Of a stretch of 64,000 nt of DNA, positions 1-64,000 are shown one piece after another. Numbering within the stretch: position 1 is the stretch's first letter; every line of letters begins with the position of its first letter. This DNA is from Macrostomum lignano (taxonomy: Eukaryota): contig NIVC01001011.1 of NCBI GenBank assembly GCA_002269645.1, positions 62,001 through 126,000 on the forward strand, given 5' to 3'. The position numbers and the translations under genes were made by a program. Below the pieces are notes generated by a model. The model worked only from the letters and a program-made list of their open reading frames with translations. It did no database searches and was not told where the DNA came from.

Positions 1-44
1 GAGACACCAACCTTGCTAGTTAGGAAGTTTCAAAGAACCCGAGG

Positions 45-99
45 GGCGAGGGCCAGGCCAGATAGAGGGGCTTCGCGAGCCGGAGTTTGCCAACCCCTG
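45..99 (-). mobile_element. Possible terminal inverted repeat of a hAT/Charlie-like non-autonomous element
   Basis: Minus strand reads CAGGGGTTGGCAAACTCCGGCTCGCG, resembling termini of hAT/Charlie-type MITEs. The partner end and TSD are not visible. Confidence 0.3.
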
Positions 100-235
100 C
101 TCCAGAGTTTAAGAAATCAATGGGAAACTGTTGACGCGGGCTTCTGATTTCAAAGATCTTGTCTGTGGTTGAAGGCTTCTATTCTGTTTTTGCTCTCCTG
201 CCACACTTGCACCTCCCCCTGATTGCCTCTGATTG

Positions 236-548
236 TGACTTACTTCCCTCTTATTGCGACTTACCTAATCCTTTTTGTGACTTACCTAATCCTTTTGCGA
301 CTTACCTAACCCTTTTGCGACTTACCTAATCCTTTTGCGACTTACCTGATTCTTTTTGCGACTTACCTAATCCTTTTTGCGACTTACCTAATCCTTTTTG
401 CGACTTACCTAATCCTTTTGCGACTTAGCTGATCCTTTTGCGACTTACCTAATCCTTTTTGCGACTTACCTAACCCTTTTGCGACTTACCTGATTCCTGT
501 TGCGACTTACCTGATCCTTTTTGCGACTTACCTGATTATTTTTACAAC
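236..548 (-). repeat. ~21-bp minisatellite containing AG|GTAAGT on the minus strand
   Basis: About 14 copies of GCGACTTACCTAATCC(T)TTTT. An isolated matching TTTTGCGACTTACC lies at 671-684. Confidence 0.9.
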
Positions 549-2458
549 TTAGTTTGCTTCTTTTGCGAATTGTTTTTCTTTTGCTTCACCATTTTCCCTG
601 AACTGCTCTTTCTTTTGCTTTCCTCTTGCCTTTCTTGGTTCTTGTGTTTTTCTGTTTTTGGTTGACTCAATTTTGCGACTTACCCCTGGTCAGCCACAAT
701 TTACGGTGGCCGGATCGGCCAGGTCGGCCAGCAGTTGCGCATGTATGATGCTGACCTTCCTATCAAAGTATTTTGCAAGTTATTGGCCAAAAGACTTCTG
801 GCCACCTTTGTCACTAGATCTTAATCCACTAGATTATTATTTCTAGGTGCAAATGGAGTGTGAGCTATGTCGCATATCTCACCACAATCTCAAGTTGTTT
901 CACACCTCCATCTCAAAAGCATGTGATAAAATCCCATCAGCTGAAGTGCAAAAAGCTGTTGGTAGATTTCAAGCTAGGCTGTAGAAAATTGTAGAAGTAG
1001 ATGGCAGTTACGTTAAATAAATTTGTTCCTGATAGTGTTGATCATTTACCCAATGCATTTTTGCTCTGCACTTTTGCTTGTTTGAATCAAGTCAAAATAT
1101 ACTCAGTACTAGAAAGTGTGACGTTTCAATGGATCCACCTTGTATCTATCACTCTAGCTACTGCTCCATTTACTTCTCTATAAACTGCTCTATCTAGTGC
1201 TCAGAGGCACTGTGTTCTAGTACCAATTCAAACTCAATGTCATAAGAAAATAAAATAAAATAATATCACAAAGCATACTAGAAGCAAACCATATTATCAT
1301 ACTGACATTTGATATACATCAAGTTATTAGCAAGCTCAATTTTAAATAATCATTGTTTTTCTTTCTACTATTATCATAGTATACATTTAACAAGTTATAA
1401 TATTAGCATTAATAGATAAACTAGTATAAATATGCCTACTAGATACTAATTAGGCTTAATTTCAAATCTCAATTGAATCTCAATTATCTCAAAAGTAATA
1501 GATCTCAAGTCTAAAAAATCTCAACAATTTGATATTGTCTGACCCTAATACTTATGTCTATAGTTATAGTCATATACAAATGGTCATTTCTATCTGTTCT
1601 TAGGGCATATATGCAAATCTTACATGCAAGTTAAATCTGTAAAAAACTAAGAAATCATTTTATAGTTTGTTTTTTTGAGCTAAATAAAAAATTGAGATTT
1701 AATATTATCAACAAATATTTTTGTTATATTCGTAACCATATCTTTTCCAAAACCCTATGTATATAAGCCTATATATGAGCCTATTTCACCACAAATAAAA
1801 CAGACCTTCTCCCATTTTGCAAACTCTTGCTTATGTTCTCAGATAAAAACTACTTAAAAATATAGAATTCTTAAATAAGTTATTCAATTTGGAGTCACTA
1901 GACTGAATAAGATTTGCAGTGCTAAGTGCTATTATAGGCCTATAGTTATATCCTATATACTAAAAATACTAGGTCTATTTTCAAATATAGGATTATAGTT
2001 ACTTAGTGAATTTTCCACTCAAAGATTTTCTGGATTTATCCCTGATTAAAAAATAGGGATAGAGTGAAATATGTATCCTATTACTAGTTTACCTTGGTCA
2101 GCTTTGTCATTTCTATAAGTCTGGCAGAAATCCAACAATATTCTTAGCTTAATGCTTGAACCAAATTTTGTATAGTTAGTTTTACTGCCATTGATAAATA
2201 CTCACATTGCAAAGCTTGCTATTAAATATTCATATACAAGCTATTAAAACCTGCAGATTTTTAACTCACTGAGTTCTAATCCTTAGAACATTTTTGCAAA
2301 TAACTATAACTATAATTAATAACTCAAACAAAAACTTGTTAATAGTTAGGATATAAGTTTGAAGAAATGGAACCTCATTTTGGAAATATTTCAGCCTTAA
2401 ATTCTGTCAGATTTTATCTGGTTTGCTGAAGTTATTACAACAAAATATTAGTGAGCCA

Positions 2459-4121
2459 ATGTCTGCAAATAATGATGCCACAGCTTACGAACAGTGCCTT
2501 AGACGATCGCTGGCTGCAATTCTGATTGACTGTGGATTTCAATCCAGTACTAGAAGGTGTCTTCGCTTACTCCAGGTTAGCTTATTTGCTGGTTATTGTG
2601 TAATAGCACTCGAGAATCACATTGGCCGCCCCAAAGCCCTTAAGAATGGCTTTAGACACCTTGTTGAAACCCAACAAGTCATGGTGTTAGCGCTTAACTG
2701 TCTACTAGCTCAAGTAGACCAAATGGTAAACTCAGTAATTCTACAGACTTTATCACGGCTCAGTTACAACTCTACGGCTCAAGACTGGGATCGCTTTCAT
2801 AAGTCCGAAATTTCACAACGCCGAAAGCTGACTGCATGGTCCGTTTCGGTCTTCTGAAGCCCCCCCCCCCTAGAGTCATTATAGAAGCGTCACCCCAGAG
2901 TCGCTTGCGTCACCCCAGAGTCGCTTGCGTCACCCCAGAGTCGCTTGCATCACCCCAGAGTCGCTTGCGTCACCCCAGAGTCGCTTGTATCACCCCAGAG
3001 TCGCTTGCATCACCCCAGAGTCGCTTGCATCACCCCAGAGTCGCTTGCATCACCCCAGAGTCGCTTGCATCACCCCAGAGTCGCTTGCATCACCCCAGAG
3101 TCGCTTGCATCACCCCAGAGTCGCTTGCATCACCCCAGAGTCGCTTGCATCACCCCAGAGTCGCTTGCATCACCCCAGAGTCGCTTGCGTCACCCCAGAG
3201 TCGCTTGCGTCACCCCAGAGTCGCAGACAATAAAACGCCCCAAATTGACTCTTAAACCGCACGGTTGATGCCCCGAACTGCAGAACCCGCACCATTTGCA
3301 CCAATCAGGCCGCTCTCGAGCACTTTCTCAGCCAAGTTGGCCAAAGCGCCCGAGCCTACGCTGAGGCCTGCGGCCGTACCCAGCCAGTACTTGGCGACGC
3401 CACAATGGCTCTGGTTGACTATGGCGTCACCGTATCCTCGCTAATCGATTTCGCCAGACAGCCCAGACCAGCTGGCACTGGCGGGCAGCAGCAGCGTCAG
3501 CAGCGCAACATACCGGCTGTGTTTGGCCACGACTGGCTGGCTGAAGCCGCTCTGAAGCGGCAATCTACAGCTGCTACTAGCGATAGAAGAGCTCAGCAGC
3601 TGACAGACAGGCCCAATCACATCCCGGATCATCTGCCGCCTTATCCGCGGCCGCACACATTCGTATCAACGCCTGCATTCCGTCTGCGCCGTTGTCATCA
3701 ACAACAGCGAGCTTTGGACGATATTAGCACTAATCATCACAATACTACTAATAATAGTAGTAATAGCGATCCGTTAGACGATCTGCTAGATCAGCAATAC
3801 GACGATGTTGACGTTTATCGTCGACGCGGCGCCGAGCACCGACGCCAGACAGAGCTGTCGCTAACCAGATTTCTAGCCGCCACTGGCCAGACTCATTCCC
3901 TGTTCCCAGACGAATTGACTGCTGTGGCTACAGCAGCTTCTAATCCGTTTCGATTGACAGCTAACGAGCTCAGTGCTAGGCCCTATGTGGCCGCTCTGAC
4001 TGGTGGCGATGTTCAACGGCATCAGAGCTCAGAATCTGCCAGTCCTTCATCTCTGTCGCCTGGGAAGCCGCGGCCGAATCACCCGAATCCTTATCTTAGG
4101 CCGGCTAAATTCCCGCTGTAA
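2459..4121 (+). CDS. TAF8: TFIID subunit 8 (TAF8), 2 exons: 2459-2575, 3309-4121 (309 aa)
   Basis: Exon 1 MSANNDATAYEQCLRRSLAAILIDCGFQS ends CAG|GTTAGC. Exon 2 follows AATCAG| (phase 0) and reads AALEHFLSQVGQSARAYAEACGRTQPVLGDATMALVDYG, completing the histone-fold/bromodomain-associated region. It then has PNHIPDHLPPYPRPHTFVSTP and TELSLTRFLAATGQTHSLF, matching the TAF8 C-terminal domain. AATAAA near 4200. Confidence 0.9.
2887..3222 (+). repeat. 20-bp minisatellite in the TAF8 intron
   Basis: About 17 tandem copies of CACCCCAGAGTCGCTTGC(A/G)T. Confidence 0.95.
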
Positions 4122-4281
4122 AGGTGTTTTTTTGTTAATTTAACATTTGTGTTTTTCGGCGCTGGTTCTGTTGATAATTTCATCCATTTGGACATACGAA
4201 ATAAAATCGCTAATTAACACTAATTGTTTTTTTTTAAATATGAATCATTTTCTCTTTTTTCTCTATTTTCTAATTTTCAGT

Positions 4282-7200
4282 ATGTCAGGATGTTAGTATC
4301 TAGTCTATATTTAGTGTAATTTTATAATAATTAACTGCATCATTCCTTTAGTGACCCCCTTGCCCCCCAAAGTCCCTTAGTGACCCCCACCGTTCCCCCA
4401 CAGTCATTTAGTGACCCCCTTGCCCCCCTCCCAAAGTCCTGCCCCCTCACAGTCCTTTAGTGACCCCGCTGCTCCCTCACAGTCCTTTAGTGATCGCTCC
4501 CGCTGCCCCCTCACAGTCCTGATTAACCCTGCTGCCCCCTCACAGTCTTTTAGTGACCCTGCAGCCCCCTCAAGTCCTTTAGTGACCCTGCTGCCCCCTC
4601 AGTCTTAGTGACCCCCGCTGCCCCCTCACAGTCTTTTAGTGACCCCCGCTGCCCCCTCACAGTCTTTTAGTGACCCTGCTGCCCCCTCAAGTCCTTTAGT
4701 GACCCTGCTGCCCCCTCAGTCTTAGTGACCCCCGCTGCCCCCTTACAGTCTTTTAGTGACCCCCGCTGCCCCCTCACAGTCTTTTAGTGACCCCTGCTGC
4801 CCCCTCACAGTCTACTGGAAGTAGTGCACATTAAATTAGATATTGTACATTTTCAGCAGCGATGCGGCTTCGCTGCCAGAATCTGGACGCTTTGCTGCGG
4901 TCTATCGGCGAACTGGAGGAATCCTGCGGCGCAGATTTTTGTACATCAACCAGACGCTCTCTGACCAAGTATGTCGCCGAATTAGTCGCCTCATCGACTG
5001 ATAGCTGCGGCGTTGTTCGACCTCATCGACTGGGACAGCGTCGCCGATTTCAGCCACTGTTTCGCGATCGCGATAATTCGTCGTCTTTGTCGCACCAAGA
5101 CCGTCGCCTGCTAGACTGGGACGGTACACCGCACATTGTGGTGATGACCGACTATCGCTGGTGCTCCATGCGAGCTCCGAAGTCCATCGGGAGAAATCGA
5201 ACTCAACCGGTGCTGCTCATGCATAGGAGACGGGGCGGCAGGGTTACTGGCGATTCTGGTGTTGGCGCGGGTTTAGATACCTGTGCTAGAACAGGTGTGT
5301 CTGCCGATGATGGCACCGGTTTGAGCACAGGTATCTGCACCGGTATGAGCACAGGTGTCGGAACCGGTATGAGCACAGGTGTTGGCACCGGTATGAGCAC
5401 AGGTGTCGGCACCGGTATGAGCATAGGTATGAGCGCAGGTGTCGGCACCGGTATGAGCACAGGTGTCGGCACCGGTATGAGCACAGGTGTCGGGACCGGT
5501 TGTACCGCCTGCGTTATAATTAAAGCTGTGATGCGATTTCCTCAATACCGGTTAAATATCAACGACCGGGGTCTGCAATCCCTGGTCAGTCACCGGTTGC
5601 GCTACCTGATGTCGCGCGGTCAGTACCCTGGCGAAGTGTGGTACTATGCCTATTTCCCTTCGGCCAAGGAGCACAACCACGTCATGCTGGCCTCCGCTCC
5701 CGGAGTTTATCTGCCCAAGGCGATGTCGGATCTGTCCGACAATTCCCGTCTGATCACTTTAGATTTGTCCGGTCTACCAGTTGCTAAGCAACCAGCCGAT
5801 GCTTCGGTTGAGATCGAAGATTCCACTATTAGCTTTGGTGGGTAGCTTTTAACACCTTTCGTGCACGTTTGTAATGTTTTTTACTCTTTAGCCATCCTTC
5901 ACCTACTAATCAGCCATCCCTTCAGCTACCCTTCAGCCATCCCCTCAGCTACCCTTCAGCCATCCCCTCAGCTACCCTTCAGCCATCCCCTCAGCTACCC
6001 TTCAGCTATCCCCTCAGCTACCCTTCAGCCACCCCTCAGCTACCCTTCAGCCATCCCTCAGCTACCCTTCAGCCATCCCCTCAGCTACCCTTCAGCCATC
6101 CCTCAGCTACCCTTCAGCCATCCCTCAGCTACCCTTCAGCCATCCCCTCAGCTACCCTTCAGCCATCCCTCAGCTACCCTTCAGCCATCCCTCAGCTACC
6201 CTTCAGCTATCCCCTCAGCTACCCTTCAGCCACCCCTCAGCTACCCTTCAGCCATCCCCTCAGCTACCCTTCAGCCATCCCCTCAGCTACCCTTCAGCCA
6301 TCCCCTCAGCTACCCTTCAGCCATCCCTCAGCTACCCTTCAGCTATCCCCTCAGCTACCCTTCAGCCACCCCTCAGCTACCCTTCAGCCATCCCCTCAGC
6401 TACCCTTCAGCCATCCCTTCAGCTACCCTTCAGCCATCCCCTCAGCTACCCTTCAGCCATCCCCTCAGCTACCCTTCAGCCACCCCTCAGCTACCCTTCA
6501 GCCACCCCTCAGCTACCCTTCAGCAATCTCCGATACAATCCAACGAAGCCCATGTCGAGAAACGCTTATTAAAATGTTTACTCTAATCATTGCAGATAAT
6601 CATCAGAGCAGCCTCAGACTGTTGCGTCAGCTGGACATGACAGACTGCGTAGTCAGATCGGAGACCAGCTTCCTAGCTTTGCTGCATCGCCTGCAGCAGT
6701 ATCTGACTCAGCAGCGTCAGCAATCCACCAAGCCACGGCAGCCGTCCAACCTTCGGGCCGGTTGTCTCGGTGCCCGCATCAACTGGCACGCTTCTCTTGA
6801 TGGCGTGGATTTGGATCATAGCGATGAGATTGATGGCGAGCAATCGGGCATGTGTGGAGATTTTCTTGACGAGATTGTGAGTTCCTTGGTAATTAGGATA
6901 CTGATTCTCAAGGGTGGTACTGCCACCAACTCAACCCATTGTGTCCATAGACTGCGACCAACTCAACCCAGTGTGTCCATAGACTGCCACCAACTCAACC
7001 CATTGTGTCCAGAGACTGCCAACAACTCAACCCATTGTGTCCATAGACTGCCACCAACTCAACCCAGTGTGTCCATAGACTGACACCAACTCAGCCCATC
7101 GTGTCCATAGACTGCCACCAACTCAACCCATTGTGTCCATAGACTGCCACCAACTCAATCCATTGTGTCCATAGACTGCCACCAACTCAACCCAGTGTGT

Positions 7201-8921
7201 CCATAGACTGACACCAACTCAACCCATTGTGTCCAGAGACTGCCACCAACTCAACCCAGTGTGTCCATAGACTGACACCAACTCAACCCATTGTGTCCAG
7301 AGACTGCCACCAACTCAACCCAGTGTGTCCATAGACTGACACCAACTCAACCCATTGTGTCCAGAGACTGACACCAACTCAACCCATTGTGTCCATAGAC
7401 TGACACCAACTCAACCCATTGTGTCCATAGACTGCCATTAACTCAACCCAGTCTGTCCATGGACTGCTAACACCTCAACCCAGCCCGTCCATGGACTGCT
7501 AACACCTCAACCCAGTCTGTCCATGGACTGCTTCCACCTCAACCCAGTCTGTCCATGGACTGCTGACACCTCAACCCAGTCTGTCCATGGACTGCTGACA
7601 CTTCAACCCACTCTGTCCATGGACTGCGCTAACATCTCAACCCAGTGTGTCCATGGACTGCTAACACCTCAACCCAGTCTGTCCATGGACTGCTGACACC
7701 TCAACTCGGTCTGTCCATGGACTGCTGACACTTCAACCCACTCTGTCCATGGACTGCGCTAACATCTCAACCCAGTGTGTCCATGGACTGCTAACACCTC
7801 AACCCAGTCTGTCCATGGACTGCTGACACCTCAACTCGGTCTGTCCATGGACTGCTGACACCTCAACCCAGTCTGTCCATTGACTGCTGACACCTCAACT
7901 CGGTCTGTCCATGGACTACTAACACAACCCAGTCCGTCCATGGACTGCTAACACCTCAACCCAGTCTGTCCATGGACTGCTGACACCTCAACCCAGTCTG
8001 TCCATGGACTGCTTCCACCTCAACCCAGTCTGTCCATTGACTGCTGACACCTCAACCCGGTCTCTCTATGGACTACTAACACAACCCAGTCCGTCCATGG
8101 ACTGCTAACACCTCAACCCAGTCTGTCCATGGACTGCTAACACCTCAACCCAGTCTGTCCATGGACTGCTAACACCTCAACCCAGTCTGTCCATGGACTG
8201 CTTCCACCTCAACCCAGTCTGTCCATGGACTGCTTCCACCTCAACCCAGTCTGTCCATGGACTGCTAACACCTCAACCCAGTCTGTCCATGGACTGCTTC
8301 CACCTCAACCCAGTCGTCCATTGACTGCTAACACCTCAACCCAGTCTGTCCATGGACTGCTTCCACCTCAACCCAGTGTGTCCATGGACTGCTTCCACCT
8401 CAACCCAGTGTGTCCATGGACTGCTTCCACCTCAACCCAGTGTGTCCATGGACTGCCACCACCTCAAGTGTGAAAATGTGCTTGCATGTGTATCCGTGTG
8501 CGTCTCTGCCTGCTCTGGAATCAATTGGATGTTCAATATAATTTTTTTATTATGGTTTTTAAGACGCTGCATAATGGTTGAATACTTTCAGGATGAAATC
8601 ACCGACATGGATAATGGTTCCGACAGCCGGTTAGACACGGATTGCCAGCTATCTAGCGTCGATCAAGATGAGAGCGGTGCAACTAAAATTGGTAATTGGA
8701 AACCTCGCAGAGGTCGCCCGCTGAAAGATCCGCTGCTGCCGAGGCCCGCCCGCCTCACAGCGTCCGAAGTTCGCCGGTTTCACTGCGTCAACGCCCGCGA
8801 AAGGGTGACTGCGGCTTCGTCTATGGCAGAGCGCCTCGAGGCCGCGGAAGCCAGGATTGACCGTCTGGAGAGCCAGGTGTCTCAGCTCACCTCACTGATT
8901 GGCTGCGATCCTACCAGCTGA
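4282..8921 (+). CDS. Uncharacterised multi-exon protein (~530 aa) with C-terminal AT-hook-like motif and coiled coil. Exons 4282-4291 (putative), 4857-5837, 6596-6876, 8592-8921
   Basis: Phase-compatible junctions: ATGTCAGGAT|GTTAGT ... TTTTCAG|CAGCGATG; TTTG|GTGGGT ... ATTGCAG|AT; GAGATT|GTGAGT ... TTTCAG|GAT. The last exon encodes KPRRGRPLKDP then NARER...RLEAAEARIDRLESQVSQLTSLI. No family recognised. Confidence 0.6.
4350..4811 (+). repeat. ~33-35-bp C-rich minisatellite
   Basis: Tandem GTGACCCCCGCTGCCCCCTCACAGTCTTTTA variants. Confidence 0.9.
5311..5500 (+). repeat. In-frame 24-bp repeat (GMSTGVGT)n inside the ORF
   Basis: About 7-8 copies of GGCACCGGTATGAGCACAGGTGTC. The frame is preserved, so it may be coding or a small intron. 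Confidence 0.8.
5910..6525 (+). repeat. ~23-bp pyrimidine-rich minisatellite (intronic)
   Basis: Tandem CTACCCTTCAGCCATCCCCTCAG variants. Confidence 0.9.
6920..8465 (+). repeat. ~32-33-bp minisatellite (intronic), two sub-types
   Basis: CAACTCAACCCA(T/G)TGTGTCCATAGACTGCCAC units to ~7440, then CACCTCAACCCAGTCTGTCCATGGACTGCT(A/G)A units. Confidence 0.9.
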
Positions 8922-9500
8922 CCTCCGTGACCTCTGATTGCTGTGATCCTACCAGCTGACCTCCGTGACCTCTGATTGGCTGCGATCCCACCAGCTTACC
9001 TCCGTGACCTCTGATTGCTGCGATCGAACCAACTGACCTCTGTGACCTCTGATTAGCTGCGATCCCACCAGCTTACCTCCGTGACCTCTGATTGCTGCGA
9101 TCGAACCAACTGACCTCTGTGACCTCTGATTAGCTGCGATCCCATCAGCTGACCTCCGTGACCTCTGATTGGCTGCGATCCCACCAGCTTACCTCCGTGA
9201 CCTCTGATTGGCTGCGATCCCACCAGCTTACCTCCGTGACCTCTGATTGCTGTGATCCTACCAGCTGACCTCCGTGACCTCTGATTGGCTGCGATCCCAC
9301 CAGCTTACCTCCGTGACCTCTGATTGGCTGCGATCCCACCAGCTTACCTCCGTGACCTCTGATTGGCTGCGATCCCACCAGCTTACCTCCGTGACCTCTG
9401 ATTGCTGTGATCCTACCAGCTGACCTCCGTGACCTCTGATTGGCTGCGATCCCACCAGCTTACCTCCGTGACCTCTGATTGCTGTGATCCTACTTGATGA
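8885..9500 (+). repeat. 38-39-bp minisatellite starting in the last codons of the upstream gene
   Basis: About 15-16 copies of CCACCAGCTTACCTCCGTGACCTCTGATTGGCTGCGATC. Confidence 0.9.
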
Positions 9501-10234
9501 CCTATTTTGGCCTCTGGTTGTTTTCAAGCCTTAATCTTGGTTCCTGCAAATCTATTATACATCGGGTGACCTCTTTTGTCCTCTGATTGATTTTAAGGAA
9601 ATCTGATGGTCAACGTGACCTTCACTGACCCCTAGTTACCAGGTGACCTCAATTGACCTCTCCAACTATTGGTTTTGCGTGTTGCTTTCAGTTTCAGAAC
9701 GGTGTTTTCCGTCTGTCTTTCATTTTGTACTTATTAAGAATCGCAATAGTGTATTAGTTTACCTGGCTACCTATATTTATTATGCATGTACTTTTCAGTC
9801 CTCTTCGCTCTAATTAGTGCACTTTTATATTTAGTCGCTTAACGTTTTATAATCCCTCGCTGTTAATAATGCTTTGTGCAATCAGTTTTACAACTCAGAC
9901 AGAGATGCTTCTCTAAGTCCAATGTACCCAGCTTTTAGATTATTATATTATTACTATCGATTTCTAAATTAATTCTGTCTAGCAGATCTTTTCGACATCT
10001 TTTCCAATATTGTACACCAAATAGTGTTGATAAATAGACGAATTTAAACATAATTGTACTATTTGTTTACTTTTTTCATTCACTTTTAATAACAAATTAT
10101 ATCTTACAATTGTAGGGAGGTAATTTTACGAATAAGTATTAAACGATTTTTCGGATTTACATTTAAGATTTTTAGAGTAATATTTGTTATAACTCAGTAT
10201 TATCTACGGACTAGCCTAGGGTTTAAAATTATGG

Positions 10235-10650
10235 ATTATCAGAGGATTAACTGGATTCGAATTGGGGATCGTCAGAGGATTAACTGGATTCAAATTGGGG
10301 ATCGTCAGAGGATTATCTGGATTCGAATTGGGGATCGTCAGAAAATTAGCTTGTTTTGATTGAATTTGGGATTATCAGGGGATTAGCTTGTTTTGAATTG
10401 GGGATCATCAGGGGATTGGCTTGTTTTGAATTTGGGATTATCAGAGGATTAGCTTGTTTTGAATTGGGGATCATCAGGGGATTAGCTTGTTTTGAATTTG
10501 GGATTATCAGAGGATTAACTGGATTTGAATTTTGGATCATCAGAGGATTAACTGGATTCGAATGGGGATTATCAGAGGATTAACTGGATTCGAATGGGGG
10601 ATTATCTGAGGATTAGCCTGCTTTGAATTGGGGAGTTATTAGAGGATTAG
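10235..10650 (+). repeat. ~33-bp minisatellite
   Basis: GGATTAACTGGATTCGAATTGGGGATCGTCAGA and GGATTAGCTTGTTTTGAATTGGGGATCATCAGG variants. Confidence 0.85.
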
Positions 10651-10761
10651 CAATACTTTACTCAATATTTTTCTTAGATAAGCCACGTTTATGAGCAAAG
10701 GGCCCAATCCTAGCTCAAAGTTGGGATGCCCTAAACTCCAAACCCTAAACTCCATCATCTC

Positions 10762-10992
10762 ATGGCTCCCAAAGGAGTGGGCACTTCCTGTGCGAAACGC
10801 CGCAACGTGCGCGAGCCGGGCGTCCGGGCCGCCTACCAGGCAGCCGACGTGGCCGGGAATCGAGGCCAGGACGACATTGACTCACTGATCAGCTTCATCG
10901 AGGGGCCTCCTCAGGCTGCTGGGAAAAAAGCTGCGAAGAAAAAGTCGGAGAAGGATAGCGGCGCTGTCAAGACTAACGAAACAAAGACTTGA
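10762..10992 (+). CDS. Shortest paralogue (76 aa) of the tandem trio; may be a pseudogene or microprotein
   Basis: Encodes YQAADVAGNRGQDDIDSLISFIEGPPQAAGKKAAKKK, nearly identical to the C-terminus of 12890-13420, with the same stop position. Confidence 0.5.
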   Translation: MAPKGVGTSCAKRRNVREPGVRAAYQAADVAGNRGQDDIDSLISFIEGPPQAAGKKAAKKKSEKDSGAVKTNETKT

Positions 10993-11169
10993 GTAATCGT
11001 TGTTTATGATTTATTTCCTTGCCAACTGAGAACAGATATTAAAGTATTGTTGAGCTTTGGTTACCCGAGTATGTGAAAAACAATAATAGTGAAACTTTAG
11101 CATCCGCTTTTGCTTTCCCGACTCTTTCCTCTCAGTGCCTCTTGTCTATCTCGTTACAATTTGATTACT

Positions 11170-11705
11170 ACGTCTCCTCATCCCAGTCTCACCATCTCCC
11201 TACCCTCATCTCCCTACCTCAGTCTCCCTCATCTCCCTACCTCAGTCTCCCTCATCTCCCTACCTCAGTCTCCCTCATCTCCCTACCCTCATCTCCCTAC
11301 CTCAGTCTCCCTCATCTCCCTACCTCAGTCTCCCTCATCTCCCTACCTCAGTCTCCCTCATCTCCCTACCTCAATCTCCCTCATCTCCCTACCTCAGTCT
11401 CCCCCATCTCCCTACCTCAATCTCCCTCATCTCCCTACCTCAGTCTCCCTCGTCTCCCTACCTCAGTCTCCCTCATCTCCCTACCTCAGTCTCCCTCGTC
11501 TCCCTACCTCGATCTCCCTCATCTCCCTACCTCAGTCTCCCTCGTCTCCCTACCTCAATCTCCCTCATCTCCCTACCTCAGTCTCCCTCGTCTTCCTACC
11601 TCGATCTCCCTCATCTCCCTGCCTCAGTCTCCCTCATCTCCCTACCTCAGTCTCCCTCGTCTCCCTACCTCTCCTTCATCTCCCTTCCTCTCCTTCATCT
11701 CCCTA
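11170..11705 (+). repeat. 22-bp C/T minisatellite inserted in the 3' flank of the shortest paralogue
   Basis: Tandem CTCCCTACCTCAGTCTCCCTCAT-like units. It interrupts sequence that is otherwise homologous to the flank after 13420. Confidence 0.9.
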
Positions 11706-12277
11706 GCTCGTAAAAAACTCGTAATATATACTACTAAACTCACTGTCTACTAAAAGTAGTACAAAGCGTGGTATTTCGACAGTTACAGTAAAATGCATTC
11801 TGGTTTTTACTGTTTTATAAATTCACACAATCGAAATTGGTATTTTTATTTTTTGCCAATCAGCTTTTTTATTGTTTTTTTACGTTAATTATAAGCAGTC
11901 AGATTTGCCTTGTGCAATGTTGTCAAAATTAGTGTATTCCATACTGCACTACCAAACTGTATTCAAGTCTAATCTGGCATCAACTGCTTATGCGAATGGA
12001 ACTTACCTTGTGTCTTTTTATATATTCTCTTTTATTCAAGTTATAATTTCTTTGACGCTTTGTGTTTATTTTTTTAGAGCTAGTTTTTTGTTATAATCTG
12101 TCAATCAGCGGTAAAGAAGGAAGCCACAGAAAATATATGTATATTCAGAAATATGCGGTTTTTTGTTGCTCGTCTTTTATTTTACTCGTTTTATCGATCA
12201 ACTGGTAGCAAGTTAGGCAGAGCTGGTATCGGTTAGGACGAAGGATGATATATATCAACTGGTTTGTCAGACTAATA

Positions 12278-12548
12278 GGGGTTGCACCCTAGTGGCTAAA
12301 GCATCGGACTCACGACTTGAGGATCGATGGTTCGATTCCTGACCCACGGAACATTTTGCATTATTGAGCAATGCTCTTAATTCTGCATTGCTTCAGTTCA
12401 CCCAGCTGTAAAGTGGGTGCCAGCATTAGCTGGGGTAATTGAGCACGCAACCTTCAGATGCGCCGTGCAATAGCAAGGCTGAGCTGTCGGTTGCACATCT
12501 GGCCATTAGGGCAGGTGTGTAATCAATTATTGTTATTACTATTATTGT
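12278..12548 (+). mobile_element. tRNA-derived SINE with a Deu/Nin-like central domain
   Basis: A-box-like TAGTGGCTAAAG (12290-12301) and B-box GGTTCGATTCC (12329-12339). The body TTCAGTTCACCCAGCTGTAAAGTGGGTGCCAGC...GCTGGGGTAA resembles Deu/Nin SINE cores as I recall them. Ends in a (TAT/TGT)n tail. Confidence 0.65.
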
Positions 12549-12889
12549 CACACTGGCACTGAGGTATGCTTGAATTTTAACCCTCAAAACCCCTCCTTCA
12601 TGCTCATTGGCTGCAGGGTTTCGAACTACTCCCGTTTGGAGCAGTCTGGCTATCCAGTTATTATATACCATCCTTGGTTAGTGCGCAAACGAATAGGTAG
12701 AAATACAGGCTGAAAGTTGCGACCCTCCACTGTGCCAGCTACACCATTAGCTTTTGTTCTTCAACTTTTATTGCTTCATCTGTTCATGCTTCCAGAGCTG
12801 CCCAGCTAACACGGTTCCTCATCTGGCGCTTAGCGGACACTAATCAGGGGCTGTATAATTTACACTATTCACAGAGCGCAGTTGGAGCA

Positions 12890-13420
12890 ATGCTGGCTGG
12901 TGGTAACTCTAACGATCAGGCTGTTGGAGCCATCGGTTGCGTCGTTGACGACTGCTACGACGCTCTCGGCTCCGACTCGGTGTCCACACCGTCGGAAGGC
13001 AGCGACAGCGAAATCAGGGAAGATGACGATGGCAAACCGCCGCACCTGCCGGACTATTGCTTGGTGACTCGGCCGGAGTTGCCGCAGCTGCGACTGCTGC
13101 GCAATCAGCCGCCTTTCGGCTACTCCGGGGATCCGCAGGTGTCGCCAAAATTTCAGCGCAACCTCATCGACAACGGCGGAGGCGATAGCAAAGGAGTGGC
13201 CACTTCCGGTCGGAAATGCCGCAAGCCGGCGACTTCCGGCGAGCCGGGTGTCCGGGCCACTTACCAGGCAGCCGACGTGGCCGGGAATCGAGGCCAGGAC
13301 GACATCGACTCGCTGATCAGCTTTATAGAGGTTCCTCCTCAGGCTGCCGGGAAGAAAGCTGCAAAGAAAAAGTTGAAGAATGGAAGCGGCGCTACCAAGA
13401 CCGGTGAAACAAAGACTTGA
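12890..13420 (+). CDS. Middle paralogue (176 aa), an internally deleted version of 14111-15763
   Basis: Acceptor ATTCACAG| just upstream. Shares GCVxDDCYDALGSDSVSTPSEGSDSE, DYCxVTRPELPQLRLLRNQPPFGYSGDP and AGNRGxxDxDxLxSFI with the long copy. Open frame retained across the deletions. Confidence 0.65.
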   Translation: MLAGGNSNDQAVGAIGCVVDDCYDALGSDSVSTPSEGSDSEIREDDDGKPPHLPDYCLVTRPELPQLRLLRNQPPFGYSGDPQVSPKFQRNLIDNGGGDSKGVATSGRKCRKPATSGEPGVRATYQAADVAGNRGQDDIDSLISFIEVPPQAAGKKAAKKKLKNGSGATKTGETKT

Positions 13421-14110
13421 GAAGGAGTCTTTATTCTCAGTTTTATGTGATTTTATTAAGTGATGACGTCATTTTTATCTAACAAGATTTAAACAATTAC
13501 GAGTAGCAACTCGTTAAATTACTACTAAACAGTGTCCACTATAAGTAGTACAAAGCGACGTGTTTAGATAGTTTCTGTAAAACACATTCCGGTTTTGATT
13601 ATTTTATAAATTTACACAATGGAAATTATCATTCATTTGCCAATTTGCTTTCATTTTTTTACTCTACGTTTCTTAGAAACACTTGGATCTGCGTTACGCG
13701 ACGTATGTAATAACAATTAGTGTATTTACCTGCTGCACTACCTAACTGTATTATAAGCCTAATCTGGCATCGTCTGCTTTTTTTTGTCCAACTTTTTTTA
13801 TTTGTTTATTTATTAAGGTAAATATATTTTTCGGTTATATAATCATTTAATTAGCGCCAATGTTTAAAAAAATGTTTTTAGTAAACAACAAGATTCATTA
13901 ATACATCTATTCAGAAATTTGCGGTTTTGTGTTATTCGCTTTTCTTTTTTAATTATTTTTCTCTGATGAATAACTATACAGTTACTAGATCACTTTACAA
14001 TCAAGTTAAGCCGATATGGTATGGGTTAGTATGCAAACAAATAATCTTCACTGTTTGCTTTGCCTGTTCCTGCTCGCAGAGTCGCCCAGCTCCAGAGCGC
14101 ATTTTGAGAG

Positions 14111-15763
14111 ATGCTGACTAATGGTAACTATAGCGACGAGGCATCCGGAGCCATCGGTTGCGTCGGTGACGACTGCTACGACGCTCTTGGCTCCGACTCG
14201 GTGTCCACACCGTCGGAAGGCAGCGACAGCGAAGTCAGCGAAGATGACAACCGCCTTGAAGGCTACTCAGTCGGCGGCCGAGGCCACACGGACTACTATT
14301 CGGATTTCTATCGGACAGCCAAGACTACTGCTAGTAGTAGAGCCGGGAACCGGGCTGCCGCCAGAGCCAACACCAGAGCCTACGACGATCACGTGGAGGT
14401 AGCGACGACTGGCCGCGGTGGCAGCAGCAACGACGATGACGACGGCGAACCGCCCATCTTGCAGGACTATTGCTCGGTGACGCGGCCGGAGCTGCCGCAG
14501 CTGCGTCTGCTGCGCAATCAGCCGCCGTTCGGCTACTCGGGCGATCCGCAGATGTCGCCAAATTTTCAGCGCAATCTTCGCGACCTCATCGACGGCGGCG
14601 TAGATGGCAGCGGCGGCAGCTTCTCGGCTCCGGCGGCGTTGCGCGGTGAAGAGGCGAAAGAGGAGATCAAGGAGGAAGAGAACGGAGCGACCATGCGAAC
14701 CACCATGGACCCGCTGCTGATGCAGCAGCTGCTTCAGAAGCAGCACGAGAAACAGCACAGAGGAGGTGAGCAGGAGCTGAAGAATCTTGAGCAGGAGCAG
14801 CAATGGAGCCAGCAGCAGAAGCAGGGCAAGCAGAAGCCGCTGCAGAAAGGTCGCACTGTCAAGCGCCGAGTCCGAAAGCCCGAGGTTGTTCACGCCGGGG
14901 ATCTCGCTGGGAACCGAGGCGAACTGGACGTTGACACCCTGCTGAGCTTCATCAACGGTTGCACCGCCGGGCCTGAGGCTGGCCAGCAGCTGTGCGGCGG
15001 CGAGCACGGAGCCAAGGCTCAGCCGCAGCCGGCTAAAAAGAAATCTTCATCATCAGCTAAAGACAAGTCAGCATCATCAAAAACTAATTCCGCTGCCCCT
15101 GTTCCGGAGCTTAGTGCTCAAACCTCGTCGGAGAAGGAGAACAACATCAACAACATCAGCAACAACAGCAACAACAAAAACAACAACATCAACAACAACA
15201 GAGAATACAAGGATGATGAGGCTCCGGCATCTGCAGTTGCTGCAGAATCTAAACCACCGCCTGCACCACCCAGCGACCCGGAGCCGGTCGCAATATTCAC
15301 CGATTTCGATTCGCTGTCCTCCTGCGACAGAGAAATTCTAGCCAACGGCATGATGGATTCAACAGGCCCGCCTGAGCCAGACTTTGAAGTTGTGCTGTCT
15401 AAGAAGGATCGCCGGCAGATGCGAATGAAGCCGGAGCAGCAGCAGCAGCAGAGGCCGCCTAGGAAGGCTCCAATGCATCCAAACCGCAATCGCCATCCCC
15501 ACCCTCGCCAGGCCCTCTCGCACGTTGTCAATGGCAACGCTCTGGTTAACGGCAGCGCAGGCGGTTCCCTGGCTCAGTCACCTCGGTCAGCATCTCCCGC
15601 TGCTAGTGTTCAACAGAAGCAGCAGATACTGATAAACAATCCAGATCAGTATGCCGCCTTGCTGCATCAGAAAGCTCAGGAGAACGCCTTGCTTAGGCGG
15701 GATCTGGACTCTTGCAGCTCAAACTATTCTTGTTTGGTGTCGTTTCTGTATTCGCTTTGCTAA
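14111..15763 (+). CDS. Long, mostly low-complexity protein (550 aa ORF; may splice further 3'), uncharacterised
   Basis: GC-rich ORF with an in-frame stop before the ATG and an acceptor CTCGCAG| near 14079. It has Q/N/E-rich tracts and the conserved motif GDLAGNRGELDVDTLLSFING, loosely reminiscent of FAM193-type D-x-D-x-L-L-x-F-I-N motifs (unverified). Confidence 0.75.
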   Translation: MLTNGNYSDEASGAIGCVGDDCYDALGSDSVSTPSEGSDSEVSEDDNRLEGYSVGGRGHTDYYSDFYRTAKTTASSRAGNRAAARANTRAYDDHVEVATTGRGGSSNDDDDGEPPILQDYCSVTRPELPQLRLLRNQPPFGYSGDPQMSPNFQRNLRDLIDGGVDGSGGSFSAPAALRGEEAKEEIKEEENGATMRTTMDPLLMQQLLQKQHEKQHRGGEQELKNLEQEQQWSQQQKQGKQKPLQKGRTVKRRVRKPEVVHAGDLAGNRGELDVDTLLSFINGCTAGPEAGQQLCGGEHGAKAQPQPAKKKSSSSAKDKSASSKTNSAAPVPELSAQTSSEKENNINNISNNSNNKNNNINNNREYKDDEAPASAVAAESKPPPAPPSDPEPVAIFTDFDSLSSCDREILANGMMDSTGPPEPDFEVVLSKKDRRQMRMKPEQQQQQRPPRKAPMHPNRNRHPHPRQALSHVVNGNALVNGSAGGSLAQSPRSASPAASVQQKQQILINNPDQYAALLHQKAQENALLRRDLDSCSSNYSCLVSFLYSLC

Positions 15764-15943
15764 ACTTATTTGTGCGGCTGTGCGCGTCTCATTGCTTCTC
15801 TTTCCTGTGCGGCCACTTGTGTGCGTGTCTGTTTTTTTTCCCAAGCTGCACGCTACTATGTTTGTGTCAATAGAATTCAGCATTGTTACGCTGGGTTATG
15901 ATTGAAGCTTTCTTGGGTTTACATTTAAATTGTTAGATGCATC

Positions 15944-17535
15944 AGGTGAGAGTTTACAGATGTCTCAGGTGAGAGTTTATAGATGTCTCAGGTGAGAGTT
16001 TACAAATGTCTCTCAGGTGAGAGTTTGCAGATGTCTCAGGTGAGAGTTTGCAGATGTCTCAGGTGAGAGTTTACAGATGTCTCACGTGAGAGTTTGCAGA
16101 TGTCTCAGGTGAGAGTTTGCAGATGTCTCAGGTGAGAGTTTACAGATGTCTCAGGTAAGAGTTTGCAGATGTCTCAGGTGAGAGTTTACAAATGTCTCAG
16201 GTGAGAGTTTACAGATGTCTCAGGTGAGAGTTTGCAGATGTCTCAGGTGAGAGTTTACAGATGTCTCACGTGAGAGTTTGCAGATGTCTCAGGTGAGAGT
16301 TTGCAGATGTCTCAGGTGAGAGTTTGCAGATGTCTCAGGTAAGAGTTTACAGATGTCTCAGGTGAGAGTTTACAAATGTCTCAGGTGAGAGTTTACAGAT
16401 GTCTCAGGTGAGAGTTTGCAGATGTCTCAGGTGAGAGTTTACAGATGTCTCAGGTGAGAGTTTACAGATGTCTCATGTGAGAGTTTGCAGATGTCTCAGG
16501 TGAGAGTTTACAAATGTCTCTCAGGTGAGAGTTTGCAGATGTCTCTCAGGTGAGAGTTTGCAGATGTCTCAGGTGAGAGTTTGCAGATGTCTCAGGTGAG
16601 AGTTTACAAATGTCTCTCAGGTGAGAGTTTGCAGATGTCTCTCAGGTGAGAGTTTACAGATGTCTCAGGTGAGAGTTTACAAATGTCTCTCAGGTGAGAG
16701 TTTGCAGATGTCTCTCAGGTGAGAGTTTACAGATTTCTCAGGTGAGAGTTTACAAATGTCTCTCAGGTGAGAGTTTGCAGATGTCTCAGGTGAGAGTTTG
16801 CAGATGTCTCAGGTGAGAGTTTACAGATGTCTCAGGTGAGAGTTTACAGATGTCTCAGGTGAGAGTTTACAGATGTCTCAGGTGAGAGTTTACAGATGTC
16901 TCAGGTGAGAGTTTACAGATGTCTCAGGTGAGAGTTTACAGATCTCAGGTGAGAGTTTACAGATGTCTCAGGTGAGAGTTTACAGATGTCTCAGGTGAGA
17001 GTTTACAGATGTCTCAGGTGAGAGTTTACAGATGTCTCAGGTGAGAGTTTACAGATGTCTCAGGTGAGAGTTTACAGATGTCTCAGGTGAGAGTTTACAG
17101 ATGTCTCAGGTGAGAGTTTACAGATCTCAGGTGAGAGTTTACAGATGTCTCAGGTGAGAGTTTACAGATGTCTCAGGTGAGAGTTTACAGATGTCTCAGG
17201 TGAGAGTTTACAGATGTCTCAGGTGAGAGTTTGCAGATGTCTCAGGTGAGAGTTTACAGATGTCTCATGTGAGAGTTTACAGATGTCTCAGGTGAGAGTT
17301 TGCAGATGTCTCATGTGAGAGTTTACAGATGTCTCAGGTGAGAGTTTACAGATGTCTCAGGTGAGAGTTTACAGATGTCTCAGGTGAGAGTTTACAGATC
17401 TCAGGTGAGAGTTTACAGATGTCTCAGGTGAGAGTTTACAGATGTCTCAGGTGAGAGTTTACAGATGTCTCAGGTGAGAGTTTACAGATGTCTCAGGTGA
17501 GAGTTTGCAGGCATCTCAGGTGAGAGTTTGCAGGT
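15944..17535 (+). repeat. 23-bp minisatellite (~69 copies by length) containing acceptor, ATG and donor motifs
   Basis: Unit TTT(A/G)CAG ATGTCTCAG GTGAGAG. Confidence 0.95.
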
Positions 17536-18579
17536 GTCTCGGGTGTTTCAGGAGTCTTAATTGGAACTGTATTCATTGGTCCTTATCAGATTAGACTACA
17601 ATTACTTGTTTTGTATAACAAAAATGGTTTGCTCAGCTGCTAAAAACTTCAACCTGCCTTATGTGTCCTGAAATGTTTTGATTTTGCATAATTCTTTTAT
17701 ATATTTTGTTATACTTTAAGTGGACAAATTTGAAAACTCCACAGACGGACTGGTTAAGAGTCCTGTCTAATCAGAACAAACAGTTATTTTCCATCAATTA
17801 AAGCTAATTGAAAATTTTCACTTTTTCCTAACTGTCAATATTTTGTACAGGTTTATTTAATATCCCTGTTCATTCAATACTTTTTATATATAGCTTATAT
17901 TGTGCTAAATTTGATTGTACAATGAATTTGTTTTAATTCCGATGATTCCTTTGATTGATTTTCAGCACCCTGGCCGAACTGTTTCAAACTCTGCGGTGCT
18001 GTTTCAGAATTCAAACTTGTAACTTTGGCTTCAATTATCTGTCTGTATTCGTTAAACGCTTTAAATCTATTTTATTTTAATTTGATTTAATTTTCACTTT
18101 ATTTCTGTTTATGCTCGCATCGTGCTACTGCTGCAAGTAGCAACAGTAGTATGACATGGTAGTTAAATACACACTCTAGAATGCATGCGATCCGCTTGTT
18201 CAGTTAATCCAGCTAAAAAATATTTTCTGTTATATCATCTGTTTTTCTTTAGAGTTATTATAATTATTATTATTATTATATCTTCCCTTATATTTTTCTA
18301 ATCTCCAGCATCTCATCTCGTTTCGATGTATTTTTCCCTGTTTTTCCCCTTATTCACCTGACTGTTTATTTCTGTTAATTTATTTTTCACTGTATCCAAT
18401 ATTTTTTTCACACGGCTTATTCGCACCGCATGTGATACAGGTCAGCCTGTTGTTTGAATTGCTTCTTGATTCATCCGTTCTGGTGTCTTTTTTATTGTGC
18501 CTGCTTGTTGCTCAGTCTTTGTTATGTAAATCATATCAGTTTGTATGTCAGGCTTTTTATAAAGTTTTCTACACTGGCA

Positions 18580-19135
18580 TCCCCCCATCCTCCTCGTCTC
18601 ACCCTCCCCACCCTCCTACCCTCACCCTCCTCCCTCACCCTCCTACCACACCCTCTTCCCCCCACCTCATCTCACCCTTCTACCATCACTCTCCTCCCCT
18701 CACTCTCCTCCCCTCACCCTCCTCTAACCCTGCTCCCTCATTCTCCTCTCACCCTCTCCTCACCCTCCTCCCTCACCCTCCCTCACCCTCCCTCACCCTC
18801 CTACCACACCCTCTTCCCCCCCACCCTCCTCATCTCACCCTCATACCATCATCTCCTCCCCTCACCCTCCTCTAACCCGGCTCCCTCATTCTCCTCTCAC
18901 CCTCTCCTCACCCTCCTCTAACCCGGCTCCCTCATTCTCCTCTCACCCTCTCCTCACCCTCCTCCCCTCACCCTCTAACCCTGCTCCCTCATTCTCCTCT
19001 CACCCTCTCCTCACCCTCCTCCCCTCACCCTCTAACCCTGCTCCCTCATTCTCCTCACCCTCTTCCCCCCACCCTCCTCCCCTCAAACTCCTTCCTACCC
19101 TCTCACCTTAACCTCACCTTTTTCTCTCTCCCCAC
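18580..19135 (+). repeat. C/T-rich degenerate minisatellite
   Basis: CTCACCCTCCTCCCCTCACC and CTCTAACCC(T/G)GCTCCCTCATTCTC variants. Confidence 0.85.
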
Positions 19136-19799
19136 CCCTTCTCTCATTCAGCCTATCCTATTCTCACCCAAGTTTATCCCTTATGTAATTCCTCATTTCT
19201 GATTGTATTCACCTCTCTTTGCCCAGCTATCCTGTCGATTTGCTAGGAGAATTTTTCCAAAGCTGTCCTCCGTTTGCTTTGCTATCTGATTGTCCTGTTA
19301 AATAAGGCACAATACTACTATCATGCCCAATATACTTATTAAAGTTTCGCAGCTATTTGTTATTTAAAGCCTACAAAAATATGCGGTGTGTTTCTTGTGT
19401 GTATTCCCGATGCTTTGTTTTTTGTTTTGCTTTAATTTAATAAGTCTTTTTAGGCCTGGTGCACCTTCGGATTCAACTCGATATGTTATGCCAAAAAAAT
19501 AAATTTATAATTCACGCTTACAAGCTGTATAATTCTGTTTTTTTAATTGTTTTTTTAAATACGCAGTACATGTAAATGCTAGTATTTTATGTTTATGTGT
19601 TTATTGATTAACTATATCATTCAAATCGCTTGACTATAGGCTTTTTGTAATTTTTCTACGATTTAGTTCTAGGATATTTTCTCACAAAAAAACGTTCTGT
19701 TTTTTAGTTTCCTTAACTATTGTTTTAATTTCCTTGCTTTAAACATTGTTAAAATATTGATGACAGTAGAATGGAGTGCTAAGCTAATGTCTCTGTTGT

Positions 19800-20232
19800 T
19801 TTTTTAGTCTATGGCAGAGCCCCTACAAGCCATAGCGGTGTGCAAGGCTGCTATTGTTTAGTCTATGGCAGAGCCCCTACAAGCCATAGCGGTGTGCAAG
19901 GCTGCTATTGTTTAGTCTATGGCAGAGCCCCCATAGCGGTGTGCAAGGCTGCTATTGTTTAGTCTATGGCAGAGCCCCTACAAGCCATAGCGGTGTGCAA
20001 GGCTGCTATTGTTTAGTCTATGGCAGAGCCCCCATAGCGGTGTGCAAGGCTGCTATTGTTTAGTCTATGGCAGAGCCCCTACAAGCCATAGCGGTGTGCA
20101 AGGCTGCTATTGTTTAGTCTATGGCAGAGCCCCCATAGCGGTGTGCAAGGCTGCTATTGTTTAGTCTATGGCAGAGCCCCCATAGCGGTGTGCAAGGCTG
20201 CTGTTGTTTAGTCTATGGCAGAGCCCCCATAG
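19800..20232 (+). repeat. 54/47-bp minisatellite
   Basis: Unit TTGTTTAG TCTATGGCAGAGCCCCTACAAGCCATAGCG GTGTGCAAGGCTGCTA. Unit starts at 19808, 19862, 19916 and 19963 give spacings of 54, 54 and 47. Confidence 0.95.
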
Positions 20233-20749
20233 CCCATATAGCAAGCTAAGCAAAATGCTAGAAAAAAATTAGCACTCTATATCACAGGCATAAAGAAATT
20301 TGGTTTCAAGTCGACAATACAATAAGCTACTGATATGTCTGAGTAATTAATAACACAAGTAATGCAATATGCTGTTTTTAAACTCGGTAACTAAAGCGCT
20401 AATTGCTGTGCGTTGCGCTTTTGCTCTACTTTGAGTACTACTTTGCTTTCTTTTTATGATTTTTTCGATTCTGACCTTCCCAGTCCGTTTGCTTAATAGA
20501 AGTTGTTCTTAATACTTTTGGCCCTAGCCTTTCCCAAAGTAGATTTGTCAAATGTGCTCGAAATGTCATCCAGCAAAATTGCCAAGTTTTCTGTGTATCT
20601 GGTACTTAAACTAATAATAATGTAATCTTGTTTTTCTATTAAGGGAACTTGGTCTCCCGATTTTATAATAATCAATTCGATTATTGACACGTTAGGCGTC
20701 CGAGTTTTCTTAATTCTTTATTGATGTTATTACCTTTAAGTGAGCGACG

Positions 20750-21380
20750 GTGCTTCCCAAGCCGAGTGAACCCTGGATAGCGGGGGAGTGGGGGTTGGTG
20801 GTGCTTCTCTAGCCGAGTGAACCTTGGATAGCGAGGGAGTGAGGGTTGGTGGTGCTTCTCTAGCCGAGTGAACCTTGGATAGCGAGGGAGTGGGGGTTGG
20901 GGGGTTGGTGGTGCTTCTCTAGCCGAGTGAACCTTGGATAGCGAGGGAGTGAGGGTTGGTGGTGCTTCTCTAGCCGAGTGAACCCTGGATAGCGGGGGAG
21001 TGGGGGCTGGTGGTGCTTCTCTAGCCGATTGAACCCTGGATAGCGAGGGAGTGGGGGTTGGTGGTGCTTCTCTAGCCGAGTGAACCCTGGATAGCGGGGG
21101 AGTGGGGGCTGGTGGTGCTTCTCTAGCCGATTGAACCCTGGATAGCGAGGGAGTGGGGGTTGGTGGTGCTTCTCTAGCCGAGTGAACCCTGGATAGCGAG
21201 GGAGTGGGGCTTGACGGTGCTGTCCACTTGGGGGTTGGTGGTGCTTCTCTAGCCGATCGAACCCTGGATAGCGAGGAAGTGGGGGTTGGTGGTGCTTCTC
21301 TAGCCGAGTGAACCCTGGATAGCGAGGGAGTGGGGGTTGGTAGTGCTTCTCTAGCCGATGAAACCCTGGATAGTGGGGGT
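20750..21380 (+). repeat. 51-bp minisatellite
   Basis: About 12 copies of GGTGCTTCTCTAGCCGAGTGAACCCTGGATAGCGAGGGAGTGGGGGTTGGT. Confidence 0.95.
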
Positions 21381-21491
21381 TAAAAGTAAATGCGGTATAA
21401 TTAAATTTTAAAGCCGAGCGCTTATCTCTAGTACATAATAAACTCATGCAATTAACAACAGTTGACTGCAAACAAACAAATATTGATAGAA

Positions 21492-21749
21492 ATGTCATCA
21501 TCCGACAAGAGCCAGCCTGCCAGCTGGGCTGACCTTTCGGCTTACATATCCAACTGCAGACGCCTGGAATCAATGCCAGCCAGTTTGCAAGCCTCCATAG
21601 ACGAGTTGAAGTCAATCGATGCCCGTCTTGGGAAGGCAGCGGCTGTGTTCGACGAGGGCCGGCAGCTGAGCCTGGATGCAGCGGCAACTTATTACAGTAG
21701 CGCCGCAACAGTTAAACAAGGCCCCGGTTCTGAGGCACACAAAAACTGA
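21492..21749 (+). CDS. Small helical orphan protein (85 aa) or terminal exon
   Basis: GC-rich ORF MSSSDKSQPASWADLSAYISNCRRLESMPASLQASIDELKSIDARLGKAAAVFDEG in AT-rich flanks. Acceptor ATTGATAG| lies 2 nt before the ATG, with two AATAAA immediately after the stop. Confidence 0.55.
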   Translation: MSSSDKSQPASWADLSAYISNCRRLESMPASLQASIDELKSIDARLGKAAAVFDEGRQLSLDAAATYYSSAATVKQGPGSEAHKN

Positions 21750-22574
21750 ACAATAAAGTAATTATAAAAATAAATGCCTCTAACTAAACGCTGAAATACA
21801 TTTTCACGGTTATGAATTTTTTCATCGAAAATTCTTTTTCGCACTACTTACAGTAGAGCGAACGGAGTAAGCATTTTGGTAGAATCGTGTATTTAAATTC
21901 CATATATATTTCATTCATTCGTTTCATTCATTTGTCAATAATTCGTGTAGGGGCGTTTGATCCTGCAGTTAATCAGCTGGATACCCACCAAGGGTAGGAG
22001 TTGGCAATTTCTCGGATCTGTACACGAAACGCGTGTTATTGTGCTTTTGTCTTTTGTCTTGGCTCTTGTCTGTGTGAGTTTGCAATCTAATAGGATTTTA
22101 TAGATTCTTTATTGCCTGTAGTAATCTTCTCTAGCTAATGCCTTGCAGAAATGCTACATACGGTAAGGCGTCAATGCTTTGCGGAAGCGAACCAGGAACC
22201 TCTCTACTCTGCTTAGTGTGTGAGCATAGCTCAGATTCACAGCTGTGTGAATCCGGAAATTGTGTCGTACGCTACTGTGGGACGGCCCGACAGTCTTTTC
22301 ACAAACTATTTAAACAATAATATTTACCCGAGGCACGGTGAACAGTTTGTTTATATGATTTATATTTGAATTAACCCGACTGTAATATAATGTACAATAA
22401 TGCAAACATGTACAATCTACATGCAGTGTACAACTCTAAATGTATAGTTCTGAGCCTGTCCCATCCAAGGACCTCTAGGAACACTTCGTTATATCTAGTC
22501 TAGCAGTCCTTGGTCCTATCATTGTAAAAAACTCAATCTTCTGTCATTGTAGCGGTCCCTTCAGTTCAATATTG

Positions 22575-23765
22575 CCTCTCAGTGCCTCTTCAGGGGCGCC
22601 TCAGTGCCCTTCAGTGTCCCCTCAGTGCCCCTTCAGTGTCGTCTCAGTGCCCCTCAGTGTCACTCAATACCCCTTCAGTAGCTTCAGTGCCCTTCAGTGT
22701 CTTCTCAGTGCCCCTTCAGTGTCGCCTCAGTGTCAGTCAATACCCCTTCAGTAGCTTCAGTGCCCTTACTGTCACGTCACCTCAGTGCCCCTTCAGTGTC
22801 GCCTCAGTGCACTTTAGTGTCACCTCAGTGCCCTTAGGTGTCCCCTCAGTGCCCCTTCAGTGTCGCCTCAGTGCCCCTCAGTGTCACTCAATACCCCTTC
22901 AGTAGCTTCAGTGCCCTTACTGTCACGTCACCTCAGTGCCCCTTCAGTGTCGCCTCAGTGCCCTTCAGTGTCCCCTCAGTGCCCCTTCAGTGTCGCCTCG
23001 TGCACTTTAGTGTCACCTCAGTGCCCTTAGGTGTCCCCTCAGTGCCCCTTCAGTGTCACCTCAGTGCCCTTAGGTGTCCCCTCAGTGCCCCTTCAGTGTC
23101 GCCTCAGTGCCCTTAGGTGTCCCCTCAGTGCCCCTTCAGTGTCGCCTCGTGCACTTTAGTGTCACCTCAGTGCCCTTAGGTGTCCCCTCAGTGCCCCTTC
23201 AGTGTCACCTCAGTGCCCTTAGGTGTCCCCTCAGTGCCCCTTCAGTGTCGCCTCAGTGCCCCTCAGTGTCAGTCAATACCCCTTCAGTAGCTTCAGTGCC
23301 CTTTAGTGTCCCGTCACCTCAGTGCCCCTTCAGTGTCGCCTCAGTGCCCCTTCAGTGTCGCCTCAGTGCCCCTCAGTGTCAGTCAATACCCCTTCAGTAG
23401 CTTCAGTGCCCTTTAGTGTCCCGTCACCTCAGTGCCCCTTCAGTGTCGCCTCAGTGCCCCTTCAGTGTCGCCTCAGTGCCCCTCAGTGTCAGTCAATACC
23501 CCTTCAGTAGCTTCAGTGCCCTTTAGTGTCACGTCACCTCAGTGCCCTTTCAGTGTCGCCTCAGTGCACTTAAGTGTCACCTCCGTGCCCTTCAGTGTCC
23601 CCTCAGTGCCCCTTCAGTGTCGCCTCAGTGCCCCTCAGTGTCAGTCAATACCCCTTCAGTAGCTTCAGTGCCCTTTAGTGTCACGTCACCTCAGTGCCCT
23701 TTCAGTGTCGCCTCAGTGCACTTTAGTGTCACCTCCGTGCCCTTCAGTGTCACTTCAGTGCCCCT
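22575..23765 (+). repeat. 10-12-bp-based compound minisatellite
   Basis: Tandem CAGTGCCCCTT, CAGTGTCGCCT and CAGTGTCACCT modules with higher-order blocks. Confidence 0.9.
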
Positions 23766-24471
23766 CCAGCGGTTACCTCAGTGTCTCCTTCCCGCCTTCA
23801 TAACGACAGCTGAGATCGTGTTCACCTTTCCAAACAAGACATTGCAGCATCCTTTTGCAGGCGTGCGCATGTACATTTACTGTTTTCATTGCACCTTTTA
23901 AGCGCCCCTCAATATGCCTGGCGCCATGCCGCTGTTTCGTAAACGTAGCGTAGATTTACGAGAGCGAGAACTGCTGACACTTGCCTGCTTGCACGCAGTT
24001 TGCACACACTGCATGCTAAGGTATATATTTACACACAAACGCCCCAACTGCACAACACACTATGCAAATGTACAGCTGAGCACGAATGCAGAGACTATAT
24101 TATACATTTTGTGTATCGTGCGACTGCATTCCAATTGAAATGGGCGGGCGCCAAGCTCAGAGCGCCAACACAATAAAAAATATGGCCTGACTAAAACTGC
24201 TATTTTAGTCGACTTATATTAAGAAGAGCTGACCGCGCGCTTCGGTTCAACTCTAAGATCGAAACCAGCATACCAACTCCCAGTATATAACTGTATCCCA
24301 TTCAGTTTAGTTATACTGAACAGAACAAACCTATAGCAAATTATACTTAAGCATTAAATAGAAGTATACCTACATGCCTACATGCATCCAGTACTATGTG
24401 TGAATGTCAGAAAGAATTTTAACTTCTAAACCAAATTGTTGTAAAGCCTTAGCAACTGATCGCCAAGCAGC

Positions 24472-27397
<2,926 letters not shown>

Positions 27398-27542
27398 TTG
27401 ATTCTTTCATATATGATTCTCTCTCATGGCTTTCTGCTGTACTGTTGTGTCTTCAATATATGCACATGTCTGCCTAATAGCATGGATAGTCATTAATCAA
27501 GGCGAAATGCAGTCGAGCCTCAACCAGCAAGAAGGCAATTAA

Positions 27543-28012
27543 GGGCGCCAGCTACAGAGAGGCGCCAGCTACAGAGGGGGCGCCAGCTACAGAGGGGGCG
27601 CCATGCAGCTACAGAGGGGCGCCAGCTACAGAGGGGGCGCCAGCTACAGAAGGGGCGCCAGCTACAGAAGGGGCGCCAGCTACAGAGGGGGTGCCAGCTA
27701 CAGAGGGGGCGCCAGCTACAGAGGGGGGCGCCAGCTACAGAGGGGCGCCAGCTACAGAGGGGCGCCAGCTACAGATGAGGCGCCAGCTACAGAAGGGGCG
27801 CCAGCTACAGAGGGGGCGCCAGCTACAGAGGGGGCGCCAGCTACAGAGGGGGGCGCCAGCTACAGAGGGGCGCCAGCTACAGAGGGGCGCCAGCTACAGA
27901 TGAGGCGCCAGCTACAGAGGGGGCGCCAGCTACAGAGGGGGTGCCAGCTACAGAGGGGCGCCAGCTACAGAGGGGGCGCCAGCTACAGAGGGGGCGCCAG
28001 CTACAGAGAGGC
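27543..28012 (+). repeat. ~18-21-bp minisatellite
   Basis: Tandem G(4-6)CGCCAGCTACAGA. Confidence 0.95.
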
Positions 28013-28644
28013 GACAGCTGTGACAGCTGCTGGAAGCTGGCTGCAAAGAACCGCCGCCTGTAAGTGAGCGCATACAGATAGTGTAACAATATAATCCCCA
28101 TTAATTTTCATATCTTTCTATGCACGTAATTTCATTTTCCAGGAAAGATTGTCTAGGCTTAAATAAAGATTTTAAAATAATGAGCTTGTCTTCTGCAGTG
28201 TACGGAGGTTCTCTCGTAAATTCTGATACAGCTGTATGGAAATAACATGTCCGAATGTACATCTCATATGTACATTTGCAAGTAAACTATACATTATACA
28301 TTCACAGTACGTCAGTACATAATTTAAATCCTTTTAAATGGAGTTTTGCTCAATATTTTTTCTGATCTACTAAATTAACTTCCATCCATTGTGCAAAAGA
28401 ATTATTGATATTCTCTGGAAAAAATAATGTTATGAATAAAACTACATCAATCAAATTTTGAGCCCCAGTTGTTTGGAGTTGGGAATCGAAGTAAAATGTT
28501 TATTCTATTTTTCATTTTTGTTCAAAATTTAAATCGTTGTTTGTTTTGTACTTTTTATGGTTGATTTTCTTGCAGTTTTACTTCTAGTAGAGTAGTACGA
28601 AAAAAGACGATTAAACCAAAATTTCATTTCCTCCTCTCTGCAGC

Positions 28645-28716
28645 CAGCCAATCAAACGCAAGATCGTTGCTAACGCAGTTGCTAAGACTTTTATCAGCTC
28701 GTGTTTAGTATATAAA
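28645..28716 (+). promoter_or_regulatory. H2A promoter: CCAAT box and TATA box
   Basis: CAGCCAATC at 28645-28653 and TATATAAA at 28709-28716, about 85 nt upstream of the ATG. Confidence 0.7.
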
Positions 28717-28798
28717 GCTGAGAGATCCGTTCGAAAAGCATTATCACGCTCTCAACACTAATTCTCTAAGTTTTACATCTATCTTATCCGAATTCATC

Positions 28799-29179
28799 AT
28801 GTCTGGACGTGGCAAAGGAGGCAAGGCCCGCAGCAAGGCCAAGACTCGCTCGTCTCGCGCTGGTCTGCAGTTCCCGGTCGGCCGTATCCACCGTCTGCTC
28901 CGCAAGGGCAACTACGCCGAGCGCGTGGGTGCTGGCGCCCCAGTGTACCTGGCCGCCGTGCTGGAGTACCTGGCCGCTGAGGTCCTTGAGCTGGCTGGCA
29001 ACGCCGCCCGCGACAACAAGAAGACGCGTATCATCCCGCGTCATCTTCAGCTGGCCATCCGCAACGACGAGGAGCTGAACAAGCTGCTGAGCGGCGTCAC
29101 CATCGCTCAGGGCGGCGTGCTGCCGAACATCCAGGCCGTGCTGCTGCCCAAGAAGACCAAGGTCCCCGGCAAGGCCTAA
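28799..29179 (+). CDS. H2A: Canonical (replication-type) histone H2A, intronless, 126 aa
   Basis: SGRGKGGK...[102 protein letters not shown], followed by a 3' stem-loop. Confidence 0.98.
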
Positions 29180-29287
29180 GCTAAAGCTTAGCACCCGCTC
29201 GGTTCGATCTGCTATTTTAGCAATCGTTTCCCAGACTGCATTTATGACACTTCACTGCATTGTGGGTGTCTTGAATAATTGAACGTT

Positions 29288-29312
29288 AAAACGGCCCTTT
29301 TCAGGGCCACCA
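29288..29312 (+). terminator. Histone mRNA 3' stem-loop (SLBP site)
   Basis: AAAAC GGCCCT TTTC AGGGCC ACCA: a perfect 6-bp stem with 4-nt loop, matching the established metazoan consensus. Confidence 0.95.
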
Positions 29313-29894
29313 AATTTGTTTGATGTTGCAAGTCTTGCCTTGTCATAAATTTACTACGAGTACTAGTAGCAGTTAGTCCAGACTCCAGAGTCCAGGTTAG
29401 GCTTAGTTTATCATGTTAATGTGCTTTTTAGACTGGGCCAGTGCATGGTATGAATGTAAAAATTCTGTTTTGGATCCTCAAACATTTAACGTTAGGCCTA
29501 GCCTAGCCCTAGCCCTAGTCTTGGTTTTTCACCAAGGCGAAATCGCATCCAAAGTCCAATTTGAGAATGCGATTTTAAGTCAGGACTCGGCATGCTTAGC
29601 ATAGCTGCCATACCGCGTACCGCCCATGCCATAGCGATATCAATATAGCATAGCATGCCTATCTACATCTACATCCCACTTAAAGTAAACCTAGCTAGGT
29701 TTCTCCCGAGTCCCTAAAACTGAGTTAATGCTGTATTCTGTGTGTTCTGTATAGCTTGAGATTATCAGCACAGCACCCTTAAAGCCTCTCCTTTTGATTC
29801 CCTGTGCTACCCTACCCTATTAGCAATGGCATCTGAGAAAAACGATCCACCAAAACGCCAAGGCACGAGACGATTTCCTAAACTTTTCTAATTC

Positions 29895-31370
29895 AAAACG
29901 GCCCTTTTTAGGCCACTGTTCACTGATTGTCCGGTTAATGGCACTACAAAAAAATTTTCGTGCTTACTTAAGCAGTCAAGTTATCATACAGAAGTTACAG
30001 ATAGTATTAGAAGAGAATATTGTTAGCTGATGTTTAGGTGTAATAATCAATTAAAAAAGCCAGTCTATTTTGTACCTACTGGTGAATTAAAGTGCATATA
30101 TTTTGAAGCTAAAATCACTCCGGCACAAGAAGCTGATTTGATCTTCGTGTTGACCTACAACAAAACCCTACTTAATTAGGAATTTACTAAATATCTGATA
30201 GATATGTAATAATATGTAGCAACTCCCGACCCTCACCCGTAAAAAACTGAAGCCATTAGGCCGTAGAGCCATAAATTCTCTACAGGAAATTCTCTCTCAT
30301 CTTGGCTTGTCAGGCTTGCCCAGGGTTGCTGTAGTTTGTTCTCTCATCGAAATATGTCTTGACGTCAGTAAGGACAAGGAGGGTGGGCCCCTGATTCGCC
30401 CGCCCAGCTTTTCCCGCCGAAATTTGTCCGCAGTGTAATTTTCCCGCGAGCGAATTGCCCGCGCCCCGCAATGTTTTTTTCCTGCAGGCATTTTGTCTGC
30501 ATTGCCCCCCCACCCCAATGCTTAGTACAGCGTAAGTCTTAATAAAGAGATTGGGAAGGGGACAAAGCGACACGGCATATGCATGAATTAATAGCTCACT
30601 GATTTACCCATGCATGTACTCGGATATATGCAGGTAGAACTGAATTATGACATGACTCTCAATGACTTCAAGAAAAATATACATTTGATATGCAGTTACT
30701 AACAAAGCTTTTGATCAGGTAAATCTCTTTATTAAGATTTACTAAAATTTAGGGGGGGGGGGGGCAATGCAGACGAAATCTGCCGAGTGGATAAATGCGC
30801 TGCAGGAAAAACCTCGGCAGGCAGTTGTAGGACAGAAACATTTAAAATATAGGTTGGACGCATTTCATTTTCCTACCGATTCTGGTTCTGGAACCAATCT
30901 TCGTGAAAAGCCTCACCATCTAAAAAAATCTGTTATGGCACCGGTTTAAAATTATAGACTGTTGTTTTGAAACATGTTTTTAAAACGGCCCTTTAAGGGG
31001 CTGCTTTTTTCTGCGTGACGGTTAAAATTGATAATACTGCTTGTAAAATCATTCCCCCCCCCCAAGTCTTGGCTATCTCGATGGATTTTCATTGGGCGTA
31101 ATCTGTAGTAAGGAATCTGGATTCAAAATACGTCAGCAGCAGTGCCGCATTGGCTTTTTGAAATTGTACGTATATCCACACTATTTTTAAATATAATTCT
31201 AATGTTGTGCACTTTTATTTTATTTATTATTTATGTTATGCATTTTGAAATCACTGAGCAATAGCTACATGTATCTGTATGGTATAAAAGTTTCGAATGA
31301 TTAAGTTTTTAAAGATGTGCGAATCCCCAAAACCTATTATAGGCATAAAACGGCCCTTTTTAGGGCTACT
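29895..31370 (+). other. Three additional degenerate histone stem-loops downstream of H2A
   Basis: AAAAC GGCCCTTTTTAGGCC AC (29900-29914); AAAAC GGCCCTTTAAGGGGC (30987-31001); AAAAC GGCCCT TTTT AGGGCT AC (31352-31367). Confidence 0.75.
30394..30822. mobile_element. Degenerate relative of the foldback element at 35988-36695
   Basis: 30394-30552 matches the reverse complement of the right half of that element (CCCGCAATG...CCTGCAG...ATTTTGTCTGCATTGCC...AATAAAGAGATT). 30675-30822 matches its centre and right arm in forward orientation. Confidence 0.7.
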
Positions 31371-33328
31371 TGAAACAACGGTTTTAGAGGGCTTGTTGGC
31401 CAAAAAGCTGCTAAAGAAGAATATTGAAAAAAGTAGAGATTTGTCCCTCGTCTTCTAATGCCAAATGATGCCGATTTATCGAGACTAGAGTGCAAAAAAG
31501 TAAAAAAGCAAATATTTTCATACGTGTAGTTTTGTAAACTATAGTTTTATTAACAAAGTTTCTTCATCAATGACAATCGATGTCCTGCGAAACGCAAGAT
31601 CTATACCGCCTGCAGTTAAAATTTTGAATGCTTCTTATCTCATTTATCTGTAACAACAATAACTGTGTATAATTTGTTTGCTATTTGTTTGTAGGAATCC
31701 TTCTAAATAAAATGGAAACAAAATTTTACATTTACAATCTTGTCTACTGGCAGTGGCAGAACAAGAATATTGCAATAAAAACTGTAGGGCCAACATACAG
31801 CTCTCAATAGCCAGATTGGGTAGGCGGCAAAGCATCGACAAGAGGCCGATTGCAAGCCAGCTGGCCCGAGAGACTATATTATTACATTGGCCGGATTGCT
31901 GTAGCGAAAACACTCAATTCTGTATGCCGGCATATAAAACAAGAAATTCGAGGCAGAGTTACCAATATCGAATTCAGCCAGACTCCTATCGCAGATTAAG
32001 GCTTAGCAAGCAATATTAGCCAGCTAGCAAGCTGGCACTGCAACATTCATCTGGCTGAGATTCCCCGGGCTAGCACCCAAGGAGTCGAGTTGGCAAAGCT
32101 TCAATTTATTTAACGCGCAGGTGCAAGCTCGCCATTGAAACCACCTGCTTCTAACTGGAGGGTTAGGGTTAAAGAATGACCAGCTAATCGATAGATAATA
32201 AACAATTAACTGGCCATTACAGTCGACTCACTGACAGGGCCGCTAGCCGGGCTACAATTAGGCGCAAACTCTGCCGCGGACACTCACTGCATGAACTGAC
32301 AGTGAGGCTCTCGTTTCTGCCGCTGGTTTCGTGTTTTCGCAGTTAATTTTTTTTTCAACCATACAGCCTACCAGACTTTTTATTGGGCTGGAGGGTAGTG
32401 GGGGTGAGTAGAAAGATAAGAGCTTAGCGCTTGTACATGCGCCGACTGTGGGGGGGGGCGAGAGTGAACCGTATAAACCAACTTAATCGATTAAATTGAC
32501 TGCAAGTAAAATTCACTGCTGCCTTCTTAGCCAATCAGGGAAAGAAGCACTTTTGAAGCCGTCTTATCAAAATTAAACTTAAATAATAAAAAAGATTATC
32601 ATCAACTTTCTGACTTTTTTACTGCAAGTAGCGTATGCCAAAAAGGAAATACCAACGAGTTCGTATGAAAAATAACATTTTTTGGATATATTTATCCAAT
32701 ACATTGCATATTGCAATTATTAAGATGCGCCCAAGGCCCAACACTTGCTTGGGCACATTCGCATGCTTGGGAAATTTATTTATTTCGTCGTTAAACATTA
32801 AGGATTAAATGCACGTGTCGTAAACACATTAATATACTTAACACCTGGAAATTCATTAGGAAAATAAACATAAAACAGAGTCATACTGACAAAAATATAA
32901 ATGAGAGAGTTGCATTTAATAAAACAATGAAAACTTAAAACAGTGACAAGTTAGTGAAAATGCGAGCAAAATAAATAGTTTAAAAGCTAGTTTAATTTTG
33001 TTCTGTTTACTCATTATAACAAAAATAAGTAGTATAGAAGAGTAGCTTCAATTAAAAAGACAGGCATTATTGTCAGACCGTAATAGAAAACAGACAAGCA
33101 CCGATTATCAAATCAAAAGAGCATTGCATTAACGCACCTTGCTACTACGCTCGTATAAGTAGGCGCAAAAATGAAAGCGTATGACTAAAGCTGTAGAATA
33201 AGGTAATTTAACCCCGAAATTTGACACGTCGAACAAGTTGAATAGCACAAAAATCGACATAAAAATACGGTGGATATTTTTTATATACAAAAACAGACTG
33301 AATTACACACCAGACCATAAGCTCACAA

Positions 33329-36300
33329 TTAGCAGCGTTTCACATCCGCGCACAGCTGCAGCACGCTGTGCCGCAGGCCGTCTTCCAGACTGTCGGCGAA
33401 TATCTGGCACAGCCGGTCGCAGGTGTCGGCCACCATAGCGGCAGTAGATTCGGGACCGTCAGAAGCGGCAGCGGCAGCAGCGGATGCGGCCTTCATCTGG
33501 CTGGCAGCTGACTGCAGCTCATCGCGCAGGCTGCTCAGCTTGGTGTCGCGCAGGCTCATCAGGAATTCACAGTTCTCGGCCCGGTACTTGCACTCGTAGT
33601 ACCTGGGTTGGAGTGGACATATTTAATAGATGCTGGCTTTTTATGTGAGGCCTGTAGTGACATGCTCACTTATTGGCAGAGATGACAGCTGAAATGACAT
33701 ATAGACACACAGACAGACAGACACTAACTTGGCACACACAGACACTCATTTGGCAACCACAGACACCCACTTGGCAGACACACAGACACTCATTTGGCAG
33801 CCACACACAGACACTCACTTGGCAGACACACACAGACACTCTTTTGGTAGACACACACAGACACTCTTTTGGTAGACACACACAGACACTCACTTGGCAG
33901 ACACACACACAGACACTCTTTTGGTAGACACACACAGACACTCACTTGGCAGACACACACAGACACTCTTTTGGTAGACACACACAGACACTCTTTTGGT
34001 AGACACACACAGACACTCACTTGGCAGACACACACACAGACACTCTTTTGGTAGACACACACAGACACTCACTTGGCAGACACACACAGACACTCTTTTG
34101 GTAGACACACACAGACACTCACTTGGCAGACACACACAGACACTCTTTTGGTAGACACACACAGACACTCACTTGGCAGACACACACAGACACTCATTGG
34201 TAACCACAGACACCCACTTGGCAGACACACACAGACACTCATTGGTAACCAGAGACACCCACTTGGCAGACACACACAGACGCTCACTTGGCAGACACAC
34301 ACAGACACTCACTTGGTAGACACACACAGACACACACTTGGCAGACATACACAGACACTTGGCAGACACATACAAAGACACTTGGCAGACACATACAAAG
34401 ACACTTAGCAGACACAGACACACTTGGCAGACACACACAGAGACACTTGGCAGACACACACAGAGACACTTGGCAGACACACACAGACAGTCACTTGGCA
34501 GACACACACAGACGCTCACTTGGCAGACACACACACACACTTGGCAGACACACACAGACACTCACTTGGCAGACACACACACACTTGGCAGACACACACA
34601 GACACTTGGCAGACACACACAGACACTTGGCAGACACACACAGACACTTGGCAGACACACACAGACACTTGGCAGACACACACAGACACTTGGCAGACAC
34701 ACACAGACACTTGGCAGACACACACAGACACTCACTTGGCAGACACACACACACACTTGGCAGACACACACACACTTGGCAGACACAGACACACTTGGCA
34801 GACACACACAGACTTGGCAGACACACACACACTTGGCAGACACACACACACTTGGCAGACACAGACACTCACTTGGCAGCCAGGTCCTTGCACTGCGCCT
34901 CCCGCTGGGTGCACTCGGCCTCCAGCTCTCGCAGCCGGTCCTCAAAGGCGGCCCGCTCGGCCTTGGCCGCGGCCTGTGCCGAGTTCCGCTGCTCGGCTAC
35001 CTCCAGGCGGTCGAACTCGCTCTGCTCGAATCGCTCGCTGAGCTGGGCGAGCTCGTAGTTCAGGTACTCGATCTTGGAAGCACAGATGGTTGCAGTTAGG
35101 ATTTAGTTAGTTAGCTGGCATGTCAGGTAAAACTTGCAGATTGGATTAAAATACAGCCAAATAAGCATTTATCGAGAGCTGCCTTAATTCTAATTTGTTT
35201 AACGTCCGGAAATAATACATTTCCTAGTATATGCATCACTTTAAGATTGCTTTAGGATCCTAAATCGACATTCTTTGATCCCAATATTTAAAAATCGAAA
35301 TCCTATTTCCAACAATCCCAGATTCTCAGAACCCCGAATCCCGCTCCCAAAAATCCAAAAATCCAAAATCCCGCTCCCAGCAATCGCAGAATCCCGAATC
35401 CCGCTCCCAAAAATTCCAGAATCCCCAAATCCCGCTCTCAGCAATCCCAGAATCCAAAATCCCGCTTTCAGCAATCCCAGAATCCAAAATCCCGCTCTCA
35501 GCAATCCCAGAATCCAAAATCCCGCTTTCAGCAATCCCAGAATCCAAAATCCCGCTTTCAGCAATCCCAGAATCCCCAAATTTTCGCTCCAAAAATCTTA
35601 GAATCCCAAATCCCGCTCCCAAAAATCCCAGAATGCCAAATCCCGCTCCCAGCAATCGCAGAATCTCAAATCCCGCTCCCAAAAATCCCAGAATGCCAAA
35701 TCCCGCTCCCAGCAATCGCAGAATCCTAAATCCCGCTCCCAAAAATCCCAGAATGCCAAATCCCGCTCCCAGCAATCGCAGAATCCCAAATCCCGCTCCC
35801 AAAAATCCCAGAATGCCAAATCCCGCTCCCAGCAATCGCAGAATCCCAAATCCCGCTCCCAAAAATCCCAGAATGCCAAATCCCGCTCCCAGCAATCGCA
35901 GAATCCCAAATCCCGCTCCCAAAAATTCCAGAATCCCAAATCCCGCTCCCAAAATCCCAAAATCCCAAATCCCGCTCCCAAAATCTCGGGAGCACGAGAA
36001 ATGCCCGCAGATGAATTGCCCGCCGAGATTTGCCCGCAGGAGATTTGCCCGTGGAGATTTGCCCGCCGAGCTTTTCCCGCGGAGATTTGCCCGCAGTGCA
36101 TTTTGCCCGTGAGCGAATTGCCCGTGGAGATTTGCCCGGCGAGAATTGCCCGCCGAGATTTGCCCGCAGTGCAATTTTCCCGCGAGTGAATTGCCCGCGA
36201 GCGAATTGCCCGCCGAGTTTTTTCCCGCCGAGGTTTGCCTGCAATGCTTTTTTGCAGCGCATTTGGCAGCTAGATTCTGTCTACATTGCTCCCCCCAAAA

Positions 36301-38774
36301 TATGCATTTGATATGCAGTTACTATCAAAACGTTTTGATCGTGTAAATCTCTTTATTGAGATTAACACGTACAAAGCATTGGGAAGGCAATGCAGACAAA
36401 ATCTGACGCGTGGCTAAATGCGCTGCAGGAAAAAAGCATTGCGGGCAAACCTCGGCGGGAAAAAACTCGGCGGGCAATTCGCTCGCGGGCAATTCACTCG
36501 CGGGAAAATTGCACTGCGGGCAAATCTCAGCGGGCAATTCTCGGCGGGCAAATCTCCACGGGCAATTCGCTCACGGGCAAAATGCACCGCGGGCAAATCT
36601 CCGCGGGAAAAGCTCGGCGGGCAAATCTCCACGGGCAAATCTCCTGCGGGCAAATCTCGGCGGGCAATACGTCTGCGGGCAATTCTCATGGACCCCAAAA
36701 TCTCAGAATGCCAAATCCCACTCCTAGCAATCCCAGAATCTCAAATCCCGCTCCCAACAATCCCAGAATCCCAAATCCCCAGTAACAAACTTAGCTAGCC
36801 AAAAGCCAAGTCCATAGAAAGCGTGCCCTACCTGCAAAGCGTACTGCTCGCGTTCATCAGCCATAGTCTGTTGGACATCAACCCAGGCCAGGTCAGTCTG
36901 GCACTCAACCGAAGCAGTGGGAACCACAGATCGGACTCGAACATCCTCCGCCTGCTGCTGCTGTTGAAGTCTATCAACGGTGGCAGCCACGACAGCAGTC
37001 AGACGCTGTCGCTCGTCATTTAGCCGTTCAGCCTCCGCAGCCAGACAGTCTAGCAGAGGCCCAATAGCCGAGGCTTGCTTATCTAAATTGTCGATAGCTT
37101 TAACAATAGCAGCCGTTGTGTTAGCTGTAGAGTTGTTAACAGAACTATTGGCATTTCCTGTGCCGCTGTTAGCCCTACAAGCCGCTTTCACTAGGGCATT
37201 GACGTTGGCGCTAGTGGCCGAGCGAGACAGATGCGTTTGAATTGAGCTGGCTAATTCGGTTAGCAGAGTCGGGTAGCTGGCGCTGCGGCGTCTGTTGGCA
37301 CTGTCGCTACTTTGGGTCTGAGCTGGAGCTTGCGGCTGCTGCTGCTGTTGCGGCTCCGACGAGGTGTCGCAGCTAAGCGACGCATCTGGCTGCCGCGTGA
37401 CCTTTTTAGACGACTTTAAAATGGTTAATAAATACTTGTTACGTAAAAATTATATACATAATACTAGCAAATCATATGGCTAACTGATCTAAAATTATTA
37501 ACATCCCATTCATGTAAACTCTGTGGGTCTTAAGGGAGTAAGTAGGAAGGATCGACCAATAAGTAGTTTTGTGGTACTTAAAAGGGCCGTTTTAACAGGT
37601 TGTCGATCTGCAATCCTAGAAGATGGATGTGAGGGGTAGTGAAGAGCATAGTGAATTTTGCCTGTAGCAAACTAACCCTCGAATATCTTGATTACGTCAC
37701 CCCAAAAAGGGCCGTTTCAACCGGTACTGGTACTGGGTCTGGCACCAAGAAGAACGAAGGGTGCCACAAAGGGTAATACAAGAATGAGAGAGGTTAGATT
37801 AGCGGTAGGGGAGAAAAATGGCTGACATTAGGTAAATATTTTCATAGCAAACTAACCCGAAATGACATCAAAAAGTGTGGTCCTCAAAAGGGCCGTTTTT
37901 ACAGGTTGTCGGTTTGCAATCCCGGAGGATGGATGCGAGGGGCAGTGAGGAGCTTGGTGGATTTCGCCTATAGAAAACTAACCCTCCAATATTCTGATGA
38001 TGATGCTGGCCAAAAAGGACCGTTTCAACCGGTACTGGGTCTGGCACCAAGAACGAACGGTGTCACAAGGGTAATACATTAACGAGGGAGACCAGATTAG
38101 TGGGAAAAGGGAGAAGTGGTGACATTGGGTTAATATTTTCATAGCAAAATTACCCGAAATAAACTGCAATAGGGTGTAGCTGTAGCCCTCAAAAGGGCCG
38201 TTTTAACGTGTAAATTTAGTTCAAAAGTCAGATAATAGGTAATAGGTAAGGTAATTTCAAAATGCTGATAATAGTGGTAAGAAATGCGTCTACTGCAAAC
38301 CTTTTTCTTAGCCACAGACATTGCAGGAAACATATCGCCGTTGCAATTGCTACCATTATCGCAGCTACGTTGCATTAACGGTTGCCTCTGACGCGTCCCG
38401 TTGGCAATAGCAACAGCAGTAGAGCCAACAGCTGAGTTTTCATAATTTTGCACTTTTTTATCCAATAAAAAGTCGCGAAATCTAGCCAAATGCGGAGCTG
38501 TCGAGCCTTGCAATATTTGCAGCAGATCGGACACTGTAGCATCGTTATATACTGCAGGATTGCTGGAATTTGAGCTCAACTGCGGAGCTGGCAGGAATTG
38601 AGCGCTTGGACTTGCCGGCTGCGGTGGCTGCTGCTGCCGACGGCCCCGGCCAGCGGTTCTGGAACGGGCGCAGCTGGCCGCCAAACTGCCAGCTATGGCG
38701 AGGCCGCGGCGAACAGGCGGAGTGCCGTTACGCTCGGAGCGGCCAGACGGCGAGGGCGACGGGGATGATGACAG
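33329..38774 (-). CDS. Coiled-coil protein, 5'-incomplete (at least 509 aa). Exons 38774-38301, 37413-36832, 35072-34873, 33602-33329
   Basis: All junctions are phase-compatible: CCGCAG|CTG; AAG|GTTTGC..TTTAAAG|TCG; CAG|GTAGGG..CCAAG|ATC; AA|GTGAGT..CCAG|G. It has a disordered S/P/Q-rich N-part, a TASVECQTD LC8-type motif and heptad-rich IEYLNYELAQLSERFEQSEFDRLEVAEQRN...FEDRLRELEAECTQREAQCKDLAAKYYECKYRAEN. Confidence 0.7.
33690..34878 (-). repeat. ~20-27-bp minisatellite beginning exactly at the exon 3 donor
   Basis: Minus-strand units TGCCAA GTGAGT GTCTGTGTGTGTCT and variants. The first unit overlaps the exon end GCTGCCAA|GTGAGT at 34873/34872. Confidence 0.9.
35320..35987 (+). repeat. ~30-bp minisatellite (60-bp dimer), resuming at 36696-36780
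   Basis: Alternating CAGAAT(C/G)CCAAATCCCGCTCCCAAAAATCC and ...CCCAGCAATCG units. Confidence 0.9.
35988..36695. mobile_element. Non-autonomous Mutator/foldback-like DNA transposon (708 bp)
   Basis: About 300-bp inverted arms built from ~14-bp subrepeats (ATTTGCCCGCCGAG). Termini GGGAGCACGAGAAATGCCCGCAGA and, reverse-complemented, GGGTCCATGAGAATTGCCCGCAGA. Exact 9-bp direct repeat CAAAATCTC at 35979-35987 and 36696-36704. Confidence 0.8.
37570..38204 (-). other. Array of five histone-type stem-loops within a ~305-bp tandem duplication
   Basis: Minus strand: GGCCCT TTTG AGGGCT (38199-38184), GGTCCTTTTTGGCC (38021-38008), GGCCCT TTTG AGGACC (37894-37879), GGCCCT TTTT GGGGTG (37713-37698), GGCCCT TTTA AGTACC (37588-37573). 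Each is preceded by (A/G)AAAC. Confidence 0.8.
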
Positions 38775-38839
38775 CTGCGGAGTTGGGTGGAAGGGTTGGG
38801 GGGATTGTCTGATATTTATGTTATTTTGTCTGTAACTAC

Positions 38840-39360
38840 CAGCGTCTGTCTACCGGTGACTGTCTTTTGGTGTCTGTCTGTCAGTGACTGTCTCATGGTG
38901 TGTCTGTCAGTGTCTGCCAAGTGTGTCTGTCTACCAATGTGTCCGTCTGCCTGTGTGTCTGTCTGTCAGTGTTTCTGTCTGCCTGTGTGTCTGTCTGCCA
39001 GTGTGTCTGTCCGCCAGTGTGTCTGTCTGTCATTGTGTCTGTCTGCCAGTGTTTCTGTCTGCCAGTGTCTTTCTACCAGTGTGTCTGCCTGTCAATGTGC
39101 CTGTCTGCAGTGTGTCTGTCTACCAGTGTGTCTGTCTGCCTGTGTGTCTGTCTGCCAGTGTGTCTGTCTGTCAGTGTGTCTGTCTGCCAGTGTGTCTGTC
39201 TGTCAGTGTTTCTGTCTGCCAGTGTGTCTGTCTGTCAGTGTTTCTGTTTGCCAGTGTCTTTCTACCAGTGTGCCTGCCTGTCAATGTGTCTGTCTGCCAG
39301 TGTGTCTGTTTGCCGGTGTCTGTCTGGCAGTGTCTGTCTACCAGTGTGTTTGTCAGCTGT
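38840..39360 (+). repeat. Degenerate GTGTGTCTGTCTGCCA minisatellite
   Basis: Tandem ~16-18-bp TG/TC-rich units. Confidence 0.85.
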
Positions 39361-41714
39361 GTTGTCTATCTTCTGATGTAATAGACTCATAGCTGGCATA
39401 TGCTCACACACGTTGTACAGGTACAGACTTTCTCATTGTTAGTCTTGAATACACTATGATATAGTGGTAAGCTTTTCCTAGGCCTATGTGAATATACATC
39501 TTATGGAAAGTTTATGCATTTGGTATCAGTTTAATCAAGGGATCTTTTTGTTCTTACCCTATATTTATTTTAAAAAAGCATGTGAAAAGTCACTTACACT
39601 TTCCAATTCTTCAAATGTAGAAATATCACACATTACTAACAATTAGCACTTATAATTGTTGACAGAAATTAAAATATCAATGTCTTTGATGCAGAATTTC
39701 AATGCTGAAAAATATTAAAAAGTCTTTTCATTAGGATCTTCAAATGAAAAGTATTTTTATTAGATTATATTCTGGTTTATTGGCAAAAAAACAATGTATA
39801 AGTTGTTATTAAAATTCTATCAGTGTTTCCTTAGTAATTGGAATCCAACAAGCTTTTTTGTCAAATATTTATTTTAACAAGCCCAGTTCAAATAATGCTT
39901 CTTTATCTTTTACTTTTAAAATGAAAATGATATGAAAAAGACTAATGACACTTAGAAGGCACAAAGAACAAAATGTTCAGAAAGGATTATATATTATATA
40001 ATTTAATGTCTGACTAAATTATGACGTTAATCCAATAGTCCCAGCTATAGCAAGACCAAGACAAGCATGCCTACTAGTCTAATCTAAGTCTAGAAACTAG
40101 TCTAGAGACCAATTAAAGATTAAGGAGGAGAGAAGTTGCAAGGGCCTCAAATCTTAATTTAACATGCATTTACTCCTATCTTTGTTTGCCTTTTTCTTAA
40201 CTGTTAACAAGTTTTTGTTTAAGTGTGACTTCAAATTTTTAAAGAATTTATGCAAAGATAGTTCCAGGAATTAGAATTCAATGGTTTCAAAATCTGTATG
40301 TTTTAACAGCTTGTATATCTCTACTGGATTTGTATTTTGCATCTGATGAGTCATTTAAATCAGGGCTCTTATCTTCCATGCCAAATCATCTAGCAAATGG
40401 AATTATTCTCAAGCTATAGGTGAATAAACTATGAATTGTATCACACTATATTCATTTCACTTTTACTTCTAGACATTCATGAATCATGACTTATGTAGTA
40501 TGCTCACTAAACTGTATTAAAAGATTTACAAATTGCTTCACATGCTGCCACTAGATGGCATACTGATTAGCTATTATAAAAACACAAGTAATCTGCATGG
40601 TATACTAATTAGCTAATGAGACATTTAGCCTTAAAAATATGGTCATAGTTAATCTTGCCATTTATCCAAAAGTATGTTTATTTTGCTTTTCTATTTTATA
40701 GGTAAGTTGCATTTTTTATCACAAACTAAGTCACATGGTCAGTATAATTTCAGAGGTTGCACATGTATATGCAATAAGTTCCTAGGCAATCTAGTAACTA
40801 TATGTACAGTGTGTAGCAAGGAGAATTCTTTAGGCTTTTGAAAATCTATGATAGTTTTAAAATGATTATTTTATTATAATAATGACAAAAACAATGTTTT
40901 TAATACTAGAAGGTAATATATTATTTAGGTCACTATAATATATAAGCATTTTTGTGTTGTTTATCTGCTATCTCTTGTTGAAAAATTTGAATATTTCATT
41001 GGACATTCTTTCATAAAATTAGACTTAGAGCCTCTGTAGTTACCTTCTATGGTCTAACCCCCCAATCTATCAGTGTAGGCCTACACTCAGTGAATTTGAT
41101 CCAACCCTCCCACCACATGGAGTATACAAATAAAAATATATTGCATGCATCAGTGCATACTTGGGATTAGAAATATGGTTATAGTATAGTATTGATCAAA
41201 CACTTAGCCAATTATTGCCAAATACTACCATATGAACCATGGCATTGGCATTGGACAAAGATGATCATTGTACAAAGCCCATTTTGTGGATGGTAGGGTG
41301 TATGCCGGAAAATTCTAGCATATACTTGATTTCCGTGGCGTACACCAGAGTACATTTCTTGGCTGTGTACAGTGTGGCATACAGTGTGGTGTATAAAGAC
41401 TAGTGTAGAAATTAATATAAAAAATTTGTTGTGCTTTTTCTGTGTTAAGTTATTTCAAAAACCTTTTTTCTGCTACCATTTTCTCATTTACCAATCATTT
41501 TAATTACTGGAGTTGTCACAACAATTGTTATATTGTTATCAATTTTTTTAATTTGTAGTTTAAATTTAAAAATTTAAATATTTGTTAAATTTTTTACTGT
41601 TTTTTAAGTTGGTATACATTTAAAATCTGTTGGCATACAATTGAAAATTTAATAAAAATGTGTCCAGCATACACAGAAAACCTTCCACAATATGGCACAA
41701 AGCACTGTCATTGT

Positions 41715-42308
41715 CATGGGCAGTGGAAGCTTGCGGCACCAGAGGCATATGCCCCCCCCCCCGAGAAAATGAGTCCATATGTAATTTTTAATTTTTTAGT
41801 GCTTTTCTGATTTTAGGCCCTAATTAGGCCTAGCAGCTTATAGAGGTATATGTGCCCCCCTTGCTAGAGGTTGGACAGGATCCCAATCCCGATCCCAAAA
41901 TCTTGGGATCCCAAGGAAAATTGAATTCCCGCGGGACCAGAATCCCGACCATAAAAAAACTCGAGATTTGGGAACAGGTCTTTCGATTAATAATTTATAG
42001 AATTAGTGATTACTTGAAGGTATTTTGTTTCAACTTGTACTCGTTGCATTACTTACTTTGTTGGTTACAAAACTTCATATCAATTTCGTTGTGTTTTACT
42101 TCTTGATCTTGACAATCTTTTCTCAATTTTGCTTAACTTTACATGGACAATACACTAAAAGACCTGATCTTGATTCCCGATCCCGATCCCGAGAAAAAAA
42201 TTATTTCCGATCCCAATCCCGCCCAAAGATTTCAATCCCGTCCAACCTCTACCTCTTGCCCTATGCCCAGTACCCCCCCCCCTAATATATGAGGCTCCGT
42301 TGTCCCTG
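41715..42308. mobile_element. hAT-like MITE (outer element)
   Basis: Imperfect TIRs CATGGGCAGTGGAAGC / CAGGGACAACGGAGC. Flanking 8-mers GTCATTGT (41707-41714) and GACATTGT (42309-42316). Confidence 0.5.
41865..42251. mobile_element. hAT-like MITE nested in the previous element
   Basis: Perfect 12-bp TIR TAGAGGTTGGAC, internal ATCCCG subrepeats, and 8-bp flanks CCCCTTGC / CCTCTTGC. Confidence 0.7.
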
Positions 42309-44872
42309 GACATTGTCATAGAAAAAAATAGATAGGGGCCTAGGAATTTCAATGGCAAGAAATATATTTTGAGGGATAATCTAATATTTTATATGGTATC
42401 TGACATCTATGCAGTAGTGTGCATATTTCTATGCCCTTGGCTTAATATTATAAAAAATTCAATAGGCAAATTGATGAGTTTAAATAGACAGATTATCAAA
42501 TGTCAACTAGTGCATAGAATAACTTATTTGATTTGGGTTAAGCAGGTCATTAACTACTAACTAGGCCTAATAATTAATACAATAGGCCAGTATTAAGTGA
42601 GTAACATAATTGCAAACTAATAGTCAAGAGACTATGCTAACAAAAAAAATCTTTCAAGACATACCATTTTGTGCTTATTAAAATAGGAAATTCACAAACG
42701 TACAGTACATGTTGGTGGATTTGTGGGTGGTTGCACTGGTTAGTTCAGATCGAGAACCGAGATCTAACAGACGAACGCTACAGTAACATTTTCTTATTCC
42801 GACTAACTACTGTACTGAACTGAATTCACCGGCTGTTGGGTTCACCGGATTTTTAACTTTATTTTTAAGGGTTGGAAATATATATAATCGATAGCGCAAG
42901 TAAAACTAGAGATGCGCCTTGATTTTTGGCTCTGCGCGTTGCCCCTGGACATCAGGAGGGCGATTTTTGTTATTTTTTAGGGGGGGTGAAACCTACGGTG
43001 AACCCAATAAATCCTTCCAGAGAGCTGAAAACCTGTCATGCAATATTTCAAAGCAAAATATAGGCAAATTTCGACGTGCGCATATAATTTCAGCGTTGCG
43101 CGTTGCTCCTGAACTGCAGGAGAACGTTTTTTGTTGTTTTTTCTAGTTGTTGAAGAACGTGCCGGCATTTGAAATTTTGCCTATTTATAAACAAATCATC
43201 TAACACAAATATGCAGAATAATTTTAGTCTTAATTAAAAAGGCTTTTAAAATCAAAATTAAAACATTATTAATAATTAAATCGTAAATTGTTCCACGACA
43301 ATCAAATTTGGAACAAACTTAAATTCCGTTGGAGCTTGATGTTTTAAACATTCTAATTTGAAGTACATGATTGATCATTACCTTTCCTCACAGAAAAGCA
43401 CAAAACTCTAAGGATTAATAAAAAAGCAGTTGTTAAATTCTGAAAGAATTGGAGAGGCAATAAGAAGTAAAAAAGAGGTATAAAAGATTAAAGTAGACTC
43501 TTGCTCCTCTTTTCTTGCAAATTAAACTATAACAAAAGAACTGCTGTAGGACGAAAGTATAGGGTTTAGCAGCTCTGTAACATTTCAGAAAATGCTGTCA
43601 GAAATTTCTTTGTAAAATTTGTACTAACCAAATTTGATAAAGTACAGTAAACGGTTGTGTGCAACACAACAACAACAAAAACAAAAAAAAATACATTGTC
43701 AGCCAGGCAAGCGTAGGAAAATGTCATAGGGCGCGTTTTAAGGACTGGGCGCGAACGTATAGGCCGCACCGCCGGCGCGGTGCACCTGCTTCAGCCAGCT
43801 ATGAAGCAAGGCTGTCAAGAGGTCGACGAAATGCCCGGCGAAGCATGCAGCACCTCCTGCTGCACTGGCTGTGGGCAGTGCGACTCGGCTCACATAAAAT
43901 CGCCTGCCAGCTAGAGTCACCGACGGCGCACAACAGTTTGCTGGGATGGCAACAGGCCGGTGCGGTGATCGCGTATATATGCGTTTATATATACAATCTT
44001 TGACTAAAATAAAAGCTACATACACGATTTTAGTTTCTTATTGCTATTATTTATAGTTGAAAAATGTACGAAAAACTGCAATTTTTGATCATTTAGAACG
44101 CTTAAACACTATTTGTAGCTGTGCTGTGGCGCTCTCTAAAATTAGTTTTATTATTGACAAACGCTCATGCAATTGCGGATTTAAGGGGAAAGAGGCCACA
44201 CTGTCTTACTTTATACATTTTTGCATCTTTAAAAACGACGTACCAATAACTACGTACCAATAACTACAAACTTGTGCAATAAAGACATAGAGAAGTTTTT
44301 ACTCGTAATATAGCTCGTAATAAGACAGTACATATGGTACACACGGGACTTCTGATAAAAAAGAATCACAAAGACAAGTGCAAAGTATAGGTATATTTTT
44401 CCAATCCAAGTTTAATGTGAATTTGACAGGTGATTATATCGAACACTTATATAGTTTGACAACTCTCAATAACAATACGAGCGCATTTCGAGAGTTTACT
44501 ATAGATGTCCCTTCTACGTGCATGCAGCGACGTCCATTGAGACGTAGAAGAAGCGTAGGCGGACATTGAAATTTTCCACGGAAAGTGAAACAGACTGGAC
44601 AAAGTGTACATAAGCAACATTTTTCGATAGATAGTATGCGCAGGTAGTAAGATAGTTAGTATAGGAAAAGACATTGTTAGCCATATCTAAGTTTTATTAT
44701 GTACATATTAAGCCTCCTTTGAAACGTTTTAATAGTACACTTCATTTGATTGGCTATCCTTGATCTGACAACATGCCATATTTTTGCTATATAGTTATTC
44801 TCAAGTCTTTTGATCGTCAGGCTATCATGCCTTACATGTACATGTAGCTTCAGTACCGAAAACTCGTATTAT

Positions 44873-47800
44873 TCACTCCACTAGAATCATCATTCGAATG
44901 CTTTTTAGCGACACAAAAGCATTATCAATGGCATACCAAGTAATGTACTTGTGATGACGAATCTCGCCGCTAACAAACAGTCCATTAGGATTGGTGTAGA
45001 AGCAGCTCTTGAACCACCATCCCGACGCGCTGGCGTAGTTAATCGAGCAGGAAAATGAACTAGCCTGATCGTTATCGCGGTCCATAGTGGAGAACATCAT
45101 GCCTCGGCTCCTCTCGGCCAGCCCGTCGGTGGCGATGTTAGACCTCTCGGTGGCGTAGCGGCTGTAGCTCAGCAGGTAGTTGGTCGACGAGTTGCCCACC
45201 TGAAAGCCGTCGTACTCGCAGTGGAACTGAGAGCCGTCCCATTTGGTCAGTTCAAAGCGTACGGTTGCTCCGGCGCCGTTGTTGCCCGTGTCGCCATATG
45301 TGGTGAGTCGGTGCAGCTGTTTGAGTCCTGCATTGTAATATTAAGGATTATCATATTGCATGTACTCGGGAAAAGACTGAGTGAGAGTGACAGCTTGATG
45401 AGTAAAGAGCGCCGTGTCTCTTGGTTGGCGCCGCTGTTTCTTGGTAGGCGCTCCGTCTCTTGGTGGGCGCCCCTGTCTCTTGGTTGGCGCCGCTGTTTCT
45501 TGGTAGGCATCCTGTCTCTTGGTTGGCGCCCCTGTCTCTTGGTGGGCGCCCCTGTCTCTTGGTTGGCGCCCCTGTCTCTTGGTTGGCGCCCCTGTCTCTT
45601 GGTTGGCGCCCCTGTCTCTTGGTGGGCGCCCCTGTCTCTTGGTGGGCGCCCCTGTCTCTTGGTGGGCGCCCCTGTCTCTTGGTGGGCACCCTTGTCTCTT
45701 GGTGGGCGCCCCTGTCTCTTGGTGGGCGCCTCTGTCTCTTGGTGGGCGCCCCTGTCTCTTGGTGGGCACCCTTGTCTCTTGGTGGGCGCCCCTGTCTCTT
45801 GGTGGGCGCCCCTGTCTCTTGGTGGGCCCCCTGTCTCTTGGTTGGCGCCGCTGTTTCTTGGTAGGCATCCTGTCTCTTGGTAGGCGCTCCGTCTCTTGGT
45901 GGGCGCCCCCTGTCTCTTGGTGGGCACCCTAACCCCTGGTTTCTAGGCCGGTGCATGCCACGACCGAGAGATAGCAAAAGTAAGATAGCAAAAGAGATAG
46001 CCCTCACACCCATGAGCGGCGATCCCCAAGACAGCAGAGAGTGTACATGTCTGACGATAGCAAACCTGGGTGAGCGTGTGTATGAGTGCTTGGCGGTGTA
46101 CAGTATCTGCGGAATGGGAATGCCTCACCGATGGGTTGACTGTTACCATGCTTGAAGGGGGGGGGGGGTTCACAAACTCGAAATTTCACAACGTCGGAAG
46201 CACCTTCTTTCACAAGATCGAAATTTTACAAGGTCGAAATTTCAGAACATCGAAAACTCAAATAGCAGCCTCTTTTACAAGGTCGAAACTTCACAAGGTC
46301 GAAATTTCACAACATTTCGACCTTATGAAGTCCTTATGACGACCTTATGAAGGCATACAAGCGCGCGGATACGTACGCAGGCACACACTCACACAGTAGT
46401 GTACAGCGGCCCTAACTTTATTTTATCGTTAGGCACGTTAGGCATGTACACTTCACTGCGCCTTGGGGGGTTGGCTCTCAAGGCCGTTAATTGCACGAGC
46501 AGAGCCAAGCCGAGATTCCAAATTCAGCCCCAAATTAATGTGACTGCACTTGGAATCGAGCCTGGGTCGCTGGCACACCAGAGCAGCTGCGCTAACGCTG
46601 GGCTACGGCCCCCGTACACAAATGATGCGGCACAAGGAAGCTGGGTTTAGCTAAAAAGTGACGAAAGTTGGGCTTGGGATAAGTGAGAACAAGCAAGTGG
46701 ATAATTAGAAATATTTTATAAACTTAAGCTCAAAAGTGGAGTCCCTAATTATCTCCTTGCTTATTCTTAATTATCCCAAGACCAACTTTCGTCACATTTT
46801 TAGCTAAACCCAGCTTCCTTGAGTCACTGTGAGCAGAATGACGTATCATGTGTGTACATAGGTTACTCGGGCTCCACTTTATGAGCTTAAGTTGACAGGC
46901 CCTTTTTAAGGCCTCAAAGCGTCCATTCTCAGTGGTAGAGTTGAAGCCCGTATGGTAAAAATTTCTGTGACAGAGTAAATTTGACCGATTCACCACCTAT
47001 AGAAGCTCAAAATTTCTTTGCTTGCAAAGCTTTCACTTTTCTGAAACTCATAGCTATCGCTGCCAGATGGAATAGCAAATACCAGCAAAATATATGAGGC
47101 ATCGGGTAAACAGAACAACCTTGAGTTGCTATCGACGACGGAAAACGCTTTTAAGAAATCCGACTAATTCTCAGAATTCTACGATCAAAGGAGATTTAGA
47201 TCTACAAGCTAGCGTCTGTCGGGACCTCATGCCAATCTTTGATGGAGGGGTTATTTGATGCACTGCATTTCTTTACCTAAATTATCAGATGGTTATGGCT
47301 AGTGCAGCTTCTTTTTTAATCTTCAACTTCACAGGGAAAAAGCCACTTTTGAAACTTGATTTCCCGCCGTTTCTAGAAAATAAAATCGTAAACGTTGAAT
47401 TACGTTATATATTTTTATCCCGTCAATATTTCGAATTGTTGATTATATAATTACTCGTTTAATACTCGTCAAAATTCAATTAAAACGAGTACCGATTCCA
47501 AAGAAGTGCATGGTAACGGGGGCTTTGAGCACAATTGCAAATTAGACCACAGACGATTTGCTGTCAGCGAGGAGGCAAAGCAGTCGTGCCCATTGTCGGC
47601 TGATTTTCCATGCAGGAATGATATATTCCTGCACGGTCACGAGTGCGGGAATGACATCTGCACGAGTGCGCGCTAGCGCACGAGTGCACGATGTCCTTGA
47701 CGCACGAGTGAACGTGAAGGAATTCCATTGTCGGATGATTCATCGTGCAGGAATGCACAAAACCGAGCAGGAATGCATTTCTGCGCCTAACGCTTTTTCA

Positions 47801-49073
47801 GTGTGATTTTACCATAGACATCCATTCCTGCACGTAAAAGAGTGCAAGAATGCCATTCTTGCATGGAAAATCAGCCGACAATGGCATTCTTGCACTCTTT
47901 TGCGTGCAGGAATGGATGTCTATGGTAAAATCACACTGAAAAAGCGTTAGGCGCAGAAATGCATTCCTGCTCGGTTTTGTGCACTCCTGCACGATGAATC
48001 ATCCGACAATGATACTCCTTCACGTTCACTCGTGCGTGAAGGACAGCGCGCACTCGTGTAGACGTCATTCCCGCACTCGTGACCGTGCAGGAATATACCA
48101 TTCCACATACGGTTACGTACGAGCGTTACGCACTCACGTACGCTGGTAGACTACCAGGCTATTTTCCTTGAACGAGTGACAAATTAATGGGGTCCAGTGC
48201 AGAATCGCACTCAGCAACCCCACCACAGGCCCCCTACATGCAGAATCCACCAAGCACAAGCCCTATTGTCTTCCCAAGAGAGCCACCTGTCCAGAAGTTG
48301 TCCGCATCGCCAAATCCAGTTTCGTAGGCTAGCCAGGTCCGGCTGAAGTTCACGCTGGCAGACAGACGCTGCTGCAGCAGGCAGAAGCGACGGGAGCCGA
48401 TCCAGCGCACGCGACAATCCGGAAATTCGTCAGTTCGATCTGTGTGGTTTTAAATTGTCAGCTTGAATTGAGTTGGAACAAATCGTATCCAAGGACCACA
48501 AGAAGTTACCGTTGTATCTTCATAACTACGGTTACGATAACTGTTGTTACTGTTGTTGCTACGGTGACTTCTTGTGGTCTTCGATGGTAACTTTATGTAT
48601 TAGTGACTTACACAGCTTCATGAGCTCACAGCCATTAGGCAAGTAGCTGTGGCTTATGTCGCTAACGTTGTACATCAGGCAGAGTCCATTAGGCAGTCTG
48701 CACACCGATTTGCAATGCCTTTTGTGCCTATTCAGAGTGCACAGCTGCAGACACTGCGAGAGACTGTCCGATGGAGTCACGGTTGACACCGTTGCAATGG
48801 GTGCATTGATACCAGGATTTGGAGCGATTGACAAGAAGCCGAAGGTGCCTAAAGTTTATGTACAGGTATCTATGATACAGTAAAGATAGAATATCCGTTG
48901 TTTTTGGTGCGTACAAAGCGACCAAGCATTATATAATGCACTACAGATCACAATGCATGCTAAATTTAAGCATATTACTTACTCGTACTTCTGGATGTCT
49001 CACAAGAAAATACTGTTTGGTCATGGCATACGAGACTTGCCATAGCAACCAAAAGCTGGAGCAGCAGTTGCAT
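44873..49073 (-). CDS. Secreted PAN/Apple-like plus fibrinogen C-terminal domain (FReD) protein, 304 aa. Exons 49073-49004, 48848-48612, 48439-48287, 45327-44873
   Basis: Exon 1 is a signal peptide (MQLLLQLLVAMASLVC). Exon 2 has Cys spacing SLSQCLQLCTLN..CKSVC....CLMY (PAN/Apple-like). Exon 3 reads LQQRLSASVNFSRTWLAYETGFGDADNFWTG. Exon 4 reads LKQLHRLT...GMMFSTMDRDND...C......GWWFKSCFYTNPNG...ITW. All three introns are GT-AG, phase 1. Confidence 0.85.
45410..45930 (+). repeat. 20-bp minisatellite in FReD intron 3
   Basis: Tandem GGT(G/T)GGCGCCCCTGTCTCTT. Confidence 0.95.
46415..46613 (-). mobile_element. tRNA-derived SINE
   Basis: Minus strand GGGGGCCGTAGCCCAGCGTTAGCGC (A-box region) ... 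GGCTCGATTCC (B-box), an unrelated body, and an A-rich end (ATAAAATAAAG). Confidence 0.55.
46634..46915. repeat. Hairpin-forming dispersed repeat; related fragments at ~49525-49555, ~49660-49690 and ~49878-49975
   Basis: About 75-bp inverted arms at 46634-46708 and 46745-46820. Segments CCAGCTTCC..GTCACT.TGAGCAGAA.GACGT and ACTCGGGCTCCACTTTATGAGCTTAAGTTG recur upstream of the FReD gene. Confidence 0.75.
47615..48104. repeat. ~490-bp near-perfect palindrome
   Basis: Arms run from GGAATGATATATTCCTGCACGGTCACGAGTGCGGGAATGAC to GTCATTCCCGCACTCGTGACCGTGCAGGAATATACCATTCC, with a 22-nt spacer near 47858-47879. Confidence 0.9.
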
Positions 49074-51043
49074 TTGAAGTGTTTAAAATGTCTAAGTCAT
49101 ACAAAGACAGATTTTCTTGCTGCCCTATCAAGTATTTCTGCCGCATTAAATAGAGTCTTAGGAGGGAGAGGGATGAGGTTGAGAGGTCTTGTCAGACTTC
49201 CTCTCTGACAAAAGCTACGCTGCTTTCCAGTATCAGAGTCTACATCTGTTTGCACGCTATTGCTTGGGGGATGTAATTAACAGAAACGCGAAACATTTCA
49301 TGCATAAATAATCTCCCATGGAAAATGACTACTGCAATTTGCATATGCAGAACTGCAGCTGCTATTTTGAAGGGAAGTCAATCCAACGGGGCAGAAAATT
49401 TCAAATAAGAGTTGATTACAAGCACGGGAGCGCCAAAACACCCTCGGAATAAAATTAGCTCCAACAAAAATTGGACCTGCAGGTATAGGACAGAACAAGA
49501 AAGGGGACGATTAGGGATTCCACCTAATGAGCTTAAGTTGACAGGCCCTTATAATGACTTGGGAGTCTTAAATTTTGTCGACCTTAAAAGTTCTGTGTTG
49601 TGAATGTGCATGCTCCATGCTATTAGGTAATGTACGCGCGCATGTACATCTATCATCACAAATACTCAAGTGCTGGAATGGAGCCCGAACGAAAGCTCCG
49701 GATTAACAAACCGACTTTATTCAATAGCTTGTCACGGATTGACTAAAGACTGCCTAGACATCCCCTCCAGGTCCCTTGCACTTAGTGATCCGCGGCACTC
49801 CGACAAGTTATCGAGAACAGATTTCAAAATGAATTTCCGTACGTGCTGTATTGTTCCCAAATGAAGCTTTTTTGCCAAGTCCAGCTTCCTGGTGTCACTA
49901 TGAGCAGAACGACGTGTCATTTGTGTACATACATGTGTAGGATACTCGGGCTCCACTTTATGAGCTTAAGTTGGCAATCAGAGAAACGACTAATTTAAAG
50001 AATATATCGTCCATATTGATGAACCTTCAGATCTGTCGTCTATCAAGGTGCAGCTGAAAGTAATCATCTTTACTTGGTCGCACAGTTGTTGGCGGAGATG
50101 CTGCTGATGATGCTGTGGGCATCTTATCGGCAAAGTGAGACGTGCACTCGCCGTTTCGTCGACTTTTATGAACAACCTTTCCACGCCTATGCGTAACACT
50201 TTGAGGTTATTCAAGTGAAGTTGAATCAGTGTCCTGTTGTGCCAGCTACTCAAATATTCTTGAATAGTACTGTGCATGAAATTTTAATTCCCATCAGCGC
50301 TTCAGCGTTCACTTGAGCTAGTTTTTTCATTGTCGAAGCTACTCAACCGATGCAAAAGAAATCTAATACACTACTAACAATAGCATATTCAAACCATGAG
50401 TAGCCTTATTTAACACCGCAAATTTAATGAAGATTTACTATTTTCATTCACCGAGTCCTACTGGTTCAACAGACCTCGGGCTAATGTAAACTGCACCACA
50501 TATGACGTACTCCTGTCGGCATTGCAGAAGCCGCCAAGCTAAATTATATTTGGAACTATTTTTATCAACCAATTGCCCATATTAGGCAGAAGTGTGCGTC
50601 CAATTTCTCGAAATAAAATTCGGCGAGAAAAGAAAGTTGTTTGCTCATACTTAAACCACGCCAACTCCAAGCATGACGCTCCGTCTTAATCTCGATGAAA
50701 CGCTCAACTTTATGGCAATGTACTCACTGCGTGGCGCCCAGCCCCAGCATCATGCAGGACTGAGCCTAACTAAATGCTTTTTTCCATGGCTCTGTTTCGT
50801 TCTCTTTTCTTTCTCTTTTCAATTTTCTACCCCGCTTTGCTTCTCTCAGATTCATCTACGCTGTCCAAGTAAGCAGCTGCAGAGAATAGCTCTGCATAAA
50901 ACAGGCCTCCTTACTCTCTGCTTCTCCCGAACAACTCACAACTCACAAGCTACACAGAGGTTACTCTCTGCCACCGTAAAATCCTGTCAGAACTCGACTG
51001 ATTCGGAGGTTCACTCAGCTGTCTCGTCCACTCGCCAGCAACC

Positions 51044-52456
51044 ATGGCAGACATTTTCAAGCAGTTGTACAGCATTAACATTGTCAACTACATCGGAGTC
51101 GAGGACTTCTCAGACCGGTTGAACTTTCTCTACACAGCAACACTTCTCACGATTTGCTGCACGATAACAATCGGCAGAGGCTACGTCATGCACCCGATCA
51201 GCTGCTATTTGCCCAACACCTTCGGCAGCTATCACGAAGAGAAAGACATGAAAGGCCAGCTGGAATTCGTCAACAACTACTGCTGGTCCGAGGGTACGTA
51301 CGCTGTGGATGTGAGAGAATTCCACCTAGAAGGCACGTCAGATAGCGGCGGCCTCGAGCTGTACGCGGACAGGAAGATCAACTTCTACCAATGGGTGCCA
51401 TTTGTGCTGGCGCTGCAGAGTCTGTGCTTCTACCTGCCCAGAGTGATCTGGCATGCTGTGAGCTTTGGCCGGGCCGGCACCGACGTCGGACACATTGTCA
51501 AGGTGGCGCGTGACGCGTCGCGCGCCGACGACAAGAAGCACGACCGATTGCTGAACCACGCCTGCCGCATGATTGAGCAGATGCTGGACAGGCAGGCGAA
51601 CAAAGCCCGACCGGACGACCAGAGCCAGCTTGAAGGCATCCGGCGGGCCTGCAATCGATGCCTAGCGATTGCCATGCCGACGCGTTTTGTTGGCAGCGGG
51701 CTTATATTTACCTACCTGCTAATCAAGCTGGCTTACATTGGAAACGCAATCGGTCAGTTAGCACTAATGCAGAATTTTCTGCAGCTGAATTCAACTCGCT
51801 ATAGTCTACTCGGCATTAAATTGCTTGACGACATCATCTGGGGCAAGGACTGGCACAATACTATGGTGTTTCCTAGAATTGGCTGTTGCGCAGTCTACCT
51901 TCGCTCCGCTGCTCGCGGTAACTGGCAGTTCTCGCAGTGCTCCCTGCCAGTCAATATGATCTACGAGAAAATCTACGTATTTCTATGGTTCTGGTTTATC
52001 TTCGTAGCGTTGGCAACCATTTTCAGTACAATATCCTGGATCTGGAGATTGTGCAATGCGGCCATGAGCAGCAGATTTGTGCGCAAGTACCTCAAGCTGG
52101 CCGACAACTACGAGGAGCTGAAGAAATCCGGTCAGGTGAAGGGCTTTGTTAGAAACTTTCTACGTCGAGACGGCGCCTTCCTAATGAAGATGATCGCGCT
52201 GAACTGCGGTGATCTAATCTGCGCGGAGGTCATCCAGACGCTTTGGTTGCGCTACAAAAAAGCCAAAGGCTTCATAGCCCTGGATGAGGCCCAGCAGGAA
52301 AATCTCGAGAATGCGGTGCTGAAGCTCAGCTGCAAAAATTTGCCGTTGTCGGCTGATAATAAGACTCGGCGTCGGTTTTTCCATCGTCAGCAGAGCCTAC
52401 CGATTAATTCGCTGTTCCGGCATGAGGAAGGCGCGACCCCAAAGCGTGAGGGTTGA
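51044..52456 (+). CDS. inx: Innexin (470 aa), intronless CDS
   Basis: EDFSDRLNF, ISCY..NNYCW, FYQWVPFVLALQSLCFYLP, FPRIGCC...QCSLPVNMIYEKIYVFLWFWF, RDGAFLMKMI; four hydrophobic segments. Confidence 0.95.
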   Translation: MADIFKQLYSINIVNYIGVEDFSDRLNFLYTATLLTICCTITIGRGYVMHPISCYLPNTFGSYHEEKDMKGQLEFVNNYCWSEGTYAVDVREFHLEGTSDSGGLELYADRKINFYQWVPFVLALQSLCFYLPRVIWHAVSFGRAGTDVGHIVKVARDASRADDKKHDRLLNHACRMIEQMLDRQANKARPDDQSQLEGIRRACNRCLAIAMPTRFVGSGLIFTYLLIKLAYIGNAIGQLALMQNFLQLNSTRYSLLGIKLLDDIIWGKDWHNTMVFPRIGCCAVYLRSAARGNWQFSQCSLPVNMIYEKIYVFLWFWFIFVALATIFSTISWIWRLCNAAMSSRFVRKYLKLADNYEELKKSGQVKGFVRNFLRRDGAFLMKMIALNCGDLICAEVIQTLWLRYKKAKGFIALDEAQQENLENAVLKLSCKNLPLSADNKTRRRFFHRQQSLPINSLFRHEEGATPKREG

Positions 52457-54056
52457 CTGCATGTTTGCTGCGCCTACAGTTTCTCTCGAATAGTGCCTGG
52501 TTAACACTCAACAGTGACACCCGCGTTGTGAGCAGAGATCGACCTAACTAGCATGTTTTGAGAGCATTTCGTGGTTCTGACTTCATCTTTGGCTGTGTAG
52601 TATAGCTTTAACTGTTCTGTAAACATGTGTTTTAGCAACATTCTTGTTTGGTTCTGAAATCTTACTCATACGAAATTAGTAAAATCACAAACTAATTTGA
52701 AAATTTTCTTAGAAATCCAGAAAACCGGTCACTAATTCATTTGAATTTTATTTAAATGGGCCATAAAATTTTCGTTAATATAACTTACCGCTACTTCTCT
52801 AACCCCGTTTTTCTTTACATGTACTTCTTTCAGATGTATTCAGATGATAATTCTTGATACAATACGGTTTCATGTCGAATCTCTCAGATGTGCATTATTT
52901 TATTTATTATTATTTACTTAGTAATTATTGTAAACAGTTTGTAGACACATTTTTGTGACTCATTTATATACATTATTTCTGCCATAGAGCCTATACATTT
53001 CAATGTGTTTCTTATTATGACAATCTGAAGTTTGAGAATATGCGCCTTTAGACTAAAAAATATGAAATATACGTATGCATTCTATGCATATAAAATTTTT
53101 TATAATCAGCAATTATAAAATATAAAAAGTGACGAAGCTGCACTTATTTTTGACAATACATTCATTCACTTTTGCTGGTAGCAGTTCGGCAGAGTTCCTA
53201 AAGTACATTTATCTAGCTCGAAAAGCCAGCCAAATGACTGGAATGAAATGAAATGAAAAGTTAGCAGAGCTGCTAGATCACGTCCTGTATTTGTCTGCAG
53301 GGTTCGGAACAATTAACCAAGCACCGAAGTGCACAAATGGTTGTTTAAACTTGGCTGGAATACAGGGTGTAAGGGTGCCTAGCTAGTAGCTACCACCAGA
53401 TTCCTTTCTTGTCTGTTAATGTCATTTTTTCCATCCTTAATGTCACATGCAGCTTCTGGCGTCTAATATTTGAATTTGTTTGTTTGCAACCAGGTCGAAA
53501 GCTGTAGCTGACTAGAATTAGCCCATGAATATTCCTTTATTGTAGGCATGCACGTAGTCGTTGAAAGAAAACAATCAGAATTCGTAGAATCGTAACTACG
53601 AACTCAGAAAAAGCAGAAACAAAATCAACCAGGTCATTGGTACTCGAATATCCAGAATCCAACATTGGAAAATAAATGTTTGTAATGAGATGTCGCATAA
53701 GTATTAAACACTTTACAATGAACACAGCTATTAGCTACATAGTTTGTATCACAAATTGGATTAATGACTTGATTTAGAAAAAATTACACACGAAAATTAT
53801 GGAAAATATTGCATGAAAATATCAAGCTCGGGGCTACACAAGTTTTAAAAAATTACGAGTGGTTTAATACAGCAATTTGGTAAAAGCACACATGCATTGG
53901 TGGCATAATAAGACTAATAAAGCTGTTGAAAACAAATGATCACATGAATGGACGATGACGCGAGTCGAATCTTGCGTGTCTAATGGAATCAACAAACCTG
54001 ACTGAAAAAAATGTTTGGACAAATAAAGTGTTAGCAGCTGATCAGCGATCCATATT

Positions 54057-55538
54057 CTAAGTTGTCGTTGAAATGCTTCTCTGATAAATCAGCCTACGCC
54101 GCTTCTGATCAGCGTACTTGTCTTCGACGTCCAACCCGATGTCATCGTCGATTTCCGAAGCCAGGGGCGCCGAGGGCTCTGCCGGTGGTTGATGAGTCAC
54201 CGACTGCAACAACAGCTTTGGTTTCTTGACTCTGGCCTGTTCTGGCAGACCAGCAGTTGAGATGACCACGAGGTTCTTGACTGAGACGCCGTGGTCTCCA
54301 TGTGTATCCTCGACCTTGTGCACTCCGTTGGACCGCAGGAAGCGGATCCAGAGGCGGCGAAGAATCTCCGTGCAGGCCAGATCGCCGCAGTTTAGCGCAA
54401 TCATTTTTAACAAAAAGGTGCCATCGTTTCGAAGAAACTCCAGTTCGAACTTCTTCAGCCAAGGATTGTTGCGCAATTGGTTGTAGTTATCCGCCAGCTT
54501 GAGGTACTGCTTTACAAAGCTGCTACGCCGGTGACCATGGCTGTAAATGCGAACAACCCAGACGAGAATGCTAATTGCTGTGGCCGAAGCTACAAATACC
54601 ATCCAGAACCACAGAAAGATGTAGATCTTCTCATTGATCATGTTGATTGGGAGGGCGCACTGCGACATCTGCCAGTTGCCGACGCCAGCCGTTTTCATGT
54701 AGACAGCGCACGATCCTACCCTCGGGAACACCATGCTGTTCTCCCAGTAAATTCCGCTGCTCAGGTCGCCAAGAAGTCTCAGTCCGAAGAGTCCGTACTC
54801 AGTGTTGTTTAGATTCAAGAATCTTTGCATGATGACCAGCTGGCAGGAGGCGTTGATAAAGTACAGCGTTTTGATGGCGAGGTAGCTGCATATGATCGTA
54901 TTGCCTTGCGGCTGAGTTGACAGTACCAGGCCAAACCGGTTTAGCGCCAGTTGTTGGACTGACCGCAGAGCGGAGTACTGGCTAAACTGATGACTGCGAC
55001 TGAGCAGCTGCTCAAGCCTTGCGCAGGCGTGTTGCATCAGCTTATTGTGCTTCTCCCTATCGGCCTGGATAGCGTCGCGAACTGTGCGCACGATGTGAGC
55101 AACGTCCGTACCGGAGCGCTGATTAGTGATGAAGTTCCACAGCACGCGGGGCAAGTAGAACATGATGCACTGCACGCCCAGCACCAAGGGCACCCATTGG
55201 TAGTAGGTGATTCGCTTGTCCCGGTAGCGGCCCAGTCCGCCGTCCTTTTGCGTGGCGTCGATGCTGAACTGTCTCGGGTGGACGGCAAACGTGCCCTCCG
55301 TCCAGCAATAGTTGTTCACAAACAGTTCTTGACCTGCTGTGCCAGAGCCAAACATGTTTGGAATGTAGCAGGCCAGCGGGTGAAAGACGTAGGTTCGAAC
55401 TGTGACCACCGAACAACATACTAGAAGTACGGTGACAGTAAACAGAAAATTTAATCGGTCAGGGAAATCCTCGAGTCCGATGTAGTTGAAGGCTTTCGGC
55501 AGAGCCTTGTACTGGTTGATGAGCTCGTTTGCCACCAT
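54057..55538 (-). CDS. inx: Innexin (493 aa), intronless CDS
   Basis: EDFPDRLNF, LACY..NNYCW, YYQWVP, FPRVGSC...QCALPINMINEKIYIFLWFW, NDGTFLLKMI. Confidence 0.95.
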   Translation of the reverse strand: MVANELINQYKALPKAFNYIGLEDFPDRLNFLFTVTVLLVCCSVVTVRTYVFHPLACYIPNMFGSGTAGQELFVNNYCWTEGTFAVHPRQFSIDATQKDGGLGRYRDKRITYYQWVPLVLGVQCIMFYLPRVLWNFITNQRSGTDVAHIVRTVRDAIQADREKHNKLMQHACARLEQLLSRSHQFSQYSALRSVQQLALNRFGLVLSTQPQGNTIICSYLAIKTLYFINASCQLVIMQRFLNLNNTEYGLFGLRLLGDLSSGIYWENSMVFPRVGSCAVYMKTAGVGNWQMSQCALPINMINEKIYIFLWFWMVFVASATAISILVWVVRIYSHGHRRSSFVKQYLKLADNYNQLRNNPWLKKFELEFLRNDGTFLLKMIALNCGDLACTEILRRLWIRFLRSNGVHKVEDTHGDHGVSVKNLVVISTAGLPEQARVKKPKLLLQSVTHQPPAEPSAPLASEIDDDIGLDVEDKYADQKRRRLIYQRSISTTT

Positions 55539-56534
55539 TTTGAGGCGGAGGCCTGCTATACTCGATCGGCTGAAGCTGAAATGGTTTTAAAGTATGAGTT
55601 TATGCATCACTGTGGCACGGTCGAGCGTTTCTCGCTTAATACTGTCTAGTGGCCAATGGATGGTTCGACAAGGCGACCAAATTCTCCGGACAAGCTGGAA
55701 GAAAAACTGAGGAAAGGGGGAGAGGGGAGAGATCTCTATAAGTACGGAGGCTTCCCCAATGCACGCACACTTTGGTAATCCCAAAATTTACAACACTGGG
55801 GGGCGGTCAGCCTGCATTGCTGTACAGTCAACACAAATAGCGAGACGAACGAACGTTCCTTAGAGGGTAGAGAAGGTTAAATCGATTGTACACTCGGAAA
55901 GGAAAAAGTATCAGTTGCTATCTTTATACGCATTCTTATCGTGTATTAACATAATATAGCTGCTTCCTATATGCTCTAAAATAGCTTGTCAGCTGAAAAT
56001 ACCATTCTCGCGCATGTATTCGCATAAATGATGCATTGCAAATTACAGAGATATAATACTTACACAGAAATAAATATTACAGGCACTTAGTTGCAAGATA
56101 CACGCAGAAATACAAAAATTCTTGGATACTTTCGGACTGTAAGAGTCAATAAAAAATGAAACATGCAAAAAATTATGAGAATACATCTGACAAATGGCAC
56201 ATGCGATACATGCAATCTGTGCGATATTTCTCAAAAGAAAGATACTGTAGAGCAAACTGTATTTACAAATTTACTGAAAGTAAAAGTTCAGAAAGTTTCT
56301 CACGGGACTGCTGTACCACCTTTGACCTTTTTTATTCACTCTAATATAAAGTTACGAGGACATGCAGCTTATTCACCCAGTTCAATCTCATCCTCGGAGT
56401 GACCGAAGTTCTCTGAAATTGCCGATTCAATTCTGACAATGCTGCTAGACACTAGGTAGCTCAATGATTATGCCAAACTGATGGAAGACCGACATTTCAC
56501 TGCCATTGCGGTATTCGACTGCCGACATTTTAGG

Positions 56535-56612
56535 CTAGGGTTAGGGTGGGGTTAGGGTGGGTTAGGGTGGGGTTAGGGTGGGGTTAGGGTGGGGTTAGGG
56601 TGGGGTTAGGGT
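56535..56612 (+). repeat. Telomere-like (TTAGGGTGGGG)n tract
   Basis: About 7 copies of an 11-bp unit containing TTAGGG. Confidence 0.9.
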
Positions 56613-56717
56613 CAAATCTTCTCTACATGAAGTATATGGTGATATTTGAATTGTGGCAGTGATATAGGGCCAGTCTAAACCCGAAAGCATAAGCTGGATA
56701 AATCGATGAACGATGGC

Positions 56718-57314
56718 TCAAACCTCATAAAAGTCACTGTCACTTCGAGTTACACGTTTCTTCGGCGACTGTTTCTCATCCTGATGCCGCTGTTCATTCT
56801 TCTCACAATCGATCTCAAATTCACCGCCGTCTTCGTCGATGGCTTTAAACTCGTCGATTTCGGGCAGCTTGCCGAAGGACTGCCACTTCGGCGATGGAAG
56901 CGACGATTGGCACTCGGGCAGAGACGGCGGCGGCTCGGAGGTGCGGCGGAACAGCTTCGGGCGTAGCCGGCGCACGTCTCGACGAGTTTTGGGCTGCTCG
57001 TTCAGGTTGTTGCAGGAAAGTCGCAGCATGCAGCTGGAACGGCGCAGGCCTCCCTGCGACTGCGGCTGCTGGGCCTCGGCGCATTTGCTCTTGTAGTCAG
57101 TCCAGAGGTTCTGAATGATCTCCGAGCAGATGATGTCGCCGCAGTTTAGTGCGATCATCTTCAGCACGAAGGTGCCATCGTGACGCAAGTAGCTTCGCAT
57201 GAATTTTTTGAACCGAACGGTCCGCTTCAGCTCGTTGTAGTTATCGGCCAGCTTCAGGTACTTGGTGACGAACGTGCCCCGGATGCCCGAGTTAAATAGG
57301 CGCAAAATCCACAT
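56718..57314 (-). CDS. inx: Third innexin, terminal exon only; upstream exon(s) outside the window
   Basis: After acceptor ACCCTCCTAG| it reads MWILRLFN...FVTKYLKLADNY...YLRHDGTFVLKMIALNCGDIICSEIIQNLW, closely similar to the C-termini of the other two innexins. Confidence 0.88.
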   Translation of the reverse strand: MWILRLFNSGIRGTFVTKYLKLADNYNELKRTVRFKKFMRSYLRHDGTFVLKMIALNCGDIICSEIIQNLWTDYKSKCAEAQQPQSQGGLRRSSCMLRLSCNNLNEQPKTRRDVRRLRPKLFRRTSEPPPSLPECQSSLPSPKWQSFGKLPEIDEFKAIDEDGGEFEIDCEKNEQRHQDEKQSPKKRVTRSDSDFYEV

Positions 57315-58277
57315 CTAGGAGGGTTAATGATTGAAATGGATAAAATTATTAATTTCTAAAGAGTGGCTTTTCGAGAATGTAAGACGGCTTATCCTAAACT
57401 TTAAGCGCAAGGTGCCAGTAGTGTCAGCTAACCCAGTTCCGCCAGGGTACCGCAGCCCCTAGAGAATATTATTCGGCATTAGGGTCATACCTCGGCAGGC
57501 AGACAAAAAACAACTCAAACAGTATTCTGCTTTTTCGATACATACAGCTGTCCCATTCAATGCGATGCAATCATACACATCATACACTTGCCCTCCTGGC
57601 TGACCTGTATAAATTAAATACTTTTTCAATTATCATTGAAACATGCAGTTCAAACCACTTGTTAGAATAATCCCAAATTAGTTTTTAAACATCAACATCA
57701 AGGACTTACGTTATTTTCTGAAGGTCACAGCAATTGTTCGCAGTTTGTATTTTGCACTGCATAAAGAGTCAAAATTGGCAGAAAACTAGCCTAAAAGTGA
57801 AAATTGCGCCAAACCCGACCCGAACCCCGAACCCCCTATTCAGCATGCTTGGTAATTAAGCCGGTATACAACCGGCCAACGATTAATATTTTATGGAACA
57901 CAGAAACAGCCTGGTCACAGAAGACTATTTTTAGATAAATAAGAAACTGCATCACCCTAAAGCTGTTCACCCTGAGTTTCAAAATCTGACCCGCATTTTT
58001 AAATGAAGAGCAGCTCTGTGCATTCATACAGACAGGTAAGGGCGCGGTAATAAAGCCAAAAAAAGTTTTTCAACCATCCAAAACTTTTGTGGGTAATAGC
58101 AACCTCACGCTTGTATCGAAATAAATAAATTTTGCTTAACAAAATTTCAATCTGCGCAGACAAGATTTGAACTGGCACAGACATTGTTCATGACCCAGCG
58201 AGCTTACTTAATGATTAAAACTATGCTTAATACTAAAGCAGTGATTGAGCAGCGTTAGTTCTCAATACTAGTTCTCA

Positions 58278-64000
<5,723 letters not shown>

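What the first reader, a model, noticed from the sequence alone, without database searches (positions are those of the whole stretch)
37570..38204. Tandem array of five histone-type 3' stem-loops in the sense strand of a non-histone gene's intron
Seen: five (A/G)AAAC-GG(C/T)CCT-TTTN-stem elements on the minus strand, the strand of the coiled-coil gene, inside its predicted 38300-37414 intron. They are organised as a ~305-bp duplicated unit carrying two loops, plus a fifth loop (spacings 305 and 306 bp). The 5' flank and 5' arm are conserved while 3' arms vary. Four loops share GGGT(T/A)A(G/T)TTT(G/T)CTA about 25-30 nt downstream. The best copy (38199-38184) is near-canonical and shares ACGTTAAAACGGCCCTTTT with the H2A loop. 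No minus-strand histone ORF is visible upstream. Established: this structure binds SLBP and, with U7 snRNP, directs non-polyadenylated 3' ends, and is essentially confined to histone mRNAs in animals. Inference: the array may be an S-phase/SLBP-dependent attenuator or isoform switch. Unspliced read-through stays in frame to a stop at 38139, so cleavage at the first loop gives a nonstop RNA, while cleavage at later loops gives a short isoform lacking the coiled coil. It could instead be an SLBP decoy or debris from a lost histone cluster.
Basis: partly seen in the sequence, partly recalled or inferred. Interest (0 to 1): 0.85.

Follow-up and report, generated by a model that had tools for sequence, protein, structure and literature searches.

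The report
Decaying histone stem-loop repeats in intron
An intron of an uncharacterised flatworm (Macrostomum lignano) gene carries a small tandem repeat whose units each begin with a copy of the histone-mRNA 3' stem-loop; it is most likely a slowly decaying duplication product from the histone H2A gene next door, not a proven regulatory switch, though some short parts of it are oddly well preserved.

Summary
Five AAAC-GG(C/T)CCTTTT elements lie on the minus strand at 37573-38204, inside an annotated intron (37414-38300) of Macrostomum lignano gene BOX15_Mlig012855g2. They form 2.1 copies of a ~305-bp unit built from two related monomers, A and B.

In this window only A1 forms a full stem (one G.U pair; Rfam Histone3 26.5 bits, against 30-34 for working M. 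lignano histone loops). A2 and A3 have one and two mismatches. B1 and B2 are not recognised.

The array is not isolated. A solitary H2A gene 8.4 kb away is followed by three more orphan loops, and every histone gene or pseudogene in three other M. lignano loci is trailed by such orphans.

A homeologous locus (~88% non-coding identity) has the same five-element array in the same intron and orientation. There A1 and A2 are perfect canonical loops, so the ancestral copies were intact. The monomers have diverged 16-22%, which is at or above background.

Best reading: a locally amplified, decaying copy of a histone 3'-end module.

Unexplained: the 5' half of the loop and a second box, GGGTTAGTTTGCTA, are much better conserved than the 3' arm. 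A working SLBP-dependent attenuator is not excluded but is unsupported.

The parts
37570..38215 (-). Tandem array: 2.1 copies of a ~305-bp higher-order unit in the order A1-B1-A2-B2-A3. Each monomer starts with a histone stem-loop-like element.
   Evidence: Self-blastn gives 77.5% identity over 343 nt. The direct-repeat family has spacings of 125, 181, 127 and 178.
38184..38199 (-). A1: GGCCCTTTTGAGGGCT, a 6-bp stem with a closing G.U pair, 5' flank AAAAC and 3' flank ACA.
   Evidence: Rfam Histone3 26.5 bits (gathering score 34). Folding energy -9.1 kcal/mol. The homeologue L005 has the perfect GGCCCTTTTGAGGGCC.
38006..38021 (-). B1: GGTCCTTTTTGGCCAG, a degenerate loop that forms only a 4-bp hairpin.
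   Evidence: No Rfam match. Folding energy -4.2 kcal/mol. The L005 counterpart is destroyed in both halves.
37879..37894 (-). A2: GGCCCTTTTGAGGACC, with 5 of 6 stem pairs (one C x A mismatch).
   Evidence: Rfam 16.1 bits. Folding energy -4.3 kcal/mol. L005 has the perfect GGCCCTTTTAAGGGCC, scoring 28.6 bits.
37698..37713 (-). B2: GGCCCTTTTTGGGGTG, degenerate, with a 3-nt deletion relative to the homeologue.
   Evidence: No Rfam match. L005 has GGCCCTTTTTGGGCC, a perfect 5-bp stem with a 5-nt loop at -11.2 kcal/mol.
37573..37588 (-). A3: GGCCCTTTTAAGTACC, with 4 of 6 stem pairs. This is the last element; the array ends just after it.
   Evidence: Rfam 12.9 bits. Folding energy -0.5 kcal/mol. 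Alignment.
38142..38155 (-). Box 2 of A1: GGGTAATTTTGCTA.
37971..37984 (-). Box 2 of B1: GGGTTAGTTTTCTA.
37845..37858 (-). Box 2 of A2: GGGTTAGTTTGCTA.
   Evidence: Across 8 monomers this block has a mean pairwise identity of 0.93, against an overall mean of 0.61.
37665..37678 (-). Box 2 of B2: GGGTTAGTTTGCTA.
37414..38300 (-). Intron of host gene BOX15_Mlig012855g2 that contains the array (donor AAG|GTTTGC, acceptor TTTAAAG|TCG).
   Evidence: Annotated protein P0001 and the older model P0002 both join ...SVAKKK to SSKKVTRQ....
33329..39633 (-). Host gene BOX15_Mlig012855g2: a 521-aa protein with no Pfam domain and a coiled-coil-like C-terminal half.
   Evidence: L004 is 100% identical to window 49633..23329, with the gene at L004 10001-16305. 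Pfam gives only sub-threshold hits.
28799..29179 (+). Solitary replication-type histone H2A gene, convergent with the host gene and not present in the gene calls for this contig.
   Evidence: ORF; tblastn 100%. It is absent from the gene table of L004.
29293..29308 (+). SL1: the canonical H2A stem-loop GGCCCTTTTCAGGGCC, followed by ACCA.
   Evidence: Rfam Histone3 32.7 bits. Folding energy -11.4 kcal/mol.
29900..29914 (+). SL2: orphan loop GGCCCTTTTTAGGCC, with a 1-nt deletion in the 3' arm, 607 nt after SL1.
   Evidence: The same deletion is present in the homeologue.
30987..31002 (+). SL3: orphan loop GGCCCTTTAAGGGGCT.
   Evidence: A syntenic copy is present in L005.
31352..31367 (+). SL4: orphan loop GGCCCTTTTTAGGGCT, a 6-bp stem with one G.U pair.
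   Evidence: Rfam 20.8 bits. The L005 copy is perfect at 29.0 bits.

Best explanation
The array is a locally amplified, slowly decaying relic of a histone-gene 3'-end module.

Inferred history: a segment carrying a canonical histone stem-loop, its A-rich 5' flank and about 100-150 nt of downstream sequence was copied into this intron, most plausibly from the neighbouring histone H2A region. It duplicated into an A+B dimer, and the dimer duplicated again to give A1-B1-A2-B2-A3.

Shown: this happened before the two M. lignano homeologous loci diverged. The copies have since drifted. In this window four of the five loops have lost stem pairs.

The array belongs to a wider population of orphan stem-loops that trail histone genes and pseudogenes in this genome. 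It is transcribed passively as intron RNA and removed by splicing, with no demonstrated effect on the host gene.
For: 1. **Only the loop core is shared with histone genes.** The rest of the 305-bp unit matches nothing else in the window or in three other histone loci.
2. **Orphan loops are common next to histone genes.** Three follow the H2A gene in this window. One or two follow each of H2A, H3, H2B and a frameshifted H2B pseudogene in L001-L003. All are in the orientation of the gene.
3. **The homeologue shows the ancestral state.** L005/L006 have the same five-element array at the same place in the same intron. Their A1, A2 and SL4 are perfect 24-nt matches to the working loop, so the ancestor was canonical and the window copies are derived decay.
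4. **No overall constraint.** Monomers differ 16-22% between homeologues, against 11.5% for all aligned non-coding DNA and 9% for the 3' part of the same intron. Derived changes are spread over both lineages. One copy (B1 in L005) is wrecked in both halves.
5. **Scores fall short.** Window copies score 26.5, 16.1 and 12.9 bits, with no match for B1 or B2, against 30-34.4 for working loops.
6. **The intron is spliced in the annotation.** All three annotated gene models and one older model splice it out.
7. **The read-through frame is not conserved.** It stops after 10 codons in L005 and after 54 in the window.
Against: 1. **Uneven conservation.** The 14-nt 5' half (AAAACGGCCCTTTT) of orphan loops changes far less than the 3' half. 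Window against L005: 5 of 112 sites against 21 of 80, with 11.5% background. L001 against L003: 0 of 84 against 3 of 60, with 4.5% background. A reciprocal search found no orphan that keeps only the 3' half. Plain neutral decay does not predict this.
2. **Two conserved boxes.** Within the array only the 5' half (0.91) and GGGTTAGTTTGCTA (0.93) stand out, against a mean of 0.61.
3. **Two loops survive in both homeologues.** A1 and SL4 remain foldable 6-bp loops in both, differing only by a pair-preserving C to U change.
4. **The source is not shown.** Homology of the monomers to the H2A flank beyond the loop core is not significant.
5. **No histone coding remnant survives near the array**.
Confidence: 0.6

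Rival explanations
1. Working SLBP/U7-dependent element. In S phase, SLBP binds the intact loops in the unspliced pre-mRNA and promotes cleavage. This would attenuate the full-length mRNA or produce a short, non-polyadenylated isoform that lacks the coiled coil.
For: - The loops are in the sense strand of a real intron, with A1 only ~97 nt after the 5' splice site. That spacing resembles the stop-to-loop distance of histone genes, 70-110 nt.
- The array is retained in both homeologues.
- In L005/L006, A1 and A2 are perfect loops (27.6 and 28.6 bits). A stop codon lies 10 codons into the intron, which gives a histone-like 3' UTR geometry.
- A1 keeps a 6-bp stem in both homeologues.
Against: - No motif like the GATGT-type sequence found 10-13 nt after the stems of the working histone genes is conserved after the array loops.
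- The 3' flank is ACA, not ACCA.
- In the window, four of five stems are damaged and cleavage at A1 would give a non-stop RNA.
- The read-through frame is not conserved.
- The monomers evolve at or above background.
- No annotated short isoform was found.
- In human cells SLBP CLIP found no non-histone targets (PMC4604434). Wild-type SLBP affinity needs the whole stem-loop plus flanking A residues (PMC10388802).
Confidence: 0.09
2. A conserved two-box element that does not depend on the histone stem. The 5' half of the loop (TAAAACGGCCCTTTT), together with GGGTTAGTTTGCTA in the array, would be kept by selection as a sequence-specific binding site on DNA or RNA. Possible roles are a landing pad or decoy for SLBP or another histone-locus factor, or a termination or pause element downstream of histone genes. 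The intron array would be a cluster of such sites.
For: - The 5' half is strongly and repeatedly better conserved than the 3' half in two independent locus families.
- The two boxes are the only conserved blocks across 8 monomers.
- All orphans near histone genes point in the direction of transcription, and a second loop lies 370-720 nt after every intact histone gene sampled.
- Window-type and L001-type H2A loci share nothing downstream of the gene except these loop cores.
Against: - The statistics are modest once clustering of changes is allowed for: P = 0.063 for the 5' halves, and the P = 0.0035 figure comes only from dropping B1 after the fact.
- One copy (B1 in L005) lost the 5' half.
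- Box 2 is absent from L001-type histone loci, and near H2A it appears only as a 3-4-mismatch match.
- The appealing Box 1:Box 2 helix has no covariation, -2.7 kcal/mol consensus energy, and a duplex energy no better than shuffled sequence.
- No binding factor is known.
Confidence: 0.17
3. Part of a mobile or dispersed repeat family. For example, a non-autonomous element carrying a short internal tandem array, which picked up or mimics a histone stem-loop and inserted into the intron.
For: - Short arrays of 2-5 monomers of 125-180 bp inside genes are typical of arrays carried by transposable elements in other invertebrates (PMC7492417).
- The M. lignano window is full of other repeats.
- The array has sharp edges.
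Against: - No terminal inverted repeats or target-site duplication.
- No tRNA-like part.
- No second copy in ~130 kb of M. lignano sequence apart from the syntenic homeologue.
- The insertion predates the homeologue split.
- A protein-space search with a translated monomer found only an unrelated metagenome satellite.
Confidence: 0.1

Closest known systems
Histone 3' UTR stem-loop (Rfam RF00032), the SLBP-binding element of replication-dependent histone mRNAs
   Same: - The 5' flank, 5' arm and U-rich loop are identical to the working M. lignano loops (TAAAACGGCCCTTTT).
- A1 keeps a 6-bp stem and a 4-nt loop.
- The homeologous copies of A1 and A2 are perfect matches through ...AGGGCCAC.
   Different: - It is not in a histone 3' UTR, and no histone ORF lies upstream.
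- The 3' flank is ACA, not ACCA.
- There is no conserved downstream element.
- Scores are below the Rfam gathering score and below the working loops of the same genome.
- Four of the five window copies have broken stems.
Orphan or pseudogene-associated histone stem-loops (relics of histone gene duplication)
   Same: - The frameshifted H2B pseudogene in L001-L003 carries a loop with the same G.U change and the same score (26.2 bits) as A1.
- Orphan loops lie within a few kb of histone genes and in their orientation.
- A human SLBP CLIP study found one non-histone genomic interval matching the loop. It was not expressed in HeLa cells by RT-PCR (PMC4604434).
   Different: - Here the relic has been amplified into a higher-order tandem repeat.
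- It lies inside the sense strand of an intron of an expressed non-histone gene.
- Its 5' half is unusually well preserved.
Minisatellite or higher-order tandem repeat
   Same: - Head-to-tail units of ~305 bp, each made of two diverged monomers.
- Fast evolution with indels.
- Some monomers resemble non-orthologous monomers of the homeologue more than their own counterpart. This fits either exchange within the array or uneven decay.
   Different: - There are only 2.1 units.
- The monomer is seeded by a recognisable RNA-processing signal.
- Two short boxes are far more conserved than the rest.
Cryptic downstream processing signals of histone genes, such as the poly(A) signals after Drosophila histone genes that are used when SLBP is missing (recalled from the literature, not tested here)
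   Same: Additional 3'-end-type signals sit a few hundred nt downstream of the normal histone processing site, in the same orientation.
   Different: Those are poly(A) signals with shown use. Here the extra signals are degenerate stem-loops with no evidence of use, and the array lies in another gene.

Membership tests
Histone 3' stem-loop (RF00032) | 6-bp stem (GGYYYU/ARRRCC) closing a 4-nt U-rich loop | tested here: inconclusive
   A1 has 6 of 6 pairs with one G.U. A2 has 5 of 6 and A3 has 4 of 6. B1 and B2 are out of register. In the homeologue, A1 and A2 have 6 of 6 and B2 has a 5-bp stem with a 5-nt loop.
Histone 3' stem-loop (RF00032) | A-rich 5' flank and ACC(C)A 3' flank | tested here: inconclusive
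   The 5' flank (A/G)AAAC is present in all five copies. The 3' flank is ACA in the A copies and unrelated in the B copies, whereas working loops have ACCA(A/C).
Histone 3' stem-loop (RF00032) | Score at or above the Rfam gathering score (34 bits) | tested here: not met
   Scores are 26.5, 16.1 and 12.9 bits, with no match for B1 or B2. Working M. lignano loops themselves score only 30.3-34.4.
Histone 3' stem-loop (RF00032) | Location 30-110 nt after the stop codon of a replication-dependent histone gene | tested here: not met
   No histone coding similarity lies on the minus strand near the array in either homeologue (tblastn). The array lies in an intron of a non-histone gene.
Histone 3' stem-loop (RF00032) | Histone downstream element able to pair with U7 snRNA about 10-15 nt after the cleavage site | tested here: inconclusive
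   The working genes share a GATGT-like motif 10-13 nt after the stem. Only window A2 has it, and the homeologue does not. The M. lignano U7 sequence is unknown, and there is no U7 match in the window.
Histone 3' stem-loop (RF00032) | Binds SLBP and directs non-polyadenylated 3' ends | not testable with these tools
   This needs EMSA or CLIP and 3'-end sequencing.
Tandem repeat / minisatellite | Head-to-tail copies of one unit | tested here: met
   2.1 copies of ~305 bp at 77.5% identity. The A and B monomers are homologous (z = 7-10 for their 3' flanks). Tandem Repeats Finder did not report the array at period ~305.
Transposable element | Terminal repeats or target-site duplication, and multiple dispersed copies | tested here: inconclusive
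   No terminal inverted repeats. No other copy in ~130 kb sampled. A whole-genome scan is not possible with these tools.
Histone-cluster spacer | The same sequence between genes of histone clusters | tested here: not met
   The 305-bp unit matches the H2A-H3-H2B clusters L001-L003 only over the 20-40-nt loop core.

The most novel reading that the evidence does not exclude
The orphan stem-loops of M. lignano, including this intron array, are kept in working order. In this reading their conserved 5' half (the part carrying the flanking A residues and loop U residues that SLBP needs), with or without Box 2, recruits SLBP or another histone-locus factor. In the host gene's pre-mRNA this would couple expression or isoform choice of a non-histone gene to S phase. 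That would be the first histone-type 3'-end signal used by a non-histone animal gene.
Probability: 0.1. Interest if true: 0.8.

Novelty: new variant of a known kind. Interest (0 to 1): 0.4.

Why it matters
Histone stem-loops are regarded as exclusive to histone mRNAs, so a sense-strand array in a non-histone intron deserved a check. The check shows a likely relic. It also shows that this flatworm genome scatters stem-loop copies around its histone genes, and that these copies keep their 5' half far better than their 3' arm. If that asymmetry holds genome-wide, it points to a constraint on the loop sequence that does not depend on the stem. That would bear on how histone 3'-end factors or histone-locus factors recognise their targets. 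If it does not hold, the locus is simply a neat example of a processing signal seeding a minisatellite.

Tried and rejected
1. **Homeologue search through the neighbouring PIP5K gene.** It returned no M. lignano proteins. The homeologues were found through cluster members of the host protein instead.
2. **Search for an intron-retaining short isoform.** The query was the N-terminal exon plus the read-through peptide and gave no hits at all.
3. **Test for dispersal in protein space.** A translated monomer gave two weak hits. The better one, followed to its DNA (L007), is an unrelated metagenome satellite with no loop motif.
4. **Box 1:Box 2 long-range helix.** It is the RNAalifold consensus, but with -2.7 kcal/mol, no covariation, and a duplex energy within the shuffled range. 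Rejected as unsupported.
5. **Derivation of the monomers from the H2A 3' flank or from SL2-SL4 beyond the loop core.** Local alignments are not better than shuffles. A Box 2-like match 60-80 nt after the H2A loop has 3-4 mismatches, so it is only a weak lead.
6. **U7 snRNA-like reading of the monomers.** There is no Rfam U7 match, no Sm-site-plus-hairpin arrangement, and the spacing is wrong.
7. **tRNA-derived SINE.** No tRNA was found.
8. **Retrocopies of histone mRNA 3' ends.** Rejected because 5'-truncated retrocopies would keep the 3' half, which is the opposite of what is seen.
9. **Two extra 'GAACGGCCCTTTT' hits in L005 (3928, 4297).** They lie in direct repeats flanking a degenerate tRNA-Ser-like sequence and are probably unrelated to histone loops.
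Full report
**Where the window comes from**

The H2A protein of the window is identical to H2A proteins on three contigs of assembly GCA_002269645.1. The host-gene protein matches [quoted passage not shown] at 99%. The locus fetched for that protein (L004, NIVC01001011.1) is 100% identical to window 49633..23329. The window is therefore M. lignano contig NIVC01001011.1, about positions 62001-126000.

**Checking the observation**

- AAACGGYCCTTTT (up to 1 mismatch) occurs nine times in the window against 0.09 expected.
- Five copies are on the minus strand at 38203, 38025, 37898, 37717 and 37592. Four are on the plus strand at 29289, 29896, 30983 and 31348.
- The five minus-strand copies sit in 2.1 copies of a ~305-bp unit at 77.5% identity. 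Each unit is made of an A and a B monomer that are homologous over ~115 nt.
- The stated spacings, the shared downstream motif GGGT(T/A)A(G/T)TTT(G/T)CTA, the 19-nt identity of A1 with the H2A loop and the read-through stop at 38139-38141 are all correct.
- The intron is real in the annotation. P0001, its two paralogues and an older model all join ...SVAKKK to SSKKVTRQ..., which corresponds to 38301|37413.
- No histone coding similarity exists near the array.

**How good the loops are**

Rfam Histone3 finds nothing at its gathering score of 34 bits. In E-value mode the scores are:

| Element | Bits |
|---|---|
| H2A loop (window) | 32.7 |
| A1 | 26.5 |
| A2 | 16.1 |
| A3 | 12.9 |
| B1, B2 | no match |
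| Working loops of H2A, H3, H2B in other M. lignano loci | 30.3-34.4 |
| Loop of a frameshifted H2B pseudogene | 26.2 |

Stems: A1 has 6 of 6 pairs with a closing G.U. A2 has 5 of 6 and A3 has 4 of 6. B1 and B2 form only short off-register hairpins. "Five histone-type loops" is therefore generous for this copy of the locus.

**Context: orphan loops are a habit of this genome**

- The window holds one histone gene, a solitary H2A at 28799-29179 (+), convergent with the host gene.
- Its canonical loop (SL1) is followed on the same strand by three orphans: SL2 at +607 nt, SL3 at +1694 and SL4 at +2059.
- In the H2A-H3-H2B clusters L001-L003, each intact gene has a canonical loop plus a second, degenerate one 370-720 nt further on. 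The H2B pseudogene is followed by three. All are in the gene's orientation.
- Outside 29-38 kb the window has no copy.
- The 305-bp unit itself matches these loci only over the 20-40-nt loop core.

**The homeologue**

Cluster members of the host protein led to two further loci, L005 and L006. They are 98.9% identical to each other and about 86-88% identical to the window in non-coding DNA. They have the same gene order: host gene, convergent H2A, PIP5K.

- The same A1-B1-A2-B2-A3 array lies in the same intron and orientation, and SL2-SL4 are syntenic.
- In L005, A1 (GGCCCTTTTGAGGGCC ACA), A2 (GGCCCTTTTAAGGGCC ACA) and SL4 are perfect 24-nt matches to the working loop. They score 27.6, 28.6 and 29.0 bits.
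- B2 is a perfect 5-bp hairpin. B1 is wrecked in both halves. A3 has a change in the 5' arm.
- The array therefore predates the homeologue split, and its ancestral loops were canonical. The window copy has simply decayed further.

**Is it under constraint?**

As a whole, no.
- The monomers differ by 16-22% (substitutions only). All aligned non-coding DNA differs by 11.5%, and the 3' part of the same intron by 9.4%.
- Polarised changes are spread over both lineages: 25 and 33 in the window units, 33 and 15 in the L005 units.
- The unspliced reading frame is not conserved. L005 stops after VCSIRISYY, whereas the window runs through A1.

Two features do not fit plain neutral decay.
- **The 5' half outlasts the 3' half.** For the eight orphans compared between homeologues, the 14-nt 5' half differs at 5 of 112 sites (four of them in B1) and the 10-nt 3' half at 21 of 80. 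Resampling of real aligned non-coding windows gives P = 0.063 and P = 0.02. In L001 against L003 (4.5% background) the counts are 0 of 84 and 3 of 60.
- **This is not an artefact of how the copies were found.** A reciprocal search found 8 orphans in the window and 6 in L001 with an intact 5' half, and none with only an intact 3' half. A full-length 24-mer scan finds the same set.
- **Two conserved boxes.** Across eight A/B monomers only AAAACGGCCCTTTT (mean pairwise identity 0.91) and GGGTTAGTTTGCTA (0.93) stand out against a mean of 0.61.

The two boxes are complementary, and RNAalifold picks that helix. It has -2.7 kcal/mol, no covariation, and is no better than shuffled sequence, so I do not adopt it.

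For:
- Sense orientation in a real intron.
- A1 lies ~97 nt after the 5' splice site, a histone-like distance.
- The loops are perfect in the homeologue, where a stop codon lies 10 codons into the intron.

Against:
- The motif shared by working genes 10-13 nt after the stem (GATGT-like) is not conserved after the array loops.
- The 3' flank is ACA, not ACCA.
- The window copy would yield a non-stop RNA at A1.
- No short isoform is annotated or retrievable.
- In human cells SLBP CLIP found no non-histone targets (PMC4604434).
- Wild-type SLBP affinity needs the whole stem-loop with flanking A residues (PMC10388802).

I rate this reading at about 0.1.

**Mobile-element reading**

There are no terminal inverted repeats, no tRNA-like part and no further copies in about 130 kb sampled. 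A protein-space search led only to an unrelated metagenome satellite. The whole genome could not be scanned with the tools at hand, so this stays open at about 0.1.

**Verdict**

The most likely explanation (0.6) is a tandemly amplified, decaying copy of a histone 3'-end module. It is one of many orphan stem-loops around M. lignano histone genes and rides passively in an intron.

The better preservation of the loop's 5' half and of Box 2 is unexplained. It is the part most worth a genome-wide follow-up.

- Novelty: a new variant of a known kind.
- Interest: 0.4.

Noticed in passing
L001 10482-15720; L002 and L003 equivalents; window 29289-31367: Every intact histone gene sampled in M. lignano (H2A, H3, H2B) has its canonical stem-loop plus a second, degenerate copy 370-720 nt downstream on the same strand. 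For H3, the ~20-nt 5' flank is duplicated as well. The solitary H2A of the window has three such extras, all conserved in the homeologue.
   Followed up: partly
L001 7602-7927 (-); L002 7812-8137 (-); L003 7806-8131 (-): A frameshifted H2B pseudogene lies upstream of H2A. It is followed by a G.U-closed stem-loop (26.2 bits) and two further orphan loops. In L002 and L003 part of it is annotated as a 77-aa protein without a Pfam domain.
   Followed up: partly
L002 12859-17873 (-): A ~5-kb 23-bp satellite (TAAAGAGCCACCATGTCAAACAT) lies between H2A and H3. Its AAGAGCCACCA core resembles the 3' arm and flank of the general animal histone stem-loop. It is absent from L001 and L003 at this place.
   Followed up: no
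window 28799-29179 (+): The intact H2A gene has a TATA box (tatataaag at ~28711) and a canonical loop, but it is missing from the gene calls for this contig. In L005 and L006 the homeologous gene is called with an N-terminal extension (177-179 aa).
   Followed up: partly
L005 3880-4340 (+): Two ~80-nt direct repeats, each containing GACGAACGGCCCTTTTACGGGCT, flank a degenerate tRNA-Ser(GCT)-like sequence (...GGACTGCTAATCCA...GGGTTCGTATCCCATCCTCGTCGCCA). They lie in a 4.2-kb stretch absent from the window. This is probably a tRNA-derived repeat whose 5' end mimics the loop motif by chance. ARAGORN calls no tRNA.
   Followed up: partly
window 36002-36252 and 36441-36687; also 30380-30470 and 30760-30820: Inverted arrays of a 14/73-bp repeat (GCGGGCAAATCTC...) flank a central segment in the next intron of the host gene. 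A related long inverted repeat with G/C homopolymer runs lies between SL2 and SL3 (30474-30795, picked up as a spurious MIR7533 hairpin). These are probably MITE-like elements.
   Followed up: no
window 26222-27000, 33670-34870, 38844-39354: Long (GTCT)n-type and 16-bp microsatellite arrays (TGTCTGCCAGTGTGTC) fill the introns and flanks of the host gene and PIP5K. They produce long spurious 'CLSV/CQVSV' ORFs.
   Followed up: no
window 38006-38021 and L005 11954-11968 (array B monomers): Window monomer B1 resembles L005 monomer B2 more than it resembles its positional counterpart L005 B1. This suggests either exchange between repeat units after the homeologue split or very uneven decay.
   Followed up: partly
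window 12300-12442; L001 1957-2099: A 143-bp stretch of the window matches, at 82%, a site inside the TPR-repeat gene upstream of the histone clusters. A weak tRNA-like Rfam hit lies next to it in L003 (3288-3357). It may be a dispersed short repeat.
   Followed up: no
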